DNA from: Shigella phage vB_SsoS-ISF002
Length of the DNA stretch: 50,564 bases
Reading direction: 5' to 3' (one strand)
Sequence record: MF093736
Part shown: in pieces, positions 1-50,564 of the stretch
How the letters are laid out: each line of letters opens with the position of its first letter
Position numbering within the stretch: position 1 is the stretch's first letter
Position numbers and translations under genes: made by a program
The notes under the pieces: generated by a model
Seen by the model: the letters and a program-made list of their open reading frames with translations, nothing else
Told to the model about the DNA's origin: nothing
The model's database searches: none

Positions 1-207
1 GATGTTATCACTGAGATCGCAAAGAAGAATAAAGGGCGCGCTCCTATTCATAGCATCGTTGCAAAGTGCCGTAACGTTACTCCGTTCAACGGTCAACAGA
101 AAGTATCTGAGCGAATCGATAGTCTTCTTATCACGCTCGAAGAGATGAACTACACTTGCCGGATTGATGATATTGTTTTCATTAATCCTCGACTGATGGG
201 TTAATAA
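1..207 (+). CDS. 3' end of a CDS that starts before position 1; frame 1 is open to a TAA at 205-207
   Basis: Open frame from base 1 (DVITEIAKKNKG...NPRLMG*). It is in-frame with the CDS that runs off the window end, if the sequence is circular. Confidence 0.4.
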
Positions 208-208
208 T

Positions 209-616
209 ATGCTTCTTCTTTTAGATCTGTTCAGGTTCTGCGAAGGTTACGACAAATACACTCGACAGCACATAGCGAAATTTATATACGCCCACAAGGA
301 AAGTGAGCGATTTGCTAAGGCCGCCGGAATGACTCGCCGTGAATTTACAAGCGCGCTATCTAAGGAGTTTTGCGCACGCTGCGTGACTGAGGGTTATCTT
401 GATTGCAAGGGTGGATTTTACTGGTGCAAGGGAAAGATCAAGCGCCCGGTAATGATGAAGCTGATGTGTATTGATGGCTACAACAATCGGTATACGTGGG
501 AAATGATGCACATTGGAGAGATGAGTGATGAAGATTTGTTTGGCGAACGTAGAAACATTGATAGATCGGAACGTCGAATTGTGCGCAAGGCTCCAGCTTA
601 CGAAAGAAGAATTTGA
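209..616 (+). CDS. hypothetical protein (135 aa)
   Basis: ATG-initiated ORF in the rightward arm; no recognisable motif. Confidence 0.4.
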   Translation: MLLLLDLFRFCEGYDKYTRQHIAKFIYAHKESERFAKAAGMTRREFTSALSKEFCARCVTEGYLDCKGGFYWCKGKIKRPVMMKLMCIDGYNNRYTWEMMHIGEMSDEDLFGERRNIDRSERRIVRKAPAYERRI

Positions 617-805
617 ACAAGGGTTGTTGAGTCTGTTACTCACTTCAATGAGGGCCAGTAACGAAAGCGAGCATAATCTTTGCGACAAGGAGGGGGAGTT
701 ACTCCTTCACGTAAAAAGGTACAAATAGCACTTTTTGTTAAAACACCCGATCTCGTATCGGGTATATTTGTTTCATCGAAACGAAGCGACCCGAAGGAAA
801 GCATT

Positions 806-1021
806 ATGTCTAACAAATTTTTAGTAGTTCGCGTTTACAACCACTCTAACGGTACTAGCAGTGAGATTCCTACTCTTTACAGTAAAGCTGATGGATGGAC
901 CGAAGAATCAGCGGTAGCTAATGAGAAGAAGATTGCTGAGATGTACGGTGACACTTGCGAGTTTGAAGTTCGAGAATATGCAAAACTCACTAACGAGAGT
1001 TACATGTGGGCAGATGCATAA
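806..1021 (+). CDS. hypothetical small protein (71 aa, start moved to internal ATG)
   Basis: ATG at 806 preceded by aaggaaag; followed immediately by the hairpin at 1025..1050. Overlaps the convergent spanin ORF. Confidence 0.35.
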   Translation: MSNKFLVVRVYNHSNGTSSEIPTLYSKADGWTEESAVANEKKIAEMYGDTCEFEVREYAKLTNESYMWADA

Positions 1022-1438
1022 AAGAAAAGGAGGCTTAGCCTCCTTTTTTTCGTCCTTACGAATTGAAAAATAAACCAGCAATAGGCCAATGAAAACGAGA
1101 GTCCATCCTGCAATTGCATCGTACCAGTTTTCTGGCTTTGTTACTGTGATGCTTTCAGCGTTAACCGTGTTAGCCTTAATGGTTGACACTTCAATTGACT
1201 TCTTCAAGGAAGAGTCAATCTTTCCTACATTGGACTTCTCAACTTTAACATCTCGCTTATCTTCGGATTTTGCGGTTACTCCTGCTAATTGCTTTGTGTT
1301 CTCCTCTCCGATTTGTGCTGTAACTTCCGGTTTAGATCCGATTAAACCGCTCAGGGCAGATGCCGTAGAGCAACCGGATAGAGAAATAACACCAACAGCC
1401 ACTGTAATCGCAATGCACGTTTTCTTCAGTTTCATCAT
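908..1438 (-). CDS. unimolecular spanin (N-terminal lipoprotein signal plus C-terminal transmembrane helix); true 3' end uncertain
   Basis: N-terminus [24 protein letters not shown] has a lipobox (LSGC); a hydrophobic helix [15 protein letters not shown] sits near residue 110-125. Position is downstream of the endolysin. The ORF continues through the 1025..1050 hairpin. Confidence 0.5.
1025..1050. terminator. bidirectional rho-independent terminator at the convergence of the two arms
   Basis: Perfect 10-bp stem aaaaggaggc / gcctcctttt with a 3-nt loop, flanked by an A-run and a T-run. Confidence 0.6.
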
Positions 1439-1923
1439 AATTCCTTAACGCAATACGCGTATTCTTCAGCGCGTCGGTTCTTGAGTCCTCTAGACACTTC
1501 TCGCTTTTTTGTTTTTGGGTTGTAGTAGTATACCCATCGCCATAACTGATTGCACGCTTCCTTGTGCTTACTCTGATTTATTAGCTTAAGCATTGTAGAA
1601 GATCCGAACGCGCCAGTTCCAACGTTGAAAGTGAAGCTGTACAGTGACGCGCGCATCGTTACCGGAATATCAACATTCACCTTTTTGTCAACGTATCGCT
1701 GAGCGACGCCGATATGTTTTATCAGCAATGCATCGCATTCTCGCTTAGTGTATTTCTTACCAGGTATGACGTCCGGCCCGGTTATTCCGCTGCATACGGT
1801 AGGGACTCCGGCTATATCGTAATACACCTCGTATTCTATACCTTCGATTCGTTCCAGTAGGGTAGGTGTCAACGTCAAAGCGGCCCCGATCGATGCGCCT
1901 ATAACGTTATTTTTTAAGCTCAT
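1435..1923 (-). CDS. endolysin, T4-lysozyme-like muramidase with a possible N-terminal signal-anchor (SAR) segment
   Basis: Catalytic triad spacing E-8aa-D-5aa-T in [19 protein letters not shown]; weakly hydrophobic Gly/Ala-rich N-terminus [17 protein letters not shown]; 162 aa. Confidence 0.8.
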
Positions 1924-2138
1924 TATCTCCCCCTGATCTTAAGCGCCTTATTTAGATCGCCATCGTTTAACGCTTCCTGAATTGCCTTACTATCACGATA
2001 CTTCCAGTATGCACCCCAGGCACCAAAAAGCAGAAAGCAAATGAATGTAGCGCCAGCAATATAAAGTTGCCCTGTCGCCGCCCCTACCAACGAAGCACCG
2101 CCCGTGCTTGACGTAGCTGCTGTTAAAAATTCTTTCAT
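1923..2138 (-). CDS. holin (71 aa from internal ATG; longer 92-aa form possible to 2201)
   Basis: Small protein with a hydrophobic core ([21 protein letters not shown]) and charged C-terminus, directly upstream of the endolysin. ATG at 2138 is preceded by ggtgag. Confidence 0.55.
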
Positions 2139-2256
2139 AATCTCACCATATATTTTTTGAACAAGTGAGTCGATTTTAACCTTCAAATTTACTTGATACA
2201 ACGCAAAAAGGCCAGCATGTAAATCATGCCAGCCTGTAAGGTGATGAATGATATTG

Positions 2257-2433
2257 TTAATCTAGCTCAATAAATTCCAGGTAATGACCGTTCAGAGGGG
2301 CTTGGATTGTTGAACCTCTACCATCGTAAATCTCAAACAATCCACCTCCGAAATCATAACCAACACTATAGATCTGATTTACGCGGAATGGAAGCGTTTT
2401 GGAATCATTTCGGATGCACTTAACTCGTTTCAT
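2257..2433 (-). CDS. hypothetical small protein (58 aa; not in the supplied ORF track)
   Basis: Hand translation MKRVKCIRNDSKTLPFRVNQIYSVGYDFGGGLFEIYDGRGSTIQAPLNGHYLEFIELD*; RBS agaggg before the ATG; a box-like element and inverted repeat lie upstream. Confidence 0.3.
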   Translation of the reverse strand: MKRVKCIRNDSKTLPFRVNQIYSVGYDFGGGLFEIYDGRGSTIQAPLNGHYLEFIELD

Positions 2434-2496
2434 GAAATACCCTCTTTGTTTTCTATGTGGTCAATATACCCGAATCCCTTCGGGCGTTTTTATCAA

Positions 2497-3648
2497 TTAG
2501 TGCGATCCTGTCATTTCTGGACGATAGATGAAGCGACCGATTTCCCCAAACTGCTTATCGTAAACAATTACAGCCGCCTGGCGATATGAGCGCCACCCTC
2601 CGCGTGCTGCGTATGCGTCTTTCGCGCCTAACTGACCGTGTACTTCATCAATACCAAGCGAGTGCTCAGTGATTGTCTGGTGATGCCAGTGACCACTATG
2701 AGTATACACATACTTGCTCTCACCGAAGTCTGATCGGAAATCTGCCGCCATTGCTGCAAGTCGCGTGTCTGCCTTTTTCATAGTGTGCCCGTGAGTGTAT
2801 CCCAACAAGGTATTTCCCCAACGAGTCTTATGCAGAATCATAGGACTAACGTCAACGAATACTCGCGGCTCGTCTTCATAATATGCCGACATTGCAGCTC
2901 GCAGCCAAATCATCCCAGACTGATCGTGGTTCCCTTCGATAACCTGGACCTCTACTTCTTTGTGTTTCATAAGCATTTTGTCGATGGCTCGGCGTACCGA
3001 ACGAATCGCAACATGCACTAATTTTGCGTATCGTGAATCCTGATCAAGAACGTGACCACTTGCCGGGGTAACTGCATCAAGGCCGTCAGAGTGAAGGAAG
3101 TCGCCGCCGATTAACAGAACGGCCTTCTCTGCGTTCGGTGCGATATCGATCGCGTAATTAAAGAAGTCGCTAAGCACTTTTTCCGCTACGTCGGTGGAAT
3201 AGTTCTCACCGCATTCATGCTTATGAGCAAGCGCGCCAATATGGAGATCGAATACCGGATAGAGTGCCAGCTTACCCATCGCTGTCGTAAGCCCTTGCGA
3301 GGTTAGTAGCTCGGTTGGCTTTGCTCGTGGCAGGTCTTCACAGAATGCAATACGCGCAGCTTCCATCATTGCCGCAATCTTCTCACGGTCCTGATCGGTC
3401 TTAACCCATCGCACTACCTCGGTACCATCGCCGCGAATCATCGTTGATGTGCCTTTTACCATGAATCCTTCCGGTACGTTCTTAGCAACATGCTCGTTAC
3501 CGTGGAAGTGACCTTCTTTTGCAAGTTTGGCGTGACGCGCTTCAACTGTGCGGATGTGCATACCGTACTTTTCCGCGATCTCGCGAAGTGTTAGGCCATT
3601 CATGCGCTCTTCGACAAGTTGTTCGGTAGTGATTTTAGCTTGTGACAT
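2497..3648 (-). CDS. calcineurin-like metallophosphoesterase with an N-terminal helix-turn-helix segment
   Basis: Phosphoesterase motifs GDFLHSD, EGNHD, GHTH and GHWHH; N-terminal LTLREIAEKYGMHIRTVEARHAKL resembles an HTH. Confidence 0.7.
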   Translation of the reverse strand: MSQAKITTEQLVEERMNGLTLREIAEKYGMHIRTVEARHAKLAKEGHFHGNEHVAKNVPEGFMVKGTSTMIRGDGTEVVRWVKTDQDREKIAAMMEAARIAFCEDLPRAKPTELLTSQGLTTAMGKLALYPVFDLHIGALAHKHECGENYSTDVAEKVLSDFFNYAIDIAPNAEKAVLLIGGDFLHSDGLDAVTPASGHVLDQDSRYAKLVHVAIRSVRRAIDKMLMKHKEVEVQVIEGNHDQSGMIWLRAAMSAYYEDEPRVFVDVSPMILHKTRWGNTLLGYTHGHTMKKADTRLAAMAADFRSDFGESKYVYTHSGHWHHQTITEHSLGIDEVHGQLGAKDAYAARGGWRSYRQAAVIVYDKQFGEIGRFIYRPEMTGSH

Positions 3649-3726
3649 ATTTTAATCCTTACATGATAATGAAATACATTACTAAAAATGAAATTAGCGG
3701 TGTCAATACTACAGCAAAATAAAGAT

Positions 3727-4128
3727 TCATGCCACAGCCTTTAACCAGAATCCTAGATCTGACGATTTAAACTCAACCAGCTTTCCGTCAACCTCAAGCA
3801 TCATACTGTTTCTACCAGGTGAGTAATAACCTATATGCAACTCCTGATCGATCCCTATGGTACACAGCACGTTTGCGAAGTCAGGAGGCAACCAATCAGA
3901 GAAAGGTATTTTCTTAACCTGCTTCTTTCCGATCCATATGGTCTGGTAATCGTCTTCGTTAATGTTTAAGCCTGGAAGGCTTGTTGTTCTTTGCTGCTTT
4001 TCGTTCTCTCTCAATTCTCTTTCCCTCTTCACGATAAAACTCAAGTGACGGAGTTGCTGGCACTCTATGCATTTTTCTCGGCATATCTTCCATAAATGAA
4101 ATCTTGCCGTTTGAAATAATGCTAACAT
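3727..4128 (-). CDS. hypothetical protein; 5' end uncertain
   Basis: ORF overlaps the 3' end of the 3959..4231 ORF in another frame; ATG at 4128 has a poor RBS; an internal TTG with an agggaaagaga RBS is an alternative start. Confidence 0.3.
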   Translation of the reverse strand: MLALFQTARFHLWKICREKCIECQQLRHLSFIVKRERELRENEKQQRTTSLPGLNINEDDYQTIWIGKKQVKKIPFSDWLPPDFANVLCTIGIDQELHIGYYSPGRNSMMLEVDGKLVEFKSSDLGFWLKAVA

Positions 4129-4231
4129 CCTTTATATCGAAGTATTTAGCAATTAATGCTATATCGCCTGAGATCCCGCATTCCTTTGCGTGCTCCCACA
4201 CTTCGCGCTTACCTTGCTTTTTTATCAGCAT
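3959..4231 (-). CDS. hypothetical protein (90 aa)
   Basis: ATG at 4231 preceded by ggagaaaa. Confidence 0.4.
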   Translation of the reverse strand: MLIKKQGKREVWEHAKECGISGDIALIAKYFDIKDVSIISNGKISFMEDMPRKMHRVPATPSLEFYREEGKRIERERKAAKNNKPSRLKH

Positions 4232-4433
4232 TAGTTATTTTCTCCACGTCAGAGATAAAGCCTTCGACTTCTTCAACCGAGCAACGGTAATAAGACATTT
4301 TAAGGAAGTTCATAGCAATATCCCAATCGAAGTTGCCGCCTTGCTTGTTCGTAATATGAACGGCCATTTTTGCAGACTGCTGGGCGATATTGAAAAAGTT
4401 TGCGTTAATGCGTGCCATCTTCTGATTCCTCAT
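4209..4433 (-). CDS. hypothetical protein (74 aa)
   Basis: ORF about 43 nt downstream of a box unit with a TATAGT -10-like hexamer. Confidence 0.4.
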   Translation of the reverse strand: MRNQKMARINANFFNIAQQSAKMAVHITNKQGGNFDWDIAMNFLKMSYYRCSVEEVEGFISDVEKITNADKKAR

Positions 4434-4475
4434 TTCGTTTCCATGAAATAACTATACCCGACTTTCGCCGGGTAG

Positions 4476-4494
4476 TTTTAGCAATTAGTGCTGT
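4476..4494 (-). promoter_or_regulatory. conserved intergenic box (variant)
   Basis: Plus strand reads ttttagcaattagtgctgt; it contains the stop codon of the gene above it. Confidence 0.45.
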
Positions 4495-4736
4495 GTGATT
4501 ATCTCAGAAGAAAGTTCTTCTACGTCTTTTTGGATGATTAATGGCCAATTCTCAATGTATTCATTCCTTATCTCTTCGAAAGACATATCAAGAGAACTAG
4601 TGAACTCCCACAGATCGCAACCAATAACATCCTTAGTCAATCCATTTCGCTCCATAATCTCGCAGCACGTAGCTCGATAAAGTAGCCATAAACCTTGCTC
4701 AGTTAATTTAACAGGAACCATTTTTTCGCTCATCAT
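4485..4736 (-). CDS. hypothetical protein (start at internal ATG overlapping the Dam stop, ATGA)
   Basis: RBS ggtgaggaaag before ATGATG; the start overlaps the upstream stop, suggesting translational coupling. Confidence 0.45.
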   Translation of the reverse strand: MMSEKMVPVKLTEQGLWLLYRATCCEIMERNGLTKDVIGCDLWEFTSSLDMSFEEIRNEYIENWPLIIQKDVEELSSEIITQH

Positions 4737-5446
4737 ACTTTCCTCACCTTTGCTCGTTTGTTTTTCACCGAAGGGCAAATGCTTGTGATTGGGATGTAGT
4801 GAGTCTGTTGCACCTCACCTTCTTTAAGTTCGCGCATAATAAAAATTACCGAACCTTTGTTATTACCGTCTACGGCCTTTCCAGTTTCACCGGATATGAA
4901 AGCCAGACGACCGGATCGTGCGTATTCATTGCCGTCAATATCCTCAGTCAAATCAGCTTCAATCCAGATGATTTCAGCCGCGTGCTGTCGAGCCTCAGTA
5001 AACCACGCAGTCGAGTTATCGGCAGGTAAAAGAATATCGATCTGGTTGTTGTGCTCCATTTGCTCAATCGCTTTCTTGACGAATATATCAGGTCGACTGT
5101 AAGGAGGGTTTAACCATACGTGCTTATTTTTACCCCACCAACGTTTTAAGCAGTTTGTTTCCTGGGAATAAAACTTCTCGCAAACTTTATTTTCTTCGCT
5201 TGCCGCAGCGTCGAGATCATATTTTCCGTAGCGACCCTCAAGGTATGCGATAACCTCGCGTGGGGTTGACCATAAATCACGAACTGCGTCAGGTGTATTG
5301 GTTCCCTTGTATCGACGTCCTGAAATCTCTTTGCAGGTTGGCGTTTTCAATGCTTGATAATAACCGCCTGATGCTATTGCTTCACGAGTGAATGAGCACC
5401 CAGTTTCTGCAAAGTCGATTGTTTCGATATCGTTAAAGTCTTTCAT
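4733..5446 (-). CDS. dam: DNA N6-adenine methyltransferase (phage Dam family)
   Basis: Motifs RDLWSTP and WLNPPYS. Confidence 0.8.
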   Translation of the reverse strand: MKDFNDIETIDFAETGCSFTREAIASGGYYQALKTPTCKEISGRRYKGTNTPDAVRDLWSTPREVIAYLEGRYGKYDLDAAASEENKVCEKFYSQETNCLKRWWGKNKHVWLNPPYSRPDIFVKKAIEQMEHNNQIDILLPADNSTAWFTEARQHAAEIIWIEADLTEDIDGNEYARSGRLAFISGETGKAVDGNNKGSVIFIMRELKEGEVQQTHYIPITSICPSVKNKRAKVRKV

Positions 5447-5498
5447 TTTTAATCCTCTCGTTTCGGTGAGATAATAATGCCAGATTCCATTCCGGCGG

Positions 5499-5517
5499 TT
5501 TTAACAAAAAGTGCTAT
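5499..5517 (-). promoter_or_regulatory. conserved intergenic box
   Basis: Plus strand ttttaacaaaaagtgctat; contains the VRR-NUC stop (TAG); about 55 nt upstream of the Dam start. Confidence 0.5.
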
Positions 5518-5930
5518 TTCGTTAAATCGTATATTGCCAGCTTGAATTGCTCAAATCCGTATGCAACGGCAGAGAATCCACCGCGATCCCGAACCTTTTT
5601 GAGAAACTCCCTTTGCTTATCGCTGACTGGTGACGCCTTTCCCTTGCCGGACTTATTAACCCGTTTGAGTTCGATAGCTGCGAACGGGTAACGTGAGTTT
5701 ACACCAATCAGGATAACGAAATCTGACACACCTTTAAGTAATCCAGCCTGCTCATCCCTGAGTGCTGAAGTGATTGTTTTTTCACCTTCATTTACAGTGT
5801 GCCAAAATAGAAGGTGTGGGAAGTTGTATTTCAGCCAGGAAACGCAATCTACCTGATGAGCGTCCTCCTTTCTCGTGTCGCTAGGATCTCTCTCGTAAAA
5901 TTCTAAATAATCACCTTTGTCTGTAATCAT
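5514..5930 (-). CDS. VRR-NUC domain nuclease
   Basis: PD-(D/E)XK-like arrangement (SDFVILIG ... AIELKR); directly downstream of and overlapping the helicase gene. Confidence 0.65.
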   Translation of the reverse strand: MITDKGDYLEFYERDPSDTRKEDAHQVDCVSWLKYNFPHLLFWHTVNEGEKTITSALRDEQAGLLKGVSDFVILIGVNSRYPFAAIELKRVNKSGKGKASPVSDKQREFLKKVRDRGGFSAVAYGFEQFKLAIYDLTK

Positions 5931-7945
5931 TCCGGGATATCCTCCATACCAAAGTCTTTTCGTGAGATAATATCTTCTTTCTTCTGGTTGCGACGATGAG
6001 TTACGCGCACCGGGTGAGCAATATGATGTGAGTATTGCAAAATCTTGATGGCGTTCTTCATTCCGATAAAGTATCGGCGCATTTTAGGATCCGATACGTG
6101 TGGCAATACACCTTTAGTTTTCCATAGCGTACCGCAAATCTTAGAGTCAGACTCGGGGAAGAATTTTTCATACGCCTTGAACTCATCACCATCATCGTTA
6201 ATAAGAGTGTATTTGTATATTATGCCTTTCTGGTTTTTGGTTAGCGTAACCTCAAAATTCTTTACTTCATACCAGTCATTCTTAGTGTACGCCTTACCGG
6301 ATAACTTCAGGTTAGGATCGACAAGCGAAACATCACAGCAACGACAGACTCGGGCCACAACGTCATTCTCTGCACCACATCCTTTAACAAGGATTTTTCC
6401 GGTGCGCTCGTCAACCTGGTCCTCACAAATCTGAGAAGTCCAGAAATGATCGCAGCGTTCACCATCAATGACATTAACGCATCGTCGAGCATAGAAGCTA
6501 TTTACGCAACCGCATTTCGGACATGTTTTCGGATCTTTGCCGTTTTCAAAACGCTTTTGGAATTGTGCCTGCTCAAGTATCGGATCGAAATAAAGCTGAC
6601 CCAATTCATCCATCGTACCTGCGAAATCCCATACCAGATGGTCCTGCTTAACCATTCCCTCAGCAACCTGCCAGGGTTTAAGCAGACGCATACCCCTACC
6701 CAAAAGTTGAATCAACAGTGTGAGCGACCCTATCTTGCGGAGTATGACACTGAAATCCCAATTTGGAACGTTAACGCCAGTAGTGAGTGCCATTACCTGA
6801 AAGGTGTATTTAATTTTCCCAGCCCTCACATCGTCCAAGATTTTCTTGCGCGTTTTGGTGTCTGTGTCGCCAGTAATGATTGCATAGGTGCTTCCTGGTG
6901 GAAGCGCTGCCGCCGCCTCCTTGCAGTGACGCACCCCGGCGCATGTAATCAGTACCGCGTTACGCTCTTCAGCCTTTTTGGCAACCATTTGCATGATTCG
7001 CTGCGTAAGAGATTTATCATGAAGGATCTCATCTTCCATTGCCTTCATATCTTTCTCTGTAAAGTCCTGCACTCCGTCCTCGCTCGACGCCTTGAACTTA
7101 TCCAGATCGTAGTGTACGCCGTCAGTTGAACCGAATATCGTCGGAACGACAGAGCCGAACTCAATCAGATAGTTTGTGTCGATATCAGTTACTCGCTCAC
7201 GCCAGAATCCCAATGCTTTCGGATTCTCTACCAGAATAGGAACTACGCCACGAAATTCAGATCCAGTCATACCAAATATTCTGAGATCGTGACCGTGAAC
7301 CTTTTTACAGCGCCGCATCATTTCCATGATTACGATCGTGTACTGACTGCGCTTAGTTCCAAGCAAAGGCTTTCCATCATTACCAATCAGGGGAATATCT
7401 CCATCCATGATGATTTTTCCCTTCTCGCCCCTCATTTGTTCCATTGTTTCCTTGCCCTCAATGGCTTGCGCAAGGTCTTCCCAATCCACCTGGTGACATT
7501 CGTCGATCCCAATTACATGCGGGACGAAATCAGCAAGCTCATTGTCGAGGCCATTTGCAACAGTACCCTCTGAGCCTACCACGATAGGAAAATAGCAGGA
7601 CTTAATACCTAATGAGGCTGAGAATATGGAGTTAGTTACCCCAAAGTTGTCAATCTCCTCGCTATCCTGATCGACAATCTCACCCTGGCGAGCCAGAACG
7701 AGCATTTTTAAGCCCATTTTCTGACACTGCTTTGCAACCATAGCAAAAATGATGGTCTTACCCGCAGATACTGACGCTTTAACAAAGAATGGATGCTCGT
7801 AATTTGATAGGCGTTTCGCGATCTCAGCATAAGCAACAACCTGATACGGATAAGGAACAACCTCACCGACAGTGAATCGCTCCTGAGTTCGCTTTATATA
7901 GTCCTCGCCAAGTAATGCAATCTGCTTTTTAATGTTCATTGTCAC
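5927..7945 (-). CDS. superfamily 2 DEAD/DEAH-box helicase with a C-terminal Cys-rich zinc-ribbon region
   Basis: Walker A-like SAGKT, DEAH-like GIDECHQ, and C-terminal CPKCGCVNSFYARRCVN...C cysteine cluster. Confidence 0.8.
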   Translation of the reverse strand: MTMNIKKQIALLGEDYIKRTQERFTVGEVVPYPYQVVAYAEIAKRLSNYEHPFFVKASVSAGKTIIFAMVAKQCQKMGLKMLVLARQGEIVDQDSEEIDNFGVTNSIFSASLGIKSCYFPIVVGSEGTVANGLDNELADFVPHVIGIDECHQVDWEDLAQAIEGKETMEQMRGEKGKIIMDGDIPLIGNDGKPLLGTKRSQYTIVIMEMMRRCKKVHGHDLRIFGMTGSEFRGVVPILVENPKALGFWRERVTDIDTNYLIEFGSVVPTIFGSTDGVHYDLDKFKASSEDGVQDFTEKDMKAMEDEILHDKSLTQRIMQMVAKKAEERNAVLITCAGVRHCKEAAAALPPGSTYAIITGDTDTKTRKKILDDVRAGKIKYTFQVMALTTGVNVPNWDFSVILRKIGSLTLLIQLLGRGMRLLKPWQVAEGMVKQDHLVWDFAGTMDELGQLYFDPILEQAQFQKRFENGKDPKTCPKCGCVNSFYARRCVNVIDGERCDHFWTSQICEDQVDERTGKILVKGCGAENDVVARVCRCCDVSLVDPNLKLSGKAYTKNDWYEVKNFEVTLTKNQKGIIYKYTLINDDGDEFKAYEKFFPESDSKICGTLWKTKGVLPHVSDPKMRRYFIGMKNAIKILQYSHHIAHPVRVTHRRNQKKEDIISRKDFGMEDIPE

Positions 7946-7958
7946 GTCTATTAATCCT

Positions 7959-7987
7959 TTGAATCGTTGTAACGTTTACGCTATAAT
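7959..7987 (+). promoter_or_regulatory. sigma70-like promoter for the plus-strand HTH and primase genes
   Basis: TTGAAT, 17-nt spacer, TATAAT. Confidence 0.5.
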
Positions 7988-8005
7988 ACACGGCATACAG
8001 TAAAC

Positions 8006-8026
8006 GTTTTTAGCAAAAAGTGCTAT
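8006..8026 (-). promoter_or_regulatory. conserved intergenic box upstream of the helicase
   Basis: Plus strand tttttagcaaaaagtgctat, about 60 nt upstream of the helicase ATG. Confidence 0.5.
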
Positions 8027-8038
8027 AGGAGAATTAAG

Positions 8039-8491
8039 ATGAGTATTCAACGTATCGCAGAGTCAACTGGTGAAATCGATAAACGTCACATCAATGGTAA
8101 CAACGGAACACGACGCGGTAAAGATAAAAAGCCTCGACAGCGCTGCGGCTTCTATATTCATAAAGAAGAAACACGCGCCGGATTGCGAGCGCGACTTGAT
8201 GCGCTTATCGAATATTATGGTGGCCCTGCGGCCTGCGCAAAAGCTCTAAAGGTTAGCAATCAGACGGTGCAAGGCTGGAAAGAACGCAACATGATTTCGT
8301 GGCAAGGTGCTGAAGCTGCGCATCGTGCTTACCGACGACAGGGGTGTAAAGGGTTTCGTGCCGCATGGTTGCGATTCGACCTGAAGTTTGACGGTAACGG
8401 CAAGTGCCTTGAGAAGCGATGCAAGAACAAGAAATTTATGCGCGTCGTGAAGAAGGAAGATATCGGGACGACCAATAGCATTTTTAGTTAA
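8039..8491 (+). CDS. helix-turn-helix DNA-binding protein (candidate transcription regulator)
   Basis: Cro/CI-type HTH-like segment AKALKVSNQTVQGWKE; basic N-terminus; RBS taggaga. Confidence 0.5.
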   Translation: MSIQRIAESTGEIDKRHINGNNGTRRGKDKKPRQRCGFYIHKEETRAGLRARLDALIEYYGGPAACAKALKVSNQTVQGWKERNMISWQGAEAAHRAYRRQGCKGFRAAWLRFDLKFDGNGKCLEKRCKNKKFMRVVKKEDIGTTNSIFS

Positions 8492-8494
8492 AAC
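8475..8494 (+). promoter_or_regulatory. conserved intergenic box overlapping the 3' end of the HTH gene
   Basis: atagcatttttagttaaaac; its TAA is the gene stop (...NSIFS*). Confidence 0.45.
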
Positions 8495-8499
8495 AAACG

Positions 8500-8537
8500 A
8501 CGCGTAGCGGGTTAACATCCTTCTACGCGTTTTTTAT
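8500..8537 (+). terminator. hairpin with T-run (candidate attenuator or terminator)
   Basis: 8-bp stem acgcgtag / ctacgcgt with a large loop, followed by ttttttatttt. Confidence 0.4.
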
Positions 8538-8552
8538 TTTGGAGATCTGGAA

Positions 8553-9488
8553 GTGAACGAAGAATTTATGATGTTTCAGAAAGAGGACGTTTTGCCGTAC
8601 ATGAAGGGGTTATGGCGCGAGGCTTTCCAGTCAGTCTGCGGGTTGCAGAATGAGGTGTTTAATAAGAAGCACCAACCTTGCCCCAACTGCGGCGGTAAAG
8701 ACCGCTTTCGATGGACCGATAACTTAAACACTCCGGGCGACGGCGGCGCGATCTGCAACTCATGCGGGAACGACTCCGGGATCGGGTGGCTAATGAAATT
8801 AACTGGTATGCCGTACAGTGAATGTATAAACATCCTGGGGAGATTTCTCGGAAAAGTTCCGCAGGAATATATCGTCAAGGCGAACAAGAAAGCGCGCCGG
8901 ACTCCGGTAGCTGGCGTCAATGTCATGATGGCAGATCATGAAGCGGTGATGAAAGTCATGGAGCGCACAGAGAAGCGCGTAAACACACCACTAAGCATGT
9001 TTGAGTCGCTACCTACTGAATCATTCGACGTTGGCGTAAAACGTCGCGATGATGGCGGGGAGAGCGTATTTCACACTATCCCGTGTCAACTTGTGCATGA
9101 GGACGGGCTTGATGACGAGTTTTGCAATATTTTGATTATTGACGAGGAAGGAAGGGAGTCATTTTACGCTAAGAAATACACAAGTTGCTCGGTTGCCGTG
9201 ACTGGTAAAACTGAGAAGGCGATCTACTTGTGTCTAAACTGGATTGACGCTCAGCACATAGCCTTTCACACAAAACAGGAAGTGTGGGCCTGCTTCACTC
9301 CTGAAAACCTAGAAATGGTTGCGTACAGATACAAGGGAGAGCGGGAGGTAAGGGTTGCGTGCGAACCATCTGATAAAGAAACTTTATACATGGCAGACGA
9401 CAGACAATTAAAAATAATCATCCCGAATCCTGGAGGATACCGCTCAGGAATGCAAGCCAAATTATTCTCAGCAAGTGACCTACTCTAA
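8553..9488 (+). CDS. DNA primase (N-terminal zinc-ribbon type)
   Basis: CPNCGGKDRFRWTD ... CNSCGNDSGIGW matches the primase zinc-binding ribbon pattern; GTG start with RBS ggag. Confidence 0.65.
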   Translation: MNEEFMMFQKEDVLPYMKGLWREAFQSVCGLQNEVFNKKHQPCPNCGGKDRFRWTDNLNTPGDGGAICNSCGNDSGIGWLMKLTGMPYSECINILGRFLGKVPQEYIVKANKKARRTPVAGVNVMMADHEAVMKVMERTEKRVNTPLSMFESLPTESFDVGVKRRDDGGESVFHTIPCQLVHEDGLDDEFCNILIIDEEGRESFYAKKYTSCSVAVTGKTEKAIYLCLNWIDAQHIAFHTKQEVWACFTPENLEMVAYRYKGEREVRVACEPSDKETLYMADDRQLKIIIPNPGGYRSGMQAKLFSASDLL

Positions 9489-9509
9489 CCGCCTTCGGGC
9501 GGTTTTTTA
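9487..9509 (+). terminator. rho-independent terminator after the primase gene
   Basis: Stem accgcc / ggcggt, loop ttcg, then tttttat. Confidence 0.6.
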
Positions 9510-9516
9510 TTGCCCA

Positions 9517-9545
9517 TTGCAAGGCAGGTGGCACAATGATAAAAT
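9517..9545 (+). promoter_or_regulatory. sigma70-like promoter for the tail fibre gene
   Basis: TTGCAA, 17-nt spacer, TAAAAT; followed by a box and the RBS aaggag. Confidence 0.5.
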
Positions 9546-9550
9546 CTGTG

Positions 9551-9568
9551 CTTAGCAATTCGTGCTAT
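9551..9568 (-). promoter_or_regulatory. conserved box inside the tail fibre 5' leader (orientation opposite to the gene)
   Basis: cttagcaattcgtgctat between the promoter -10 and the RBS. Confidence 0.4.
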
Positions 9569-9588
9569 TTACTTAAGGAGTTTATACT

Positions 9589-11382
9589 ATGGCTTTATAT
9601 AGACGCGGCACTGCATCAATGGATGCAGACGGCACGGTTCACGGAACCGATACAAAATGGAAAGATCAACTTGCTCTGATTCGAGTCGGTGCAACTATCG
9701 TATTCCTGGAGCAACCAATTAAGCTGGCGGTGATTAGCGATATCGTTAGCGACACAGAGTTAAAGGCTATCTCTACGGATGGTCAGACTGCCGCTGACGG
9801 TAAGTATGTGATCCTGCTTAACGATTCGTTGACTGTTAACGGATTAGCTCAAAACGTTGCTGAGACGCTTCGATACTATCAAAGCAAAGAGACTGAGATC
9901 GCGGCAGCTATAGATCTGATAAATCAGCTTGATATGAATAAACTTGAGCAAATAGTTGCTGATGTGAATCAGGCGAAATCTGATTCTCAAGCTGCGCAAA
10001 ATCAGGCTGAATTAGCGCGTGACGCAGCCAACGCTGCACGCGATGAAACTAACTCAATCAAGAATCAGACGCAACAGATTGTTGACGGTGCTGTCGGTAG
10101 CATCAATGCGGCTAAGGATCAGGCTATAACCGATGTGCAGCAAAAAGAAAATTCATCCATCACTCACATTGACTCAGAAGAAGCGGCGGCGATTCAGGCA
10201 ATTAATGACGCAAAAGGCGATCTGTCAGGTTACGTTAATGACGCTCAGACGGCAGCACAAACGGCGACCTCTGCAAAAAACGACGCTCAGGCAGCGCGTG
10301 ACGATGCGGTAAGCTCAAAAGATGCGGCTGCGGTAAGTGCTCAAGAAGCAAAAGACGCAGCTAACAGCATCAATGCTGAAAATCTTTTAACTAAGGATGG
10401 CAATCTAGCTGGTCTTGAGGATAAAAAAGAGTCAAGAAAAAATATTGGGTTAGGTGAAAATGATGCTGTTAACTTTCTTACTATTAACACCACTGGCGCT
10501 ATAGCTGCAGGAAGGAATTCATGGGACGGTTCTAGCTGGGGTAGTCAGTCCATATTGTCATCATTGATGATTATGTCACCTGATGGAATATCTACGCCAG
10601 GTATTTACGTCAGAAAAGAACGTAGCGATAATGGTTATGCTGGGACTTTATTATTTTATGAAGGGGCAAACTACTTCGAGACTAACAATAGATTTAGAGC
10701 CAATCAGTTTTTATGCCAGAAAACATCTATGGGTTACAACCAGATGTGGTCTGCTTCATGCTTCCAGGGTAATTCTTACACCGCCGATAGTGGCGCTGAA
10801 AACTATCAATCACTTGTTGCTGGATCGTGTGATACAAGGGGGCAAGGGTATGTTGGCGGCGTAGCATTTGGCATGATGACTACGGGTAATGCTGAATGGC
10901 CCAGAGCACAAATATCAGTAGGCACTCAAGATAGGGATGTAGCAGGCAATATTGGTCTGCAAATGCATTTCAGGTTTATGGCTTCAGGGCAAATATCTTA
11001 CGCTGGACCGCAAGGGGCTGGAAGTTTCCAACAGGTTCCGGCATCTGACAGAAATATAAAGCACAGCATAAAGGATGATGAATCAAGCATCGCATACAAC
11101 AACATAAAGTCAATGAGATTTAGGAACTTTATATTTAACGACGATGAGCAAGAAAGGGTAAGGCGAGGTGTTATAGCTCAGGAGATAGAAGAGATCGACA
11201 ATCTATATGTTAAGAGAAGGGTGTATGAGAGCCACGAGCTAAACGGGCCAAAAGTTGAAAGACTTGAGCTTGATACAACTCCTTTATTGCTTGACACTAT
11301 GAGAGCTTTACAGGATACAATAAAGAAAGTTGAAGAGTTACAAGAAAAGATAAAAATGTTGAAGAGTTACAAGAAGAGATAA
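9589..11382 (+). CDS. tail fibre protein with a C-terminal intramolecular chaperone domain
   Basis: Long Ala/Gln/Asp-rich coiled N-terminal half; C-terminal VPASDRNIKHSIKDDE...AQEIEEI resembles the autocleaving chaperone domain of phage fibres and endosialidases. Confidence 0.7.
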   Translation: MALYRRGTASMDADGTVHGTDTKWKDQLALIRVGATIVFLEQPIKLAVISDIVSDTELKAISTDGQTAADGKYVILLNDSLTVNGLAQNVAETLRYYQSKETEIAAAIDLINQLDMNKLEQIVADVNQAKSDSQAAQNQAELARDAANAARDETNSIKNQTQQIVDGAVGSINAAKDQAITDVQQKENSSITHIDSEEAAAIQAINDAKGDLSGYVNDAQTAAQTATSAKNDAQAARDDAVSSKDAAAVSAQEAKDAANSINAENLLTKDGNLAGLEDKKESRKNIGLGENDAVNFLTINTTGAIAAGRNSWDGSSWGSQSILSSLMIMSPDGISTPGIYVRKERSDNGYAGTLLFYEGANYFETNNRFRANQFLCQKTSMGYNQMWSASCFQGNSYTADSGAENYQSLVAGSCDTRGQGYVGGVAFGMMTTGNAEWPRAQISVGTQDRDVAGNIGLQMHFRFMASGQISYAGPQGAGSFQQVPASDRNIKHSIKDDESSIAYNNIKSMRFRNFIFNDDEQERVRRGVIAQEIEEIDNLYVKRRVYESHELNGPKVERLELDTTPLLLDTMRALQDTIKKVEELQEKIKMLKSYKKR

Positions 11383-11393
11383 AAATGTTGAAG
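11329..11393 (+). repeat. 29-bp tandem direct repeat (2.2 copies) spanning the tail fibre stop codon
   Basis: gttgaagagttacaagaaaagataaaaat followed by gttgaagagttacaagaagagataaaaat, then gttgaag. Confidence 0.9.
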
Positions 11394-11403
11394 TCCAAAT
11401 GAT

Positions 11404-11429
11404 AAAATCCCCGCATTGCGGGGATTTTT
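11404..11429. terminator. bidirectional rho-independent terminator between the tail fibre and ssb genes
   Basis: Perfect 11-bp stem aaaatccccgc / gcggggatttt with a 3-nt loop. Confidence 0.7.
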
Positions 11430-11430
11430 G

Positions 11431-11844
11431 TTAGAACGGGATATCATCATCGAAAGTTGATTGAGGATTTGGCTGTGGCTGTGATTGAGTTCGCTGTTGT
11501 TGCTGCGGTGCTCGTTGTTGATTGCTTTGTCCTCGTTGACTAAATACCAACTTCGGGAAGTCAGCGGCCTGCAATGAATTGTAAACCGTTCCATTGTGTT
11601 CACGGGATGAGATCTTCAATGTCTCGCATGATACTGATACGACGCGACCAACCTGGAACGCTTCACGATACCAATCAGCAAGGCCAGGCTTTCCACCATC
11701 GCTAAAAAAGAATGTGTAGTTTGTGTATTCTCGATCGCCATCACGAGGCTTATAGCTTTCTGCCAGTTCGATGATATAAGTATTGCCTCCGTTACGTTCA
11801 AGAATCTTAGGTTCTTTGCGGATCTCGCCAGTGATAATATGCAT
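11431..11844 (-). CDS. ssb: single-stranded DNA-binding protein
   Basis: OB-fold-like N-terminus, Gln/Pro-rich linker and acidic C-terminal tail DDDIPF. Confidence 0.85.
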   Translation of the reverse strand: MHIITGEIRKEPKILERNGGNTYIIELAESYKPRDGDREYTNYTFFFSDGGKPGLADWYREAFQVGRVVSVSCETLKISSREHNGTVYNSLQAADFPKLVFSQRGQSNQQRAPQQQQRTQSQPQPNPQSTFDDDIPF

Positions 11845-11889
11845 TATTTCTCTCCTAAAATTTATGGGCGACCGAAGCCGCCCTGATGA

Positions 11890-12537
11890 TTATTCGAAGT
11901 TGGTGATTGATTGAGATTGTACAGGCTTCGCGCTAGTTGCTTCAACCTGTTTTTTCTGTTCCGGTTGCGCCGGGCGAATACCGCGAGCCTTTCCGACCTC
12001 AAACTTCGCCTTAAGTGCGTTATAATGATCCTGAATGATTGATTTGCTCGCCGTGTCAGTCTGACGGTAGGCGCTGGCCCACACATCCTTCAGTGATTCT
12101 ATATCTTCGCACGCATCAAGTTCTTTTTTCCAGTCCTTGACAGATTTCACTGCAAGCTGAGCATCGTCATCACTCTGGCTAATCCCCAGCGCTGCGGCTA
12201 ATGAGTAACGTCGAGCATACGTCATTGCGGAACCTACGCCTTGCGGATCGCGCTTTGCAATCGGCATCATCATGAAGAATTTGGCCCACTGCCCGGATTT
12301 GTGAATCAGCATAGTTTCAAGGTGGAAGGTTGTTTCCGTGCTTGTATCCAGCATTGATTGCAGGATCATGATATCGTTGTCGGTCAACGCAGGACTAACT
12401 GCCGCCATCATTGCGTCAAGAGTTGCGTATGAGTTTTTCAGATGATTGTTTTTAGCGTCCTTCTTTGCTTTCGCGAATTTATTGCGAGCGTTAAACAGAG
12501 CCGGAAGGATTTCGTTGGTTTCTGGTGATAATTGCAT
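11890..12537 (-). CDS. Erf-family single-strand annealing protein (start moved to internal ATG with AGGAGA RBS)
   Basis: Erf-like segments NSYATLDAMM and MTYARRYSLAAALG; the RBS-supported ATG gives MQLSPETNE... Confidence 0.6.
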   Translation of the reverse strand: MQLSPETNEILPALFNARNKFAKAKKDAKNNHLKNSYATLDAMMAAVSPALTDNDIMILQSMLDTSTETTFHLETMLIHKSGQWAKFFMMMPIAKRDPQGVGSAMTYARRYSLAAALGISQSDDDAQLAVKSVKDWKKELDACEDIESLKDVWASAYRQTDTASKSIIQDHYNALKAKFEVGKARGIRPAQPEQKKQVEATSAKPVQSQSITNFE

Positions 12538-12611
12538 CTTAACTTCTCCTGATTGGTGTATGAGGTGCATTATAACACCTCATTAATTATTTGTTTAGCT
12601 ATTTGTGCCGT

Positions 12612-13676
12612 TTACTTGTTTTGATATCGTACCCATGACGGCGTTTCAAGTTCAATCTCGCTTGCATCGCCAGCGTATCCAGGCCAAACATCCATTTCAG
12701 AGCAAGCCTTGTAAGTGTGGACTACGCTAATGTACTGGTTACGACCGATCCTGATTTGCTCCATAGTCATACGGTAAGCTAGTGCGATATAAGGTTCTTT
12801 TTTCTCCTGCGCAAGCAATCTAACCACGATCGGGATATCTTCCGGGAAGTTTCCTTCAAAAGCGCCAGCCTGGATTGCGCGTCGTAGCAGGTCATGCTGT
12901 AAGGCCATTTTCAGATAATACCCGTGATTGTATGCCAGTCGCGGGAACTCTAACGGGTTGGCGCTCATCGTAGTTTTGAAGTCAGTAATAATCAGCGCTT
13001 CCGGGAAAATTACGTCTTCATACACCGGATCGCCATTCTCATCATAACCAGTCAGGACACGACCTGGAACATTCTCCTTGTAATCAAGGTGGTCAAGTCG
13101 AACCTTAACCTTGACGCCGGATATCTCACCGAAGATTGAAATCTCACGCTGCGCCGTTTCGCTGTTGATACACGCTTCATGATCCGGATTTTGCTCAAGT
13201 ATGGCTCTCATCTTCATGCAGGCGTCGTATTTATCAGCGTCAACGAGTTTCTTTCCTTCAGCGCGCGCCTCAGCTTCTGCGATCAGTTCAATCAGGTATT
13301 GAACGTTGAGTTCTTCACCGCAATCAACCATCATTTTGATGAGGTCAGGGTACTGCTTCCCGGATGTACCTTTCAGGCCAAATGATTTTAATTTTGCCGC
13401 TAGTGCAGCTTGCGAAGTAATGAGATCTTTAAACTCTGCCGGAGCCGGGCAACGGGCATACGATGCAGTAAACAGATCTCGGCTCTCAAAGTTGGTGTGC
13501 GACTGAGTACCAAACTCCAGCGCTTTAGTCGTCTCGTTCTTCTTGAATCGCCAGTTAGCCGGGCAAGTCTGATAAATTTCTGCAAGGCTCGAACCGCTTA
13601 CATACTCTGCCGCCCAACCTTCGTTACTATGATACTCGTCATTAGAAAGCTGACTTGATGTGAATACTTGGAACAT
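12612..13676 (-). CDS. PD-(D/E)XK-type recombination exonuclease (RecE/Cas4-like fold, tentative)
   Basis: Nuclease-like core (ITDFKT ... YxxxK); sits next to Erf and SSB as in phage recombination modules. Confidence 0.5.
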   Translation of the reverse strand: MFQVFTSSQLSNDEYHSNEGWAAEYVSGSSLAEIYQTCPANWRFKKNETTKALEFGTQSHTNFESRDLFTASYARCPAPAEFKDLITSQAALAAKLKSFGLKGTSGKQYPDLIKMMVDCGEELNVQYLIELIAEAEARAEGKKLVDADKYDACMKMRAILEQNPDHEACINSETAQREISIFGEISGVKVKVRLDHLDYKENVPGRVLTGYDENGDPVYEDVIFPEALIITDFKTTMSANPLEFPRLAYNHGYYLKMALQHDLLRRAIQAGAFEGNFPEDIPIVVRLLAQEKKEPYIALAYRMTMEQIRIGRNQYISVVHTYKACSEMDVWPGYAGDASEIELETPSWVRYQNK

Positions 13677-14203
13677 TGCGTTTATCTCCTTCGTTTACGA
13701 TGAATCCATTATAGCCATTAACGGCGTTTAGTCAATCGAATACATGTAATTGGTGTGTAATAGCGTGTCTATATCGCTCAAGTTACAACCAGCATTAACG
13801 GAATCAATTGCTTAAGTCTATTTTTATGTGATGTCTACTGTGTAATACTTGTAACCGCTTTTTCTTAGAAATACAGAGATAGCTACAAGTAGAATCCATA
13901 TTGATTAAATTTTGAACATATATGATAGAAATTTGACGAATCAATCAAATCACCAGTTACACGATAGACAACTGTTACACAACAATAATTATATATATAA
14001 AGCTAAAATTAAATATTATCTATCTATATATATTATATAGAGTTTTTATCATATCCCTCTGCTGTCGGGTGGGGTGGATTTTGTAACACCCGCTCCGGTT
14101 ACAAAAATAGACACCCGTTACACGAAAAAAACTGTAATCGTGCTATTGCAATAAAAGTAAATGCGACATACAATGCAATCACACTAACGACGAGGACATA
14201 CAA
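13677..14203. promoter_or_regulatory. AT-rich divergent intergenic control region
   Basis: 527 bp non-coding; atatata tracts; GTTACAC repeats; palindrome TTGTAAC-N10-GTTACAA at about 14080..14103; TAGACAACTGTTA element shared with the 44.9-kb region. Confidence 0.5.
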
Positions 14204-14434
14204 ATGAAAAAGTTAATCACCATTATTGCTGCGGCATTCATCCTGACTGGTTGTGCTCAGAATCTTAAAAATGGCGACTGCGTTACTTACGCGTACGGCT
14301 CTTGCATGATGCGATTCGTTGATGGTAAAAAGGTTCCGGCTGGCGAAATTGACATGCGATTCAAAGGTCTGTCATCCGACGACGATCAGGGCAACTTTAG
14401 CGGCAAGGTATCAATCAAAACTAAAGAGTGGTAA
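14204..14434 (+). CDS. small outer-membrane lipoprotein, candidate superinfection-exclusion protein (Cor/Llp-like)
   Basis: Signal peptide with lipobox MKKLITIIAAAFILTGC; 76 aa; immediately upstream of a candidate receptor-binding protein. Confidence 0.5.
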   Translation: MKKLITIIAAAFILTGCAQNLKNGDCVTYAYGSCMMRFVDGKKVPAGEIDMRFKGLSSDDDQGNFSGKVSIKTKEW

Positions 14435-14436
14435 TT

Positions 14437-15393
14437 ATGGGGCAAGGAATATACATAAATCTAAATGACGGTCGCCCGGCAATGGAGATAACTTCAGGGC
14501 TTCGCGCCCCGTCATGGTGCGGACCTATACAGGCTGACGGGGTTGATTCATCTGGATCGGTTTTTGATTTTGGTTTGCAAATGAGTCCAGGGTCTACTGC
14601 TTTTTGCCTTCCATCTCAGGCTATCTACATAGACGATATGGATTACATCCCGGAGGTGTATTATTTGACCAGTTTTCAGAAGGTCAATGATTCAACCGGA
14701 CGAATAACGGTAGGTAATTTTAACGGGCATGGTGGAAGGAGGATGAGATTTTATGGAAACTGCTACGAAATCCTCCCCGCTCAGGCTGGAAATCAGGGGA
14801 TACTTGTTAACGATTCAACGAACTTCGCAGCGATACCTAATAACGCAAGATTGATGAGCGCTGCATTTGTTGGCGGGATTCAGGTTAACGGTCAGGCTCA
14901 GTTGCCAGTACAGGGCGTTCCTTTCGGTATGTGGGATAATCCAAACGTAACACTTGAATCTGACGGCAATACAATATGGTGCAGGGATGCAAACTATAAC
15001 GGGATTGATGACGTTGGCGCTAGCGTATACGTGCAACTCGTAATATTTAATAACACTCCACCACCTCCTGGGCCAGGAATAACTATGAGTAACCCTGCTG
15101 GTCAGATCGTTTTCTCAAGCGTTAGACGCCCCTTCGTTCTTGGCGGGACTATGGCGATAAATGATGGTTGGCAGTGGTGCGGTGGATTTTTCCCAATACT
15201 GAGAACAGGTACGATATGCAGAGTTACAGGTGGATATAATAACATTCGATACAAGGGCGTTTGCATGAGCGGCGGTAACGTGAGAAGCGCACCCGGAACA
15301 AGGGTAGGTAACTATTCTACTCAGAGCGGCGCTCAATTTCCCTTCAATATAAACATTTCAATGCCAATTCCTTTCACTCCAAACATGTATTAA
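14437..15393 (+). CDS. candidate receptor-binding tail protein (function inferred from context only)
   Basis: 318-aa Gly/Asn-rich protein with a PPPPGPG linker; co-oriented with the lipoprotein and convergent on gene J across a shared terminator. Confidence 0.35.
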   Translation: MGQGIYINLNDGRPAMEITSGLRAPSWCGPIQADGVDSSGSVFDFGLQMSPGSTAFCLPSQAIYIDDMDYIPEVYYLTSFQKVNDSTGRITVGNFNGHGGRRMRFYGNCYEILPAQAGNQGILVNDSTNFAAIPNNARLMSAAFVGGIQVNGQAQLPVQGVPFGMWDNPNVTLESDGNTIWCRDANYNGIDDVGASVYVQLVIFNNTPPPPGPGITMSNPAGQIVFSSVRRPFVLGGTMAINDGWQWCGGFFPILRTGTICRVTGGYNNIRYKGVCMSGGNVRSAPGTRVGNYSTQSGAQFPFNINISMPIPFTPNMY

Positions 15394-15420
15394 AAAAAAG
15401 GGGCCAATCAGCCCCTTTCT
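15392..15420. terminator. bidirectional terminator between the receptor-binding candidate and J
   Basis: Stem aaaggggc / gccccttt, loop caatca, with flanking A and T runs. Confidence 0.6.
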
Positions 15421-15421
15421 G

Positions 15422-18400
15422 TTACCAGACACCAACAACCACTCGGCCCCCGTTAGGTAGGTTAACCGTGATCCCGTTATTGTTTATCTGAACCGTGTTA
15501 TTTGTTCCGTTAAATGCAAACGATCCGTTATCCGCATACAGAGCACCCCTTACGGTAGCATTCATGAAGTACGCAGCACCATTCTTGTTAATATGCCACC
15601 CTTGATTTCCATCCCAATTGTTAGACTGAATAGCGTTACCAATCATTGCGTTAGTAATAAATCCATCCTTGATGATCGCGCTACTTAGAATAACCTGACC
15701 ATTCTCAACAACGAATGGATACTGAGTCTGACCGTTCATGCCAGTCATGATTGCAAATCGAGATGCCTCAAAAAGAATCTGAGCCTTAACAGCCGCACCA
15801 GAACCAATCAGAGACATAGCCATACCTGCGCTGTATTCCTGACCATTATACTTAAGGCCCAGCTTGACGCCGTACATTGCACCAGTCGAATCGGCGTTAC
15901 TCCACGAGTCAAGTTTTTGAGAAAGTGCTGCCTCGTTATTCCCAAGTCGCGCGCTTAACGTTAAGTCAGCTTGCGTTCTCGCCTCAGTCTCGTTCGCGAT
16001 GGCTTCACGGATATCGGTCAAACTTGCCTGAATATCATCACCAATCTCTGCCTTGAGTTGGTCAATCTCACGAGATAGCGCCCCTGTCTCAGTTGCGATA
16101 ACTTCACGCAATTCACTATTGCTTGCGCTAATCTGATCGCCAAAACTTGCTTTCAATTGCTCGATCGCCGTCACTCGTGCCTGCGTCTCATCAGCAATAA
16201 GTTTCAGTGATTTCGTGTACTCAGCCTTTCGTTTTCCGTTCTCCTTCTTCATATAGATCGCGTCTTTGTCATTAGCTAACGCGTTCTCAATTGACGCTTC
16301 CGCGTTCGCTGCGTTCTGCGCCGCGTTGCCTGTTGCGTTATCAACAAGCCACTTGTAGCCAGGCGAGTTTTCTATATCGACAGAAATCTCTCCGATGATA
16401 TCGTCAACGTTTGTTGATGCCATACCTCTGACAAAATCAGTCCACTGAGACACATTACCGATCCTGTCAACCGTCCTTACCCGATACCACACAATATTCC
16501 CGCCCGGCATCGGTGAATGATAATACTCATGCTGCGGATACGGGATCAGAGAGAGTAAACTCGCATTGTCAACCGTTCCATCCGGTGACTGTTGCAACTC
16601 TGTATAGGCCGTATCTCCAGAACCATCAGAGAACCCCCATTTTGTACGGATACCAAAAACAACATCATCAGTAGCCGTAAGGTTAATCGGTCTGCCCGGC
16701 TCACCTTGTTTGCCAGTCAGCGTCGCAGCTACGATATTTGACCATCCTGAAGTCGTACCGGAACCAGCTACGGAGCGAACGCGAACCTGATAGTTGCCAG
16801 CGTAAATACCCTCAACGTAAACCTCTTTGTTTGCTGTCTGCGGAACGTTTTGCCAGTTGCCGTTATCCTTTCTCCACTGTACGTCATAGAAAACTGCGTA
16901 CGGCACTTTATCCCAGCTAACAATCATCGTTTCTACGCTCATCCCCTGGACGATTCTCGACTCTGAGGACACTTGCACGTTTTCCGGTCTAGGGATCTGA
17001 TCTGGTTCAACGATGCTCGTCGGTCGGTCGTCGATGTTAACTCCGTAATCAATCTCGTCGTACTTGTTAGGATCGTACTCCACCGCCGTGATTTTGTAGG
17101 TAAATTCCTCGTCATCATCGCCCTTATCGATTTTTGTCACGACGTACTGTTGTAGCGCAATGTCGGTGCGGTCGATAGCGAATACCGTGTTAGGCTTCAC
17201 AGGAAAGCCAAAGCCAATGTTAACCTCTATAGTCTTACCATCCGCACTAACACTTGAGATTGTGCGCTTCACGGGCTTGCCGTCGGGCTTATTTACGATA
17301 ATAAAGTCACCTGCGCGCGCATCCACACGGAACGGCAAGAAAATCTGGCTTCCAGACACTTCAAGCAAGCGCCCTGATAGGTTCATAGTCAAGTTGCTTG
17401 ACCAGAAGTTGTCGGCTATTGCCACAACATCACCTATTGTCGGGATCATACCTTCAAGCCCGGTAGCGAAGTTTACCGTAGTGCTGCGGAGGTTAGTTTT
17501 CAGAATCCATCTCCCGCGTCGGTTTGCCTCACTTCGACGTGTGCAGCCGATCGCTGTAATGCTCGTTACGTTGTTCCCGAACCGTAGAGTAGCCTCACGA
17601 TCGAATACTGGCTCAACGTCCTGCTGATACATGTTTTGCTCGTCATCAAACATCACATTACACGTCGTGTACATACTCTTTTCGCTTGCGAACGTGTAGG
17701 AGAAGTCACCATTAACAACGTTGTCGTTAGTGAAGATGTACGCAGGTTCACGCGGCCTGTCGATGATTACCGAAATGCTTTCGCCATTCCAAAAGCTCAT
17801 ACCTCGAAAGATTGAGCAAATATCTCGAATAACCTTGTAAGCGTCAGTCTGAGACTGGATTATCACGTCGCAAAGGTATCGAGGCTCCGTCCCTCCCTTC
17901 CCATCAGGAACCATCTGATCGCAATATTGCGCGGCCTCGTAGAGCGCCCATTTATCGACGGAGATCCCAAGCTCCTTCTGATCCAGTCCGTAGCGCTGAT
18001 TAATCATCAGGTCGTATAGAACCCATGCCGGGTTGTTAGTCCAAGCCTTCTTGAAAGTCCCATCCCAATTTCCGTTGTAGGTTCGAGACTCAGGGTCGTA
18101 ATTAGATGGAACGTTAATAATCTTCCAGCGCTTACGAATTGAGATCGTAGGCAGCTGGTTTGGGAACATTTTCGAATCAAACTCGACAAAAAGAAGACCA
18201 GTCAGAGGATAACGGAATTTGGCATCAATCACCTCGGCATAGCTTTTCACCTGAATTGCATCAACGACATTCGAGTCACTTGAGTCAGGAGTCTTTCGAA
18301 CAACTCTGAATATTACCTGGTTGTTGAAGTTCGGCAGGTTTACGCGACGGCTTCGATCATAACCCGACATTGTTTTGCCTTCGATTACATCAGTAAGAAC

Positions 18401-18871
18401 AGTCTCAAACGAACCGCCATCAACCGCTTGCTGCACCTCGTACTCAACGCGAACGCCGTTTTTATCGCCGTTACTTTCAATTCGTACGCCGCGAGGCATG
18501 AACATTTTGATACGGATTGCCGACAGCGTTTTGTTGGTTACTGAGATCGTGTATGGGTTATCGGTAGTAACCTCACGATTTACAGTTACCTCGCTGGAGC
18601 TATCTTCCATGCCCTTGATGTATTCCTGCGTCTGAGTTCCCGACCTGAACTCAGCCTTTACCCCTTCGAAGTTGAACGATCCATCCTCGTTTTGCACCGG
18701 AACTGAGTTAAACATCAACTGCTTTAGGCTGAATGTTTCGTCAATTTCACCATCAGATACAGCTAACAGGATTTTGATTTTGTTGATTGAGATTAGATTG
18801 TCTTCCATCTCAACTGGGTTATGAGGCTTCTGTGACCCACCCTTAGATCCACTTATCACTTTTTGAATCAT
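15422..18871 (-). CDS. tail tip / central fibre protein (lambda J-like host specificity protein)
   Basis: 1149-aa protein downstream of I, K, L, M homologues; C-terminal coiled segments. Confidence 0.8.
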   Translation of the reverse strand: MIQKVISGSKGGSQKPHNPVEMEDNLISINKIKILLAVSDGEIDETFSLKQLMFNSVPVQNEDGSFNFEGVKAEFRSGTQTQEYIKGMEDSSSEVTVNREVTTDNPYTISVTNKTLSAIRIKMFMPRGVRIESNGDKNGVRVEYEVQQAVDGGSFETVLTDVIEGKTMSGYDRSRRVNLPNFNNQVIFRVVRKTPDSSDSNVVDAIQVKSYAEVIDAKFRYPLTGLLFVEFDSKMFPNQLPTISIRKRWKIINVPSNYDPESRTYNGNWDGTFKKAWTNNPAWVLYDLMINQRYGLDQKELGISVDKWALYEAAQYCDQMVPDGKGGTEPRYLCDVIIQSQTDAYKVIRDICSIFRGMSFWNGESISVIIDRPREPAYIFTNDNVVNGDFSYTFASEKSMYTTCNVMFDDEQNMYQQDVEPVFDREATLRFGNNVTSITAIGCTRRSEANRRGRWILKTNLRSTTVNFATGLEGMIPTIGDVVAIADNFWSSNLTMNLSGRLLEVSGSQIFLPFRVDARAGDFIIVNKPDGKPVKRTISSVSADGKTIEVNIGFGFPVKPNTVFAIDRTDIALQQYVVTKIDKGDDDEEFTYKITAVEYDPNKYDEIDYGVNIDDRPTSIVEPDQIPRPENVQVSSESRIVQGMSVETMIVSWDKVPYAVFYDVQWRKDNGNWQNVPQTANKEVYVEGIYAGNYQVRVRSVAGSGTTSGWSNIVAATLTGKQGEPGRPINLTATDDVVFGIRTKWGFSDGSGDTAYTELQQSPDGTVDNASLLSLIPYPQHEYYHSPMPGGNIVWYRVRTVDRIGNVSQWTDFVRGMASTNVDDIIGEISVDIENSPGYKWLVDNATGNAAQNAANAEASIENALANDKDAIYMKKENGKRKAEYTKSLKLIADETQARVTAIEQLKASFGDQISASNSELREVIATETGALSREIDQLKAEIGDDIQASLTDIREAIANETEARTQADLTLSARLGNNEAALSQKLDSWSNADSTGAMYGVKLGLKYNGQEYSAGMAMSLIGSGAAVKAQILFEASRFAIMTGMNGQTQYPFVVENGQVILSSAIIKDGFITNAMIGNAIQSNNWDGNQGWHINKNGAAYFMNATVRGALYADNGSFAFNGTNNTVQINNNGITVNLPNGGRVVVGVW

Positions 18872-18918
18872 GATGTTTACCTTTTTGTGCTATTTATCGG
18901 TGGACTCATTATACAGGC

Positions 18919-18944
18919 GAAAAAAAACCCGCGCAAGGCGGGTT
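18919..18944 (-). terminator. terminator-like hairpin between I and J
   Basis: aaaaaaacccgcgcaaggcgggtt; 7-bp stem; U-run on the minus-sense transcript. Confidence 0.45.
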
Positions 18945-18948
18945 AATT

Positions 18949-19548
18949 TTAACTCATATCCTCGGCATAAGAACCTGCTGAGAAAGTTGCGCCACCTCCG
19001 GCGCGATATCCATACGGGACCGGGAGAGGGTATCCCGCCGCCGTCGTATTGACAGCACCGCCGAACGCGTACGAAGGTTTATTCTTGCTTGATTGAACTT
19101 CAAAGTTTGCGCCACCCGGCTGCGGTGAAATCATCTGCATCACGCCGCCCAGCACCATAGCGCCGCCCATCATAAACAGAGACGAGGACATTGTGCCCAT
19201 TAAAGCCAGAGACGCGCCGCCAGTATAGAATGCTGCAACCATTATTGCCGCGCCCAATACAACCTGGAATAGACCTCCTGTCTTAGAGCCAGTAGGGATC
19301 GGTACGATTCTTATCTCTTTCGCGCACTTGAATTTTTCCTCTTCATGGTGTCCAACGTTAACGCCATCCACAAATATTGCAAACTTGCTACGAGATCCTA
19401 TCTCGCTTTGCATGTATTCTTTGAATCCATCCACCTGACTGGATAGCGCCCGGATAGCTTCCGGGTAAGAGTCAACGGCGAATCTGTGAAAGACGCCGAA
19501 GCGCCTTCCAAGTGAACCTGATAATTTGATTACTTTTACATCATTCAT
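18949..19548 (-). CDS. tail assembly protein (lambda I-like)
   Basis: Position after K; Gly/Ala/Met-rich hydrophobic C-terminal half typical of I proteins. Confidence 0.65.
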   Translation of the reverse strand: MNDVKVIKLSGSLGRRFGVFHRFAVDSYPEAIRALSSQVDGFKEYMQSEIGSRSKFAIFVDGVNVGHHEEEKFKCAKEIRIVPIPTGSKTGGLFQVVLGAAIMVAAFYTGGASLALMGTMSSSLFMMGGAMVLGGVMQMISPQPGGANFEVQSSKNKPSYAFGGAVNTTAAGYPLPVPYGYRAGGGATFSAGSYAEDMS

Positions 19549-20279
19549 AATTTAAGATCCTTATGGCGAACAATTAAAACAGTATGATCCTGATACCAGC
19601 CGGAATAGATATCACGTCGCGAAAGTTTGCCAAAGGCGTGATGCAAGATCTGATTATCACCCAGGTAAATGCCTGCGTGGTTCCATACCGGAACATTTTG
19701 CCCTATCTGCATGATTACCATATCCCCGGATGATGGGTTATTCTGATCTGGAATCTCAACGAATCCATCTTGCTTGTAATAATCCTGATAGAGATTAATT
19801 CCGTACTCCGGTTTCCACCATTCAAAATTCAATCGGCGATCGCGTAACTCTACGCCGTGCTCTTTGTGCCACGCCATAACAAGACCGTAACAGTCGAATG
19901 ATCCTAATGACCACGGACGACCAATCAGAGGTAATTTCTCTGGCTTCACAAATCGCATATCCCCTTCAGGCACGCTAACAATGATCCAGGTAACTTCCAT
20001 CTCGTTGCACATGCACGTATCGTGAGCGCTTGGTAGAGTTGTAGCCCCGTCTCCTGTATGACTATGAACAATTGCGATCGTAGTTGATTCCGCATCGTCC
20101 TCAATGCAAGCGTATTGTACAGCATCCATCATGAAATGATTCTCGGGATCACGATGCACATTATCAATGCGATGGTATTTTTGCACTCGGCCCTTTTGGG
20201 TGACTACCCCGCAGCATTCGCGTGGGTATTCTTCTTGAGCGTGAGTCATAATTTCAAGTTTAATTTTTGCACTAATCAT
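19545..20279 (-). CDS. tail protein with MPN/JAMM and NlpC/P60-like domains (lambda K-like)
   Basis: JAMM-like HSHTGDGATTLPSAHD and a C-terminal Cys/His-containing domain; start at the internal ATG next to the L stop. Confidence 0.7.
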   Translation of the reverse strand: MISAKIKLEIMTHAQEEYPRECCGVVTQKGRVQKYHRIDNVHRDPENHFMMDAVQYACIEDDAESTTIAIVHSHTGDGATTLPSAHDTCMCNEMEVTWIIVSVPEGDMRFVKPEKLPLIGRPWSLGSFDCYGLVMAWHKEHGVELRDRRLNFEWWKPEYGINLYQDYYKQDGFVEIPDQNNPSSGDMVIMQIGQNVPVWNHAGIYLGDNQILHHAFGKLSRRDIYSGWYQDHTVLIVRHKDLKL

Positions 20280-21058
20280 TGATTTTTCCTCTGTAGTGAA
20301 GCGACAGCGCAACCACCAAAATCCAATTCATTGTTTGCACCGAATCTCAGGCGGCAGGCCGTTACCGTACCCGGGCAAAAGTCCAGTGAAGGATCATCTA
20401 CCGGATTATTGTCTTTATCAAAGTAACCGTTTTGCCCGTTATATCCGCAGCCCTTCCCGGTTTTATACCATCCACGCTGCGCCCAATAGCATACGCTTTG
20501 CGTGAGTCGAGACGGAATCATGATGCCGTCCATATCGTAAGGTGATGTGAGATCGAACCGCGCAACGCTTTTATCAACATAGTTCGGACGCTCGATATAG
20601 TATACCAGTTTGCGGTAAGCTCCATCAGCGATTGAGCCATCGGAGTTAATAAGCTCACGCTGAGTTATCCAGATAGTCACCTTAGCTTGCATTAGTCCGT
20701 TATATGCACGAATCATCGCAGATACGCGACTATCAATGTTTGCCACCGTTAATTGTGGTTTTGTTGCCTTGCCTGAACTGTCAAATGAGATCCCGGATAT
20801 ACCGAAAGGTCGCGCCCCGTATTTCTCGCCACGGAATGTAATTTCCTTCGGCGGTAGCGTTCCAGTTTGCTGGGCCTGCATGATTTCTTCTGGAGTGTAC
20901 TGGATATTCTCACCGTGGAATCGGTACACCTGAGCGCCGAACTTACTACCATCAACTTCGATGAGAGTGATTATCTCTCCCGGATATAGTGATTGTAGGC
21001 AGTTGTGAAACAGGCTTCTTCCGCTTTCTTCATCATAAAGTTTTTTGTTTTCGCTCAT
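20276..21058 (-). CDS. minor tail protein (lambda L-like)
   Basis: C-terminal cysteine cluster (CYWAQRGW ... CGYNGQNGY ... CPGTVTACR); start at ATG with RBS agaggaaaaa. Confidence 0.7.
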   Translation of the reverse strand: MSENKKLYDEESGRSLFHNCLQSLYPGEIITLIEVDGSKFGAQVYRFHGENIQYTPEEIMQAQQTGTLPPKEITFRGEKYGARPFGISGISFDSSGKATKPQLTVANIDSRVSAMIRAYNGLMQAKVTIWITQRELINSDGSIADGAYRKLVYYIERPNYVDKSVARFDLTSPYDMDGIMIPSRLTQSVCYWAQRGWYKTGKGCGYNGQNGYFDKDNNPVDDPSLDFCPGTVTACRLRFGANNELDFGGCAVASLQRKNQ

Positions 21059-21099
21059 TGATTTTTCCTCTTGTTTACCTGCAACCATTCTACAGCTAC

Positions 21100-21128
21100 A
21101 AAAAAACCCGCGCAAGGCGGGCTTTTGT
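21100..21128. terminator. hairpin between L and M, sharing a 22-nt core with the hairpin at 18919
   Basis: aaaaaaacccgcgcaaggcgggcttttgtt. Confidence 0.4.
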
Positions 21129-21137
21129 TATGTGGCG

Positions 21138-21491
21138 TTAATCCATAGATGTAAACTGCTCCATAAACGTGACGTTAATCTCCATCACGTCGCGTGATAC
21201 TGGCTTCGCGCCCAGGCTGTTAGGCTTAACAACCCATATCCCGATCTTTCCGTCCGGCGGCGTCCATGCGAACGGTTTAATGCGGTGAGAATCACAGAAG
21301 TCGTAAACAGCCATGAAATCTTCCCCGGCATAGATAACCGAATACTCGCGTCTCGTGGTGTTAAATCCAGATGATGCAAGCTGCATGTAGCCGTTTCCAA
21401 ACTGTATGGATCTGTCATTGTTGGTAGTGGTAAGGGAGCCGCCGCCCCCTTGAACCTGCGTGCACCAACTGAAAGTATCAAGTGCCGCCAT
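21138..21491 (-). CDS. minor tail protein (lambda M-like)
   Basis: 117 aa, directly downstream of the tape measure gene. Confidence 0.65.
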   Translation of the reverse strand: MAALDTFSWCTQVQGGGGSLTTTNNDRSIQFGNGYMQLASSGFNTTRREYSVIYAGEDFMAVYDFCDSHRIKPFAWTPPDGKIGIWVVKPNSLGAKPVSRDVMEINVTFMEQFTSMD

Positions 21492-21493
21492 TA

Positions 21494-24367
21494 TTAGCCT
21501 CCTGTTTTTTCCTGAATGTAATTGTAAACCTCACCGCCCTGCGAACAAGACTCTCGAATCATTTTTTTGAACATCATTTCTACGCCCTGAGAAATTCCTC
21601 TCGGATCTGAACCGTTGTCAACTTTAACCTCCATACCCCTAACATCAACGACCGTCCCGCCTGCTGATTGGTTTACTGCCTTCGGCGCTGATTTAGATGC
21701 GTTAAATCCAGAGGTTGCAACACTACCCGCAGCGGCGGCAAGCGAGGTAACAGCGACACCCGAAGATAAAGACCTAAAACCAGAGGCGGCAGGCGTAGGA
21801 GTTGCCTGTGATGCCGCAGAAGCACCAGGAGACACCCCTCCAGCAAAACTCCACGTCTTACCGCCCATCATGCCTGAGATCGTATTGAATATTACCATCT
21901 GAGCAATCATCTTGATAATCATGCTAATGATGTTTTTCGCAAAGTCCTCAAAGTTTGCCTTACCTGTAGTGAGGAATTGGGTCATCATATCACTCATTCC
22001 ATTAAGTGAACTTGACGCGATATCATATACGTTACCATACATATCCATTGCAGAATCGCCGTAATCTGCAAATGCGCTTTCAGCACCAGCTAACCAGTCA
22101 GCGCGTTTGGCATCTTCCGCAGCGTAGTAATCATTTTGCGCCTTAATCATGTTCTGGAGTTTTTCGTCTCCCTCACTACCTCCAGAGTTGATGTAATCAG
22201 TGGTTATTTTAGCCAGTTCCGCTTGTCGTTCCATCTCGCGCGTGCTAAGACCGCGTGACGCGTTAAGCTGTTCTGTCGCCGCCGTCATCTCATTGACAAA
22301 CTTCAGAGATTTATCGGTAAGATCATTCAACTGTTGTTGCTTAACAATCTGATCGCCAATCTCGGCCTTCTGTTTTGCAAGCTCAATAACTCTCTCCTGA
22401 CTTGCCAGCAACGCTTTCTCTTCCGCAGACAACTGACGCTTAGAACTGGCTTCACGAAGAACAGCAATCGTTGCCTCGGTCGTAAACAGCGCTTTTCTCT
22501 GTGCGGAAAGTTTTTGCCCGATCTCCTTGTGCTCCTGCAATACCTTAAGTTGAGCCTTGAGTGAAATTAACTCCTTGTCGAATTGCTCTGTCGGTGAGCG
22601 TACAATTTTCGACTGCTTATTTCGTTCTCGGTTTCGCTTCTCGATCTCTTCTGCTTCTTTCCTTATTGCTTCCTTAGTTTCCTCGCTGTACTGCTTTTCA
22701 AGAGTGCGACGCTGCCTCATTGCTTCAATGTATCCCATCTCGCCTTTTTCTACACGAGCGTTAATAGCGTCAAGCTCTGAAGCCAACTGGTCGTAGTTGT
22801 CGCGAGAACTTTTTACGATGTTCTCCTGCTCCTTCAGTACATCAGCGCCGAAATCACTCATTCCAGGCAGTGACTGAGTTGCCTTTATGGCTGAGGCGAT
22901 AAAGTTTGAGATGTACTCATCACCCTTCGCTAGAATCATTTTGACCTGAATCACTGTACCCTGAACAACGTCGATAATCAGGTTTAGCGCCCCGAGTGTA
23001 TGATCACCAACCCATCCCCACGCGTCCGAAGCCCATTGTTTAATATCGCTCCACATCTTTTCCAGAGGAGTAGCGTTATCCGCGATCGACTTCATTCGCT
23101 TTTCCATTACGTCTGCGAATAGTTTGGTAGCCTCTGATACAGCCTCAGTTTCTCCTTTCGTCCGGCTTAATGTATCGATATAGGTAAGCTGCCCTTTTTC
23201 AAGGAAATTATATTGCTCGTTTAACTTCTTCAGACCTTTTACCGGATCGCTTGCGATTTTGTCGAACTCAGAAATAATTTGACTTGCTGACTTTCCTGTT
23301 GACGCTGACCACTCTGCGGTAGCCTTAGTGATGTTCTGGATCTGCTCGCGGGTGTACTTACCAGAACTTGCCAACTCCGTTACAATCTCGCGAATACTCC
23401 CAATGGTTGAGTTGCTTGTCTGAGCCACCTTTTTAGCAACAGAATCAAGCTCTTCAGCCGTGACTCCTGCATAACCTCCAGTCTCAACAAGAGCCTTCTG
23501 CATATCAGTTATTGACTTGTAAGAGTCATAACCAGCTTTCGCAAGAAGACCTAAAGAGCCGACAAGAACACCAACACCAACTGTGACCGGATTAATATAG
23601 CTGAGCAATACCTTAAATGTATTCCCGATCCCGCCGAACGAGTCCTTGATTTGACCGCCTTGCTGGATGGCAACCATCCAAACTGGCATACCTGACGCAA
23701 GAGATGTAACGACGTCGGTAATCTGCGCGGGAAGCATTCGCATTGCCTGCCTATATTGCCCAGCGCTAATACCTGCGGCATTCATAGCTCGACCCTGCTC
23801 TTTCAGTTTTGCGATCAGTGGCGCTGCTTCATTTGATAGTCCAAGCTGAGCCGCTTTCAGTTCCATTAACTCTGCGTGAGTTTTGCCAATAGCGTTAACC
23901 TGACTGTTCAGGGAATCCATGAACGCTTTGTTTTTCGCTGCTGCCTGATCTTTTGCTTTCGCTTCCTGCAATGCTGCCTGACCCTCTTCAGTAAGCATGG
24001 CTCGGCTGCGAGCAAGTTTTGCATTTTGCATGTCCAGCATTTCACCCAAACGGAAAAATGTTTCATCTGGAACAACGCCCTTTTGCCAGAGTTTATCAAG
24101 CTGCTGAGATGCAATCTTCAGCCTTTCCATTTTTGATACTGTAGGATCGATTGCCTTTTCTACAGCCTCGTACTCTTTGCGCTGGCGCTTAAGTTGCTCA
24201 GCGTGTTCTTTAGCCTTCTGTTTTGCAACCTCGGCCTCATTGATTAAAGACCCCATAGAGTCAGCGGCTTGGTCGTTAGCTTTTGAAAACTCTTTCAATG
24301 ACTTGACGGCGCGCTGCACTGTCGACACATCAACGTCAAGCGATAGACCTGCTACCTTATCAACCAT
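21494..24367 (-). CDS. tail tape measure protein
   Basis: 957 aa, long coiled-coil regions, hydrophobic Gly-rich C-terminal segment ([23 protein letters not shown]). Confidence 0.85.
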
Positions 24368-24406
24368 ACAACCCCCTTATATACAAAAAAACCGCCAGAC
24401 GGCGGC

Positions 24407-24733
24407 TTAGTTATTCTGCTTAGCAATCATTTCAAGCGCTTTCGCTTCCATGATCCTAACGTCCTGCAATGCCAGTTCTTCATCTTCTATTTTATAGATT
24501 TTAAACAACATAGGCAAAACATTATAGTCAAGACCATAAGCGCCAGCGCCTGAACTTCTCCACTGAGTGAGCATTGATGTAAAAACATTCCAAGCCTTCA
24601 CCATTTCAGCGTCGCCAATTATCGTTTCAGGTTCCTCGTCTTCATAGTCTGAAAGACTTAAACCAACCGATCGCAATTGTTCCTCTGTTGGCGGCTTCTG
24701 ATATAACAGATAGACCGCCTTTTTTAGTTTTTT
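24407..24733 (-). CDS. T segment of the tail assembly chaperone, reached by -1 frameshift from G (fusion product 25041 down to 24407)
   Basis: Frame is open upstream of the annotated TTG start and overlaps the end of G in the -1 frame. Confidence 0.55.
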   Translation of the reverse strand, partial: KKLKKAVYLLYQKPPTEEQLRSVGLSLSDYEDEEPETIIGDAEMVKAWNVFTSMLTQWRSSGAGAYGLDYNVLPMLFKIYKIEDEELALQDVRIMEAKALEMIAKQNN

Positions 24734-25041
24734 GCGCGGTGTCCGGCAAGAGCCTTGATGTAAGTCGCTGTCAGGTTGTACGCTGCTGAAGGATAATACT
24801 GAACCAGTTTTCGCGCATTTTCTTCGTTAAATTCTTCTTCAAGGTTCCATCCTGACGCGATCTTGGTAATGAACTCGCTGTCGTTCATTTCTCCCTGGTT
24901 GGCATACATATCCTGAACTTCTTTACTGGAAAGGTGGCGTACAGTGAAAATGATCGTTGCATCTTCACCGTTAGGCATGGTGAAGGTAACTGGAAGTTTG
25001 AAGTCTGGAAGTTGACCAAGAATAAAATTAAATTTAGCCAT
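24724..25041 (-). CDS. tail assembly chaperone (lambda G-like)
   Basis: 105-aa acidic protein between the major tail protein and the tape measure gene. Confidence 0.7.
   Translation of the reverse strand: MAKFNFILGQLPDFKLPVTFTMPNGEDATIIFTVRHLSSKEVQDMYANQGEMNDSEFITKIASGWNLEEEFNEENARKLVQYYPSAAYNLTATYIKALAGHRAKN
24727..24733 (-). other. slippery heptamer A_AAA_AAC for programmed -1 ribosomal frameshifting
   Basis: Minus-strand reading gca aaa aac taa; the heptamer sits immediately before the G stop and the -1 frame continues open. Confidence 0.6.
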
Positions 25042-25062
25042 GATATTTCTCCTGATTGGTTA

Positions 25063-25082
25063 ATGGCACTTTTTGTTAAAAG
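25063..25082 (+). promoter_or_regulatory. conserved box in the tail-module leader (inverted relative to the gene)
   Basis: atggcactttttgttaaaag. Confidence 0.4.
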
Positions 25083-25124
25083 AGAATAGTGCAAACTTGA
25101 TACGATGATTTTACAGAAATGAAT

Positions 25125-25144
25125 AAGGGGGCGCAAGCCCCCTT
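25125..25144 (-). terminator. hairpin after the major tail protein gene
   Basis: 8-bp stem aagggggc / gccccctt with loop gcaa. Confidence 0.5.
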
Positions 25145-25155
25145 GTGGATATGAT

Positions 25156-25824
25156 TTAGGCACCAGGTGATGCCAGAGCGGATGAAACGAAAGTGAAATC
25201 ACCCTTCAGGGATACGGCGAGTTGTACCGTTTCCATTTCGTTTACTTGCGTAGATGGAATGTCGTTAAAAGACAAGATACCAGCCCACATGCGCATCTCG
25301 TTCGCTTTTGGAACATACATCCGAACCGCAGTTACCTGACCAGAAGAATCCAGCTTACGCAGAATAGGGTAGATCGGGTTATCAAATTCGTGCGCGAATG
25401 TGTAAGTTAGCGAGATCGCAGATTTAAACGTTGGGATCTGCTGTTCTTTATCGTCGGACAAGCACTGATAAGTATAATACTGCTGCTCGCCGCCGTCCTG
25501 ACCAATCTCCTGTACGCAAGGAATCTCAGTCCAGCCAGTAATCTTTGCAAAGCTCATCGTGCCGCCAGCCGGGAAAACAAGAGTATCAGAGGTGTCAATC
25601 CCAGCGAGAGTGATGCTTGTTTCCTGAGCGTCAGTAACAATCAGCACTCGACTGACCATCTTGGCCCAGGTTGACTGAGTTACAATAACGTAATCGCCTT
25701 TTACTAAGTCGCCCTTAGATGCAACTGTAGCAACAGGATTTTCTGCGTTAGTAATAGCGGTTGCCTCAATCTCTTCTCCGCGAGAGGTTTCCACGAAAAT
25801 TTGCGCGCCATTTGGTAAGTGCAT
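25156..25824 (-). CDS. major tail protein (start at internal ATG with aaggaga RBS)
   Basis: Position, size (223 aa) and a strong RBS; followed by a hairpin as is common for abundantly expressed structural genes. Confidence 0.65.
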   Translation of the reverse strand: MHLPNGAQIFVETSRGEEIEATAITNAENPVATVASKGDLVKGDYVIVTQSTWAKMVSRVLIVTDAQETSITLAGIDTSDTLVFPAGGTMSFAKITGWTEIPCVQEIGQDGGEQQYYTYQCLSDDKEQQIPTFKSAISLTYTFAHEFDNPIYPILRKLDSSGQVTAVRMYVPKANEMRMWAGILSFNDIPSTQVNEMETVQLAVSLKGDFTFVSSALASPGA

Positions 25825-25826
25825 AA

Positions 25827-26225
25827 TTAAGTCTCCTTTGTGTCTACTCGTACTGTAAAGCGAACCGGAATCATCCACCCGCTTTCATGTTTAACAATTT
25901 GATGCACGATTGCACCCTCGAAAATATAACCAACGTTAAGCATTTTACCATCTTTGAAAAAATCAGCAATCTCTTTTGCTTTCAATCTTGCTTCGTCAAC
26001 GCCGGATCCTGGAGGGAACACTACTCCGATCTGAACGATTGCGATGTAAGATTTACACTTTCTGTCAATGGATAGATAAAGCGTATCCCCTTCAATGTAG
26101 TTGAACCTCAGCCACATCCCGCCATCCTTCGGCGGTATGAAATTTCTGTTTTCCATGTAGTGAGGAAAGTCTCTGTACTTTGACAGAAAGGCGGATCGCG
26201 CCGCCGCTGATAACTCATAGTGCAT
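25827..26225 (-). CDS. tail terminator / tail completion protein (tentative)
   Basis: Position between head-tail joining genes and the major tail protein. Confidence 0.4.
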   Translation of the reverse strand: MHYELSAAARSAFLSKYRDFPHYMENRNFIPPKDGGMWLRFNYIEGDTLYLSIDRKCKSYIAIVQIGVVFPPGSGVDEARLKAKEIADFFKDGKMLNVGYIFEGAIVHQIVKHESGWMIPVRFTVRVDTKET

Positions 26226-26658
26226 TTTGTTGTCTCCTTGCTTGCTTTATTGCGTCTGCCATATACGATCGCAATCTCAATGCAACCAGCCCGACGACGC
26301 CGTTTGGTGCTTGTTGTGAATGACCGTACTCAAGAGAGTTTGCATAAATCAACATGTTTGAGAAGTGAACGGATGTTATCGCGCCCCCACGGCTGAACAT
26401 GCCATAAGTTTTGGCTTGCTCCTCACTACGGACAACGCCGCCAGTTTTATCGTATCGATTTAATGCGTAGTTAGGGATTTCGTTAAAAGTTATCTGCCAG
26501 TTACCCTTAAAGCGCCCCGTGTCGACGGGAGAACGGCTAACGAGCGCGTCGTGAACATCCCTTACAAATATCTCAATGGAATGTTCTAACGTGCTTTCAG
26601 CGGCCTTAATCCACGCATCAATCTCACCTTGAAATCTACGAATCTGATAATTAGCCAT
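26215..26658 (-). CDS. HK97 gp10-like tail component protein
   Basis: Segment SPVDTGRFKGNWQ typical of the HK97 gp10 family. Confidence 0.5.
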   Translation of the reverse strand: MANYQIRRFQGEIDAWIKAAESTLEHSIEIFVRDVHDALVSRSPVDTGRFKGNWQITFNEIPNYALNRYDKTGGVVRSEEQAKTYGMFSRGGAITSVHFSNMLIYANSLEYGHSQQAPNGVVGLVALRLRSYMADAIKQARRQQNAL

Positions 26659-27031
26659 CTACTGATACCCTCCGCAATACTGGGCGATAGGCGACTGGTT
26701 TCAGTGACGCCTGAACCGGGCGAGCATCAACGACAACATGACGAACGCCGTCAATCTCTATATAGTCACCTTCGTTTATTTCATGGTCGTTATTGAAGAT
26801 CCCCAAAAGGTCTGAGGCGCGGATAGTCTCCCCGTCAATCTCACGCGCGTTCGGTCTTCGCGTCGCGCCGGATATTGGAATAACCTGTTCCATCGGTGGG
26901 ATCTCGAATCCGTTTTCATCATATCCGTATTCACCTTGCTTTATCAGGTTCATAGGTCTTGATGCATCGGTGAAGAAAGCCACGCCTTTGCGAGCCATCC
27001 TTTCGATCTGTGAGTAGTTCATTGGTGGCAT
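26651..27031 (-). CDS. head-tail adaptor / head closure protein (tentative)
   Basis: Position and size. Confidence 0.4.
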   Translation of the reverse strand: MPPMNYSQIERMARKGVAFFTDASRPMNLIKQGEYGYDENGFEIPPMEQVIPISGATRRPNAREIDGETIRASDLLGIFNNDHEINEGDYIEIDGVRHVVVDARPVQASLKPVAYRPVLRRVSVDG

Positions 27032-27441
27032 CCTCCACGGAGTCCTGTCATTAATGCGAATCGACCACGGCGTCGCGCTTTAAGCTGTTCGAACATCTTA
27101 CCCCACGGCGTCGAAAGCATCATGTTCTCTGACTGGTTCTTCGTCACCTCTCCAAAAGTCTGGCTAAATTCACCGCTCAGGGAGAATGACGTAACGCGTC
27201 GTGAGTACGATTCAAGATCCTCATCTTCACCTTTTAGCGCCCCATCAAGGAAAGCAAGGTGCAATGCATAAAGAGCAAGCGCCTTGACGTATGCATCTTT
27301 AAAGGTCTTCTGGCATACAAATAGCTCAGCCATTTCTACCCATGCATAAAGCGTTTCGTCTGGAACCTTGCGAAGTGCCGGAACCAGCTTTCTCATTTGC
27401 TCGACCACTTTGTTTAATGTTTCTTGATCCATAATTTCCAC
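27019..27441 (-). CDS. head-tail connector protein (tentative)
   Basis: Position and size. Confidence 0.4.
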   Translation of the reverse strand: MEIMDQETLNKVVEQMRKLVPALRKVPDETLYAWVEMAELFVCQKTFKDAYVKALALYALHLAFLDGALKGEDEDLESYSRRVTSFSLSGEFSQTFGEVTKNQSENMMLSTPWGKMFEQLKARRRGRFALMTGLRGGCHQ

Positions 27442-27445
27442 CTAT

Positions 27446-27469
27446 AAAAAAAGGCGCATTAAGCGCCTT
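27446..27469 (-). terminator. terminator-like hairpin
   Basis: Stem aaggcgc / gcgcctt, loop attaa, preceded by an A-run. Confidence 0.45.
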
Positions 27470-27474
27470 GTTGA

Positions 27475-27765
27475 TTAATAGTATTCGCCGCCGTCTTCAA
27501 GCTCTTTTACGCTCATCTTATCCCACGGATCAGGTTTTTTAAGTTTAGCCATCTCTGCGCGGATTTCCCGGTTGGTGGCACTGTCGTCTTTTACTTCGAT
27601 TTCTTCGCGAGCAATCAAGCAACGCAGCCCGGGCAATTCAAGTGCGGATGCTGGGAGTGTCACCTCTTCATCCGGGAGAACCTTTGCGAATGAGCCATCT
27701 TCAAGACGGAACATCTGAAGCGCTACACCAACGTTTACGATAACAACAGTTTTTTCTTTAGCCAT
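27475..27765 (-). CDS. hypothetical structural protein (96 aa)
   Basis: ORF between the major capsid and connector genes. Confidence 0.45.
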   Translation of the reverse strand: MAKEKTVVIVNVGVALQMFRLEDGSFAKVLPDEEVTLPASALELPGLRCLIAREEIEVKDDSATNREIRAEMAKLKKPDPWDKMSVKELEDGGEYY

Positions 27766-27780
27766 TTTGATTTCTCCAAT

Positions 27781-27807
27781 AAAAAAGGGACCAACTAAGT
27801 TAGTCCC
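27781..27807 (-). terminator. hairpin after the major capsid gene
   Basis: aaaaaagggaccaactaagttagtccc. Confidence 0.45.
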
Positions 27808-27814
27808 TATAATA

Positions 27815-28774
27815 TTACACGCCAGTGATTAAGACAATAGTCATCGGACGATAAATTGTAAGGCCAGTACACTTGGAGGTGCAAGGCACTTTAAAGTGAA
27901 GGTCTTTCGGCTGCGCTGGCAGCATGTTAAATGCTTCCGGGATCTCGATGGACATATTCATCGGATTTTTTTCGTACACCAGTACGCCTTTAGTACCCGC
28001 ACCGTCGATATCTTCAAGCTCTGCGATAGAGTCGATTTCGATACCAGCATTCTGAGACTTGAAATAGTCCAGGTAAGACATGGTAGTTTCAGGCATACGG
28101 ATCGCCAGAACCTTACGCATGGACGGCGGGATCAGAATGTTGGTTGCACGATGCTGACCGCGAGTAATCGTCTCGATGGTTTCAATCGCCTGAGTCAATT
28201 CCGCTTCAGCCGTTTCCGGCTTCGGAGTTGAGACATTCATCCACTTACCGGAGGTAATTTTGGTGATGTTCGGATGGTTGAACACGGACACGATCTTGTG
28301 CGGCGCGGAACCTTTGAACACCAGACGGTTAACCAGTTGGTCATGCGCTAACTGACACGCGCTTGCCTTGCGGGTTGACAGCGGTCGACCAGTTGCCTGA
28401 CCTGCTTTGATTTCGTCGATTGAAATCAGGTACGCGTTACCCAAGCGGAACACCTTACCGAACTCAGAAGTACCAAGCGCATCAACCAGAGGCAGGTCAT
28501 CTGTATAGTCAGCGATAATCTGCGCAGTACCAACCTTATCAAAGGTCATATACTCAAACGTCTTGTCGGTCGGAGATAGATCGGTAGTAACCGGGAATAC
28601 TCGAAGTGCGGAGCCTACCGGGTAGTCTTCTTCATAGGACTGGCTTTTGATGCGGTGTAGTTCCTGAGCGGTCCAGATACCCATCGTTGCGGCTGCATCC
28701 TGTTTTACGCCAGCCTGGATCAGATACATTTCAACATTGCTCTTATCTGCTTCATCAAATTTTTTAGTAGTCAT
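27815..28774 (-). CDS. major capsid protein
   Basis: 319 aa, strong RBS aaggaga, flanked by hairpins, located after the scaffold and decoration-like genes. Confidence 0.7.
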   Translation of the reverse strand: MTTKKFDEADKSNVEMYLIQAGVKQDAAATMGIWTAQELHRIKSQSYEEDYPVGSALRVFPVTTDLSPTDKTFEYMTFDKVGTAQIIADYTDDLPLVDALGTSEFGKVFRLGNAYLISIDEIKAGQATGRPLSTRKASACQLAHDQLVNRLVFKGSAPHKIVSVFNHPNITKITSGKWMNVSTPKPETAEAELTQAIETIETITRGQHRATNILIPPSMRKVLAIRMPETTMSYLDYFKSQNAGIEIDSIAELEDIDGAGTKGVLVYEKNPMNMSIEIPEAFNMLPAQPKDLHFKVPCTSKCTGLTIYRPMTIVLITGV

Positions 28775-28829
28775 GATTACTTCTCCTTAGTTAATAAAAA
28801 AAGCCGTGATTATGTTCACGGCTTCAATA

Positions 28830-28848
28830 ATAGCACTTTTTGTTAAAG
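28830..28848 (+). promoter_or_regulatory. conserved box upstream of the major capsid gene (inverted relative to the gene)
   Basis: atagcactttttgttaaag. Confidence 0.4.
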
Positions 28849-28866
28849 CGTCAAAGTATTTTTGTG

Positions 28867-29634
28867 TTATGACTCTTCTTCTTCGGCTGGCGCAGCATCA
28901 AAAACATAAGTGATCGATTCTTTAGTTTTGCTGGCATCGTTAGCCGTCCAATTTACGATTACGCTACCTGCCGCATCTCCACCAATTGGAGTAAGAACGC
29001 CAGATTTTGGATCTATTGTCGCAATATTTTCAGCATCAACAGACCACACGCCAGTTTTATCGGTGGCATTGTCAGGTTTTACAGCAACGTTAAATTGCAC
29101 AGGTGCATTGTTTGGCTGAGGACTCTCCTTGTTAGTTGTAATCGTCGCAGACTCAACAAGAACCACGGGAGGGGGTGGAGGTGGAACAATAAAGGCATTT
29201 TGCTTAACCTGAACCTCAATAATGTACCCGTCCTCGTGCTTAACAAATCCACCAGCAAAAGTCCAACCTACGGAACCAGAGCTACCAGTAACAACACCAC
29301 CAGATCCAAATTGTAACTTTGAGAACAAGGCCGGAGCTTCATCAAGAGAAGTTAGCGTCCACACGCGACCATGAGAAACGACGTTGCAAACTTCACCGTC
29401 GAGGATTTTACCGCTCAGGTGTTCATATTGGGAACGGAAAGCGATTCCGTAAGGTGTTTCACCATCAGTAAGCGTGGAAACAACCTTAACGCCGTCAACA
29501 ATACCGATAACTTTAACAGCGGAGCCGAACTCAATATCGCCTTGAGCAACACAAGATCCATCAATATTGTAGGTTGAAGTATCCGAAAGATTACCAGGGC
29601 ACGCCGGGCGTAACATTAAATTTTCGTAAGGCAT
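28867..29634 (-). CDS. structural protein, paralogue of 29694..30170 with a Pro-linker and Ig-like C-terminal extension (possible capsid decoration)
   Basis: N-terminal 140 aa align with the upstream paralogue (NIDGSCVAQGD ... HGRVWTLTSLDEAPALF); then PPPPPP and a beta-rich domain. Confidence 0.5.
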   Translation of the reverse strand: MPYENLMLRPACPGNLSDTSTYNIDGSCVAQGDIEFGSAVKVIGIVDGVKVVSTLTDGETPYGIAFRSQYEHLSGKILDGEVCNVVSHGRVWTLTSLDEAPALFSKLQFGSGGVVTGSSGSVGWTFAGGFVKHEDGYIIEVQVKQNAFIVPPPPPPVVLVESATITTNKESPQPNNAPVQFNVAVKPDNATDKTGVWSVDAENIATIDPKSGVLTPIGGDAAGSVIVNWTANDASKTKESITYVFDAAPAEEEES

Positions 29635-29693
29635 AGTATTTTCTCCATAAAAAAAGGACTACCCAAAAGGATAGTCCCCATATTAAACACTAA

Positions 29694-30170
29694 TTACAGT
29701 TGATGCAACTGAACTTCAACAAGCTGAATGTCTTTATATTTGGTCCAGCCGCCAGCGTAGGTCCAAGTTGTTTCGATCGTACCATCAGATTTCTCTTGAC
29801 CGTCAACGTCAAGTTTTACAGCGGTCCCGAAGGTTGGTGCTTCTTCTGATTTGGAAAGCATCCAGACTCGCCCGGAGGTCATGACGTTGATAGCACCGCC
29901 ATCTTCGTAAATCATCTGATTATCTTTGTTCACAGTCTGCCAGTGAGATCGAATAGCTACGCCATACGGCACTTTAGACGATTCCATAGCCTTAACCAAT
30001 TTATGGCCGTCAACGGCTTGGGCTTGAACAACCTGTACGGCAGCGCCAACAAAAACATCACCTTCGTTAACGACGCAAGCGCCATCAATATTATACTTCG
30101 AAGTATCCGCAACCATACCCGGAAGCGCAATAGCCATGTCTCGCTGATAAGATGCATTAATCTGTGCCAT
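29694..30170 (-). CDS. structural protein, paralogue of 28867..29634 (possible capsid decoration or cement)
   Basis: NIDGACVVNEGD ... SGRVWMLSKSEEAPTFG parallels the downstream paralogue. Confidence 0.5.
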   Translation of the reverse strand: MAQINASYQRDMAIALPGMVADTSKYNIDGACVVNEGDVFVGAAVQVVQAQAVDGHKLVKAMESSKVPYGVAIRSHWQTVNKDNQMIYEDGGAINVMTSGRVWMLSKSEEAPTFGTAVKLDVDGQEKSDGTIETTWTYAGGWTKYKDIQLVEVQLHQL

Positions 30171-30181
30171 GATATTTCCCC

Positions 30182-31294
30182 TTACATTACTTTGCTTAAA
30201 CGTGAATTTGGCGTAACAGGTGCGGCGTCGTTTTTCTCTTCCGGCTTACCGCCTTCGATAGAATCGCCTTTTACCGCCTTACGCTGAATAGCCATAATAT
30301 CAGAATCCTTAGCAACATCAAACATAGCGTCGATATATGCGTCTGATTTTTCGCTAACATCTTTATCAAGCATAGCTTTGACAACAGCGACCTTAACGTC
30401 TTTGATATCAAGACCATCATGTTTAACGCCTGCGGTTTCCGCTACTGCGGTGACTTCAGCACGCGCTGCGGCGTCAGCTTTTTGCTTCTCTACTTCGGCC
30501 TTCACCAGTTCCGGCAGGGAGTCAACCTTAACCTTCAGCGCATCGCGCTCAGCTTCTAAGCCATCAGCTTTCCCCTGAATGGTGGCAATCTGCGCGGTTA
30601 ATTTTTCGATATGGTTCGCAACATCTTCGGTCACTTCCACATCAACTGAGTCGATCTTAATTTTTTTCATTTGCTTGTCCTCGTTAGTTAATTGAACGTT
30701 ATTATCATACGGGAACTCCTGCTCGGCATCAAGGTTTAATTTAGCAATTCCAGCGCGACCCTTGAAAACAAGTGCAATGTGGTTTACCTTGATGTTTGTT
30801 TGAACAGCATCGAATTTAACCCAACCTTCAGGCGGCGCTTCGTCCTGTTTCATATCCTCTTCGAAGATATATTCTCCAGTCTCATTTGAACCCCATCCCG
30901 GCTTATCAATATCTACTGACGTGTAGCCAACAGATAATTCACCAGCTTCTTTTGCTTTAGCCTTGCTGATCGCGTAGTCGCTGTAAATGCTCAAAGGGAC
31001 TTCAACTCCAACGCCTGAAGCAATACCAGCGCCAGCGCACGATCCTACAACAACGTCCTTAGCATTTTGCGGAGTCACCGTTACGTGACCTACTGTGATC
31101 GGCTTGCCTGCAAAACTTTGCAAGGAATCTTGCTTGAAAACTTCGGACGCCGGACGGAACTCAACGCGATCGCCGTGGGGAGTCTTGTAAACCTGAGCAC
31201 CGATTCGCGCCACGATGGGACGGTCAACCAAAAAACCATTATCATCAAAGTGCGCCTTGATTTTTACCGAGTCGAATCTTTGCTTTGCCTTCAT
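30182..31294 (-). CDS. capsid scaffolding protein, possibly with an N-terminal prohead protease-like domain
   Basis: C-terminal coiled coil rich in A/E/K; placed between the head morphogenesis and capsid genes; start at the internal ATG next to the upstream stop. Confidence 0.5.
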   Translation of the reverse strand: MKAKQRFDSVKIKAHFDDNGFLVDRPIVARIGAQVYKTPHGDRVEFRPASEVFKQDSLQSFAGKPITVGHVTVTPQNAKDVVVGSCAGAGIASGVGVEVPLSIYSDYAISKAKAKEAGELSVGYTSVDIDKPGWGSNETGEYIFEEDMKQDEAPPEGWVKFDAVQTNIKVNHIALVFKGRAGIAKLNLDAEQEFPYDNNVQLTNEDKQMKKIKIDSVDVEVTEDVANHIEKLTAQIATIQGKADGLEAERDALKVKVDSLPELVKAEVEKQKADAAARAEVTAVAETAGVKHDGLDIKDVKVAVVKAMLDKDVSEKSDAYIDAMFDVAKDSDIMAIQRKAVKGDSIEGGKPEEKNDAAPVTPNSRLSKVM

Positions 31295-31296
31295 TT

Positions 31297-32058
31297 TTAA
31301 TCTCCTGTAGAAAAGTCTGGAACAGCCCAACAGCGGCAATTGTATTCTTCACCAGGGAATACGTGATCGGAATCTACCGCTATCCGCTTACCTTCCCATC
31401 TTACATGTTTTTCACGTTCGCGTAAATCCATCACCCCGCGCCAGAAATAGTAATAGACTCCAGCGTCTTTTATGCGCTGCCGCATCAGTCTACTGTTCCA
31501 GGTTCCGACAATTCCCGACGCTCTATTTTTGGCCCAATTCCGGTAAATACCAAATCGCTCCTTAGCAAGATCAACAACAAAATCATTGCTTTTACCCTGA
31601 CCGGATGCCGCACGAAGTTTATCAGTGAAATCAGTAACCATGTTGGCGGCAAATTTCCTGATAGAAGTAGTCACCTGCGATCGCCACAGATTATATTGTC
31701 CTGAGTACCAGTTTTCGGCAGCGGTAGGACCAATCAGGGCAAGTAGCATTACGGCTTGATTCTTCTTACCTCCAGCATTTCGAGCTATTCGCAACCACTG
31801 CTTAGAGTTGAATTTATAGATAGTTAGCGCGACGGATGATAGAGATCCGATAATCGGCGCGATTAGAGATTCGACGTAATCAAGCAATGACCTTTCCGCT
31901 TTGTCTATCTCTTCGTCGGTAGCGTCAAATTTCATCGGCTTTAATTCGTCACGCATTTTTTCAGTTAGTTTGGCTGCAACATCCTGTAGGGAGCGCGACA
32001 TTGCGCGCTCGCTCATTTCAGGATAGCGCCACTGTGTTGCAACGCCATTAATCTTCAT
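31297..32058 (-). CDS. minor head / head morphogenesis protein (Mu F-like)
   Basis: C-terminal YNCRCWAVP motif; position after the portal. Confidence 0.65.
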   Translation of the reverse strand: MKINGVATQWRYPEMSERAMSRSLQDVAAKLTEKMRDELKPMKFDATDEEIDKAERSLLDYVESLIAPIIGSLSSVALTIYKFNSKQWLRIARNAGGKKNQAVMLLALIGPTAAENWYSGQYNLWRSQVTTSIRKFAANMVTDFTDKLRAASGQGKSNDFVVDLAKERFGIYRNWAKNRASGIVGTWNSRLMRQRIKDAGVYYYFWRGVMDLREREKHVRWEGKRIAVDSDHVFPGEEYNCRCWAVPDFSTGD

Positions 32059-33331
32059 CTTCTAACTTCTCCCCTAATCCCGGCTCCGGCTCTGTTGTTT
32101 CTTCCGGTTCGCGAATGTTGATGTTATTACCATCCTTGAGTTTGAACTCAGGCGCAATGGATCGCAACGTGTCGCGAGCTTCTTCCAGATCGATGATTTG
32201 CTCGGTGATGGCTTTCGTTACCGACTCAATGTTGTTCTTCGTGATCTCGGATTCTTCTTTCTTGCTCGGGACCGACAGCGGCTCAAACTCGATGGACCAC
32301 TCTTCTTCGTCAACAATGAATGGCAAAATAAACTCAAGAAGCGGCCTGTAATCCTCTTCTCGTTTACGATCGATTAACTTATAGAAAGTCTCAAGCGCTG
32401 TGTTCTGACTGGCTGATACGCCACCAACGTTCTTATTCTTGATGATAATCTCATGAATACCAGAAAGCGAGACAATGCGGTCCATCTTGCTTGATAGGAA
32501 CTCAGGAACTCCGCTGATATCAGAGTTTAGAACGTCGTATTCTTCCGTCTCGGCATCGATACCGATCGCACGGCCAACACCTGAATTATCGTCAACCTGA
32601 GCCAGTCTCAAGCGCGCTGCATACTGAGCATCATCATCATCACACATTTCAGCAAGACCTTTGACTTTCCATACCGCCTGCTGCTTACGCCTCAGGATCT
32701 GAGTCGCTAGAGATTCGCAGTAGTCGTAATCGCAGATCGCATCAATCAGTGACTTGTTCAAAACTGAAGCACCCCACCCTTGATTCTGCTTTCGAATCTG
32801 AGGTGTTACTCGCTCACCATCAGCAATAAAAATTCTTGTGTGGTGGATTAAGTAAGGTTGAAGATTATCACCAGGAGATACCTTGTATATCTCAGGCTCA
32901 CCATAGCGAGGCGATCGAGCATTGGTTACTCTTTTTTCGATTGTAATTGCGAATCTATCATAAACACGCACACCTTCAAGTTTAGCTCCAGGTTTAACAG
33001 GGCTGGTTAACATTCTGTTGTCATTAATGATCGCTACAATAGCCGCTCCACCGTATAGGCGCGCCCAGCAAAGAACATCAACCAAGCTAGGATCAATTTT
33101 GTAACTATCCCACAGAGATTTGAACTCCTTTTCATCCTTGACTCCTGATATTTTAAAACCAGCCGTAACCATCTCTTCAGGGATCACGTCGACAATTCTT
33201 TTCGCTGTCGCGTTATCGTTATAGAATGAGCCGACGTTATATGACGCATCAACCATAAAAAATGGTTTAGGTGAGCCGTCCGCGCCGCCGTTAAAGATAT
33301 CGTTATAACCATCATGCTTAACAATTTTCAT
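32048..33331 (-). CDS. portal protein
   Basis: 427 aa immediately downstream of the large terminase; acidic C-terminus. Confidence 0.75.
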   Translation of the reverse strand: MKIVKHDGYNDIFNGGADGSPKPFFMVDASYNVGSFYNDNATAKRIVDVIPEEMVTAGFKISGVKDEKEFKSLWDSYKIDPSLVDVLCWARLYGGAAIVAIINDNRMLTSPVKPGAKLEGVRVYDRFAITIEKRVTNARSPRYGEPEIYKVSPGDNLQPYLIHHTRIFIADGERVTPQIRKQNQGWGASVLNKSLIDAICDYDYCESLATQILRRKQQAVWKVKGLAEMCDDDDAQYAARLRLAQVDDNSGVGRAIGIDAETEEYDVLNSDISGVPEFLSSKMDRIVSLSGIHEIIIKNKNVGGVSASQNTALETFYKLIDRKREEDYRPLLEFILPFIVDEEEWSIEFEPLSVPSKKEESEITKNNIESVTKAITEQIIDLEEARDTLRSIAPEFKLKDGNNINIREPEETTEPEPGLGEKLEDED

Positions 33332-33387
33332 ACTTTCCCTCCAATAAAAAAGGCCGTCAATTGACAGCCTTGATTATATCTCATTTA

Positions 33388-34989
33388 TTACCGCTTAACC
33401 ATCCCAGCGAGTCGCTTCATTCTCTCGATAGGATCATCAATGGTCAGCAATTCGATGTTCGCCGCATCCATGAAGTTATCGACGATATCATCATGCGGAT
33501 GGGTGTCATCGTAAGTGAAGGAGCTATGTTCTGCGATGATTTCCGCAAGCATAGGGTGCTCTTCTGGAAGAACCACGCGCCCTGCCTTAATTACTGGCTG
33601 AGCATCCATAGCTCGGGTAACTTTATCTTTGTTACGCTGCAATGGTGTGATTGAGATCGGAGTCTTTTTCCTTAAGTTCTGAATCAAGCCCGTCCCGCTC
33701 GCCTTATCTTCCACGTAGATTTTGCGAAGCACGCCCATTGATTTATTGTGCCTCCATGCCTGATTCACAAAGGCGGTAAATTGTTTCTCCATATCAGGCG
33801 CTTCCCACTTGCCGCGAATGCCGTCGATAAAGTAAACCTTATCGTTTTTCTTACCCCATAAACAAAAGACTGTGTAGTCGTTTAGCTCACCTGTCTTCTG
33901 AGCGGTATCAGCGGTGATAAAACGGTAATCATATTTACCCGGATCTGGCTCGTCAGCGTCAAGGCTGCTTCCGTAATAAGTCCACCACTCCGAGTTAAAC
34001 ACGGAGCCACCAAGCGCTATCGGCTTCTGCTGATACTGAGAGTCAAAGGTATACTGGTCCGCTTCTCGAAGAGCTAACAGGTCGTGAACGCTTTCCTTGC
34101 TGGGCCAGAATGAGTAATGCTTAACTCCATCCAATTCTACATACTCAGACGACAAAACGTCGCGCTCGAAGTATGGTTGTAACCAGTCAGGAAGCGTCTT
34201 TCCGTATTCCTCAGTTACTAGTGCCGGAATCGAGATCTGATCAAACTCAATACCCATACCTCCATTCATCATAAACCAAGTTGAATCCTGCGCGTGCAGT
34301 CGCTGCTGGATTGCGATAATCGGCGTCTCGTTGTGCATACGACGGGATCGTATGGTGTTCTTTAATAGCATGTGAGTACGCTCACGCTTAACCTTTGAGA
34401 ACATATCGTCAGGCTTGTCTATATCGTCGAGCATTACCATCCCGGAGAATCCTGGCGTCATGTAGCCGCCACGCGAACCTGTAATTCGACCGCCAGCCGC
34501 TGCGGAGATTAGTTCGAACCAGACCTTACCGTCGCTGTTAAGGACTTGCATCTCTTCGTCTTTTGATGTGCCGAACTTACAGGGCCATAGCTCCTGGAAC
34601 TCGTTGCTGCTGATAATCTCACGCACTCGCTTACTGTTACGCTTAACCAGACTATCGGCAAACGACACGTTAAGGTTTCGCACCTTCTTACACTTGAGCA
34701 TCGCGTAAACCGGAAGGTGGATTGAGAACACCTCAGTCTTACCGGAACCGGGCGTGACGTTAAAGATAGTATTCCCGCGTCGGCCTGCAATAATTTCCTC
34801 CACTTCGTGGCATAGGTAAAGGTGATGCCAGTTAGGCTGGAACTGCTGCGCCTGCATAAGCTGGAACCAGATCCGAATCATTTTTTCGAAATTGGCCTCG
34901 CTCATTTTCTTGATCGCTAACTTCTGAGTTGCGTCGAGTTCTTCCCATTGAATCATATCAATTCTCCTGTATGGGCGCTTGCGCGCCAC
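33388..34989 (-). CDS. terminase large subunit
   Basis: Walker A TPGSGKT, ATPase then nuclease domain order, 533 aa. Confidence 0.85.
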   Translation of the reverse strand: MARKRPYRRIDMIQWEELDATQKLAIKKMSEANFEKMIRIWFQLMQAQQFQPNWHHLYLCHEVEEIIAGRRGNTIFNVTPGSGKTEVFSIHLPVYAMLKCKKVRNLNVSFADSLVKRNSKRVREIISSNEFQELWPCKFGTSKDEEMQVLNSDGKVWFELISAAAGGRITGSRGGYMTPGFSGMVMLDDIDKPDDMFSKVKRERTHMLLKNTIRSRRMHNETPIIAIQQRLHAQDSTWFMMNGGMGIEFDQISIPALVTEEYGKTLPDWLQPYFERDVLSSEYVELDGVKHYSFWPSKESVHDLLALREADQYTFDSQYQQKPIALGGSVFNSEWWTYYGSSLDADEPDPGKYDYRFITADTAQKTGELNDYTVFCLWGKKNDKVYFIDGIRGKWEAPDMEKQFTAFVNQAWRHNKSMGVLRKIYVEDKASGTGLIQNLRKKTPISITPLQRNKDKVTRAMDAQPVIKAGRVVLPEEHPMLAEIIAEHSSFTYDDTHPHDDIVDNFMDAANIELLTIDDPIERMKRLAGMVKR

Positions 34990-34994
34990 TAACG

Positions 34995-35519
34995 TTAAAG
35001 CATATCAAGAATGCTGTTTACTGCCTCTTTCATTGCATCCTCAGTAGTGGCGACTACTGTCGATGCGGAAGCTGACGAGTTTTCGATATTGATTGAGGCT
35101 GGCTTATCGATTCCCAAATCCTTACCGATAAAGGAGGCGTTAATCACACCGTTGGCAGCAAGCTGGAATTTTTGCTCGTTGATTACAGATTCCACGAACT
35201 CCATAACCTCACTGTACTCTTCCTCGCGTTTCCATTTAATGATTGCGGCCTCGCTTGCTCCTATGAATAGTCGGTATCCGGTCCAAGTGAAGACGCGCGG
35301 CTTATGAACAAGTGACTCGTAAACGCCACCCTGGAAGCTGGCTGATTCTGACGCCTTGATCGCATTATCTTCGGCCCATTCAAAATACTTAACTGACAGA
35401 TCGAATAATTGCTCAGGAGTCATTGCCCGATTCTTCGCAAGAACAGTGCCAAACTTTTTCTTGTATAGCTCTTTGAAATTACCTCCCTGAACTACAGGGG
35501 CGTTCTTAGGTTCACTCAT
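34995..35519 (-). CDS. terminase small subunit (tentative)
   Basis: 174 aa directly upstream of the large terminase; first gene after a box and hairpin. Confidence 0.5.
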   Translation of the reverse strand: MSEPKNAPVVQGGNFKELYKKKFGTVLAKNRAMTPEQLFDLSVKYFEWAEDNAIKASESASFQGGVYESLVHKPRVFTWTGYRLFIGASEAAIIKWKREEEYSEVMEFVESVINEQKFQLAANGVINASFIGKDLGIDKPASINIENSSASASTVVATTEDAMKEAVNSILDML

Positions 35520-35534
35520 AAATCAATCCTCTTC

Positions 35535-35553
35535 GTTTAACATTTAGTGCTAT
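35535..35553 (-). promoter_or_regulatory. conserved box (variant) at the start of the packaging/structural operon
   Basis: Plus strand ttaacatttagtgctat. Confidence 0.4.
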
Positions 35554-35577
35554 TTTACCATATTGCAGGCATAAAAA

Positions 35578-35595
35578 AACCCGCCGTAGCGGGTT
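35578..35595 (-). terminator. hairpin upstream of the terminase operon
   Basis: aaacccgccgtagcgggtt preceded by an A-run. Confidence 0.45.
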
Positions 35596-35603
35596 ATTGA
35601 TTA

Positions 35604-35831
35604 TCACGATAATCGTCGTTTAATGCCTTTATGGTGTAGCCGTGCTTTAGAATAGCAGTGAGCAAGATCACCAATCATTTCCCACTGGTCCTTCTTAGGT
35701 GAGTAGGTCAGCCATACGCCAGTTTTATCTTTTGCTTCCATAGCCATCATGAACGCTACAAGAACGAAGCCAGAAAATAAACCAGCACCAAAAATAACGA
35801 TACAAGCGATAATCCATAAAAAAATTTCCAT
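35604..35831 (-). CDS. small membrane protein
   Basis: Hydrophobic N-terminal segment IIACIVIFGAGLFSGFVLVAFMMAM. Confidence 0.45.
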   Translation of the reverse strand: MEIFLWIIACIVIFGAGLFSGFVLVAFMMAMEAKDKTGVWLTYSPKKDQWEMIGDLAHCYSKARLHHKGIKRRLS

Positions 35832-35832
35832 G

Positions 35833-36018
35833 TTAAATCTCCTTAATTAATTCAATGTTTATTTTGTGAGTGTCAAGGTTAGCGCCGGAAAGTTTTTTTG
35901 CTTTCGTGATGGCTTCATCCTGACTGGTTGCTGATAATTCAGTCTCGAAAGATTGTTTGCATGATTGGCAAAACATCCCCATCTTTCGAATGATTAATTT
36001 AACTTTGAATCGCTTCAT
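35833..36018 (-). CDS. hypothetical protein (61 aa)
   Basis: ORF with ATG start. Confidence 0.4.
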   Translation of the reverse strand: MKRFKVKLIIRKMGMFCQSCKQSFETELSATSQDEAITKAKKLSGANLDTHKINIELIKEI

Positions 36019-36160
36019 CTTCTTGCGCCTTAATCATAACGCCATCGATGCGACCAATAACGGCCTCTCCAGGATTTAACCGCTTTTTATAACGAGTCGT
36101 TTTGCCGTTGCGAGTTACTTTAATTTCGATTTTGACTGATTCGTCTTTGATATTTTGCAT
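35999..36160 (-). CDS. hypothetical small protein (53 aa; not in the supplied ORF track)
   Basis: Hand translation MQNIKDESVKIEIKVTRNGKTTRYKKRLNPGEAVIGRIDGVMIKAQEDEAIQS*; RBS agagga. Confidence 0.3.
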   Translation of the reverse strand: MQNIKDESVKIEIKVTRNGKTTRYKKRLNPGEAVIGRIDGVMIKAQEDEAIQS

Positions 36161-36324
36161 TATGCAATCCTCTGGAATTGTTGCCGCTTACGGGTCTGCG
36201 GCGTTGCTTAACCACTATGCAACCGAGCTTGTTAGCTGGAAGTGTGAGAATCGTCTCACGCGTTGCGCTTCTTTGCGCCTCGTCTGTCTACGGGATTAAT
36301 ACTATCACCGCTCAGCGATTCAGG

Positions 36325-36528
36325 TCAATCATTAATTTCGAATTGTCCCTTAGTCATATCCTGCGGGTAATCAATCTCATGCAAGTTTCCATCGTCGCCG
36401 TACACATATACGAGTCTCTTTGCTTTACTAACCTTTTCCACATCGTAAGAGCATCCCGCTGAGAAAGCATCACTATTGCGTGATGTAATGCATCGAACCT
36501 GATCGCCTTTCTTCGGTAAGTTAGCCAT
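36325..36528 (-). CDS. hypothetical protein (67 aa)
   Basis: ORF in the early leftward arm. Confidence 0.4.
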   Translation of the reverse strand: MANLPKKGDQVRCITSRNSDAFSAGCSYDVEKVSKAKRLVYVYGDDGNLHEIDYPQDMTKGQFEIND

Positions 36529-36758
36529 TATTCGTAATCCCCCTCTTTGTTACCTACACGCCCTGCGATATACCCGGCAGTCCAGACAAACTTGTATCGG
36601 TCAATGAGTAGCTCAACCTTTTTGTGATGAGTTGAGATCACATCAATCATAATCTTTTCGTTTTTGCGATCTTCTTTCTTCATTCCGCTAACGAATTTAT
36701 TCAATTCCTTCGCTGCGCGCTTTACTACGTTCCATTCCGCTTCACTTAAACCGAACAT
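36528..36758 (-). CDS. hypothetical protein (76 aa)
   Basis: ORF whose start overlaps the upstream stop. Confidence 0.4.
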   Translation of the reverse strand: MFGLSEAEWNVVKRAAKELNKFVSGMKKEDRKNEKIMIDVISTHHKKVELLIDRYKFVWTAGYIAGRVGNKEGDYE

Positions 36759-37102
36759 TATTTACCTCTCCCAAATGAAAAATTAACACCTAAAACCTGA
36801 TTGCAAACTGATTCCATGTATCGCAACTGATATTGAGCAACCTTTGAAGGGCTTAATTCATCAGTAAATAAGTCATCAACATTGATTTCTTTTTTATGCT
36901 TGCGCTTCCATGCCTTGATGATATTTGGCAGGATTCGCTCGCTTTTCCAGGCTGCAAACTCAGCTTGATTCGTTGACACAGGAGTAAGTTGTTTTTCGAT
37001 CTGGTTTAGCAACTCGGCGGCTGCTCCTTTTATATGCAACTGGTCGCCGATCGCATCAAGGATTTCACGAGCTTGCTTCTCTGACAGGTTAATCGTAATC
37101 AT
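36758..37102 (-). CDS. hypothetical protein (114 aa)
   Basis: ORF whose start overlaps the upstream stop. Confidence 0.4.
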   Translation of the reverse strand: MITINLSEKQAREILDAIGDQLHIKGAAAELLNQIEKQLTPVSTNQAEFAAWKSERILPNIIKAWKRKHKKEINVDDLFTDELSPSKVAQYQLRYMESVCNQVLGVNFSFGRGK

Positions 37103-37308
37103 GCCTCTTCCCCCTCATCTTCGATCGGTGTAAAAAACTGAGTGTTCACTGCCGGGTTGTAATAAACCCCGTCATCATAGTCGCTTTCTTTCACTTCAAT
37201 GAAAACGTCGCAACCGTCATGCATGAAATCACCGTTATCAGTATGAACGAGTTCGAATACTTCAGAAGTTTTATTGCAAGTGAAAAACTTATCAGTTGAC
37301 ACCATCAT
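37099..37308 (-). CDS. hypothetical acidic protein (69 aa)
   Basis: ORF preceded by a box unit and the leader catcgacaacgaa. Confidence 0.45.
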   Translation of the reverse strand: MMVSTDKFFTCNKTSEVFELVHTDNGDFMHDGCDVFIEVKESDYDDGVYYNPAVNTQFFTPIEDEGEEA

Positions 37309-37364
37309 TTCGATTTTCTCTCTTCGTTGTCGATGAGGTGACTATATCAAATCACCCCACCGAC

Positions 37365-37384
37365 GTTTTAGCAATTAGTGCTAT
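37365..37384 (-). promoter_or_regulatory. conserved intergenic box
   Basis: Plus strand gttttagcaattagtgctat. Confidence 0.5.
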
Positions 37385-37953
37385 TTGTTGATGAACGTAG
37401 CGGCTATGTGCTGAGCGGTAATTTCAGGATGACCCTCAACAGAGAAGAAATCACATTCCTGATAACCGTTAACCCCGATCATATCGTCCAGGTAGATATA
37501 ATCGCGACTGTCGTTATCGAAGTTGCAACCGTTGCGATGTATGCGGCATAGCTTGACCTGGATATCGCCTTCAATCATTTGCAAGATCTCGTCTTTGAAT
37601 CCCCCGTCAGTAAATACCGAAAGTGAGTGCGACTCTTTAACCTTACTTTCCGCTCGCATACCGAAGAATCGATTTCCGAACTGCGGCTTGATGACTTCCT
37701 CGCTAATCCAGATCATAAACTGGCGCGGGCTTTTACCGTTCAGGATTGACGCTGGCTCTTCTTTGTAACGACGGTCCTCATACAAGAACATGAAATACTC
37801 GTAGTTAGTTTCACCCAAGATTGCCCGAGCAATCTCAAACATTGGTGCTTTGAAGCTGCGGAGCGCTACGTGATCGTAAGTGTCAGCCAGGATGCATCCG
37901 ATAGTGTCTTTTCCCGCTCCAGGTGCGCCGTTTAAAATGATAGCTGTTTTCAT
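37381..37953 (-). CDS. P-loop kinase, candidate polynucleotide 5'-kinase
   Basis: Walker A GAPGAGKDT at the N-terminus; paired with a HAD phosphatase gene. Confidence 0.55.
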   Translation of the reverse strand: MKTAIILNGAPGAGKDTIGCILADTYDHVALRSFKAPMFEIARAILGETNYEYFMFLYEDRRYKEEPASILNGKSPRQFMIWISEEVIKPQFGNRFFGMRAESKVKESHSLSVFTDGGFKDEILQMIEGDIQVKLCRIHRNGCNFDNDSRDYIYLDDMIGVNGYQECDFFSVEGHPEITAQHIAATFINK

Positions 37954-37954
37954 G

Positions 37955-38065
37955 TTAGTATCTCCCTAAAAATAACTTTGCCACATTGATGATAGTGTGA
38001 TTGATGATTAACAGGATGATAACCGTCAATACCGGATGTGCTGCAATAAATTCGTATAGGTTCAT
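37955..38065 (-). CDS. small hydrophobic peptide (36 aa; not in the supplied ORF track)
   Basis: MNLYEFIAAHPVLTVIILLIINHTIINVAKLFLGRY*; its ATG overlaps the phosphatase stop (ATGA). Confidence 0.3.
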   Translation of the reverse strand: MNLYEFIAAHPVLTVIILLIINHTIINVAKLFLGRY

Positions 38066-38595
38066 TCATCCACCCCGTGAGATTTTAAATGATCGTGAAC
38101 GTTATCGCCATAGTCAACTACAGCGTAAGTGGTTATTCCAAGCGAGCGGAATAATGGAATAATTTGCGGTGAGTCATCCCAGGCCGCCAGAATGTTATCA
38201 ATGCCGATCGCGCGCACCGCCTCTTCTTTCATTACTGTGTCTTTCCGGTTATCGGTGTGTGGTCGCATAATCAGGTAATCATATCGAGCGCCGTGATGCT
38301 TAAGCCACAACTCAGATGCGTAACGCACCTCATCACTTCGCCCGGTTAAAATGATCACATGATAACCAGCGGAAAACATAGAGTTCATCACATCGATCGT
38401 GCTTTGGATAGGGTTGTCAAATATTGCCGCGCGGTTAAACTCGGACCAGCTTTCAGTCAAGTGCAAATCTTTTGTCGGCAGCAAATGAAGTCTACCGGAT
38501 CCGTCACTAAGTGTCCCGTCAAAGTCAAAGATTGCGACGCGGCGCGGACCGAGAAACAGGTTGATTGTCTGGCCCCAAATGGTGATTTTATCCAT
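38062..38595 (-). CDS. HAD-family phosphatase, candidate polynucleotide 3'-phosphatase
   Basis: HAD motif I FDFDGTLSD near the N-terminus; downstream motif ILTGRSD. Confidence 0.6.
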   Translation of the reverse strand: MDKITIWGQTINLFLGPRRVAIFDFDGTLSDGSGRLHLLPTKDLHLTESWSEFNRAAIFDNPIQSTIDVMNSMFSAGYHVIILTGRSDEVRYASELWLKHHGARYDYLIMRPHTDNRKDTVMKEEAVRAIGIDNILAAWDDSPQIIPLFRSLGITTYAVVDYGDNVHDHLKSHGVDE

Positions 38596-38660
38596 GATTT
38601 ATTCCTCTGATTGGTTGCTTAACTCAACGAAGGGCATTCTAACAAATGCCCTTGAGCAAG

Positions 38661-38679
38661 TTTTAGCAATTCGTGCTAT
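38661..38679 (-). promoter_or_regulatory. conserved intergenic box
   Basis: Plus strand ttttagcaattcgtgctat. Confidence 0.5.
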
Positions 38680-39125
38680 TACCAGCATCTGATCTCGTAT
38701 TCAGCCCAATCGTCAAAATCACTTTGGCAGAATGTGCCACTATAATTTTCCATCATTTTATCGATCAGGAAGTAGCGCGACTCACCGTTACGATAGAAGT
38801 ATGAATCAGCAACGTTACGCGCCCAGCGCCCAGCCTCCTTCTTGCTCATCTTCCAGTGCTTCATTGCAATCTTCTTGAATGCACGCACGACGCGCTTGCG
38901 GATCTTAATGTGCTTGTACACCGCGTTGCATCCGTAGGCCATATATTCGTTATCGCCAAGATTCTGCATAATGTACGGATTTACTTCTTTTGACGTAATC
39001 ATCAGATCGCCATCGCCGCGACGAGCATCATAAATACCTGCTGTCATGTAGTGACCTTTGAACATACCAATGCCGTGCAGAGTGTACTCATCGTTAGGCG
39101 TTTCAATGCAAATTAAGTGTTTCAT
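38679..39125 (-). CDS. hypothetical protein (148 aa from RBS-supported ATG)
   Basis: RBS gaggaag before ATG; MKHLICIETPNDEY... Confidence 0.45.
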   Translation of the reverse strand: MKHLICIETPNDEYTLHGIGMFKGHYMTAGIYDARRGDGDLMITSKEVNPYIMQNLGDNEYMAYGCNAVYKHIKIRKRVVRAFKKIAMKHWKMSKKEAGRWARNVADSYFYRNGESRYFLIDKMMENYSGTFCQSDFDDWAEYEIRCW

Positions 39126-39180
39126 GAGTGCTTCCTCGTTTGTTGGTGTAGGGGAATCATAGCGCATTCCCCTTGATAGG

Positions 39181-39199
39181 TTTTAGCAATTCGTGCTAT
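39181..39199 (-). promoter_or_regulatory. conserved intergenic box
   Basis: Plus strand ttttagcaattcgtgctat; contains the upstream gene's TAA. Confidence 0.5.
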
Positions 39200-39401
39200 T
39201 CGTTTTAATAGTGATGCAAAAATAATTTTTTAAGCACGTCACCACTCGCGCTGAATCGACTTGTGGGAGCCTTAAAATTTCGTGGGCCAATTGCACTGCC
39301 GACACCTCAGATTTGTAGTAGTGTGCGATTCTGGAGGTATTTGGGCGCATTCCTTCCACTGCGTCACGCGCTGCATCTTCTGCTGTCATGATAGTAGCCA
39401 T
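39183..39401 (-). CDS. hypothetical protein (72 aa)
   Basis: ORF with ATG start. Confidence 0.4.
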   Translation of the reverse strand: MATIMTAEDAARDAVEGMRPNTSRIAHYYKSEVSAVQLAHEILRLPQVDSARVVTCLKNYFCITIKTNSTNC

Positions 39402-39549
39402 AAAACCCCCTTAAGAGATAATGTCAGGACCAGGAGGCAGAATAGCAACTCCTGAAATGATGGCGGCTCGTTATTCCAGTTAGAAAAGTCTGGCATAGTG
39501 TTTTCTCCAAAAGAAAGGGGAACCGCTCAGAGTCGATTCCCCGTTAAAA

Positions 39550-40188
39550 TTACATGATGAACATCAGCGAAATCGAAGCGACCAGGAGAACAAGAGCGAT
39601 AGCTAGGCCAGACAAGTCTGCTTTCTCTTCAAACTTCATTGCTGGCTTGCGGTCAACATTAATAGGCTTGACGTTGCTAATCTTGCTGGTGTTGATCTTG
39701 CCATTGACGCGGGAGGTGCGCTTGCGCTTCTTGCCGAACGTTGCGAACTTAGTGCCTCCACTGTTCCAACGAAGACCTTCGCCATTATGCGTTACGGTAG
39801 CGATGCGGTGACGGCCCGTGTCGTCAGTAAGCGCTACAGTGTGCTTTGCGTGCTCAGTAGGAACGTCGTAGATTTTTCCAACAGTAAATTTTTTGGTGTT
39901 ATCGCTGATACATTCAAATTTCATAAATTTTACCTCTTTATTATGCAGTTGATTGATTGCTTCGATTACGTCTCTAAATTTAACACCATCCACGATTCGA
40001 TGGAAGATATATTTTGAACTACCGCAATACGGCAGGAAAATTTCCTGGTACTCGTGACGACGGATGATGTTAACGTTGCTACCGTGCTCATCCACGACAA
40101 CGAAGCTGTCGTCATTGACGTGAGCGCCTTCGTAGATTTTTCCCCACTTAAAGCCCGATCCGTTACTTGATACGCATTCAAATTTCAT
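39550..40188 (-). CDS. membrane-anchored protein with an internally duplicated N-terminal domain
   Basis: Two repeats beginning MKFECVSSNGSGFKWGKIYEG and MKFECISDNTKKFTVGKIYDV; basic linker; C-terminal helix LSGLAIALVLLVASISLMFIM. Confidence 0.5.
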   Translation of the reverse strand: MKFECVSSNGSGFKWGKIYEGAHVNDDSFVVVDEHGSNVNIIRRHEYQEIFLPYCGSSKYIFHRIVDGVKFRDVIEAINQLHNKEVKFMKFECISDNTKKFTVGKIYDVPTEHAKHTVALTDDTGRHRIATVTHNGEGLRWNSGGTKFATFGKKRKRTSRVNGKINTSKISNVKPINVDRKPAMKFEEKADLSGLAIALVLLVASISLMFIM

Positions 40189-40472
40189 GGTCTAACCTTC
40201 CTATAAGGCTTGATTGATAACATCACGTATTGCGTGAAGTCGCATTCCTGATCGTCATACCCGCGATTGATGTATGGAGTCACGTCTGTAACATCGGATA
40301 CCCTGGCGTGAACTTCCCACCCGGTAAACTCACCGCGATCGAACTCTCGTAGCTCCAAGATATCGCCAATCTGGAAGTTGCGGTCATTGATGCGGAACTC
40401 TGCCGTTTTGGTTCCGTTCATTACTCCAATGAAATGTACCGGGTTAATTTTTAACTTATGACTCTTGCTCAT
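40185..40472 (-). CDS. hypothetical protein (95 aa), possible PUA/ASCH-like fold
   Basis: Weak resemblance only; start overlaps the downstream gene. Confidence 0.35.
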   Translation of the reverse strand: MSKSHKLKINPVHFIGVMNGTKTAEFRINDRNFQIGDILELREFDRGEFTGWEVHARVSDVTDVTPYINRGYDDQECDFTQYVMLSIKPYRKVRP

Positions 40473-40535
40473 GATGCCTCACTGATTGGTTGCCATTCTT
40501 CAATAAGGCCACTATATCAAATGGCCTTGCGGAAG

Positions 40536-40554
40536 GTTTAGCAATTCGTGCTAT
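40536..40554 (-). promoter_or_regulatory. conserved intergenic box
   Basis: Plus strand gtttagcaattcgtgctat; contains the TAG stop of a small ORF. Confidence 0.5.
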
Positions 40555-40700
40555 CGTTTAACGCACATAGTTTTTACTTCATATCCGAACGGCTTGTTTT
40601 CTGCAATCACCTCCCGAGCTTTTTCGCATGATTGCTGACTTTCCATGTATACGTGATCCGGCCCGGTGCTCATCAAGATAATCAAGACCCATGCAGCCAT
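40551..40700 (-). CDS. hypothetical small protein (49 aa; not in the supplied ORF track)
   Basis: MAAWVLIILMSTGPDHVYMESQQSCEKAREVIAENKPFGYEVKTMCVKR*; ATG overlaps the upstream stop; its stop lies inside a box like other genes. Confidence 0.35.
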   Translation of the reverse strand: MAAWVLIILMSTGPDHVYMESQQSCEKAREVIAENKPFGYEVKTMCVKR

Positions 40701-41206
40701 TATTTCACCTCATAGCGGACGAGCGTTCCGCGCCTAATGCTGATTTCACCTGATACCGTCTTGTTCTTGAAGCCGCCGTGATGCAATAGAATCGTGATGA
40801 TATCGTCGTGCACCTCAATAGTTTTTGGTGTCGCGGTAATCTCAATCCAAGAATCGCTGCTAATCTGGACACCTTTTAGCGTTGCGCTAAGTGGCACATT
40901 CTCGATCTGAGTGCACTGTAGCGATGGCTTGATTTCTGGCTTTGCAGCTTTGAATATTGAGCCTTCAATCTTCCAGCTATCATACAAGCTGTAAGTATTC
41001 TGATTGTCGCTCATAATGTAGTAGTAGTCCTTATCTGGTGAATTTTCTTTATTCACTCCGTTATGTCTGGCAATAAACCACTCCAGCTTAAGCTGCGATA
41101 CCTCATCAGTGGCCCACGTTCCCTTATCTTCACTGGTGAACGTAATTTCACCACATCCCATGCTGATAAATTTGATCGGGAATTTGACATCTTCTAATTT
41201 CAACAT
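40700..41206 (-). CDS. hypothetical protein (168 aa)
   Basis: ORF preceded by a box unit. Confidence 0.45.
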   Translation of the reverse strand: MLKLEDVKFPIKFISMGCGEITFTSEDKGTWATDEVSQLKLEWFIARHNGVNKENSPDKDYYYIMSDNQNTYSLYDSWKIEGSIFKAAKPEIKPSLQCTQIENVPLSATLKGVQISSDSWIEITATPKTIEVHDDIITILLHHGGFKNKTVSGEISIRRGTLVRYEVK

Positions 41207-41262
41207 AATGATTTCCTCTTAGTGGTTGATATGGGGATTGTACCAGTCAGGCCAAATCCCCT

Positions 41263-41281
41263 TTTAACAATTCGTGCTTAG
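41263..41281 (-). promoter_or_regulatory. conserved intergenic box (variant)
   Basis: Plus strand ttttaacaattcgtgctta. Confidence 0.45.
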
Positions 41282-41766
41282 TAAACCAACTCGCACTCAA
41301 TATCGAACGGCTCGGCGTTGCAGTGGAAGAAGCAAAGTGCCTCTTTATTCATCCCGCCGATAAATCCAACGGCTCGCAACTGCTCATCGTTAACGTATGC
41401 CAGGTTGCTAGTAATTCTTTCAAAGTCAACGATAACCGGGAACGTGCGATTCTCATACCCCGAGCGCATCGGGTAGCCGCCATTACTGAGAAGTCGAACC
41501 TTGCGCGGCTTAGGATTTGCTTGGACTTCCCATTCGAAGAAGAACATCGTTCCGTCATTCTCGTTAAAGTCAGCCGGACCAAATACATGGCTAACCGAAA
41601 GTCCATAGTCCAGATCGTACACGCCAGCTTTAACCAGATCGTCAACCTTAACGCGGTAGCCTCTAGTGCTGGAATCACACTTCACCGCATCAACCACGAT
41701 AGGGTCAGCTTCCAGGTCGCGAGTAAAGCCTTTGTAACCGCCAGTGCACAGTAATTTAATTTTCAT
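41278..41766 (-). CDS. hypothetical protein (162 aa)
   Basis: ORF preceded by a box unit and the leader catcgacaacgaa. Confidence 0.45.
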   Translation of the reverse strand: MKIKLLCTGGYKGFTRDLEADPIVVDAVKCDSSTRGYRVKVDDLVKAGVYDLDYGLSVSHVFGPADFNENDGTMFFFEWEVQANPKPRKVRLLSNGGYPMRSGYENRTFPVIVDFERITSNLAYVNDEQLRAVGFIGGMNKEALCFFHCNAEPFDIECELVY

Positions 41767-41821
41767 GTTATCGTCCTCGTTCGTTGTCGATGTGGTTACT
41801 ATATCGCAACCACATGATCGC

Positions 41822-41841
41822 GTTTTAACAAAAAGTGCTAT
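41822..41841 (-). promoter_or_regulatory. conserved intergenic box
   Basis: Plus strand gttttaacaaaaagtgctat. Confidence 0.5.
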
Positions 41842-42029
41842 TCTTTAATTTCGAAGCAATCCGTATCTTCATCGAATACCCAGGGATCGCCATTATCATC
41901 AAGCAATGAGATGTTACCGAAGCTGGTTAGCGAAGCGTTATAAGGCTTGTCGACAGTAAAGCACTCCTTTACTTCCTCATCTTCGCTACCTTTGAATACT
42001 GCAATCATTTGGTGCATAAAATCAGCCAT
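41838..42029 (-). CDS. hypothetical protein (63 aa)
   Basis: ORF with ATG start. Confidence 0.4.
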   Translation of the reverse strand: MADFMHQMIAVFKGSEDEEVKECFTVDKPYNASLTSFGNISLLDDNGDPWVFDEDTDCFEIKE

Positions 42030-42038
42030 TTTTAAATC

Positions 42039-42212
42039 CTATTCGCAAGTGATCTCATTTGATGTGATTGGTAGCAAAACATTGCCAACCATCACAAACG
42101 TAGTAACCTGGCTCCCGGTCTTGTGACAGCTATCTCTGACCTCTCCGCAGCCTGAAACTATCAGGATAGCCAGAGCGACCGACACCATCATGCAAATCAA
42201 TATTCGCATCAT
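42039..42212 (-). CDS. small lipoprotein (57 aa from the ATG overlapping the upstream stop)
   Basis: MMRILICMMVSVALAILIVSGCGEV has a signal peptide and lipobox (VSGC). Confidence 0.4.
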   Translation of the reverse strand: MMRILICMMVSVALAILIVSGCGEVRDSCHKTGSQVTTFVMVGNVLLPITSNEITCE

Positions 42213-42319
42213 TCGAACGCCCCAGCACACAAGAGCAACATTACCACGATGCCAACCATGACGTGACCCATGCAGAAGAACCAGACGGCAGACCATAAAG
42301 CAATTGTATTGAAGTTCAT
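42209..42319 (-). CDS. small transmembrane peptide (36 aa from RBS-supported ATG)
   Basis: MNFNTIALWSAVWFFCMGHVMVGIVVMLLLCAGAFE; RBS gaggtg. Confidence 0.4.
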   Translation of the reverse strand: MNFNTIALWSAVWFFCMGHVMVGIVVMLLLCAGAFE

Positions 42320-42543
42320 TTTAGCACCTCGATCTTGTTGTTGCCGATTGAGTTCTCTACGATCGCTTGCGAGTTTTCTCCCGTGATTCGTATGTAGAAG
42401 TTGCCAATCGCCGCGAAGTTCCACTGACCGCGCCATTTGAAATAAATTCCGTGCTTTGCACCCATAGCGTAGTGAGTGGATTTTGCCGGAATCATGTACC
42501 CGTTTACGTGGGTGAGTTTAGTCTGTTTATTGTAACGTGGCAT
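42316..42543 (-). CDS. hypothetical protein (75 aa)
   Basis: ORF whose stop overlaps the next start. Confidence 0.4.
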   Translation of the reverse strand: MPRYNKQTKLTHVNGYMIPAKSTHYAMGAKHGIYFKWRGQWNFAAIGNFYIRITGENSQAIVENSIGNNKIEVLK

Positions 42544-42549
42544 AATTAT

Positions 42550-42780
42550 TTATTCCTCAATTAAGGTGCTGATATCATCAAAGCCCTGGAGGTCTGCATT
42601 CCAGACTAGGAAGTTTGCAAGGTTTTCGCACCACACCCACTTTCCGTTATCTTCCATGTAGGTTTTGTATCCACCCGGCACGGCTTTGACTGCAAAGCGG
42701 CGACCTATCGATGTGATGAAAATAGCAAAGCGGTTGTTATTGGTTGAATCGATGGCTTGCTGGTTCTTGACGATTGACAT
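42550..42780 (-). CDS. hypothetical protein (76 aa)
   Basis: ORF preceded by a box unit. Confidence 0.45.
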   Translation of the reverse strand: MSIVKNQQAIDSTNNNRFAIFITSIGRRFAVKAVPGGYKTYMEDNGKWVWCENLANFLVWNADLQGFDDISTLIEE

Positions 42781-42843
42781 GGTTAATCCTCTGATTGGTA
42801 TCTCGTTTCGATGGGGTAACTATAGCAAGATGCCCCGATCCGG

Positions 42844-42862
42844 TTTTAACAATTCGTGCTAT
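42844..42862 (-). promoter_or_regulatory. conserved intergenic box
   Basis: Plus strand ttttaacaattcgtgctat. Confidence 0.5.
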
Positions 42863-43329
42863 TTAGTGAGATACTTTACGCCACTTCCGGCAACCTCATT
42901 CCAGCCATCCTCAAAGTGTACGCTATAGCAAGTTGCAGAACGCTGGCGAACCTTCGACACAGTGCGCCACACCTTACGGCCCGAGTAACCAGTCAGTACA
43001 CGCATCCCTGGCAACAACTCACCCGACTTTCTCACCTTAATGGCAACATCTGAACCAAGCTCGAACGACTCAAGGAAAACTGGGTCAATCATATCGCACA
43101 TGCGGCGAACTTCGTTCTCGTCTGCCCATTCACAGCCATCTCTTGACTTGATAACTTCAATAAAACAAACCAATTTCTCAGTTAGTGAGTTTGAAGCATA
43201 TGTGTCTATATCAATAACCGTGCAGTGACTGTACATATGCCAATGCGATCCGGTTTTATGCTCAAACGCGAAGAATGACATTTCATCATCAAGCTCATCT
43301 TTAGCCAGAAATACGGTAATGGTTGTCAT
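42859..43329 (-). CDS. hypothetical protein (156 aa)
   Basis: ORF with ATG start. Confidence 0.45.
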   Translation of the reverse strand: MTTITVFLAKDELDDEMSFFAFEHKTGSHWHMYSHCTVIDIDTYASNSLTEKLVCFIEVIKSRDGCEWADENEVRRMCDMIDPVFLESFELGSDVAIKVRKSGELLPGMRVLTGYSGRKVWRTVSKVRQRSATCYSVHFEDGWNEVAGSGVKYLTK

Positions 43330-43331
43330 GA

Positions 43332-43526
43332 TTAAGCCTCTGCAAAGTAAGTGTTAAAGCCTTTGAGTTTGTAGTCGCTACCAACTCGCACCACGTTCCA
43401 TGTCAGACCCGAGTGATACGCAACCATATCCTCAAGGTCGATCGTGATTTCGGTTCCTTTCTTGAACAGACCCTTCTCGTGAGTTGAGTCGCGCTGAACA
43501 ACCACTACGTCAATTTGCGTTTCCAT
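43332..43526 (-). CDS. hypothetical protein (64 aa)
   Basis: ORF preceded by a box unit, a TGGTATAGT extended -10 and the leader catcgacaacgaa. Confidence 0.45.
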   Translation of the reverse strand: METQIDVVVVQRDSTHEKGLFKKGTEITIDLEDMVAYHSGLTWNVVRVGSDYKLKGFNTYFAEA

Positions 43527-43582
43527 CTTTGTTTCCTCATTCGTTGTCGATGGGATAACTATACCAGGTTATCCCGATCCGG

Positions 43583-43602
43583 TTTTAACAAAAAGTGCTA
43601 TT
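43583..43602 (-). promoter_or_regulatory. conserved intergenic box
   Basis: Plus strand ttttaacaaaaagtgctat; contains the TAG stop of the upstream gene. Confidence 0.5.
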
Positions 43603-43933
43603 CTACAATGAACTCGACGTCGGTGATTTCCCACCCTTCCGGCTGCGTAATGTTCATAAGCTCACAGTGCGGAACCTCAAGGCTTTTCATCTTGAGGGTT
43701 ATCTTGTACTGATTCTTGATTTCGTGAATAAGTCTAAGAACCTTCACTGACGCCTCTTTCTTGCTAAGACCCCTTACGTCGTACGTTGGGCCAATAGTAT
43801 TAAGGTTTACTTTGATTAATTTTTTACCAGTCACGGCATCAGCTATCTTCTTGATGTTCTCTTCCTGCTTCTCGCTTTCCAGCTTTCGTCTTTCCATCAC
43901 CTTCGTATCAAACATGTTAGTAAACATAATCAC
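43598..43933 (-). CDS. hypothetical protein (111 aa)
   Basis: ORF with ATG start. Confidence 0.45.
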   Translation of the reverse strand: MIMFTNMFDTKVMERRKLESEKQEENIKKIADAVTGKKLIKVNLNTIGPTYDVRGLSKKEASVKVLRLIHEIKNQYKITLKMKSLEVPHCELMNITQPEGWEITDVEFIVE

Positions 43934-43939
43934 TCCCCC

Positions 43940-44515
43940 TTACAGTCCGCACTTTTCAATATGCGCTTTCATCTGGCGAACCAGGTCGCGCACGGCACTT
44001 ACAGTTATGTCGCCTTTCTCAATGTCATCAATATCAGGAACAAACGAGTCAAGGCAGTCAGCCAGGCTAACTTTTTTCCGGCTGCGGCGCTTCTTCACCG
44101 GAACCTCTTCGTCACTCACGGAAATAGTAACGACTCGCAACTTCTCATCGTTCATGGTCACGCTCACCTTGACCGACTTGCCGATTTTGGAGAAGTGTCG
44201 CGATACGATCGGGGTGATGAATGAGGATTTAAACTTCTCGTTAATCTCTTCGGTCTTCCCAAGCAACCAGGACCCGGCGCACTCGACAACATCATAATCG
44301 TCGGCGTCTGGCATTGACTTCCTCACAGCGGCCTCAGCCATCTGAGTAGCGTCGAATGTGAACTCAGTATTCTCGCCATCACCATAAAGCTGATCGCAAG
44401 CGGCCCGGATAACATCAGTCACCTTAGCCTCCTGGCGCTGCTCAACCGTTACCCCTGCCTTCTCGTAAGCTGCCTGTATTGCTGCCTGAACCGCATCTGA
44501 TTGGTAAGAACTCAT
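43940..44515 (-). CDS. hypothetical protein, first gene of the leftward arm (191 aa from RBS-supported ATG)
   Basis: Strong RBS aaggagaaacct before ATG (MSSYQSDAV...). Confidence 0.45.
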   Translation of the reverse strand: MSSYQSDAVQAAIQAAYEKAGVTVEQRQEAKVTDVIRAACDQLYGDGENTEFTFDATQMAEAAVRKSMPDADDYDVVECAGSWLLGKTEEINEKFKSSFITPIVSRHFSKIGKSVKVSVTMNDEKLRVVTISVSDEEVPVKKRRSRKKVSLADCLDSFVPDIDDIEKGDITVSAVRDLVRQMKAHIEKCGL

Positions 44516-44605
44516 AGGTTTCTCCTTAGTTTCAATATACACAATGATTAACGCGTAACAGCGCGTCTCTAATTGCAGTGTTACACGACGACCCGCCTGC
44601 GTCAA

Positions 44606-45217
44606 GGCTTGCAGGTCGATTTTAAGTGTGGTTAATCGTGTTAATCGTGTTAATCGCTTTCCCCATATAAATATGAGCCGATAAAACTACTGTATATATA
44701 AACATGAATACAATAATCAGAGCATCCAACGATTAACATAGTAGACACGCTATACAACCATATTACAGATAATAGTATCTATATATATAAATAAAAAAAA
44801 TACTTATATATTATATATATACATATAGATATATGTATATTATAAGGCGTAATTTGGTGTAATTTTGTCTACTATTGAGATTCAGGCAAATTGTAGACAA
44901 CTGTTAACACACGGTCAAGTGTAACCGTAATCGATAGCACGTTTTGCTAAAAATGGAGATAACCACCAGGCGAACCGGGTAACACCAGATCCTCCCTCTC
45001 ACAATCATTGCATTCTAAGCAACAAATAAACCAACTGTTGCACACCGTGCAATAATCACGTTTCATCATTCGTAATCAATAACAATCAAGGTTATTACAC
45101 CTATTCCAGTATTGATGGAATAATGAGCAATTATTGGAATAGCATTTTTTGCTAACGACTCGGTCGGGTAGGTCGGGTATAGTCCGGCCCATAAACCAAT
45201 CAGAAGAGGAAGCAACA
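44606..45217. promoter_or_regulatory. AT-rich divergent control region between the two arms (candidate origin, packaging or early-promoter hub)
   Basis: 612 bp non-coding; tatatata tracts; 3 tandem GTTAATCGT 9-mers at 44631..44657; boxes at 44934 and 45138; CAACTGTT elements at 44897 and 45034. Confidence 0.5.
44631..44657. repeat. three tandem 9-bp repeats (gttaatcgt, gttaatcgt, gttaatcgc)
   Basis: Direct reading. Confidence 0.9.
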
Positions 45218-45922
45218 ATGAAATTAATCTGGTCACTATTCGACGGTTCAGGTCTTGCAGGTCATGAGCTAGCAAAGCAAGGCCATAAGGTGATGTGCTT
45301 CAACTTTGACGGAGCCGATCACGGAGATTACGCAAAGTACAACGCCAGGGTTGAGCATCATAACATTGAGTATGTGAACGTCTTTATTAATGAGAAGTTC
45401 GAACGTGATGCTATCGCGGGTGTGTATGGCAAGCCTGATTTCATCATGGCATTTCCTCCATGCACTGACCTGGCTGTTAGTGGCGCTGCTCACTTCGCAA
45501 GAAAGCGTGAGCGAGATCCGTTATTCCAGGAGAAGGCTGTTGCTACCGCCCGGATTGCTGCGAATATTGGCGACTCTCTTGGCGTGACTTACATAATTGA
45601 GAATCCGGTGAGTGTCCTGTCATCTGCCTGGAGAAAACCAAATCACTCCTTCAACCCCTGGGAGTATGGCGGCTATCTTCCTGAGAATGACGCACACCCC
45701 TGGTTCCCTATGTATATTGCGCCGCGCGATGCTTATCCGAAGAAAACTTGTCTTTGGACCTCGGACGATTTTGTCATGCCGGAGAAAAAACCTGTAAGCC
45801 TGCCTGACGGGTACTCTACGCAACACAGCAAGCTGGGCGGCAAGTCGGCAAAGACGAAGCTGATACGATCCCTGTCGCCTCGTGGATTTTTCAAAGCGAT
45901 CGCAAATAGCACTTTTTGTTAA
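45218..45922 (+). CDS. compact DNA (cytosine-5)-methyltransferase-like protein
   Basis: Motif I-like LFDGSG, catalytic PC-like FPPCTDLAVSG, ENV-like IIENPVS; start at ATG with RBS gaggaagcaaca. Confidence 0.5.
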   Translation: MKLIWSLFDGSGLAGHELAKQGHKVMCFNFDGADHGDYAKYNARVEHHNIEYVNVFINEKFERDAIAGVYGKPDFIMAFPPCTDLAVSGAAHFARKRERDPLFQEKAVATARIAANIGDSLGVTYIIENPVSVLSSAWRKPNHSFNPWEYGGYLPENDAHPWFPMYIAPRDAYPKKTCLWTSDDFVMPEKKPVSLPDGYSTQHSKLGGKSAKTKLIRSLSPRGFFKAIANSTFC

Positions 45923-45925
45923 AAC
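45906..45925 (+). promoter_or_regulatory. conserved intergenic box overlapping the 3' end of the methyltransferase gene
   Basis: atagcactttttgttaaaac; its TAA is the gene stop. Confidence 0.5.
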
Positions 45926-45982
45926 TCGATCGGTGCGATTTGGCATAATTACCTCATCGAAACGAGATTGAGGAAAAACAAA

Positions 45983-46168
45983 ATGGCACGTCGCATCACT
46001 AAAGACCTTAAAGTTCTGAACAAAGAAAACGTAGTTAAAATCCTGGTTATTTGGGGATACAACGAAGAGTCAGCAAAGCAGAAGGTAGAGGCTGGTTATG
46101 ACTTGGCTGTCAAGGCAATGCCTAACGACGATGCCAAAGGCATTGCAAACTATGTAGCATTCTTCTAA
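45983..46168 (+). CDS. hypothetical protein (61 aa)
   Basis: ATG with RBS gagga. Confidence 0.45.
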   Translation: MARRITKDLKVLNKENVVKILVIWGYNEESAKQKVEAGYDLAVKAMPNDDAKGIANYVAFF

Positions 46169-46183
46169 TTAACGGGCTAACAA

Positions 46184-46369
46184 ATGAAAACGAAATTAGT
46201 GCATAAATCAGAAATCAAGATCGGCGATACTGTGATTCACAACGGAGAGTTAAGGACGGTTGATAAGCAGTCAATAAGCAGAGATGAATTTATGGGTCTG
46301 TTGTTGTTCGGCGACTCATATCGCCTAGGATACAAATTTGTCGAGCTTGTTGAGGATGTAAAATTCTAA
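46184..46369 (+). CDS. hypothetical protein (61 aa)
   Basis: ORF followed by a box. Confidence 0.45.
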   Translation: MKTKLVHKSEIKIGDTVIHNGELRTVDKQSISRDEFMGLLLFGDSYRLGYKFVELVEDVKF

Positions 46370-46378
46370 ATAGCACTT

Positions 46379-46398
46379 TTTGTTAAAACACGCCCGGT
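46379..46398 (+). promoter_or_regulatory. conserved intergenic box
   Basis: atagcactttttgttaaaac. Confidence 0.5.
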
Positions 46399-46444
46399 TA
46401 ATCAGGGTATAACTCCAACATAAACCAATCAGGAGAATGACTAG

Positions 46445-46825
46445 ATGACAGATTCAAAACTTCGGGCAGCAATTGACCGCGCAAATGAGAAGGGATTCAC
46501 AGTTGAGATTTGCAATCGCCTGGTGGGCGGGATAATCCACCCCAGCAACCGGGTTGTTATCACGCAACGCGATACCGGGATCAGTATCACGGATATCTTT
46601 ACCATTGAAGAGCATAAAAGCATGATTTCTTATATCAATCGTTACGTAGGATCGGTTGAGTTCGGAAAGCTGGACGGTGACGAGAAGGAGGCTATCATTG
46701 ACAACCTTCTCGAAGAGGTGAGTCTCGCGTTCGAAGAGCGACCGGATAACGGAACGACTCGTTGGGATTGCGACAAGATGGACGCAATCAACCGTATCCG
46801 TGAAATCCTGGAGGAAAGATTATGA
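46445..46825 (+). CDS. hypothetical protein (126 aa)
   Basis: RBS caggaga within the recurring accaatcaggag leader. Confidence 0.45.
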   Translation: MTDSKLRAAIDRANEKGFTVEICNRLVGGIIHPSNRVVITQRDTGISITDIFTIEEHKSMISYINRYVGSVEFGKLDGDEKEAIIDNLLEEVSLAFEERPDNGTTRWDCDKMDAINRIREILEERL

Positions 46826-46995
46826 TCGTATATATCGTTATGGGCGGCGTTACATATGAGGGTGAATATGTAGAGACTGTTCACCTTGATGAGAAGAAGG
46901 CGAAGCAGTACGAAAACAGAATGAAGGAACAGATTCGCGCCGGAAAAAGCATGTACGACTACACGACGATTGTTGAGAAGGAAATTACCGAATAG
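46822..46995 (+). CDS. hypothetical small protein (57 aa; not in the supplied ORF track)
   Basis: MIVYIVMGGVTYEGEYVETVHLDEKKAKQYENRMKEQIRAGKSMYDYTTIVEKEITE*; RBS ggagga; its stop TAG is inside a box. Confidence 0.4.
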   Translation: MIVYIVMGGVTYEGEYVETVHLDEKKAKQYENRMKEQIRAGKSMYDYTTIVEKEITE

Positions 46996-47010
46996 CACTT
47001 TTTGCTAAAC
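46992..47010 (+). promoter_or_regulatory. conserved intergenic box
   Basis: atagcactttttgctaaac, followed by the inverted repeat gggatgac / gtcatccc around tggtatagt. Confidence 0.5.
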
Positions 47011-47066
47011 GCTCATCCGGGATGACTGGTATAGTCATCCCATCAACAGCAAGCGAGGAAAGAGTT

Positions 47067-47438
47067 ATGTTTAAGCATTTCACAGATCTGGACTTCTCAG
47101 CCAGCACAGCAATCCAGACTGACGAGAAAGAAAGCGTAGCGATCGAGAACATCGAGCGCAAGATTTACAACAAGCAAGAGAAGGCCGTGAGAGCAGCTCT
47201 AACCGCCTATTATGGTGTAAGTGATGCAATGGAGTGCGTTAACCGCGTAACGCGCGTGGTGGACCGTTTGGGTGTGTCTAGTTTCGTCGATAAAGACACT
47301 GGAGAGGTAATCATCCAGCTAAACAACCCATCTATGCGTACTGAGTTAGGCAATATTGCACTGTGGGGAGTTGCTAACTATTCAATCACCGTCAACTCAT
47401 GTGTAGCGGATCGTGTTAAGGAGGCATTGTATGAATGA
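47067..47438 (+). CDS. hypothetical protein (123 aa)
   Basis: ATG with RBS gaggaaagag. Confidence 0.45.
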   Translation: MFKHFTDLDFSASTAIQTDEKESVAIENIERKIYNKQEKAVRAALTAYYGVSDAMECVNRVTRVVDRLGVSSFVDKDTGEVIIQLNNPSMRTELGNIALWGVANYSITVNSCVADRVKEALYE

Positions 47439-47631
47439 TAATATTTACCGCGTAGTTGCGATCTCACGCAAAACGCAAAAGAGTGTGATCGCTTACATGG
47501 GTAGTAGCGCCATTGAAGCTACGGATGCCTTCGAATTATTGAAGAACAACGAGGGATTTATGAACACGTTCCGCGTTCGACTTGAGCGCCTCGAGCCTGT
47601 TATCATTGATGAAGCGCGAAAGCTATCCTGA
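47431..47631 (+). CDS. hypothetical protein (66 aa)
   Basis: ATG with RBS aaggagg. Confidence 0.45.
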   Translation: MNDNIYRVVAISRKTQKSVIAYMGSSAIEATDAFELLKNNEGFMNTFRVRLERLEPVIIDEARKLS

Positions 47632-47648
47632 CTGGTTAAGGGGGAGCA

Positions 47649-47969
47649 ATGAAACACACTTACAAAATCACAACGAAGTCACCGAAGATTAACGGAAGCA
47701 CGGTTGCGGCACTGAATAACGCGGCGGCAATTCACGAAAAAAATATCATGGAGCGCGTGAAGGCGGCGGTAGGTAGATTCTACGGGATCAATGCCGACAT
47801 TGCCGACAGCAAGCGACTGTTCAAATACGTTCCAGGTCATCCATATGGCAGGATGATTGATATCAAGCATGAAAAAGAATTGGTTCGAATCGGATCGCTA
47901 AGCATTGATGAGTTCGATCATAGCATCAACCTGGTGACGGCGTATCAAACTTGGGACGGTAAAAAATGA
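47649..47969 (+). CDS. hypothetical protein (106 aa)
   Basis: ATG with RBS aagggggag. Confidence 0.45.
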   Translation: MKHTYKITTKSPKINGSTVAALNNAAAIHEKNIMERVKAAVGRFYGINADIADSKRLFKYVPGHPYGRMIDIKHEKELVRIGSLSIDEFDHSINLVTAYQTWDGKK

Positions 47970-48109
47970 TTTATATTCACACTTTCTATACTGGCAAATT
48001 TAACAGCGTAAAAAATGTTCGCGTTTACGATAGCCACCAAACAGCAATGATGCAGAGAGTAGTTCTAGGCGGCACAATCAAAGAGTGCAAAGTAATTTCT
48101 GAGTACTGA
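47966..48109 (+). CDS. hypothetical small protein (47 aa; not in the supplied ORF track)
   Basis: ATG overlaps the upstream TGA (ATGA); stop just before a box variant. Confidence 0.3.
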   Translation: MIYIHTFYTGKFNSVKNVRVYDSHQTAMMQRVVLGGTIKECKVISEY

Positions 48110-48185
48110 TAGCACGAATAGCTAAAGACAATCAGCAGGGAGTAAGGTATATTACTCCCACACCAAACAAACAAAGGAATTAAAA

Positions 48186-48410
48186 ATGAGCATTAAAGTT
48201 GAGAATATCATCAAGCACCTGAACGCGAAAGGCCGTGTAGTTATCAAAATGGATAAGTCTTCCGGTTTTATTTCAATGACGGTAACTAAGACTCGTAACG
48301 GTAATAACGTTATCGGCAGCACGCCAGGCTCGCGCTTAGTAAATGCAACAGATGCTGATGTGCGCGCTACGCTTGAGGCTAACTCAATTTACATTAATTC
48401 ATGGAGTTAA
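48186..48410 (+). CDS. hypothetical protein (74 aa)
   Basis: ATG with RBS aaaggaa. Confidence 0.45.
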   Translation: MSIKVENIIKHLNAKGRVVIKMDKSSGFISMTVTKTRNGNNVIGSTPGSRLVNATDADVRATLEANSIYINSWS

Positions 48411-48413
48411 TTG

Positions 48414-48626
48414 ATGGAACGGGATAATTTCTGGACTCGTTATTTTGCCGCTCTTGATGCCGGGCTTAGTGCGGAATGGTGTATCAAGGTTGCATATAAA
48501 GAAATTACGCTTGACGAAGCGCTAGGGAATATGGATATGGACGCAGAAAGTGAATATAATCCCGACTTCGAGATGCCAGACGATGATATTGGTGATAATG
48601 ACGACGACGATTATATTCCCTGGTAA
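48414..48626 (+). CDS. hypothetical protein with a strongly acidic C-terminus (70 aa)
   Basis: C-terminal DDDIGDNDDDDYIPW. Confidence 0.45.
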   Translation: MERDNFWTRYFAALDAGLSAEWCIKVAYKEITLDEALGNMDMDAESEYNPDFEMPDDDIGDNDDDDYIPW

Positions 48627-48645
48627 ATAGCACGATTTGTTAATA
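48627..48645 (+). promoter_or_regulatory. conserved intergenic box (variant)
   Basis: atagcacgatttgttaata. Confidence 0.45.
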
Positions 48646-48706
48646 TTGCCGTAAGGTCATTTGATAAAGTGACCTTATTCAAGATAACCAATCAGGAGTT
48701 AACGAA

Positions 48707-49123
48707 ATGAAATCCATCAAACTGAAATGCACTTACGCAGATAAAATCACAGGATTTGAAGTAAACAACCTATACAAGGGTCGTGAGCGCTATGATGGCA
48801 CTCGCGAAGTAAAATTAAAATGCGGCAAGTATTTAAAACTTGAAAAGCATGATGAATTACAGATTCACGGATCTGATGAAATCTTCTTCGCGAAGTTCAC
48901 TGAGTTGAAAACAAAGACGCTCAAGTGTACCGGGCTTGACCATCGCAACCCAATGAAAAAATCATTCAAAGTTGGCAAGCGTTACCAGGTTGAAAGCGGT
49001 CGCGCTCTCGGTGGCGTAGCTGGTTACATCTTTGATGAAGATGGTTGTCGCTGGACCTTATTTCGCGAAGAGGTTGGTTTTAGTATCGCAGACGGCACAA
49101 CCTTTGAGGCCAAATACTTATAA
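48707..49123 (+). CDS. hypothetical protein (138 aa)
   Basis: RBS within the accaatcaggag leader. Confidence 0.45.
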   Translation: MKSIKLKCTYADKITGFEVNNLYKGRERYDGTREVKLKCGKYLKLEKHDELQIHGSDEIFFAKFTELKTKTLKCTGLDHRNPMKKSFKVGKRYQVESGRALGGVAGYIFDEDGCRWTLFREEVGFSIADGTTFEAKYL

Positions 49124-49126
49124 CCA

Positions 49127-49145
49127 ATAGCACTTTTTGCAAAAC
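49127..49145 (+). promoter_or_regulatory. conserved intergenic box
   Basis: atagcactttttgcaaaac, followed by the inverted repeat ggtgta / tacacc around tatcat. Confidence 0.5.
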
Positions 49146-49199
49146 GCGTGTACCATTGGCGGTGTATCATTTACACCGTCAACTAAGGAGTTTATTGTG

Positions 49200-50564
49200 A
49201 TGTTTAATATTAAGCCAAAACTGAATTACCAACAGATTATTGAGATCGCCAATAGCACTGGAGTTAATCCGGTGGCGATCGCAATTCGTGAAAACAGCTA
49301 TGGTGACTCAGTTTCATTTTGGCAAGATCCGATCGATATCAATAGCGGCAACGATAAGTTCCCTCTGATTTCGTTAGGTGGCGATAACCTGGTATTCGAA
49401 TATGCAAAAGCAAAGGCCGAGTCTGTACAGTTCCCTGTTTCGTCTGCGTACGCTCATTTCATTGGGTGCATCTCAGCCGCGATGCTCGGGAAGTTTTGGG
49501 TGCAATATCACGGAGAAGAGCAACCTACCGCTCTTTACATGGTAATCAGCCAGCCACCTTCAACAGGTAAATCTGCGATTAACTCCGCAGCGATTACGCC
49601 TATGCGCGCAGAGATTCAGCGACTGAATGAAGAGCGAAAAAAGGAACGTATCCGTTTAACCAGTCAGCTACGTCAGGTCGAGAAGGAAATTAAAAACGAC
49701 CCGAAGGGTAACACGACGGCGGCGCTGTACGAGGACAAAGAAAAACTGGAAGAAAAGATCAAGAAGATGGCTGATATTGTTTTCGCGGTATCAGATCCTA
49801 CACCTGAAGGTCTTGCGAAGGTGGCGGCTGTTCAAGGTCACTTCTCAGTAATCTCTGATGAGGCGACAGCAATCAATACATTGCTCGGACTGACTTATGG
49901 CGGTTCTGATAAGAAATCAAACAGCGAACTTATCCTTAAGGCGTGGGATAAAAACCATATGGAGGTCGCGCGTTCAAACCAAGACAACAACTTATCTCTT
50001 TGCCCGGTCGGTTCGATCTGCGTCATTGCGCAGGATGAAACAATCAAGGGTATCATGGACGCAGGCCAGAGAGGCATCGGCGTATCTGAGCGTTTCCTTT
50101 TAGTTCGTGAGGAACCGCTTTTAGGTACTCGTATTCTTTGTGATGAAAATGGTGATGCGCTGTATAAGGAAGTCGATCGAGGATTGGTGAGTAAATATTA
50201 TCGACTCGTACACAACATCATGAAAGAGGATAACGTTGTTTTATCTGTAAGCCGTAATGCTATGCGTGAATTAAACCTTGCGCGTCAGGCGATGGAACCG
50301 GATTTCGCCGCAGGTGGGAAATACTCTCACTCAATGCTACGCGGTCATCTCGGCAAGTTCGATAAGCACGCCTTGCGTATTGCTTCAGTTCTCCACACGA
50401 TAAAGAATTGGGAGGGTGAATCACCGAACCGTTCCAACCGTGAGATTGACCTTGAAACAATGCAGGAAGCAATCATGATCTTTAATGAGCTTTCCAGGAC
50501 TTATCTGTCGTCTGCCAGCGCTGCCGGGTATGCTGGTGATGATGCTGAATCTCGTAAGCTGATT
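49200..50564 (+). CDS. 5' part of a large P-loop-containing protein; the ORF runs off the window end in-frame
   Basis: ATG at 49200 with RBS aaggag; Walker A-like VISQPPSTGKSAI; no stop before base 50564; the last full codon ends exactly at the window end. Confidence 0.5.
   Translation, partial: MFNIKPKLNYQQIIEIANSTGVNPVAIAIRENSYGDSVSFWQDPIDINSGNDKFPLISLGGDNLVFEYAKAKAESVQFPVSSAYAHFIGCISAAMLGKFWVQYHGEEQPTALYMVISQPPSTGKSAINSAAITPMRAEIQRLNEERKKERIRLTSQLRQVEKEIKNDPKGNTTAALYEDKEKLEEKIKKMADIVFAVSDPTPEGLAKVAAVQGHFSVISDEATAINTLLGLTYGGSDKKSNSELILKAWDKNHMEVARSNQDNNLSLCPVGSICVIAQDETIKGIMDAGQRGIGVSERFLLVREEPLLGTRILCDENGDALYKEVDRGLVSKYYRLVHNIMKEDNVVLSVSRNAMRELNLARQAMEPDFAAGGKYSHSMLRGHLGKFDKHALRIASVLHTIKNWEGESPNRSNREIDLETMQEAIMIFNELSRTYLSSASAAGYAGDDAESRKLI

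Follow-up and report, generated by a model that had tools for sequence, protein, structure and literature searches.

Organization of the control units

A box, an inverted repeat near a -10-like hexamer and a conserved leader recur between genes of Shigella phage vB_SsoS-ISF002. A preliminary description offered three roles for the repeat: a DNA cruciform, an RNA hairpin on read-through transcripts, or part of an activator-dependent promoter class. We analyzed the whole stretch of 50,564 nucleotides (record MF093736; the window), the genome of a T1-like phage (Tunavirus) with 95.6% identity to Shigella phage ISF001. The association of box, inverted repeat, -10 and leader was confirmed, and the five inverted repeats cited as examples were all present where described.

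About 20 compact control units lie between the small early genes, each a promoter with a built-in RNA hairpin (Table 1). The stop codon of the upstream gene falls within a 20-nt box, followed after 18 nt by an extended -10 (TGnTAnnnT), a C-rich discriminator, CA (+1, predicted), the leader TCGA(C)AACGA, a Shine-Dalgarno sequence and the ATG. The element collection comprised 483 unique elements from 123 loci, of which 388 carried nAnnnT at the exact position (the in-register subset). Folding statistics were obtained from 217 non-redundant elements and from shuffles that kept the -10. No study of a T1-like phage in the searched literature maps transcript ends (5' or 3') or reports protein binding or expression; start sites, termination and activator dependence are accordingly given here as predictions.

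Table 1. Control units at 37309-43602 and units elsewhere in the window.
Unit	Position (strand)	Box	Hairpin	-10	Predicted start (A of CATCGA)	Leader and fold
1	43527..43601 (-)	43601..43582, marbox-like; ORF 43598..43933 stops at its TAG	GGGATAAC-ctggtata-GTTATCCC, 43575..43552 (arms 43575..43568 and 43559..43552)	TATAGT, 43563..43558, TG directly before	43551	CATCGACAACGAA, 43552..43540; ATG 43526..43524 just after unit; RNA fold -13.4 kcal/mol
2	42781..42862 (-)	42862..42843	GGGGCA/TACCCC, 42836..42831 and 42818..42813; weak, 4 bp plus mismatch	TGcTATAGT, extended		CATCGAAACGAGAT, then ACCAATCAGAGG
3	41767..41841 (-)	41841..41822	ATGTGGTTGC-gatata-GTAACCACAT, about 41817..41790	TATAGT, enclosed by hairpin	41791	CATCGACAACGAA, 41792..41780; RNA fold -15.1 kcal/mol, z -3.9
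4	41207..41280 (-)	with TAA stop (cTAAGCACGAATTGTTAAAA)	GGGGATT/AATCCCC, 41261..41255 and 41239..41233; 15-nt loop	TGgTACAAT, extended
5	40473..40554 (-)	40554..40535	AAGGCCA-tttgatatag-TGGCCTT, 40528..40505 (arms 40528..40522 and 40511..40505)	TGaTATAGT, extended		includes ACCAATCAG
6	39168..39199 (-), upstream part; remainder extends to 39126	39199..39180; stop of upstream ORF is TAA within TTGCTAAAAC	AGGGGAAT/ATTCCCCT, 39173..39166 and 39157..39150	TATGAT		CACACCAACAAACGA type
7	38596..38679 (-)	38679..38660	AAGGGCATT/AATGCCCTT, 38653..38645 and 38638..38630	TGtTAGAAT, extended		includes ACCAATCAGAGG; RNA fold -17.0 kcal/mol, z -3.95
8	37309..37384 (-)	37384..37365	GTCGGTGGGGTGATT/AGTCACCTCATCGAC, 37364..37350 and 37343..37329; 15 bp, 3 G·U pairs	TGaTATAGT, extended	37334	CATCGACAACGAA, 37335..37323
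Rightward early arm, same kind	45906..49210 (+)	starts 45906, 46370, 46992, 48109, 48627, 49127	GGGATGAC-tggtata-GTCATCCC, 47018..47041; second example 48138..48159
Replication/recombination genes	725..12611	725(+), 4162(-), 4494(-), 5517(-), about 8023-8026(-), 8478(+), about 12608-12611(-, Erf)	ATGAGGTGT-tataat-GCACCTCAT (-), upstream of Erf

Promoter and leader

The column consensus of all 483 elements kept tGgTATAaT in register. Hexamer variants included TATAGT (113), CATAAT (63) and TATTAT (54); the second base stayed A and the sixth T, the pattern of conservation of sigma-70 -10 elements. TG preceded the -10 in 45% of elements, and the distance from TTGYTA to the -10 was fixed at 22 nt, the spacing previously given as approximate. 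Canonical -35/-10 pairs occurred at chance level only (27 found, 28.4 expected). The alignment reveals a predicted sigma-70 promoter, with a -10 that is close to consensus, often extended by TG and always 18 nt away from the 20-bp upstream box.

The exact 13-mer reported for three cassettes, CATCGACAACGAA, occurred three times, all on the minus strand, and the leader said to be common to many genes, ACCAATCAGRRG, gave 17 matches with at most one mismatch (0.76 expected). The mRNA of a unit would open with the conserved leader AUCGA(C)AACGA..., which begins at the predicted start site.

The upstream box

The box fits the published MarA/SoxS/Rob marbox consensus (AYNGCACNNWNNRYYAAAYN in its printed form), matching a mean of 12.97 of the 14 specified positions, and an unbiased consensus scan of the window returned 24 sites with at most one mismatch compared to 0.7 in shuffles. 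The consensus itself is degenerate, which counts against the assignment. Class II sites are defined by forward orientation, overlap with the -35 and a centre at about -41. Class II MarA/SoxS/Rob (RamA) promoters of Enterobacteriaceae, such as micF, share with the phage units a 20-bp asymmetric box of this consensus, the forward orientation, the centre at about -41 and the distance to the -10, which is 18 nt for the micF marbox (ACAGCACTGAATGTCAAAAC) as in the phage. Identity of the phage box is 15/20 to the micF marbox and 16/20 to the mar marbox, which has an identical 14-nt run with the box at 44934. Unlike these promoters, the phage boxes are present in about 20-25 near-identical copies in one 50-kb genome, are joined to an extended -10 and an embedded hairpin, usually have A at position 19 (A, not Y, in about 80%), and are candidate sites identified by sequence.

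The box would accordingly represent a forward-oriented class II marbox-like site centred at -40.5 in place of the -35 hexamer, probably activated by a host MarA/SoxS/Rob-type protein. The activator-dependent promoter class proposed earlier is thus supported by sequence and geometry, and may be narrowed to promoters with this type of box. No MarA homologue or AraC-type protein was found in the phage, so the activator would be host-encoded. The near-consensus extended -10 might be active without any activator, a point against the host-activator step.

In phage TLS this box has been described as a 21-nt direct repeat (aaATAGCACnnnTTGnTAAAA), oriented alike and equally far from start codons, which was also noted in T1, Rtp and Rogue1 (2024, PMC11447400). 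Its function was left open (stoperator, enhancer or UP element), and the supplement lists only canonical terminators, at other places. The adjacent hairpin, fixed -10, leader and marbox match do not appear in that paper.

A stoperator or enhancer role, as proposed by the TLS authors, would agree with a box that serves as operator for a phage regulator, for example the Cro/YdaS-like HTH protein encoded at 8039-8491, which would repress or activate all units; the marbox likeness would then be coincidental and the hairpin a separate RNA element. At its core the box is partly palindromic (TAGCA-N5-TGCTA) and could suit a dimeric phage regulator, the 150-aa phage protein shows weak similarity to a Cro HTH (P22_Cro, E=4e-5, short of the Pfam cut-off), and box conservation is far stricter than in E. 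coli marboxes. However, TGTTA disrupts the palindrome in 40% of boxes, and conservation is asymmetric, with AAAAC on the 3' side and no mirrored 5' flank. Orientation strictly follows transcription at a fixed 18 nt to the -10, as at micF, which fits a monomeric asymmetric site. With the 14-nt run shared with the mar marbox also against it, we consider a phage operator unlikely.

Structure and placement of the hairpin

A hairpin (G·U allowed) was present in 375 of the 388 in-register elements (97%). Perfect Watson-Crick stems of at least 6 bp were seen in 41% of elements compared to 4% of shuffles, and mean MFE on the sense strand was -11.46 kcal/mol compared to -5.19 in shuffles (p=3e-34). The antisense mean was -9.58 (p=1e-15); the sense fold was the more stable in 161 elements and the antisense fold in 54. 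The units folded as RNA at -9 to -17 kcal/mol and as DNA at only about -7 kcal/mol, with loops of 6-10 nt.

The inverted repeat had been described as flanking the -10. This was the case for class A hairpins, which are centred at about -12.5 and enclose the -10 with arms in spacer and discriminator, but not for class B hairpins, which are centred at about -21, lie entirely in the spacer and end at the first T of the -10. Class A stems ended most often at -1 (77 of 236), immediately 5' of the predicted CA(+1), and some extended a few nucleotides into the leader. With -1 as the commonest end point, a transcript from the unit's own promoter would usually lack all or most of the hairpin. GAAA, GCAA and GCGA loops are common, and GNRA-type tetraloops predominate in class B. 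The units at 725, 4494 and 5517 belong to this class, each with a GC-rich spacer hairpin ending at the -10 and then an A/U-rich tail.

As the preliminary description held, stem sequence varies while structure is kept. Stems differ by compensatory changes at orthologous loci, between which the hairpin class can also change. Orthologues of unit 3 have GGGGTT/AACCCC and GGGGTT/AACTCC (compensatory and wobble changes), and the counterpart of unit 2 in phage SA30RD has a 6-bp stem, GGGGTA/TACCCC. Among non-Watson-Crick stem pairs on the sense strand, G·T outnumbered A·C by 68 to 8, and by 45 to 8 outside the -10 (p=2e-7). Covariation demonstrates the predicted stem-loop as a structure. The compensatory changes, the G·T bias and the greater stability of the sense strand argue for an RNA hairpin in transcripts derived from upstream, the read-through role suggested earlier, with which the GNRA loops and the stem end at -1 agree; a cruciform is not favoured. 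The unit at about 8023(-) has a hairpin though no co-oriented gene lies upstream, which counts against a read-through role.

Extrusion as a cruciform, or another form of pre-melting of the -10 for sigma-70 capture, would make the repeat a structural promoter element. In N4, the promoters of the virion polymerase rely on a hairpin whose centre lies near -12; the class A repeat has its centre at -12.5 and the -10 in its loop. However, each G·T pair of the sense arm would face an A·C mismatch in the complementary one, so one of the two cruciform arms would be destabilised. Stems as short as these (6-9 bp, loops of 6-10 nt) do not readily form cruciforms, and the DNA folds are weak. The stem often takes in T(-7) and its neighbour as paired bases, the -10 is entirely outside class B hairpins, and the annotation contains no virion RNA polymerase gene. 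We regard this role as highly improbable.

Comparison with terminators and PeSL cassettes

For phage SA30RD, the hairpins are entered in GenBank as intrinsic (Rho-independent) terminators; they were flagged by WebGeSTer, and three also by TransTermHP, but not by a stem-plus-T-run scan. They resemble such terminators in having a stable stem-loop straight after a gene and, in class B, a GC-rich stem, tetraloop and A/U-rich tail. They differ in the U-tract, which is absent in class A (the first 10 nt past the stem contain 0.97 T) and weak in class B (only 3.5 T in 10 nt). Since the terminator scan also flagged neither class, it is doubtful that most units act by classical intrinsic termination. 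With its GC-rich stem, GNRA loop and the A/U-rich -10 behind it, a class B hairpin looks like a weak intrinsic terminator; for class A, a role as attenuator or stabiliser is more likely.

PeSL (promoter-early stem-loop) cassettes are known from the T4-type phages RB49, Phi1, PST and nt-1 (Arbiol et al. 2010, PMC2839356; Comeau et al. 2014, PMC4122927). Each runs from the stop codon of the upstream gene through a sigma-70 promoter to an SD and an ATG, and has a G-T-containing stem-loop that either occupies the -35/-10 interval or overlaps the -10 (PMC2839356). The preliminary description does not mention this resemblance. The T1-like units likewise begin at the upstream stop codon, have a sigma-70 -10 and a G·T-containing stem-loop in the spacer or around the -10, end with SD and ATG, and are concentrated among small ORFan genes at cassette breakpoints. 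Phi1 PeSL sequences, read directly, showed both hairpin placements and the same C-rich discriminator and leader (acaCCCATCGAAACGAAAC; CCCATCGAAACGA...). In contrast to Phi1, which has a consensus TTGACA -35 at 17 nt and an A/T-rich upstream region, T1-like units have no -35 but a marbox-like box of 20 bp, separated from the -10 by 18 nt. Their carriers are Drexlerviridae siphoviruses, a family unrelated to T4-type phages, and are known here from sequence.

The repeat could also work as sense-polarity single-stranded DNA, in a lagging-strand template or recombination intermediate, and so be a priming, recombination or mini-circle excision signal rather than RNA. G·T wobble and GAAA loops stabilise DNA hairpins too. 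If replication forks set out from the divergent region (about 44.7 kb), gene orientation suggests that lagging-strand synthesis on either arm would have the sense strand as its template. Breakpoints cluster at units: of the 20 in the early arms when the window is aligned with T1, 7 are no more than 6 nt away from one. PeSLs recombine inside the stem-loop and form mini-circles (PMC2839356). In the same study, however, one Phi1 stem-loop of the class B type terminated transcription as well as rrnB T1 in a reporter assay. DNA folds of only about -7 kcal/mol also speak against a single-stranded DNA signal, and position is tied to promoter landmarks (most often -1 in class A, the first -10 base in class B), as expected of a transcript-defined rather than a replication-defined element. 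We judge such a signal quite improbable.

Proposed function of the units

We favour a reading, with a probability of about 0.6 as a whole, in which each unit is a PeSL-type composite regulatory cassette between two small early genes. The marbox-like box would replace the -35 hexamer and recruit RNA polymerase through a MarA/SoxS/Rob-type activator. Spacer and discriminator, free to vary in the promoter, would encode the RNA stem-loop, whose function we infer. Because the stem most often ends at -1, the complete hairpin would form only in transcripts coming from the upstream gene, where it may attenuate or terminate them and/or protect their 3' ends. The hairpin would thereby insulate adjacent cassettes, while the unit's own mRNA would keep a clean, conserved 5' leader. 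The breakpoints close to units and the change of hairpin class between orthologous loci favour this reading as well: since all units have about 40 nt of conserved sequence in common, they may also serve as recombination points for the swapping of gene cassettes.

Anatomy of the promoter units

The cassettes, or units, are located in the leftward early arm, among small minus-strand genes of unknown function. The 7-kb region that holds them showed 95.6% identity to Shigella phage vB_SflS-ISF001, whose whole genome is colinear with the window, and 88-91% identity to many Tunavirus (T1-like, Drexlerviridae) genomes. Copies of the 20-nt box that opens each unit numbered 27 in the window by a loose pattern and 24 to 25 by a stricter one. 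The stop codon of the upstream ORF (TAG or TAA) was inside or abutting the box in 8/8 units between 37309 and 43602; an SD and start codon formed the 3' end of the units, and the neighbours were small ORFan genes. The preliminary description had listed inverted repeats around a -10-like hexamer, an exact 13-mer, CATCGACAACGAA, in three cassettes, and a leader, ACCAATCAGRRG, common to many genes. Every one of these inverted repeats was present in the sequence, the 13-mer was found in all three cassettes, and the leader gave 17 matches at ≤1 mismatch, compared to 0.76 expected. The 9-mer ACCAATCAG was seen 17 times in the window, compared to 0.4 expected.

Positions of sequence features in the window (strand left empty where none was recorded).
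Feature	Position	Strand	Observation
13-mer CATCGACAACGAA	37323-37335, 41780-41792, 43540-43552		
9-mer ACCAATCAG, leader copies	12557, 25060, 38615, 40490, 42799, 44505	-	most in 5' leaders adjoining SD, on gene strand
9-mer ACCAATCAG, leader copies	45195, 46424, 48687	+	most in 5' leaders adjoining SD, on gene strand
9-mer ACCAATCAG, seven further copies	3891, 5703, 7382, 11670, 15803, 19920, 31729	+	within minus-strand genes, antisense to coding
GATC in spacer (examples)	43579..43576, 41819..41816		at -28..-25 from predicted start
Orphan box	9568..9549	-	antisense to neighbouring genes
Orphan box	25063	+	antisense to neighbouring genes
Orphan box	28830	+	antisense to neighbouring genes
Orphan box	44934	+	
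Box before small-terminase gene	35553..35519	-	directly before the gene, 20 nt from ATG
Canonical bidirectional terminator	35578-35595		precedes the box at 35553..35519
Gene resembling Phi1 ORF117	45968-46168		66 aa, early
One-gene cassette	41843/42039		present in window, missing from T1
Box at site of HNH gene in T1	49127		breakpoints 49121/49126
GTGTTAATC(G)	44620-44660		three tandem copies, between divergent early arms
TA-repeat tract	~44780-44850		extreme; between divergent early arms
Best canonical sigma-70 promoters of the 44620-44900 region	44918-44890, 44839-44810	-	
DUF3850/ASCH-like gene	40188-40472	-	RefSeq 'RNA-binding protein'; Pfam E=2e-15; inside cassette array

A box scan of IMG/VR yielded 483 unique elements, the related box-containing units, from 123 loci. 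Their column consensus was aAATAGCACtttTTGcTAAAAC-(N8)-gg..at.tGgTATAaTtacCcCAtcgAAAc.AAa, in which TTGYTA and the -10 are separated by a fixed 22 nt, the box-to--10 spacing of about 22 nt given in the preliminary description. Variants of the -10 had A and T retained at positions 2 and 6, respectively, like sigma-70 -10 elements, and TG directly preceded the hexamer in 45% of elements. A conserved CA was seen six nucleotides 3' of the -10, and the conserved leader begins exactly there. We infer the start site of the units from this arrangement: the CA is likely the -1/+1 of the unit's transcript. Literature searches for transcript mapping of T1 gave no relevant result.

Several known promoter types were compared with the units, and each was rejected on the grounds given here. 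A canonical sigma-70 promoter with TTGYTA as its -35 was rejected, since the spacer is fixed at 22 nt and canonical -35/-10 pairs occurred in the window at chance level only. The sigma-54 consensus is TGGCAC-N5-TTGC, to be compared with TAGCAC-N3-TTGC here; on inspection the units have a G-to-G spacing of 9 instead of 11, with AG in place of GG. The discriminator, CCCCATCG, resembles the sigma-32 -10 (CCCCATnT), and inspection revealed no -35 at 13-15 nt. The MotA box of T4 (TGCTTtA) is centred at -30; the centre of the box here, -40.5, is a helical turn upstream of that position. The A-tract at -35..-32 lies outside the proximal subsite of an UP element, which is at -46..-38. The region 44620-44900, between the divergent early arms, may be an immediate-early promoter region, an origin or a genome end.

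Two placements of the hairpin

Perfect Watson-Crick stems of ≥6 bp were found in 41% of elements and in 4% of shuffles, and with G·U pairs allowed a hairpin was found in 375/388 elements with an in-register -10. These counts confirm the inverted repeat, which occurs in either of two placements. Class A hairpins (236/388) enclose the -10: their centre is at about -12.5, with one arm in the spacer (~-24 to -17) and the other in the discriminator (-8 to -1). The 152 unique class A stems had a median stem of 8 bp and a median loop of 9 nt, and the stem most frequently ended at -1 (77/236). Class B hairpins (139/388) are GC-rich stems of 6-8 bp within the spacer that end at the first T of the -10, most commonly with GAAA, GCAA or GCGA loops. 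Class A and class B units number 13 and 4 in the window, and 12 and 3 in T1.

Curated Rfam covariance models gave 0 matches at the gathering score. Tested for covariation in fixed register, unselected elements were 48.1% paired, compared to 42.1 ± 1.0% in shuffles; this excess is modest because hairpin registers differ between elements, and per-element tests are more informative.

In 23% of elements the spacer contained GATC, the Dam site; the phage encodes DNA methyltransferases. The leader started with ATC in 87% of cases when GATC was at -28..-25, and in 40% otherwise, which fits a pairing of GAT with +1..+3 that may lengthen the stem.

Strand bias of the fold

The preliminary description had left open a DNA cruciform, an RNA hairpin on read-through transcripts and an activator-dependent promoter class. 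Among the internal non-Watson-Crick pairs of 214 unique stems, 68 were G·T and 8 A·C on the sense strand, and the bias persisted when pairs touching the -10 were removed (45 and 8; p=2e-7). In 217 non-redundant elements, the mean RNA fold was -11.46 kcal/mol for the sense strand and -9.58 kcal/mol for the antisense strand (p=1e-15); the sense fold was better in 161 elements and the antisense fold in 54. Shuffles that kept the -10 had a mean of -5.19 kcal/mol. Folded singly, hairpins reached -9 to -17 kcal/mol as RNA and about -7 as DNA. At orthologous loci, GTGGTT/AACCAC here corresponds to GGGGTT/AACCCC elsewhere, a compensatory change, with GGGGTT/AACTCC as a wobble intermediate. The wobble bias, sense-fold stability and compensatory changes favour folding of one strand, that of sense polarity, with RNA as the simplest candidate, and disfavour a cruciform or protein-bound palindrome. 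Less probably, sense-strand ssDNA may be the folding molecule instead.

Since most stems end at -1 or close to it, the hairpin is complete only in transcripts entering from upstream. These results support the RNA hairpin on read-through transcripts; one hairpin-bearing unit without a co-oriented upstream gene is a weak point of this model. A small RNA hairpin inside the box itself (UAGCA/UGYUA, with G-C or G-U) was also considered, and is broken by variants such as TAGCTA. That the box keeps a constant distance from the -10 suggests that it is a DNA site.

Neither hairpin class fitted the definition of an intrinsic terminator. Intrinsic terminators need a GC-rich stem-loop with an immediate U-tract, whereas class A hairpins lack the tract and class B hairpins have a weak one: the 10 nt after the stem held 0.97 T in class A and 3.5 in class B. 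A stem-plus-T-run terminator scan of the window flagged neither class. In the GenBank entry for phage SA30RD, these same hairpins carry the annotation of rho-independent terminators (WebGeSTer). Promoter hairpins of the N4 type have short loops, act on the template strand and are read by a virion RNA polymerase. The units differ, with loops of 6-10 nt and a wobble bias on the non-template (sense) strand, and the window annotation lists no giant virion RNA polymerase gene.

The box resembles a class II marbox

The boxes matched the printed marbox/soxbox consensus, AYNGCACNNWNNRYYAAAYN, that of the asymmetric 20-bp site of MarA, SoxS and Rob, at a mean of 12.97/14 specified positions. Scanned with this consensus alone, the window gave 24 sites at ≤1 mismatch, compared to 0.7 in shuffles, and 4 perfect sites, compared to 0.05. 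Class II sites are defined in the literature by forward orientation, overlap with the -35 and a centre at about -41, as for RamA at about -41 at micF. The box spans -50..-31 from the predicted +1, with GCAC upstream; this forward orientation and overlap with the -35 is, as judged from sequence, the class II geometry of MarA/SoxS/Rob. In the E. coli genome, 18 nt separate the end of the micF marbox, ACAGCACTGAATGTCAAAAC, from its -10, and the distance from the phage box to its -10 is exactly the same. A run of 14 identical nt is common to the box at 44934 and the mar marbox in reverse complement, ATGCCACGTTTTGCTAAATC. Sequence match and geometry thus lend support to the activator-dependent promoter reading.

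The candidate activator would be supplied by the host. A phmmer search of the six frames for a MarA/SoxS/Rob homologue in the phage found none (best E 0.4), with queries that recognise each other at E<1e-28, and by Pfam the annotated phage regulator is a weak Cro-like HTH; a phage-encoded MarA-like activator was rejected on these grounds. The box, which is also a partial palindrome, might be used by a phage regulator. The hosts listed are mostly enterobacteria (Escherichia, Shigella, Klebsiella, Salmonella, Citrobacter and Enterobacter), which carry the MarA/SoxS/Rob genes. The literature searched contained no paper linking marboxes to T1-like phages.

Four orphan boxes have no in-register -10 or hairpin, and may be relics or have another role. 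The box before the small-terminase gene likewise has neither, and cannot be part of a usual promoter because of its position.

Comparison with PeSLs and cassette exchange

The closest described system is the promoter-early stem-loop (PeSL) of T4-type phages. PeSLs start at the upstream stop codon and end with an SD and ATG. Besides a sigma-70 promoter they hold a stem-loop that includes G-T pairs, mostly between the -35 and -10 or overlapping the -10 (Arbiol et al., PMC2839356). One such stem-loop was as effective as rrnB T1 in lowering lacZ expression, and modular shuffling is mediated by PeSLs (PMC2839356). The units share the start at the upstream gene's stop codon, the SD and ATG end, the small ORFan surroundings, and a stem-loop with G·T pairs in the spacer or around the -10. 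They differ in the promoter: PeSLs have a sigma-70 early promoter with consensus -35 and -10, and the units have the -10 but not the -35. In Phi1 PeSLs TTGACA lies at 17 nt, whereas here TTGYTA lies 22 nt upstream.

An early window gene showed 74% DNA identity to ORF117 (L124 401-603), an ORFan of the T4-type phage Phi1 (Krischvirus). This likeness is sequence evidence for gene-cassette sharing between unrelated coliphage families, and it was the reason for choosing Phi1 PeSLs for direct reading. They exhibited both hairpin placements (GGGGATCggtgATCCCC-TTATAAT and cGGGGGTattaatatACCCCCA), and had discriminator and leader in common with the units (acaCCCATCGAAACGAAAC, CATACCGAAACGAA). The experimentally tested PeSL211/210 stem-loop of Phi1 is of the class B type.

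Breakpoints clustered at units. In the early arms, 7/20 breakpoints of the alignment between the window and T1 fell within 6 nt of a unit. Among them are those at a one-gene cassette missing from T1 and at an HNH gene inserted in T1 exactly at a box. At orthologous loci whole units were replaced, hairpin class included. These comparisons support a role of the units as crossover points for cassette gain, loss and replacement.

Proposed model and implications

The observed anatomy, fixed spacing, covariation, strand bias and breakpoint clustering, and the match of the units to marboxes and PeSLs in sequence and geometry, can be accommodated in one model. The unit is most likely a PeSL-type cassette in which a sigma-70 extended -10 promoter is helped by a class II activator site, with host MarA, SoxS, Rob or RamA as the putative activator. 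An RNA stem-loop would be written into the promoter's only freely variable segments; it would attenuate or terminate transcripts from upstream or protect their 3' ends, and the unit's own mRNA would start with the conserved leader. Termination or stabilisation by the hairpin, and activator binding to the box, are what we infer. We give a probability of roughly 40% to a bolder reading, that T1-like phages drive 20-25 early/middle promoters per genome through host MarA/SoxS/Rob (RamA), with near-optimal class II marboxes replacing the -35.

The box was described in phage TLS (2024, PMC11447400) as a 21-nt direct repeat of unexplained function, also found in T1, Rtp and Rogue1, and a stoperator, enhancer site or UP element was suggested. 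The supplementary table of that paper lists the repeats and canonical terminators elsewhere, and the adjacent hairpins are absent from it (PMC11447400). The present reading offers a concrete, testable function for this repeat of T1-like genomes. Descriptions of PeSL-type promoter/hairpin cassettes were so far limited to T4-type myoviruses; such cassettes also structure the early regions of a siphovirus family that is unrelated to these. The leader common to both suggests that regulatory cassettes were exchanged between phage families or converged.

The link to the marbox is the part of greatest interest and the one that lends itself best to testing. If true, it would represent the first case of a phage regulon that rests on the mar/sox/rob system, and would provide a set of compact, insulated, activator-responsive promoters for engineering. 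Phage gene expression would be coupled to the bile, oxidative or antibiotic stress state of the host, and replicating phage genomes could titrate the MarA/SoxS/Rob (RamA) regulators. A common group of coliphages and Klebsiella phages, which includes many candidates for therapy, would then depend for its expression on the regulators of multidrug efflux and porins, and phage susceptibility would be linked to antibiotic and bile stress.

Follow-up and report, generated by a model that had tools for sequence, protein, structure and literature searches.

Two families of enzymes are the nearest described relatives of the genes considered here. One is represented by the 3'-phosphatase domain of polynucleotide kinase-phosphatase (Pnkp), with solved structures from phage T4 (PseT; 1LTQ, 5UJ0) and from Capnocytophaga (Pnkp1; 4XRP). 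The other is the deoxynucleoside-monophosphate (dNMP) kinase family of T4 gp1, of which the dNMP kinase of phage T5 is a functional analogue. In mammalian PNKP, the phosphatase comes first and the kinase second. A pair of such genes is already known from the T1-like phages, as the published annotations of T1 and TLS read 'PNK + dNMP kinase'; the TLS products Gp09 and Gp14 were so annotated under nucleotide metabolism, and in both phages the host genome is degraded and its nucleotides are reused (PMC11447400). In the KanT1 paper, the pair is read as 'enhancing nucleotide supply' (PMC13164509).

Here, the pair was analyzed in the window, i.e., the whole stretch of 50,564 nucleotides from Shigella phage vB_SsoS-ISF002 (record MF093736), which is a Tunavirus (T1-like) genome with ~96% identity to Shigella phage ISF001. 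An earlier note, made from this sequence alone, had proposed that the two genes, with a small ORF between them, are a split Pnkp and a candidate module for the healing of nucleic acid ends.

Organization and transcription of the locus

The locus consists of three ORFs, all on the minus strand and at the coordinates given in the earlier note. They encode a phosphatase of the HAD superfamily, from the Pnkp phosphatase clade (38062..38595, 177 amino acids), standing alone with no attached kinase domain; a predicted small single-pass membrane protein of 36 amino acids (37955..38065), which is lineage-restricted; and a P-loop kinase of the T4 gp1/dNMP kinase family (37381..37953, 190 amino acids), which is a homologue of T1p62, i.e., dmk in phage TLS. 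The start and stop codons of the small ORF had been described as overlapping on both sides, which was confirmed at one end, where its ATG overlaps the phosphatase stop codon as ATGA, but not at the other, where its TAA and the kinase ATG lie 1 base apart (37954). The Shine-Dalgarno sequence of the kinase gene, AGGGAG, is located within the small ORF.

Directly upstream of the phosphatase gene is a T1-type early promoter/leader cassette (38630..38680, minus strand), in which the 20-mer AATAGCACGAATTGCTAAAA at 38661-38680 is followed by a hairpin at 38630-38653 that bears an extended -10-like TGnTAGAAT (TAGAAT being 38636-38641). This 20-mer occurs in 21 copies in the window, compared to 0.02 expected, and alignment of the copies revealed a TATAGT-like -10 element at constant spacing, along with the hairpin, a conserved CATCGA(C)AACGA leader, a Shine-Dalgarno sequence and an ATG. 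The next copy, an exact match at 37366..37385 on the minus strand, overlaps the kinase stop codon and is followed by the -10-like GATATAGT and then by the next gene (37099..37308). The copy at the kinase stop codon marks the downstream limit of the unit, and there are no copies between it and the one at 38661-38680. It is to be noted that the limits of the unit were set by the repeated 20-mer, a generic promoter/terminator scan around the operon being uninformative. With promoter motifs on both sides, the phosphatase, the small ORF and the kinase form a single early transcription unit.

Family assignment of the phosphatase

Profile and structure-based searches, which the earlier note had suggested for both proteins, led to the Pnkp phosphatases for the HAD protein, as had been anticipated, but to T4 gp1 and not to Pnk for the kinase. 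In the HAD protein, the sequence FDFDGTLSD (residues 23-31) contains the DxDxT nucleophile motif (D24/D26/T28). The protein matched the Pfam family PF25109 (HAD_PNKP) with 61.3 bits, the cutoff being 27.6, over profile positions 3-141 of 143, and a profile search of the PDB retrieved Pnkp1 and T4 Pnkp as its sole relatives. The residues reported to be essential in the T4 Pnkp phosphatase, by mutagenesis in the Shuman laboratory, are D165, D167, R176, R213, D254, D277 and D278; all of them have equivalents in the alignment, which are, respectively, D24, D26, R35, R86, D119, D140 and D141. The Pfam family is also that of T4 PseT and Pnkp1. The proposed relationship of the phosphatase half to T4 Pnkp is therefore upheld, and the protein is specifically related to the 3'-phosphatase domains of T4 Pnkp and Pnkp1.

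It nonetheless differs from these two in being separate from any Pnk-type kinase and in having no ligase partner among those searched for, as detailed below. It also contains a 14-amino acid cap insertion (LLPT..ESW.EFN) that is missing from T4 and defines a HAD subfamily. The cap is the specificity-determining region, and the AF2 model assigned it low confidence (pLDDT <50, residues 32-58). Phage T5 Dmp was considered as another relative and rejected, since it has no Pfam family and its BLASTP likeness to the phosphatase is confined to DxDGT. HAD_PNKP domains similar to the present one were found fused to Pnk-type (AAA_33) kinases in two proteins (P0360 and P0364). Considering these fusions, and that the closest solved relatives are polynucleotide 3'-phosphatases, a polynucleotide substrate is quite possible for this enzyme.

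Family assignment of the kinase

The P-loop of the kinase, GAPGAGKDT, occupies residues 9-17. No Pfam or NCBIfam model, AAA_33 included, matched the protein above threshold, and PDB searches by single sequence and by profile returned P-loop matches only; structure prediction was therefore needed to place it. The best structural match of the predicted structure was T4 gp1 (1DEK), and its nearest structural neighbors in this comparison did not include polynucleotide kinases. Residues 1-187 of the kinase matched the family phrog_139 at profile positions 82-260 (E = 5.1e-47), and T4 gp1 matched it over the corresponding span (positions 83-261; E = 1.8e-65). With this score for the kinase and the 61.3 bits of the phosphatase, neither ORF is due to chance. 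Direct comparison of the kinase and gp1 by hhalign produced 81% probability (E = 1e-5, 73 columns), whereas that of the kinase profile with residues 1-157 of T4 Pnk, the sequence of which was checked against 1ly1/1ltq, aligned only the P-loop (columns 1-28).

Identity between the kinase and T4 gp1 is 12-21%, and G14, K15, D16, R77, D116, E122, G142 and D148 are invariant in the alignment that includes gp1. Motifs common to the two are the G-K-D-T of the P-loop and the aligned Arg, Asp, Glu and ND[ST] positions. In T4 Pnk, a general-base Asp (D35) and an Arg (R38), reported to be essential by mutagenesis in the Shuman laboratory, lie just past strand 2. Strand 2 of the kinase (model residues 29-32) is followed by S33-F34-K35, and the conserved Asp and Arg are absent. 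Considering the phrog_139 membership, gp1 as the best structure, the restriction of T4 Pnk likeness to the P-loop, and the absence of D35/R38 equivalents, the idea that this protein is the polynucleotide kinase half of a split Pnkp had to be abandoned; by HMM family, motifs and predicted fold, it is best described as a T4 gp1-type (d)NMP kinase and not as a Pnk homologue.

The T1-type kinase and gp1 are alike in belonging to lytic phages by which the host DNA is degraded. At 190 amino acids, the T1-type kinase lacks the ~40-residue insertion of gp1, and a Pnkp-type HAD gene usually precedes it but does not precede T4 gene 1. Among bacteria, the first genome scan for kinase relatives revealed none and the second revealed 7 loci, mostly on short or metagenome-assembled contigs and none in Pseudomonas, the genus of the experimentally supported dNMP kinase PP_1964 (P. 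putida).

The small membrane protein ORF

The small ORF, which encodes the sequence MNLYEFIAAHPVLTVIILLIINHTIINVAKLFLGRY, is a true gene on which purifying selection acts. Among 12 Tunavirus copies, 16 of the 22 variable sites fall at the third codon position and the amino acid is altered in only 3 codons (binomial p = 1.8e-4), while the start (ATG/GTG) and stop (TAA/TGA) codons are preserved in all 12. Kyte-Doolittle hydropathy (19-residue) reaches a peak of 2.22, consistent with one transmembrane helix. The ORF was found in 54 GenBank records of Tunavirus phages with 90-100% amino acid identity, and has been annotated as a CDS in some of them, e.g., bas13_0075. Searches of Pfam and PHROG assigned it to no family, and a DNA-pattern search of IMG/VR added no further contigs. 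In T1, its site is occupied by an HNH endonuclease gene, and L017 has a frameshift in its copy. The small ORF is a real gene, but it is no integral bridge of the pair, being missing, replaced or frameshifted in most relatives; it is lineage-restricted and dispensable. A role as a fusion linker, or the remnant of one, was also considered and rejected, as the linkers of the natural fusion proteins (..GPELHG..) are unrelated to it.

Conservation of the pair

Among 80 related viral loci, which are the IMG/VR matches of the kinase and nearly all lie on ~50-kb contigs, there are 74 in which the kinase gene has the phosphatase gene upstream of it and on its own strand. The two genes overlap or abut in 24 loci, with the ATGA overlap in 19, and are separated by at least one gene (274-2072 nt) in 38 of the 74. 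The pair was also found in a Kagunavirus, following an SbcD-like exonuclease gene. Moreover, three fusion proteins (P0218, P0350 and P0234) were retrieved, with the phosphatase at the N-terminus and the kinase at the C-terminus, and two divergent ones (37% identity) have a conserved linker in common. This order of domains is that of mammalian PNKP, from which the phage pair differs in that its kinase is of the gp1 type and not the Pnk type, in that the proteins of the present locus are separate, and in that the DNA-repair context is not seen. For a pair that is conserved in order, co-transcribed, often translationally coupled and, on rare occasions, naturally fused, 'module' is a fair word, and to this extent the earlier note is supported.

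Either gene is also met on its own in many groups of phages. In RB49-like phages, the same cap-insertion HAD subfamily is translationally coupled to nrdB, and these phages have an RNA ligase and an entire pseT besides, which together argue that the subfamily does not duplicate the role of Pnkp and that its own role is tied to nucleotide metabolism. The kinase gene of rV5-like phages precedes those of an NT5C-type HAD deoxynucleotidase (phrog_420), ThyA and RNR. This cluster is like the present locus in that a HAD phosphatase lies immediately next to a member of the kinase family, here within a nucleotide-metabolism cluster, but the HAD protein is of the NT5C family and the order is kinase, then HAD. 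As for relatives of the kinase that have no HAD partner, the one in a T7-like Vibrio phage comes after genes for an exonuclease and an endonuclease, and the one in a Kuravirus is followed by an exonuclease gene; the invariant residues of the kinase family are unchanged in them.

Possible roles of the pair

The role that we consider most likely, with modest confidence, is that the pair supplies deoxynucleotides by recycling host DNA into phage DNA synthesis. The setting would be that of T1-type phages, which degrade the host chromosome, reuse its nucleotides and replicate with the help of the host polymerase. As we infer for the substrates of both enzymes and for the order of the two reactions, the kinase would turn the 5'-dNMPs derived from host DNA into dNDPs, which host Ndk would then turn into dNTPs. 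The phosphatase would act in the same pool, where it probably strips 3'-phosphates from 3'-dNMP, from pdNp, or from 3'-phosphorylated DNA ends that would block exonucleases; alternatively, it may trim nucleotide monophosphates in some other way, the remainder being the substrate of the kinase. The gene of the small membrane protein would be an unrelated insertion between the two. A caveat is that a phosphatase and a kinase working on one pool could cycle futilely if they did not differ in specificity.

In another scheme, which we regard as unlikely, the two enzymes would form a substrate cycle that filters the pool. The phosphatase would then be a 5'-(d)NMP nucleotidase, like T5 Dmp or NT5C, that destroys unwanted monophosphates (e.g., rNMPs, dUMP or surplus dNMP), and the kinase would commit the wanted dNMPs to dNDP, thus shaping the dNTP pool. 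The rV5-like phages lend themselves to this reading, as their kinase is paired independently with an unrelated NT5C 5'(3')-deoxyribonucleotidase HAD beside ThyA/RNR, and so does the coupling of the HAD subfamily to nrdB in RB49-like phages. What speaks against it is that the Pnkp phosphatases were the only PDB relatives of the HAD protein by sequence profile, that resemblance to T5 Dmp ends at the DxDGT motif, and that a 5'-nucleotidase and a dNMP kinase, when fused, look like a futile combination unless they have non-overlapping specificities. The two genes may also be functionally independent neighbors, adjacent only because the early region is compact and its gene order has been inherited, and the occurrence of each alone in many phage groups would agree with this, as would the genes found between them in 38 of 74 loci, the site being a hot spot for insertions like those of the small ORF and the HNH endonuclease. 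Such independence is nonetheless improbable in our view, given the recurrence of the pair outside Drexlerviridae, in the Kagunavirus, the overlapping or abutting genes in 24 loci (ATGA in 19), and the fusions from at least two divergent lineages with a conserved linker.

There is a small chance that one molecule is the substrate first of the Pnkp-clade phosphatase and then of the gp1-type kinase, which would account for the translational coupling and the occasional fusion. In one version, 3'-phosphorylated deoxynucleotides would be salvaged by an undescribed route, in which pdNp or dNp yields pdN, from which ppdN is then made. In the other, a 'Pnkp' would have arisen by convergence, its NMP-kinase-family domain being re-tooled as a 5'-OH polynucleotide kinase, with the domain order of mammalian PNKP and a different kinase ancestry. 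The idea of the earlier note may be recast in similar terms, as a non-orthologous end-healing module in which the phosphatase would clear 3'-phosphates or 2',3'-cyclic phosphates of broken RNA or DNA and a gp1-type kinase would be recruited for the 5'-OH ends, i.e., a split and sometimes fused analogue of T4 Pnkp, serving repair or counter-defence. The specific Pnkp relationship of the phosphatase with every catalytic residue kept, the phosphatase-then-kinase order of the fusions, the tight synteny and translational coupling, and the AAA_33 fusions of related domains, by which HAD_PNKP normally comes with a kinase partner, are all in line with it. We nonetheless find it quite improbable, as the evidence from the kinase points elsewhere: its likeness to T4 Pnk is limited to the P-loop; the GKD of that P-loop is shared with gp1 and with phosphomevalonate kinase, two enzymes that phosphorylate a phosphate and not a hydroxyl; S-F-K takes the place of the Pnk D-x-x-R past strand 2; and its HAD-less relatives, with identical active-site residues, reside in DNA/nucleotide-metabolism clusters. 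Furthermore, no RNA or DNA ligase was found in the phage, either in the annotation of Bas13, a close and carefully annotated relative, or when the window was searched with an RnlA-type ligase (tblastn; best E 0.3), a search that is sensitive only to recognizable Rnl1-like ligases. Healed ends are also not known to be substrates for the host RtcB. With no ligase partner found, and with RB49-like phages possessing this HAD subfamily on top of pseT and an RNA ligase, the proposal of a T4-like end-healing module is not supported.

Implications for T1-like phages

Why a Pnkp-clade phosphatase should be so strictly paired, and in rare cases fused, with an enzyme of the NMP kinase family is not explained in the searchable literature. 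If the two do act in sequence on one substrate, it would mean a new activity, if a small one, in salvage or end processing, although this is speculative. The main yield of the analysis is a correction of annotation, as the gene widely named 'polynucleotide kinase' or '3'-phosphatase, 5'-polynucleotide kinase' in the T1 family encodes the phosphatase domain only, and its neighbor, often listed as 'hypothetical' or 'P-loop NTPase', would be better named a putative gp1-type dNMP kinase on the basis of its sequence and model. The enzymes by which T1-type phages recycle the host chromosome have not been identified (PMC11447400), and the operon described here is a reasonable candidate for a part of that pathway.

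Organization of the three-gene locus

The three consecutive ORFs of the earlier note were recovered in the ORF list and the sequence exactly where it had placed them, all on the minus strand: a HAD-type phosphatase (38062-38595, 177 amino acids, FDFDGTLSD at residues 23-31), a small ORF (37955-38065, 36 amino acids), and a P-loop kinase (37381-37953, 190 amino acids, GAPGAGKDT at residues 9-17). The small ORF is indeed strongly hydrophobic, its Kyte-Doolittle score over 19 residues reaching 2.22. The codon overlaps described for it were correct at one end only, as its ATG overlaps the HAD stop codon (ATGA), but one nucleotide intervenes between its TAA and the kinase ATG. The window amounts to approximately one entire phage genome (~50.5 kb); the region around these genes is 96.5% identical in Shigella phage vB_SflS-ISF001 and 92-94% identical in many other Tunavirus (T1-like, Drexlerviridae) genomes. 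A 95-residue ORF situated three genes before the HAD in this early region (40185-40472, minus strand) carries the name 'RNA-binding protein' in the RefSeq entry for ISF001.

A 20-mer, TTTTAGCAATTNGTGCTATT, which reads AATAGCAC-N5-TTG[CT]TAAAA in gene orientation, is present in 21 copies across the window (0.02 expected), each of them upstream of a gene (for example, at 37366-37385, 38661-38680, 39181-39200, 40536-40555, 42844-42863 and 45905-45924). Each is followed at a fixed distance (~22 nt) by an extended -10-like TGnTATAGT located in a hairpin, and then by a conserved CATCGA(C)AACGA leader, a Shine-Dalgarno sequence and ATG; the whole arrangement resembles a phage-specific early promoter/leader cassette. 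Two exact copies flank the HAD-small ORF-kinase operon and none is found inside it; the three genes therefore make up a single early transcription unit. The annotators of phage SA12KD called these hairpins terminators.

The phosphatase is a Pnkp relative and the kinase is not

The earlier note had proposed a split version of the T4 polynucleotide kinase-phosphatase (Pnkp), and the phosphatase half of this proposal holds at the family level, because the protein matches Pfam HAD_PNKP (PF25109; 61.3 bits, cutoff 27.6), has only Pnkp relatives of solved structure, and conserves the catalytic residues. When a profile of 30 homologues was compared to the PDB at E <= 0.01, only three distinct sequences were matched, namely Pnkp1 of the Capnocytophaga Pnkp1-Rnl-Hen1 RNA-repair complex (4e-15) and two T4 Pnkp constructs; the match to phrog_415 was also strong (2e-66). 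The DxDxT motif is retained, and D165, D167, R176, R213, D254, D277 and D278 of T4 Pnkp, which we take to be its essential phosphatase residues, align with D24, D26, R35, R86, D119, D140 and D141 of the HAD. Unlike that of T4 PseT, the cap region of the T1-type HAD carries 14 inserted residues (consensus HRLHLLPTxxLxxxESWxEFN). In four close relatives (loci L003, L006, L013 and L015, ~3811-3889) and in bas13_0074 (L098:47060-47671), a 78-nt insertion lengthens the HAD by 26 residues, VCNHEPSEPLPPFGEKICIKCKELLK, the Cys/His pattern of which resembles a small zinc-binding motif.

The kinase, in contrast, is not the missing half of such a split enzyme. It passed the threshold of no Pfam or NCBIfam model, and PDB searches by sequence returned matches confined to the P-loop. 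It did match phrog_139 ('deoxynucleoside monophosphate kinase'; 5e-47, profile positions 82-260), as did gp1, the deoxynucleoside monophosphate kinase of the T4 genome (2e-65, positions 83-261). The AF2 model, built with 33 homologues, was very confident (pLDDT 95), and its top Foldseek TM-score (0.68) was to gp1 itself (PDB 1DEK); no polynucleotide kinase appeared among its top 50 Foldseek matches. In a separate structure comparison T4 Pnkp was not among the 60 best hits, although it was present in the structure set searched. The kinase profile aligned with gp1 over 73 columns (E = 1e-5) but with the T4 Pnk kinase domain only over the 28-column P-loop. G14, K15, D16, R77, D116, E122, G142 and D148 were invariant in a joint alignment that included T4 gp1. 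The G-K-D P-loop is common to the kinase, gp1 and phosphomevalonate kinase, and the latter two phosphorylate a phosphate group. Moreover, the kinase conserves S-F-K after strand 2, where T4 Pnk has the D-x-x-R that it uses for 5'-OH activation. Based on the profile, fold and motif evidence, therefore, the kinase belongs to the gp1 family, every test run agreeing, and (d)NMP kinase activity is predicted with good confidence.

The HAD and kinase form a recurrent module

The HAD and the kinase do constitute a module, as evidenced by synteny, overlaps, recurrence in Kagunavirus, and fusions. Among 80 IMG/VR viral loci encoding a kinase relative, nearly all on the ~50-kb contigs typical of the family, the HAD was upstream of the kinase on the same strand in 74. 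The two genes overlapped or abutted in 24 of these, mostly by a 4-nt ATGA, and were 50-108 nt apart in 12, while the remaining 38 contained 274-2072 nt of other sequence in the interval. In a Kagunavirus, a member of another subfamily, the same pair, again overlapping, lies downstream of an SbcD-like exonuclease gene.

Kinase relatives numbered 4971 in an exhaustive profile search, and two of the 150 listed were HAD_PNKP-kinase fusions. Further search brought the fusions to three protein clusters with HAD_PNKP-linker-kinase architecture: P0218 (403 aa), P0350 (413 aa) and P0234 (461 aa). These fusions are real, since P0218 and P0234 share only 37% identity and yet conserve the linker (..GPELHG..), and P0218 recurs on three phage contigs from separate samples. 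Fusion genes are located at L099:8001-9212, on a 60.8-kb phage contig, and at L101:498-1883; the neighbors of the former include RdgC, an Rv2179c-like exonuclease, a PAPS-reductase-like gene, Dam methylase and a primase-polymerase.

The small ORF is a genuine but optional gene

The small ORF, found in 54 GenBank phages, is a genuine gene. Across 12 Tunavirus copies, 16 of the 22 variable sites are third codon positions and the amino acid is altered in only three codons (p = 1.8e-4), while the start (ATG/GTG) and stop (TAA/TGA) vary but are never lost. Where the HAD is extended, the start overlaps the new HAD stop, being GTG in three of the four loci and ATG in L015. It is nonetheless not a fixed component of the pair: many relatives have zero gap between HAD and kinase, and in phage T1 (L004:3515-4000; also L007 and L010) a 483-nt HNH-type homing endonuclease insert replaces the 108-nt small-ORF region. 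The junction is an insertion hot spot. In a more distant relative (L017:3890-3958; kinase 56% identical), a 1-nt insertion truncates the small-ORF homolog to 22 residues by frameshift; this copy is a pseudogene, unless the sequence is in error. The same interval in L047 (3702-4001) is an apparent interleaved mosaic of small-ORF and HNH-endonuclease fragments, which could have arisen by recombination or through misassembly of mixed phages.

Existing annotation

The trio has 90-99% identical counterparts in dozens of published phages, in which the HAD is labeled 'polynucleotide kinase', '3'-phosphatase, 5'-polynucleotide kinase' or 'putative morphogenetic protein', the kinase 'hypothetical protein similar to T1p62' or 'putative P-loop NTPase', and the small ORF, if annotated, 'hypothetical protein' (bas13_0075 of BASEL phage LeonhardEuler). 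Existing annotations, some of them curated, already describe the pair as PNK (or phosphatase) and dNMP kinase. To this the present work adds that the 'polynucleotide kinase' label over-annotates a phosphatase-only protein, that the standalone HAD defines a distinct cap-insertion subfamily also found coupled to nrdB, that rare fusions of the HAD with a gp1-type kinase exist, and that the 36-residue ORF, though a genuine membrane-protein gene, is dispensable; a phage specialist would find none of these additions very surprising.

Likely role in the deoxynucleotide pool

The pair could still be an end-healing enzyme that arose convergently on a gp1-type kinase, which we consider unlikely. The only solved relatives of the HAD work on polynucleotide ends, a kinase partner is normal for HAD_PNKP domains, AAA_33 (Pnk-type) kinases are fused to some relatives of the fusion proteins' HAD, and fusion itself suggests a common substrate for both activities. 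Against this stand the gp1 ancestry of the kinase, which lacks Pnk homology beyond the P-loop, and the contexts of both gene families, which favor the deoxynucleotide pool over nucleic-acid end repair. HAD-less kinase relatives, which retain the same invariant residues, are found downstream of exonuclease and endonuclease genes in a T7-like Vibrio phage and upstream of an exonuclease gene in a Kuravirus. In rV5-like phages (L084:2992-5378), the gp1-type kinase is followed by a HAD of a different family (NT5C 5'(3')-deoxyribonucleotidase), thymidylate synthase and ribonucleotide reductase, an independent kinase and HAD pairing. RB49-like T-even phages have a cap-insertion HAD in translational coupling with nrdB; in PHB13 (L103:2838-4474) this HAD has 158 residues and the coupling is through ATGA. 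The standalone cap-insertion subfamily is, moreover, no substitute for Pnkp, because the RB49-like T-even phages that carry it also have a complete pseT and RNA ligase a few kilobases away; in the window phage, no recognizable ligase was found by tblastn of the window with an RnlA-type ligase or in the annotation of a close relative.

T1-type phages break down the host chromosome and recycle its nucleotides, and a re-annotation of phage TLS placed the HAD and kinase homologs under nucleotide metabolism (PMC11447400); the KanT1 paper likewise reads the pair as 'enhancing nucleotide supply' (PMC13164509). Considering the gene contexts, the lack of a recognizable ligase and this nucleotide reuse, a role in the deoxynucleotide pool is therefore favored. 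The kinase would convert dNMPs released by host DNA breakdown to dNDPs, and the phosphatase would act in the same pool, its substrate being the less certain part: most plausibly, it may strip 3'-phosphates off breakdown products or DNA ends, or trim monophosphates in some other way.

Follow-up and report, generated by a model that had tools for sequence, protein, structure and literature searches.

What kind of protein is encoded by the minus-strand ORF at 39550..40188 of Shigella phage vB_SsoS-ISF002 (MF093736), how did it arise, and what might it do during infection? The stretch analyzed, hereafter the window, is the complete 50,564-nt genome of this T1-like phage (Tunavirus, Drexlerviridae), in which the ORF sits within a long run of small leftward genes. 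DNA comparison of the 1.1 kb around the ORF gave 96% identity to Shigella phage ISF001 and 89-93% identity to dozens of T1-like phages of Escherichia and Shigella. An intact ORF is present in 30 or more distinct orthologues, and the 44 close homologues of its 212-aa product (57-94% identity) come, every one, from T1-like phages. The profile of PHROG 10580, a family of unknown function, was matched end to end (E 3e-137, residues 1-212 on profile positions 1-212). The ISF001 counterpart, ISF001 gp54, is annotated 'hypothetical protein', and T1 ORF68 is labelled 'hypothetical' in all records examined. Two deposited copies stand out, that of ISF001 (L001 / P0012), which bears many singleton substitutions, and that of phage ADB-2 (L015), which is frameshifted inside the second domain; both probably reflect sequencing errors in the deposited genomes and not biology.

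Database searches placed the protein in no characterized family. NCBIfam returned no match for the 212-aa protein and Pfam only sub-threshold ones (DUF7244, DUF6501 and others). A PDB sequence search with the family profile yielded nothing relevant, Gp54 of phage Bas11 surfacing by fold alone, and a BFVD fold search returned uncharacterised phage proteins only. A word-index search with the second domain alone gave a single, uninformative candidate, and a literature search turned up no work on the function of T1 ORF68 or of orthologous proteins. The family had thus been catalogued but not characterised, the T1 record adding a note on a transmembrane domain. What we add is the demonstration of a whole-domain duplication, a predicted Gp54-type fold in a protein unrelated to Gp54 in sequence, a membrane-tethered tandem architecture that appears to be the Tunavirus variant of a single-barrel core, and comparative evidence for an internal start.

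The first-pass annotation, made from the letters of the DNA, had noticed that two consecutive domains begin almost identically. These stretches (MKFEC...GKIY) lie at residues 1-21 and 89-109 and share 12 of 21 residues. The similarity survived a proper pairwise alignment: residues 1-88 against residues 89-212 gave a local score of 65, compared with a mean of 24.2 (sd 4.0) and a maximum of 47 for shuffles, none of 2000 of which reached 65. Aligning orthologue profiles of the two halves with hhalign gave 97% probability in local mode (E 8.9e-11, 40 columns) and 95% in global mode (E 5.5e-9, 63 columns). Because the match extends over 63 columns, the similarity covers the entire ~64-aa barrel described below and not just the first 20 residues or the first strand. 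The homologous segments are residues 1-66 (hereafter D1) and 89-152 (D2), so the domains measure about 65 aa and not the roughly 90 aa originally proposed; the repeat unit is 88 codons, the fold itself occupies ~64-66 aa, and residues 67-88 of the first unit form, in the AlphaFold2 model, a helix without counterpart after D2.

The duplication is also visible in the DNA. A repeat reported earlier at about 39906..39925 and 40170..40188 resolves into an exact pair of 14-mers in register, and there is a second such pair (Table 1). Each of the two ATGs is also preceded by the 9-mer ATCAATCAA, at a distance of 21 nt (40210-40218) in one case and 24 nt (39949-39957) in the other, and this indicates that the duplicated unit took in leader as well as coding sequence. 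We propose that a ~264-nt unit made up of leader, start codon and barrel was duplicated in tandem in the Tunavirus lineage, giving the present gene, in which the first copy would read in frame through the old leader of the second. Elsewhere in the same cluster, a 162-aa protein (41278..41766, minus strand; PHROG 9595) matches the 74-aa PHROG 13367 in two separate stretches, which suggests another internally duplicated small-domain protein.

Table 1. Features of the ORF and its surroundings, in positions of the window.
Feature	Position	Strand	Remarks
Whole ORF, D1-helix-D2-linker-TM, 212 aa	39550..40188	-	orthologue of ISF001 gp54; PHROG 10580; T1 ORF68 family
D1, first predicted six-stranded β-barrel, residues 1-66	39991..40188	-	AlphaFold2; Tunavirus-specific copy; dN/dS 0.16
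Codons 67-88, predicted inter-domain helix and putative leader/ribosome-binding region of internal start	39925..39990	-	contains ATCAATCAA (39949-39957) and SD GAGGT (39932-39936)
Internal ATG, Met89	39922..39924	-	probable start of 124-aa short isoform; only start in T1, IME347
D2, second predicted six-stranded β-barrel, conserved core, residues 89-152	39733..39924	-	
Linker, residues 153-190	39619..39732	-	predicted disordered (pLDDT <50); dN/dS 0.35
Predicted C-terminal transmembrane tail anchor, residues 191-212	39553..39618	-	ends at stop codon
Exact 14-nt DNA repeat ATGAAATTTGAATG	40175..40188 and 39911-39924	-	264 nt apart, in register
Second exact 14-mer pair GGAAAAATCTACGA	40130-40143 and 39866-39879	-	264 nt apart (88 codons), in register
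Upstream ASCH/DUF3850 gene	40185..40472	-	stop overlaps ORF start as ATGA; missing from T1 along with D1
Repeated promoter-like element, GCACGAATTGCTAAA plus hairpin carrying TGATATAGT	40500..40551	-	heads the unit of ASCH gene and ORF; 15-mer copy at 40537-40551
Intrinsic terminator, GGGGAATCG..CGGTTCCCC plus T run	39517..39542	-	strong; 8 nt after stop codon

Structure prediction with AlphaFold2 returned two six-stranded barrels, a disordered linker and a terminal helix. The full-length model was built from 34 orthologues, and its best run reached a pLDDT of 78.8, the other four only 64-44. For residues 89-212 we used a more diverse alignment that included relatives of 30-44% identity, and all five runs then gave a pLDDT of 69-71, with ~90 in the barrel. 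The fold thus rests on AlphaFold with shallow alignments and, for the full-length model, on one confident run of five. Both models have six β-strands per domain at nearly matching relative positions and a long β1-β2 loop. In D1 the strands span residues 2-8, 18-25, 28-32, 38-45, 50-53 and 60-66 (pLDDT ~90), and a helix follows at 71-82; disorder is predicted for residues 153-191, and residues 192-211 form the terminal helix.

D1 and D2 are thereby predicted to adopt the rare barrel of Gp54 from Escherichia phage Bas11 (PDB 9AXB; PF25180, 'Phage antiviral trigger protein Gp54'). Gp54 is a six-stranded barrel with a prominent β1-β2 loop and a very rare topology (PMC11578894), and the predicted models contain such a barrel and loop, as in crystal structure 9AXB. 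Gp54 binds CapRel directly, and the authors of that work suggest that it may inhibit another defence (PMC11578894). The likeness is one of fold only: the PF25180 model had no match at an E of 1 or better in the 212-aa protein, and hhalign of D1 or D2 against a 33-sequence Gp54 alignment gave a probability of 1% or less. Gp54 is moreover a soluble single domain, whereas the 212-aa protein combines a pair of barrels with a linker and a membrane anchor. The window also contains a genuine Gp54(Bas11) homologue, a 64-aa protein at 43332..43526 (minus strand; E 5e-12 to PDB 9axb, E 5e-36 to PF25180), which shares the early cluster of the ORF and lies 3 kb upstream of it.

A different set of sub-threshold matches joins the first ~40 residues of the domains to DUF7244, DUF6501 and several small PHROGs. 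The match of DUF7244 (PF23896, SH3 clan) to D1 reached 15.9 bits (E 0.014), below the 27-bit gathering threshold, and covered residues 12-39 only. DUF7244 is likewise a small phage β-barrel with a similar N-terminal signature, MK..KC...G..Y, and it gives weak sub-threshold matches both to D1 and to relatives of D2; however, it is a shorter, five-strand type of domain that adjoins lysis genes and has no membrane anchor. It has been described as the 'standalone SH3' of the Drexlerviridae lysis module (PMC13164509). In the window, a 58-aa DUF7244 protein (2257..2433, minus strand; E 8.5e-29) lies next to the holin, endolysin and spanin genes. A 138-aa protein at 48707..49123 (plus strand; PHROG 2684) apparently comprises two tandem small barrels with the signature K.KC...G..Y; it gave two weak domain matches to the D1+D2 profile (E 1.3e-5 among the proteins of the window) and a weak match to DUF7244.

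The C-terminal part of the protein agrees with the basic linker and membrane anchor that had been described there. Residues 153-190 carry 13 K/R against 3 D/E. This basicity is found in Tunavirus, and the linkers of distant relatives are near neutral; we accordingly rejected the linker as a conserved nucleic-acid-binding feature, and its charge probably serves no function of its own. Over the last 19 residues the Kyte-Doolittle hydropathy averages 2.68; this segment coincides with the modelled terminal helix, and the C-terminus is hydrophobic in every relative, distant ones included. An N-terminal hydrophobic segment or signal peptide is absent, and the predicted transmembrane segment consists of the last 20 residues and is flanked by K/R on its N-terminal side. 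A single transmembrane segment within the last ~30 residues, with no N-terminal signal or transmembrane segment, is what defines the tail-anchored class by sequence. The T1 record describes ORF68 as having a 'single transmembrane domain N-in C-out'. We infer that the product is a tail-anchored inner-membrane protein whose hydrophilic part would face the cytoplasm. Just past the terminator of the ORF begins a 36-aa ORF (39386..39496, minus strand) with one hydrophobic segment, the counterpart of T1 ORF67 ('N-out C-in'), and counterparts with a similar N-terminus (M.D.N.W.E.P) follow the single-barrel gene in two distant relatives (L017 and L018); this small protein could be a membrane partner of the 212-aa protein.

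Not all relatives have both barrels. T1 ORF68 (CPTT1_010, AAP49932) is a protein of 124 aa that corresponds to residues 89-212 only, with about 82% identity, and starts at the equivalent of Met89; T1 lacks D1 as well as the ASCH gene. Similarly, gp15 of phage IME347 (Badaguanvirus) is a 126-aa protein with a single barrel and a C-terminal transmembrane segment that starts at the Met89 equivalent. Both belong with the ORF in PHROG 10580 and have in common with it the C-terminal transmembrane segment, a terminator after the gene and the neighbourhood, but they lack D1 and have a promoter-like element directly before the gene. An exhaustive profile search of 1.84e9 proteins gave eight matches at an E of 0.001 or better. 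One is the representative of the family itself, and four are proteins with a single barrel and a C-terminal transmembrane segment (30-44% identity); the others are two D1 fragments with frameshifts and a 270-aa protein that has four shorter repeats. In the contigs examined, the single-barrel relatives occupy a common syntenic slot, with an ASCH-type or other small gene on one side and, on the other, genes of 72 aa and ~147 aa that precede polynucleotide kinase; no stand-alone D1-like gene was found upstream of them.

As the single barrel with its anchor is the widespread form, D1 is best seen as a Tunavirus addition, and on the sequences compared D2-linker-TM is the core of the protein. The ancestor would have been an older single-barrel gene of this kind, the form that survives in T1, IME347 and more distant Drexlerviridae. 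The state in T1 is best read as a secondary deletion, since close relatives of T1 all have D1. The junction in T1 (L002 2470-2550 compared with window 39925-40552) looks as if the leader ahead of ASCH had crossed over with the sequence preceding Met89; CAAYCAA motifs occur in both, and the arrangement suggests that ASCH and D1 were lost through recombination between similar leaders. We also considered whether the 3' end of D1 is a copy of the intergenic promoter element upstream of ASCH. A MAFFT alignment was suggestive, but the local score of 17 compared poorly with shuffles (13.7 ± 2.2, with 272 of 3000 as high), and we rejected this idea.

Selection has acted on the two barrels with different strength. 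In a comparison of 12 orthologous genes (the window and L004-L014), dN/dS was 0.16 for D1, 0.04 for D2, 0.35 for the linker and 0.32 for the transmembrane segment, at a synonymous diversity of 0.36-0.41. Constraint is thus very strong on D2 and weaker but still purifying on D1 (pS 0.36). Across the D2 family 14 positions are invariant (M1, K2, C5, T10, K12, F13, T14, Y19, D34, D35, G37, R40, G48 and R52). In the hhalign register D1 keeps seven of them (M, K, C, F, Y, D and G) and has replaced the other seven, mostly loop residues (T10, K12, T14, D35, which became E, R40, G48 and R52). Having kept the structural residues and lost half of the D2-invariant ones, D1 looks like an accessory or modulating copy. 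D2 would be the functional core, and its invariant polar residues, which in the model fall in the β1-β2 loop and the β3-β4 turn, most likely form a putative binding site.

The ORF appears to belong to a short transcription unit. A 15-mer, GCACGAATTGCTAAA, occurs 14 times in the window compared with 0.22 expected, almost always just past a stop codon, on the minus strand at 2489, 4145, 4477, 9551, 12594, 30740, 37367, 38662, 39182, 40537, 41263 and 42845 and on the plus strand at 44937 and 48112. About 22 nt past it lies a TGnTATAGT-like element in the loop or 3' arm of a short GC hairpin, followed by the A/C-rich leader CAACCAATCAGAGG and, ~38-40 nt further, the next ATG. This cassette looks like the repeated promoter of the phage, with a 22-nt spacing and a hairpin around the -10 that are unusual for sigma-70 promoters. 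In the T1 record a rho-independent terminator is annotated at the place equivalent to that of the terminator after the ORF, and IME347 and L017 have a similar hairpin sequence. Given the promoter-like element and the terminator, the ORF closes a short unit, which in T1 consists of this gene alone. Early expression is plausible from position, that is, from the leftward small-gene cluster, the promoter-like element and the terminator.

Several features mark Met89 as a probable translation start inside the ORF. The SD sequence GAGGT 7 nt before it has a duplex energy of -7.1 kcal/mol, compared with -7.0 at the annotated start and 0 to -2.9 kcal/mol at the other in-frame ATG, GTG and TTG codons, and the local fold of the 50 nt around Met89 is weak (-2.6 kcal/mol against a mean of -7.9 ± 4.0). 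Every orthologue conserves GAGGT, the 7-nt spacer and the ATG, and T1, which has no other start for this gene, carries them unchanged. The leader pattern C[AC]A[CT]CA..[AG]AGG..ATG occurs 11 times in the window, compared with 1.5 expected from shuffles; six of these lie at called gene starts, two more at probable true starts that our crude ORF caller had placed upstream, and Met89 is among the remaining three.

Variation among the 12 related genomes points to the same site. Synonymous diversity falls to 0.065 in codons 67-88, the lowest 22-codon window of the gene, compared with 0.36-0.41 elsewhere; none of 20000 random sets of 22 codons was as low, and diversity recovers abruptly at codon 89. 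Across an 8-kb alignment such troughs fall on intergenic regions and gene starts (for example 40568-40509, 39228-39169, 37348-37289 and, at the 3' end of ASCH ahead of Met1, 40248-40189), and none of those at real gene boundaries in the 8 kb is deeper than the one at 39909-40010 (pi 0.026). On the simplest reading, the old ribosome-binding region of the D2 gene still works within the fused ORF, and products of 212 aa and 124 aa are both probably made; the short one would be equivalent to T1 ORF68. Phage T7 offers a parallel in gene 4A/4B, an in-frame dual-start gene that gives a full-length and an N-terminally shortened protein. There, one ORF contains a further ATG with a ribosome-binding site, as ours does at Met89, and the products share their C-terminal part. 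Our short form would, however, drop one copy of a duplicated domain and not a distinct functional domain, and its pairing with a long form is inferred only. By eye, we also noted a possible internal sigma-70 promoter in codons 60-75, with TGTTAAATT as an extended -10, that the promoter scanner did not report.

Taken as a package, the reading we favor, with a probability of roughly 0.55, is that the gene encodes a tail-anchored protein facing the cytoplasm, made in two isoforms, in which D2 would serve as a tethered binding module and D1 as an accessory. Two homologous Gp54(Bas11)-type barrels would be separated by ~40 disordered residues from a single C-terminal transmembrane helix. At an early stage of infection, the protein would recruit a partner, from the host or the phage, to the inner face of the membrane or retain it there. 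Our confidence is higher than this figure for the architecture and lower for the activity. The earlier verdict that no function can be read from the sequence was nevertheless too pessimistic, as a fold, a conserved core and a probable internal start are all readable.

The alternative that we take most seriously, though we hold it unlikely, is that only the 212-aa protein is made. The internal SD, Met89 and the conserved nucleotides ahead of it would then play no part in translation and would instead be left over from the duplication or mark a recombination junction between modules. Since the frame is open across the junction in every full-length orthologue, there is no doubt that the fusion product is encoded. 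Module boundaries, where recombination is expected, likewise show diversity troughs in this phage group, and the end-point of the T1 deletion falls within the stretch of codons 67-88; recombination or recent homogenisation at a module junction could therefore produce the trough instead of translation initiation. A relic, however, would decay at synonymous sites, and these are about five-fold less variable here than in the flanks. Met89 also has all the features of the real starts of this phage, and its equivalent is the sole start in T1 and IME347. The annotation of the short gene alone in those two phages, together with a junction that behaves like a gene boundary, could be taken to mean that D1 is untranslated or that the ORF is two wrongly joined genes, the real one being D2-linker-TM. 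To this we give very little credence: D1 is under clear purifying selection, is predicted to fold confidently, and is preceded by a separate SD, its ATG overlapping the stop of the ASCH gene as ATGA; in no orthologue does a stop codon separate it from D2.

Two further alternatives concern what the protein does. It could, in the manner of Gp54, counter a host defence or trigger one; its barrels would bind a host immunity protein that the anchor then sequesters. The rare fold in common with CapRel-binding Gp54(Bas11) is consistent with such a role, as is the faster evolution of D1 than of D2, which is what a conflict surface would produce. D2 itself, however, is almost frozen, unlike an arms-race interface, and hhalign found no sequence link to Gp54, so we regard this role as improbable. 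Slightly more doubtful still is a role in superinfection exclusion, which the first-pass annotation had raised alongside host takeover and in which an early inner-membrane protein would stop the genome injection of later phages. A membrane-anchored product encoded among clustered small, early-type genes would suit this role; the protein is partly dispensable, T1 lacking D1, and a small conserved membrane ORF follows it. But nearly the whole protein would be cytoplasmic, with nothing exposed to the periplasm, and it has no similarity to known exclusion proteins in Pfam, PHROGs or NCBIfam. The phage moreover already carries, in the tail-fibre region, a lipoprotein ORF (14204..14434) that we take to be the Cor exclusion gene. 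The role of Cor in T1 has been described (PMC13164509).

The tethered, two-isoform binding protein that we favor may also be part of a broader pattern. On a more speculative view, which we consider rather unlikely as a whole, the Gp54 barrel is a recurrent, diversified effector scaffold of T1-like phages, present in at least three copies in this genome (Gp54, D1 and D2); the membrane-tethered D2 would capture a host factor, and the isoforms would tune the activity, with D1 as a modulator or decoy. If so, the gene would provide a handle on what Gp54-type proteins natively do. The fold of Gp54(Bas11), which was described recently as a trigger of the CapRel defence, was reported as almost unique, and a second, sequence-unrelated set of such barrels in the same phage family suggests that the fold is a general phage module. 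The barrels described here are duplicated, membrane-anchored, syntenically conserved and strongly constrained, which would make them an experimentally tractable relative. The synonymous-site trough before Met89 is, in addition, a clean example of a probable internal start detectable from comparative data alone. The family itself forms a natural series, with the short form only in T1, the long and probably also the short form in most Tunavirus phages, and a single barrel in other genera, and so offers ready-made variants for studying the role of the extra domain and of the anchor.

Follow-up and report, generated by a model that had tools for sequence, protein, structure and literature searches.

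A predicted membrane peptide and an orphan candidate lipoprotein form a genus-specific gene pair in a repeat-bounded unit of a T1-like Shigella phage

What do three overlapping small reading frames in the genome of Shigella phage vB_SsoS-ISF002 encode, do they operate as a single device, and could such a device shut out superinfecting phages? A first-pass annotation of the window, by which we refer to the whole 50,564-nucleotide stretch of sequence record MF093736 analyzed here, had placed three open reading frames at 42316-42543, 42209-42319 and 42039-42212, coordinates that were reproduced exactly when the minus strand was read, and had put small envelope-targeted early proteins among their products forward as candidates for superinfection exclusion or modulation of the host envelope. 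We refer to these frames as A, B and C. T1-like phages, which are classic models and candidates for therapy as well as notorious contaminants of the laboratory, have an early arm that is almost entirely annotated as 'hypothetical'.

The source phage is a T1-like member of the genus Tunavirus. Around A, B and C, a 2-kb region shares 94% identity with Shigella phage vB_SflS-ISF001 and 82-90% with many other Drexlerviridae of this genus, T1 included. The 75-aa product of A and the 57-aa product of C have exact protein matches in vB_SsoS-ISF002 (gp60 and gp59, respectively), with B lying between them apparently without annotation in that record. The T1 counterparts of A, B and C are ORF74, ORF73 and ORF72 (CPTT1_004/005/006; ST74/73/72), which fall within the 2.8 kb at the left end of the T1 record that are annotated as a terminal repeat. 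A single transmembrane domain is noted there for ORF73 and nothing for ORF72, and UniProt names the ORF72 versions of ISF002 and Shfl1 'Lipoprotein'. The three genes have been in databases since the T1 genome record of 2004, and the observation itself is not new. In the searchable literature we found no paper on A, B or C, no mention of DUF7274 (the Pfam family of A), and, among the papers listed, no occurrence of T1p72-74 or the CPTT1 locus names, the matches being to 'ST72' in an unrelated sense.

The genomic context of the three genes shows them to be genes 2 to 4 of a five-gene unit of about 1 kb, bounded by two repeat/promoter cassettes and composed of the following elements:

42844..42862, minus strand: direct-repeat element ATAGCACGAATTGTTAAAA, which opens the unit and includes the TAG stop of the upstream 156-aa gene
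42819..42827, minus strand: extended -10-like element TGCTATAGT, inside a short GGGG...CCCC inverted repeat
42550..42780, minus strand: gene 1, 76 aa, T1 ORF75 homologue, phrog_11449
42316..42543, minus strand: gene 2 (A), 75 aa, Pfam DUF7274 / phrog_6080
42316-42319, minus strand: A/B overlap, ATGA, stop of A and start of B
42209..42319, minus strand: gene 3 (B), 36 aa, phrog_25570
42209-42212, minus strand: B/C overlap, ATGA, stop of B and start of C
42039..42212, minus strand: gene 4 (C), predicted 57-aa prolipoprotein, phrog_8628
42150-42212, minus strand: predicted signal peptide of C, codons 1-21
42147-42149, minus strand: lipobox Cys22 of C, predicted to be lipid-modified
42042-42149, minus strand: predicted mature peptide of C, 36 aa, with Cys29 and Cys56 bracketing a predicted beta-hairpin
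41838..42029, minus strand: gene 5, 63 aa, strongly acidic (pI 4.05, 16 Asp+Glu), phrog_11551
41823..41841, minus strand: next direct-repeat/promoter copy, which closes the unit

The sequence ATAGCACnnnTTGnTAAAA occurs in 26 copies in the window, against 0.18 expected. The same 21-nt direct repeat has been described in phage TLS, where its role was left undecided by the authors (PMC11447400). Each of the bounding repeats contains the stop codon of the preceding gene and is followed some 20 nt further on by an extended -10-like TGnTATAGT. The TGCTATAGT element is separated by 22 nt from the repeat's TTGTTA, a distance too great for a canonical -35, and the site is probably a sigma-70-type promoter of the extended -10 class. 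Between the two bounding repeats we found no terminator-like sites on the minus strand, and the stop of the 76-aa gene lies just 6 nt ahead of the start of A. The promoter context and the position in the small-gene arm suggest that A, B and C are expressed early. The acidic 63-aa gene at the end of the unit is absent from T1.

The coding status of the three frames was analyzed on 15 Tunavirus genomes sharing 82-94% DNA identity. Over this set the 505-bp block is free of gaps, and the three frames and their ATG starts are intact in 15 of 15 genomes. Phage vB_SsoS_008, which could be aligned only with gaps (493 columns, 72% identity), stands outside the alignment, and ISF001 stands outside the dN/dS set, its proteins showing many odd substitutions that are probably sequencing errors. 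The dN/dS ratios, obtained as pooled pairwise Nei-Gojobori estimates over pairs that are not phylogenetically independent, are 0.18 for A in the called frame versus 1.5 and 1.6 in the other frames, 0.07 for B versus 1.2 and 4.0, and 0.12 for C versus 2.2 and 1.2. Despite the non-independence of the pairs, the contrast between called and other frames is unambiguous. Variable columns fall mostly on codon position 3, with counts for positions 1/2/3 of 20/15/44 in A, 11/4/24 in B and 8/8/34 in C. With their reading frames intact and ratios of 0.07-0.18 in the called frames only, A, B and C are genuine genes, as had been proposed, and they evolve under purifying rather than diversifying selection; B is shown to be among the most constrained genes of the region.

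These same data bear on the suggestion that one or more of the frames are open by chance, or that the true gene is an 85-aa, N-terminally extended version of C (42039-42296). In its favor, B is unannotated in many records, having been skipped in 6 of the 13 annotated relatives examined, and the extended, 258-nt version of C is annotated in phage SH6. Where B and the C extension overlap, however, the same bases return a ratio of 0.07 in the frame of B and of 4.0 in that of the extension, and on this basis the SH6 version is rejected. All frames being intact in the genomes compared, chance frames are excluded, and we assign next to no probability to this explanation as a whole.

The manner in which the genes are joined also agrees with the earlier description. 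The ATGA overlap is present at each junction in the window and both are kept in 15/15 Tunavirus genomes. A Shine-Dalgarno sequence, GAGGTG, is located inside the upstream gene A, 5 nt before the start of B. The ATGA overlaps, conserved in all 15 genomes, and the upstream Shine-Dalgarno mark the junctions as being, in all likelihood, of the translational-coupling type, in which ribosomes ending one gene would restart on the next. Nonetheless, such coupling is not distinctive in this phage group. Of approximately 75 same-strand junctions in the T1 annotation, nine overlap by 4 nt and eight by 1 nt, and these include another consecutive overlapping pair in the minor tail genes ST36/35/34. Because ATGA overlaps are routine in T1, the coupling of A, B and C is ordinary, and the reading that fits best is that it reflects normal phage gene packing.

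The phyletic distribution of the three genes bears on whether they work together. The product of A matches Pfam DUF7274 over its full length (residues 1-75 of 75, with 137.3 bits against a cut-off of 24.5). It is basic (pI 10) and soluble, with a predicted fold of five beta-strands and one helix, and sequence rules suggest that this beta-rich protein stays in the cytoplasm and has a role of its own. Homologues of DUF7274 occur in 357 phage records, 292 of which are from Klebsiella phages. In Webervirus KP36 the stop codon of the DUF7274 gene falls directly within the next repeat/promoter cassette, and phage B1 shows the same gene order; in neither KP36 nor B1 is DUF7274 followed by a peptide or lipoprotein gene. 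The gene that does come after it in KP36 was considered as an ORF71 homologue and rejected, as the two have no similarity. Other genes come after DUF7274 in Hanrivervirus JLBYU41, among them one for an unrelated 37-aa membrane peptide.

The product of B (MNFNTIALWSAVWFFCMGHVMVGIVVMLLLCAGAFE) contains 30 consecutive uncharged hydrophobic residues and its best 19-residue Kyte-Doolittle mean is 2.46, in agreement with the original call of a 36-aa hydrophobic membrane peptide, here predicted to cross the membrane once. It has neither Lys nor Arg, a single His (His19) that lies in the span, and a C-terminal Glu. It is nearly invariant among the 15 phages, with a conserved Gly18-His19 pair and a conserved C-terminal AGAF-acidic motif, and has no match in Pfam or NCBIfam. 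Outside Tunavirus we detected a single relative, an unannotated 36-aa open reading frame in Badaguanvirus IME347 that is 42% identical over 33 aa and has both the Gly-His and the AGAF-acidic motifs in common with B. This relative is overlap-coupled to both of its neighbors, which differ from those in Tunavirus and do not include a lipoprotein gene.

The product of C, split at the predicted signal cleavage site, reads MMRILICMMVSVALAILIVSGC|GEVRDSCHKTGSQVTTFVMVGNVLLPITSNEITCE. The first-pass annotation had described it as a 57-aa protein with a signal peptide and a VSGC lipobox, and we examined it with our own implementation of the PROSITE PS51257 rule, which calls for a positive N-region, a hydrophobic core, the pattern [LVI][ASTVI][GAS]C and a Cys at positions 15-35. 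The sequence conforms to this rule through Arg3, a 16-residue hydrophobic core and I-V-S-G-C with Cys22, in support of the assignment as a putative lipoprotein. Over 19 sequence clusters, the lipobox is complete in 17; Cys22, Ser20 and Cys56 are invariant, Gly21 is kept in 17/19 and Cys29 in 18/19. Among the phages Gly21 is present in 14/15, being replaced by Val in SH6, and by Cys in one cluster. Residues 35-57 are almost invariant over the 19 clusters, and dN/dS is 0.10 in the mature part versus 0.14 in the signal peptide, so that mature C is at least as constrained as its signal peptide. Position +2 holds Gly, or in a few sequences Val or Ser; there is no Asp at +2, and +3 is Glu. Outer-membrane sorting is the default expected without Asp at +2; Gly is atypical at this position, and in one reporter study it reportedly gave inner-membrane retention, so that either membrane may be the destination. 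An AF2 model places a hairpin at residues 36-42 and 45-51 with a pLDDT of only 58.7, a quality insufficient for searching by fold, and a Cys29-Cys56 disulfide stapling this hairpin is a reasonable but tentative proposal. Taken at the level of sequence features, the targeting of B and C to the envelope is well supported.

Searches of very different depth place C within a single genus. By tblastn it is found in 54 phage records, all from Tunavirus, and a word-indexed search of 5.8 billion clusters returned 18 clusters, all at least 77% identical. Beyond the C family, a HMMER profile scan of 1.84 billion representatives recovered only two truncated copies and a spurious match to the repeat protein P0083. 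Nothing meaningful was found in Pfam, NCBIfam, PADLOC or the PDB sequences, the matches to LptM and to 'lipoprotein' entries being to the signal peptide only. None of the sister genera that we looked at, Webervirus (two phages), Hanrivervirus and Badaguanvirus, has C, and a candidate TonB-box mimic was dropped on finding no [DE]-T-x-x-V in the mature sequence.

It is at this point that the initial proposal has to be revised. DUF7274 is found by itself in Webervirus, IME347 has a B-like peptide but no C, and C is restricted to Tunavirus. Given these differing distributions, the trio is no obligate module, and a reading of the three genes as one functional unit is not supported. The view that fits best is that A is an independent, widespread early gene, to whose unit B and C have been added as a genus-specific pair. 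B and C co-occur in every Tunavirus record with either of them, which hints at a shared role; given the IME347 peptide, the two need not cooperate. Recent insertion of the pair from a foreign source was considered and rejected: the GC and GC3 of both genes are like those of their neighbors, and 5,426 complete E. coli genomes contain no chromosomal or prophage copy of B-C.

The restriction of B and C to a genus that infects E. coli and Shigella is also what could be expected if one or both neutralized an envelope-associated defense of the host or of a resident prophage, such as a membrane-effector abortive-infection system or a surface exclusion protein common in E. coli/Shigella and not in Klebsiella. 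The early small-gene setting, beside the strongly acidic 63-aa protein, which is of a kind that has often been associated with anti-defense, adds to this possibility. Yet all five of the unit's proteins were without a match to PADLOC-DB models at E-values up to 1, B and C have no match to known anti-defense families, and both are nearly invariant, whereas arms-race genes usually diversify. We therefore regard counter-defense as decidedly unlikely.

If B and C are envelope proteins, the most obvious references are the lipoproteins with which phages block their own receptors and those with which they lyse their hosts. Across the window, the PS51257-type rule singles out no more than three plausible genes, and the other lipoproteins encoded there are the following:

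908-1438: u-spanin in the lysis cassette, phrog_1804
14204-14434: 76-aa lipoprotein, beside the tail-tip gene

The 76-aa lipoprotein has exactly the signal peptide of T1 Cor with a different mature part, and its gene overlaps that of a 321-aa phrog_1265 protein, which is annotated as a receptor-binding protein in one phage record (OzMSK). In T1 the Cor cassette is made up of ST32, ST31 and Cor, with ST31 and ST32 being membrane proteins; these two have no counterpart in the window, where the locus consists of phrog_1265 and phrog_4281. The Cor cassette has been linked to the use of FhuA, and the type of locus to receptor specificity (PMC13164509; PMC8594841). The C protein of the window is 89.5% identical to T1 ORF72 although the receptor-binding loci of the two phages differ, and its gene lies about 23 kb from gpJ, not adjoining a receptor-binding gene. 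Because C remains unchanged when the receptor-binding locus changes, it is unlikely to act as a receptor-matched blocker, a consideration that does not oppose a possible envelope role of another kind. Sequence comparison leads in the same direction. C has no match to Cor (phrog_1119, NCBIfam NF047972), its only PHROG match being phrog_8628, and it does not align to T1 Cor or to the Cor-like protein of the window; a profile search of all PDB sequences returned no match to Llp (PDB 8A60) at E-values up to 10. The identification of C as Cor or Llp is thus rejected on sequence, on location and on the lack of co-variation with the receptor-binding locus.

The other reference is lysis. C could be an accessory of this process, as an o-spanin-like outer-membrane lipoprotein or as a factor regulating the pinholin or u-spanin, with B as its membrane partner, given that a small outer-membrane lipoprotein and an inner-membrane protein make up the spanin architecture and that C is about the size of lambda Rz1. 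This proposal has to contend with the genome's own u-spanin in the lysis cassette, with a B peptide that is all span and lacks a periplasmic domain able to reach C, with a mature C that has a single Pro and no spanin PHROG match, and with a location in the small-gene arm, some 9 kb away from the lysis cassette when counted across the ends of the window. As a spanin the B-C pair is rejected, and we consider a lysis-accessory role in any form very improbable.

We are left with a pair that appears to be directed at the envelope and that matches no receptor-linked or lytic system. Four considerations lead us to an early envelope function for B and C: the invariant hairpin region of C, the restriction of the pair to a genus infecting E. 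coli and Shigella, its independence from the receptor module, and the precedent set by other lipoproteins. To our knowledge, the early small lipoproteins of virulent coliphages characterized so far (T5/BF23 Llp, T1 Cor) are exclusion factors. In the mechanism that we put forward, B would be inserted in the inner membrane as a single-span micro-protein, and C would be exported by Sec, lipidated at Cys22 by Lgt/LspA/Lnt and anchored facing the periplasm as a peptide of 36 residues, with its C-terminal hairpin probably stapled by the Cys29-Cys56 disulfide. The two would be accessory proteins specific to Tunavirus, produced as a pair within the first minutes of infection and targeting a conserved component of the E. 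coli/Shigella envelope, to which C would bind through its hairpin. The most likely effect would be a block at the envelope, irrespective of the receptor allele, resulting in the exclusion of further phage DNA or toxins, or in the protection of the infected cell and its progeny, and adding to the receptor-linked lipoprotein encoded beside the receptor-binding gene. We favor this proposal, of an early action on a conserved envelope component that leads to receptor-allele-independent block or protection, only tentatively.

A superinfection-exclusion role for B and C, as suggested at the outset, is within this proposal no more than a hypothesis. None of A, B and C has sequence or profile similarity to any exclusion protein, and a second exclusion lipoprotein is not needed a priori, since the phage already has a lipoprotein at its receptor locus. 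In its most specific form, ORF73 and ORF72 would be an undescribed exclusion or envelope-lock system, independent of the receptor allele and unrelated to Cor and Llp, directed at a conserved E. coli/Shigella machine such as an energy-transducing or DNA-entry step after receptor binding. We deem this specific version unlikely; were it true, T1-like phages would carry two mechanistically different layers of exclusion.

The purifying selection seen in B and C fits any conserved host target equally well, and this brings in the main rival to the reading just described. A, B and C may be unrelated accessory genes, packed together by chance, with B or C or both re-programming the physiology of the host envelope rather than excluding phages: B, for instance, through membrane depolarization or transport shut-off, and C by inhibiting a factor in division, peptidoglycan, lipoprotein sorting, LPS or outer-membrane assembly. 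Strong purifying selection would be consistent with a slowly evolving host target, and several of the observations above can be read in the same way, including the different distributions of A, B and C, the routine nature of ATGA overlaps in T1, and the failure of C to track the receptor locus. Small membrane peptides of unrelated sequence are also encoded in the same arm of related phages, as seen in the 37-aa peptide of JLBYU41 and in T1 ORF67/68. Against this, B and C show no similarity to known host-takeover proteins or type I toxins, and chance packing has to be reconciled with their co-occurrence in all Tunavirus records that have either. We consider host takeover possible, if doubtful, and almost as likely as exclusion or protection, with counter-defense and lysis-accessory roles being less likely.

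The novelty of this work lies in the coding proof for an often-skipped 36-aa reading frame, in the definition of the operon boundaries and of the differing distributions of A, B and C, and in the recognition of C as an orphan lipoprotein that is independent from the receptor locus. T1-like phages, it would appear, have a second lipoprotein, an orphan that does not change together with the receptor module. As judged from its predicted features, the B-C pair is an ordinary but cleanly defined set of envelope-targeted accessory genes, and it offers a small, cheap and well-defined experimental target to those who study the remodeling of the Gram-negative envelope by virulent siphophages during the first minutes of infection. 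Should the pair prove to be a true receptor-independent exclusion device, it would bear on the design of phage cocktails and on the protection of fermentations from T1; should it not, it would be one more routine pair of accessory genes.

Comparison with known systems helps delimit what kind of pair this might be. AcrZ, MgrB and CydX are inner-membrane micro-proteins, and TisB and Hok are type I toxins. B resembles them in being a 36-aa single span, with a polar residue (His19) within it, and differs from them in having no sequence similarity and no flanking positive charges. C, for its part, is like the Llp of T5/BF23 and the Cor of T1, phi80 and N15 in being a small siphophage lipoprotein with a canonical lipobox and extra conserved cysteines, and its context suggests that, like them, it is expressed outside the late structural genes; its mature form, however, is only 36 aa long, about half their size. 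As a pair, B and C recall lambda Rz/Rz1, where the gene for an inner-membrane protein overlaps that of a small lipoprotein, but depart both from Rz/Rz1 and from the T1 gp11 u-spanin in that B is all membrane span, without a periplasmic domain, and from spanins in general in that their location and promoter are not those of a lysis cassette and that they match no spanin PHROG. A further parallel is offered by Imm, in the inner membrane, and Sp, in the periplasm, which constitute the early two-protein exclusion system of T4. The two systems are not homologous, and whereas B and C are a single-span peptide and a putative lipoprotein encoded by overlapping genes, Imm has two spans, Sp is no lipoprotein and there is no translational coupling between the genes of T4. 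What the T1-like pair would have in common with Imm and Sp, by analogy, is the combination of small early proteins in the inner membrane and the periplasm, acting independently of the outer-membrane receptor.

The repeat ATAGCACnnnTTGnTAAAA, already known from phage TLS (PMC11447400), is present in 26 copies in the window against 0.18 expected, as exemplified by the following sites:

37366-37384, minus strand, repeat copy
40536-40554, minus strand, repeat copy
41823-41841, minus strand, repeat copy
42844-42862, minus strand, repeat copy
43583-43601, minus strand, repeat copy
46992-47010, plus strand, repeat copy
48627-48645, plus strand, repeat copy

In 18 of the 26 copies, RNAfold predicts a stable hairpin (z ≤ -2 relative to shuffles) no more than 38 nt after the repeat. 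Stem sequences vary between copies, with arms such as GGGATAAC/GTTATCCC, GGGATGAC/GTCATCCC and AAGGCCA/TGGCCTT, and because structure is kept while stem sequence is not, the hairpin is suggested to be under selection, at or before putative repeat-associated promoters. Many copies carry an extended -10-like element, TGnTATAGT, in the hairpin loop or 3′ arm; TTGnTA lies about 22 nt from this element and is therefore too distant to act as a normal -35.

Small acidic proteins made early frequently act as DNA mimics or anti-restriction factors. The last gene of the transcription unit holding the 36-aa peptide and the 57-aa lipoprotein encodes a very acidic product (pI 4.05, 16 Asp+Glu), of which T1 has no copy:

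41838-42029, minus strand, 63-aa acidic protein, phrog_11551

Comparison of the public records of relatives (L001, L002, L012, L013, L015, L016 and L018) revealed that the 36-aa gene is missing from the annotation of Chapo, ISF001, SA32RD, ADB-2, Sfin-1 and Shfl1, with the ADB-2 record leaving out the lipoprotein gene as well; in ISF002 it is apparently unannotated, between gp59 and gp60. The 85-aa extended lipoprotein annotated in SH6 is contradicted by the substitution pattern. The sole non-family match of the lipoprotein profile is a 169-aa metagenomic protein (P0083) in which LPITSNRISWK occurs five times. This protein resembles the translation of a DNA repeat array, and its similarity to LLPITSNEIT is regarded as fortuitous.

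Two further phages encode small peptides relevant to the 36-aa product:

1598-1708 of IME347 (NC_047960, L020), plus strand, unannotated 36-aa homologue, MNPLAFGTAIFFLATGHFWLFIVTMILIGAGAFDDD
2048-2161 of JLBYU41 (L009), plus strand, 37-aa single-span peptide, MIKALDILFGVMIGLVGLLVFTAGLVIILAVVKEFIK

The IME347 ORF is coupled through ATGA to the upstream gp04 and overlaps the downstream gp05 by 8 nt, with no lipoprotein gene downstream. The JLBYU41 peptide differs from that of the window, although it too is encoded in the early arm, and its gene overlaps that of a 74-aa Cys-rich protein by 4 nt. Small membrane peptides seem to be recurrent in early regions of Drexlerviridae.

Elsewhere in the window, three ORFs bear on lysis or on the tail locus:

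908-1438, minus strand, u-spanin ORF, T1 gp11 homologue by alignment
14204-14434, plus strand, tail-locus lipoprotein
14428-15393, plus strand, 321-aa phrog_1265 protein, overlapping the lipoprotein gene

Window positions 1435..1037 (minus strand) align with residues 1-133 of gp11, and the ORF reads through the T1 stop position for 43 more codons, to 908, reflecting either a genuine C-terminal extension or a sequence error.

The phrog_1265 protein is labeled "receptor-binding protein" in one phage record, OzMSK, and ST31 and ST32, the membrane proteins of the T1 Cor cassette, have no counterpart in the window. Judged from sequence, the 14204-15393 locus looks like an exchanged receptor/exclusion module with its export signal retained. 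The tail-locus lipoprotein and the T1 exclusion lipoprotein Cor share an identical signal peptide, MKKLITIIAAAFILTGC, whereas their mature domains are unrelated, that of the window belonging to phrog_4281.

Follow-up and report, generated by a model that had tools for sequence, protein, structure and literature searches.

The 50,564-nt stretch of DNA from Shigella phage vB_SsoS-ISF002 analysed here (record MF093736, hereafter the window) almost certainly represents the entire genome of a T1-like phage at unit length, the numbering of which opens the circle inside an intact helicase gene, and headful packaging would underlie its circular assembly. The gene runs off the right end of the window and resumes in frame at base 1. 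The split gene is already known, as the record of pSf-2 carries the same annotated join, and T1 and about 50 other records have the gene in their interior. Such a split is an ordinary, documented quirk of sequence deposition.

The 5′ piece of the split reading frame, on the + strand, comprises 1365 nt (455 codons). It starts with ATG at 49200, is free of stops, and its last codon, ATT, closes exactly at base 50564, as had been stated in the first-pass annotation of the sequence. That annotation had also described frame 1 as open from base 1 to a stop at 205-207. The open frame stands, but the stop does not, since frame 1 is ended by tandem stops, TAA at 202-204 followed by TAA at 205-207, and the first of them lies one codon earlier than had been proposed. 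Frames 2 and 3 have early stops at the window start. The joined coding sequence (CDS), 49200..50564 plus 1..204, measures 1569 nt and specifies a product of 522 aa (455 + 67), where roughly 520 aa had been expected, and the Walker A-like segment anticipated in this product was found as VISQPPSTGKSAI at residues 115-127. An open frame of 455 codons would arise by chance with a probability of ~4e-11. For the open stretch of 67-68 codons at the window start alone, a composition-based estimate gives a chance of ~0.03, and an equally long open frame lies ahead at 9% of the + strand positions of the window. The start-side open frame is thus unremarkable by itself, so the case for the join rests on homology; given the homology evidence, the join is, as judged from sequence comparison, beyond chance. 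The features discussed in the text are collected in Table 1.

Table 1. Coordinates of the split helicase gene, its neighbours and the packaging-related features in the window.
Feature	Position	Strand	Evidence or remark
5′ part of helicase/ATPase CDS	49200..50564	+	aa 1-455; N-terminal helical region and DUF3987 P-loop core
3′ part of helicase/ATPase CDS	1..204	+	aa 456-522 and TAA 202-204; most of the C-terminal winged-helix domain
AAGGAG ribosome-binding site	49186..49191	+	8 nt upstream of ATG 49200; read from sequence
Core of T1-type 21-nt intergenic direct repeat, ATAGCACTTTTTG	49127..49139	+	~73 nt upstream of the helicase start codon
Downstream gene, 135 aa, homologue of T1 CPTT1_070 (annotated HTH domain-containing)	209..616	+	ATG 1 nt past the tandem stops
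Intergenic repeat, next copy on the + strand (725-737), then terminator-like hairpin (745-763)	725..763	+	
SF2 helicase	5927..7945		
Zinc-ribbon primase	8553..9488		~8 kb from the helicase gene on the circular map
Terminase large subunit	33388..34989	-	Pfam Terminase_6C, 1e-14; collinear with T1 TerL; coordinates are those of the longest ORF; in relatives, the annotated start is ~33 nt (11 codons) downstream of this one
Terminase small subunit, P22 gp3-type	34995..35519	-	Pfam GP3_package, 7.4e-10; collinear with T1 TerS (8396..8920)
Divergent non-coding region with homology to the T1 record's left end	44606..45148	.	T1 base 1 = window 45053

At the DNA level, a junction query of 800 nt (the last 400 plus the first 400 bases of the window) gave one-piece alignments with 53 of 58 related phage records, one of these being T1. 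In blastn comparisons, window 49126..50564 corresponds to T1 46159..44721 and window 1..727 to T1 44720..43994, both matches being ungapped, equal in length in the two phages and abutting. The ungapped match to T1 thus extends for 1439 nt on one side of the junction and 727 nt on the other, and the two end bases of the window, 50564 and 1, fall on the neighbouring T1 bases 44721 and 44720. At the protein level, the joined product and T1 CPTT1_071 can be aligned without gaps at 522 of 522 positions, with 519 identities, and the residues on the two sides of the junction (...SRKLI before it and DVITE... after it) are the same in both. Coverage of the joined product is 97-100% for approximately 110 of the best 120 protein homologues, which have lengths of 517-537 aa and identities from 99% down to 35%, and an alignment of 40 sequences is gap-free at residues 455 and 456, where the two pieces meet. 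The first-pass annotation had proposed to examine whether homologues are contiguous over the join, and had named homologues that match one fragment only as evidence against it. The homologues proved to be contiguous in both the DNA and the protein comparisons, and the few short ones among the best 120 are truncated or unverified assemblies.

The substitution pattern is the same in the two pieces. The 5′ fragment differs from T1 at 88 nt, 84 of which are at codon position 3, with synonymous and non-synonymous codon changes in a ratio of 84:2; the 3′ fragment has 12 nt differences, of which 11 are at codon position 3 of frame 1 (synonymous to non-synonymous, 11:1). The third-position bias in the 3′ fragment indicates that frame 1 at the window start is coding and has been constrained by purifying selection just as the 5′ fragment has. 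Both pieces of the CDS are under purifying selection, and the join is exact.

With regard to the genome as a whole, the window is collinear with the reverse-complemented and rotated T1 sequence, 87% of it being aligned, in one circular order and with identities of 83-95%. Both window ends match T1-like phages (Tunavirus, Drexlerviridae) at 92-98% identity, and the top matches are all Tunavirus records; with the record of ISF001, the window forms one aligned block (96.9%). The published percent identities of nine ISF001 ORFs to ISF002 proteins were all reproduced when the window took the place of ISF002 (window/published: 87.8/88, 90.1/90, 100/100, 90.7/91, 86.0/86, 87.2/87, 82.0/82, 83.3/83 and 75.4/75), an indirect agreement by which the window is almost certainly ISF002. 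The stretches of the window that cannot be aligned with T1 are indels or replaced segments, such as a methylase block of ~1.9 kb, and material that is extra relative to T1 is found at window 728-1025, 10444-11403, 14254-15617 and 45161-46989. The three HNH endonuclease genes of T1 are absent from the window, according to a comparison with the T1 annotation. Neither an exact terminal direct repeat at the window ends nor a long direct repeat or duplication inside the window was detected. Since every T1 segment is present once, the ends are adjacent in T1 and nothing is duplicated, the window comprises exactly one genome unit. Its size (50,564 bp; GC 0.4553) is in line with that of its relatives (48.8-51.1 kb), and the earlier proposal that the window represents one whole genome is borne out by this agreement in size together with the T1 collinearity and the adjacency of the end bases. 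The same holds for the suggestion of a circularly permuted genome, in the sense that the record has been circularly closed and rotated, given the adjacent T1 bases at its ends and the circular record of pSf-2 in which the same gene is joined. What sequence comparison shows directly is a rotated, circularly closed representation of a complete Tunavirus genome. That the virion DNA is physically permuted and terminally redundant is an established property of the T1-like family (PMC5238451, PMC11447400, PMC7718038).

The packaging mechanism of this family has been described in several studies. T1-like phages carry out pac-initiated headful packaging of concatemers (PMC5238451, PMC11447400, PMC7718038, PMC13164509), and the resulting molecules, which are terminally redundant and partially permuted, fall into three or four classes (PMC5238451, PMC11447400). 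Heterogeneous, terminally redundant virion ends, together with a submolar pac fragment, are known for T1, TLS, SU57 and Sfin-1 (PMC5238451, PMC11447400, PMC6714547, PMC7718038), and restriction maps of the circular type were obtained for Sfin-1 and SU57 (PMC6714547, PMC7718038). It was also reported that fixed termini were not found by PhageTerm in a T1-like phage (PMC13164509), and that the T1-type pac and terminal repeat are placed in the untranslated region (UTR) at the start of the T1 record (PMC7718038). The window phage, known here from sequence alone, resembles the P22/T1-type pac headful system in its gp3-type small terminase, its T1-homologous large terminase and an assembly that is without fixed ends and closes on itself, and no difference from that system was detected. 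Its divergent non-coding region is highly conserved and includes three tandem GTTAATCGT units (44631-44656) and a TA-rich tract (44776-44844), which are near-identical in T1 and the window. This region is likely to be the candidate pac/terminal-repeat region from which the packaging series would start, and the packaging start would then lie ~5.5 kb from the window boundary.

According to the preferred reading, that of a complete T1-like genome opened inside the helicase gene, concatemers would be packaged by a pac-initiated headful mechanism to give virion DNAs that are terminally redundant and partly permuted. Because shotgun reads from such DNA close into a circle, the linear record would be an arbitrary rotation. 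The circle must be opened somewhere to be written linearly, and here it would have been opened within a gene, at the base that had been used earlier for pSf-2 and was also used for ISF001. In the replicating phage genome, the helicase gene would be intact.

The record of pSf-2 (KP085586) is declared circular, and its base 1 is base 1 of the window. In this record the gene is gp83 (KP085586.1, AIZ95108.1), annotated as join(48745..50109,1..204), and the next gene, gp1, is located at 209..616; the gene, the record start, the last CDS coordinate (204) and the start of the next gene (209) are therefore shared with the window. The two genomes differ in length (50,109 bp in pSf-2 versus 50,564 bp), identity is ~94% over the junction-proximal 122 nt, and in pSf-2 the depositors had already joined the CDS over the origin. 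The ISF001 record is cut at the same base as the window and pSf-2. ISF001 and ISF002 come from the same laboratory. In the helicase gene of ISF001, an in-frame stop and clustered substitutions were observed, an indication that sequence quality was imperfect in that series. The use of one base in three deposits suggests that the origin was copied from an earlier reference and is not a biological choice. As orienting new assemblies to an earlier reference is common practice, this would be the best account of the shared intragenic cut; for instance, KanT1 was oriented to T1 because T1-like phages 'lack fixed physical genome ends' (PMC13164509). It is very unlikely that the shared break reflects a real, recurrent discontinuity of the DNA in the helicase gene that makes assemblers open the circle there. 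Such a discontinuity could take the form of a preferred secondary cleavage, the end of a headful series or a replication-associated nick.

Several other explanations of the split were weighed against the preferred one. If the window ends were physical genome ends (cos, fixed terminal repeats or a sharp pac cut), the two pieces of the ORF would be separate, and one or both would be truncated remnants. The identical break in the window, ISF001 and pSf-2 would be compatible with this idea, as assemblers could in principle detect a real end; however, the same sequence is internal and continuous in 53 related records, purifying selection acts strongly on both pieces in a common frame, and no terminal repeat is found in the window. 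The small terminase belongs to the headful type of P22 gp3, fixed ends are not seen in PhageTerm and restriction data on T1-like phages (PMC13164509, PMC7718038, PMC6714547), and the T1-type pac has been located in the UTR where the T1 record begins, ~5.5 kb off (PMC7718038). In addition, the authors of the pSf-2 record declared a circle and joined the CDS. Physical ends at this position are accordingly regarded as extremely improbable.

Another explanation is that the window is a clipped fragment of a longer sequence, such as a prophage or a larger contig, and that the in-frame match of its ends is coincidental. An open frame of 67-68 codons occurs at ~3-9% of positions and is thus not rare, but the presence of every T1 genome segment once and in circular order, with end bases that are neighbours in T1, speaks against a fragment, as do the size of 50,564 bp, which fits relatives of 49-51 kb, and the homologues, which are single polypeptides of the joined length. 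This reading is effectively excluded by the T1 collinearity and retains a practically negligible probability. It could also be considered that the circular closure is inexact, a few bases having been lost or duplicated at the junction so that the true gene is slightly different. Overlaps or small errors are often left when assemblies of headful phages are circularised, and the defects in the ISF001 helicase gene point in the same direction, whereas the gapless match to T1 over 1439 + 727 nt, the protein alignment over 522 of 522 positions with 519 identities, and the 40-sequence alignment without an indel at the junction all oppose it, which makes an error of closure exceedingly doubtful.

The immediate surroundings of the gene are those of a T1-like phage. 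The core of the T1-type intergenic repeat, a family of 21-nt repeats described for TLS and T1 (PMC11447400), occurs in 17 copies in the window versus 2.07 expected. One copy precedes the helicase gene, and the next + strand copy, together with the hairpin that follows it, closes a transcription-unit-like block that spans the junction. Scans for sigma-70 promoters and intrinsic terminators around both window ends gave no more than the shuffle expectation, save for the hairpin at 745-763; as the promoter scan was at or below this expectation, no promoter is claimed. The product of the downstream gene has no Pfam match. ORF products noted elsewhere in the genome include a single-stranded DNA-binding protein (SSB), those of recombination genes, a primase and an SF2 helicase. 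The phage is without a DNA polymerase of its own.

The joined product itself matches the Pfam family DUF3987 (PF13148) with 145.6 bits (cut-off 27; E 3e-42) over aa 78-432, corresponding to profile positions 2-355 of 364. PHROG 2373 ('DNA helicase') is matched over the full length of the joined product (7e-234), and PHROG 7327 over aa 438-521. In the Walker A-like motif QPPSTGKS (aa 118-125), residues Q118, P119, P120, S121, G123 and K124 are invariant in the 40 aligned sequences and position 125 is S or T; E221, D279-E280 and the S296-E297-R298 motif are also invariant in this set. Residue D220 of the putative Walker B is replaced by Ala in 11 of the 40 homologues, and because of this variability the candidates for Walker B are 220-221 or 279-280. 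DUF3987 proteins have been characterized as divergent superfamily-6 (SF6), MCM-related helicases that have a winged helix-turn-helix (wHTH) at the C-terminus and are frequently associated with primases (PMC4889955), and a distant PriCT-DUF3987 protein has been demonstrated to be an oligomeric, ATP-dependent 5′-3′ helicase (PMC11724360).

When the joined protein was searched against PDB sequences, nothing meaningful was retrieved (best E 0.35), so the relationship to MCM is visible only by fold. The AlphaFold2 model (pLDDT 89.4, pTM 0.87) was built on a 519/522-identical protein and not on the joined sequence itself. When it was compared with the PDB by Foldseek, 26 MCM chains were ranked on top, the best being 8xgc_5 (E 2e-5, probability 1.00), with a whole-chain TM of only ~0.35, a low value that results from differing domain arrangements. 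The secondary structure of the C-terminal part of the model consists of helices at 447-464, 471-478 and 490-503 and strands at 468-470, 507-510 and 513-516, and Foldseek matched the last ~70 residues to winged-helix domains (70-76 residues covered, target TM 0.5-0.58). In this model, the record break falls after residue 455, within helix 447-464, the first of the winged-helix domain. On the basis of these profile and model comparisons, the joined product is shown to be a predicted P-loop ATPase of the DUF3987 family with an MCM-like (SF6) core and a C-terminal winged helix. Its most likely, though putative, function is that of a ring helicase for replication of the phage DNA, in which the 522-aa protein would act beside the primase, the SF2 helicase, SSB and the recombination genes.

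The closest known counterpart is T1 CPTT1_071, a 'putative ATPase' (AAP49990.1; AY216660 44517..46085, minus strand) of 522 aa, which is 519/522 identical, shares its start position, the HTH gene downstream and the wider neighbourhood with the window gene, and bears the RefSeq name 'DNA helicase'. Unlike the window gene, it is internal to its record, since the T1 numbering begins in a non-coding region that corresponds to window ~45053; moreover, an HNH endonuclease gene lies directly upstream of it in T1 (46085..46624), whereas none is present in the window. The protein resembles other DUF3987 SF6 helicases, such as AgaPH PriCT-DUF3987 and phage N4 dns, in its Pfam match, Walker A and acidic motifs, as well as in its top structural match, MCM, and in the winged helix at its C-terminus. 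It differs from them in that no PriCT/AEP primase domain is fused or adjacent, its Walker A starts with Q and not with G/A, and, in the AlphaFold2 model, a helical hairpin of ~65 residues (aa 122-189) follows the P-loop.

The main value of the finding lies in curation. Both this deposit and that of ISF001 split a conserved 522-aa replication protein over the record ends, and because of such a split gene callers miss the protein or report a truncated 'hypothetical protein', as a consequence of which gene counts and comparative maps are slightly wrong. The records could be corrected by rotating them to the T1 convention, or by annotating the join as was done for pSf-2. What an MCM-like DUF3987 helicase does in a phage without its own DNA polymerase is a question independent of the split gene. 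With regard to the biology of the family, the finding re-confirms only that T1-like genomes assemble as circles owing to headful packaging.

The gene for the DUF3987 helicase, split by the record ends, is closed by tandem stop codons (TAA TAA), and the ATG of the next gene lies at position 209, 1 nt past these stops (TAATAATATG). This junction (window 202-211) is compact and of a coupling-like type, and the arrangement is kept in the Shigella phages pSf-2 and ISF001. In the ISF001 record (MG049919), positions 49188-50552 align to the helicase gene at window 49200-50564. This copy carries an in-frame stop at record positions 50007-50009 and clustered substitutions (e.g., LLLSPNGSI*TIAQ versus LSLCPVGSICVIAQ in the window), which is why the annotated 'ORF78' is only 273 aa long. 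Since the helicase gene is strongly conserved elsewhere, the disruption looks like an error in the sequence and not like a true pseudogene.

Three separate deposits, ADB-2 (JX912252), ISF001 (MG049919), and SH6 (KX828710), have a length of exactly 50,552 bp; they are 3-6% different from the window, and their start positions differ. The shared length may be due to chance, or it may point to reference-guided assembly.

A 13-nt core, ATAGCACTTTTTG, occurs 17 times in the window with up to two mismatches (10 copies are exact), compared with an expected count of 2.07, and none of 100 shuffled sequences reached 17. The majority of copies are intergenic and oriented along transcription, and many are followed on the 3′ side by a hairpin. 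The repeat is the known 21-nt direct repeat aaATAGCACnnnTTGnTAAAA of phages TLS, T1, and Rtp, whose function PMC11447400 still counts among the open questions.

Features and their window coordinates
Feature	Window position	Remark
13-nt cores ATAGCACTTTTTG	725, 5505, 8014, 8475, 18853, 25063, 28830, 37372, 41829	
13-nt cores ATAGCACTTTTTG, remainder	43589, 44934, 45139, 45906, 46370, 46992, 48627, 49127	
Longer repeat family with adjoining hairpin	2452-2507 ... 43547-43602	
T1 HNH gene 5465-5959, absent here	37957-38169	corresponding position
T1 HNH gene 42028-42510, absent here	~2471-2511	corresponding position
T1 HNH gene 46085-46624, absent here	49122-49125	corresponding position
GTTAATCGT, three copies	44631-44656	within non-coding region
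TA-rich tract, ~70 nt	44776-44844	within non-coding region
Inverted repeat TTGCAC-GGT-GTGCAA	~45040-45054	site of T1 base 1
Putative methylase ORF	45149..45922	DNA methylase by annotation in relatives; no Pfam match at E<=0.001

With regard to phage T1, none of its three HNH endonuclease genes was found at the corresponding positions of the window; one of them lies directly 5′ of the helicase gene in T1, whereas the window is without it. Such presence and absence is typical of mobile homing-endonuclease insertions. Conversely, a block of ~1.9 kb (window 45053-46989), which contains the putative methylase ORF and three small ORFs, is missing from T1 and common to the window, ISF001, SH6, and ADB-2, and its insertion point coincides exactly with the start/end of the T1 record.

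At its left end, the T1 record carries sequence homologous to a divergent non-coding region of the window (44606-45148). Long parts of this region hardly differ from T1, and their conservation exceeds that at synonymous sites of the neighbouring genes. This region is a candidate pac site (the packaging start of the headful mechanism), origin, or promoter.
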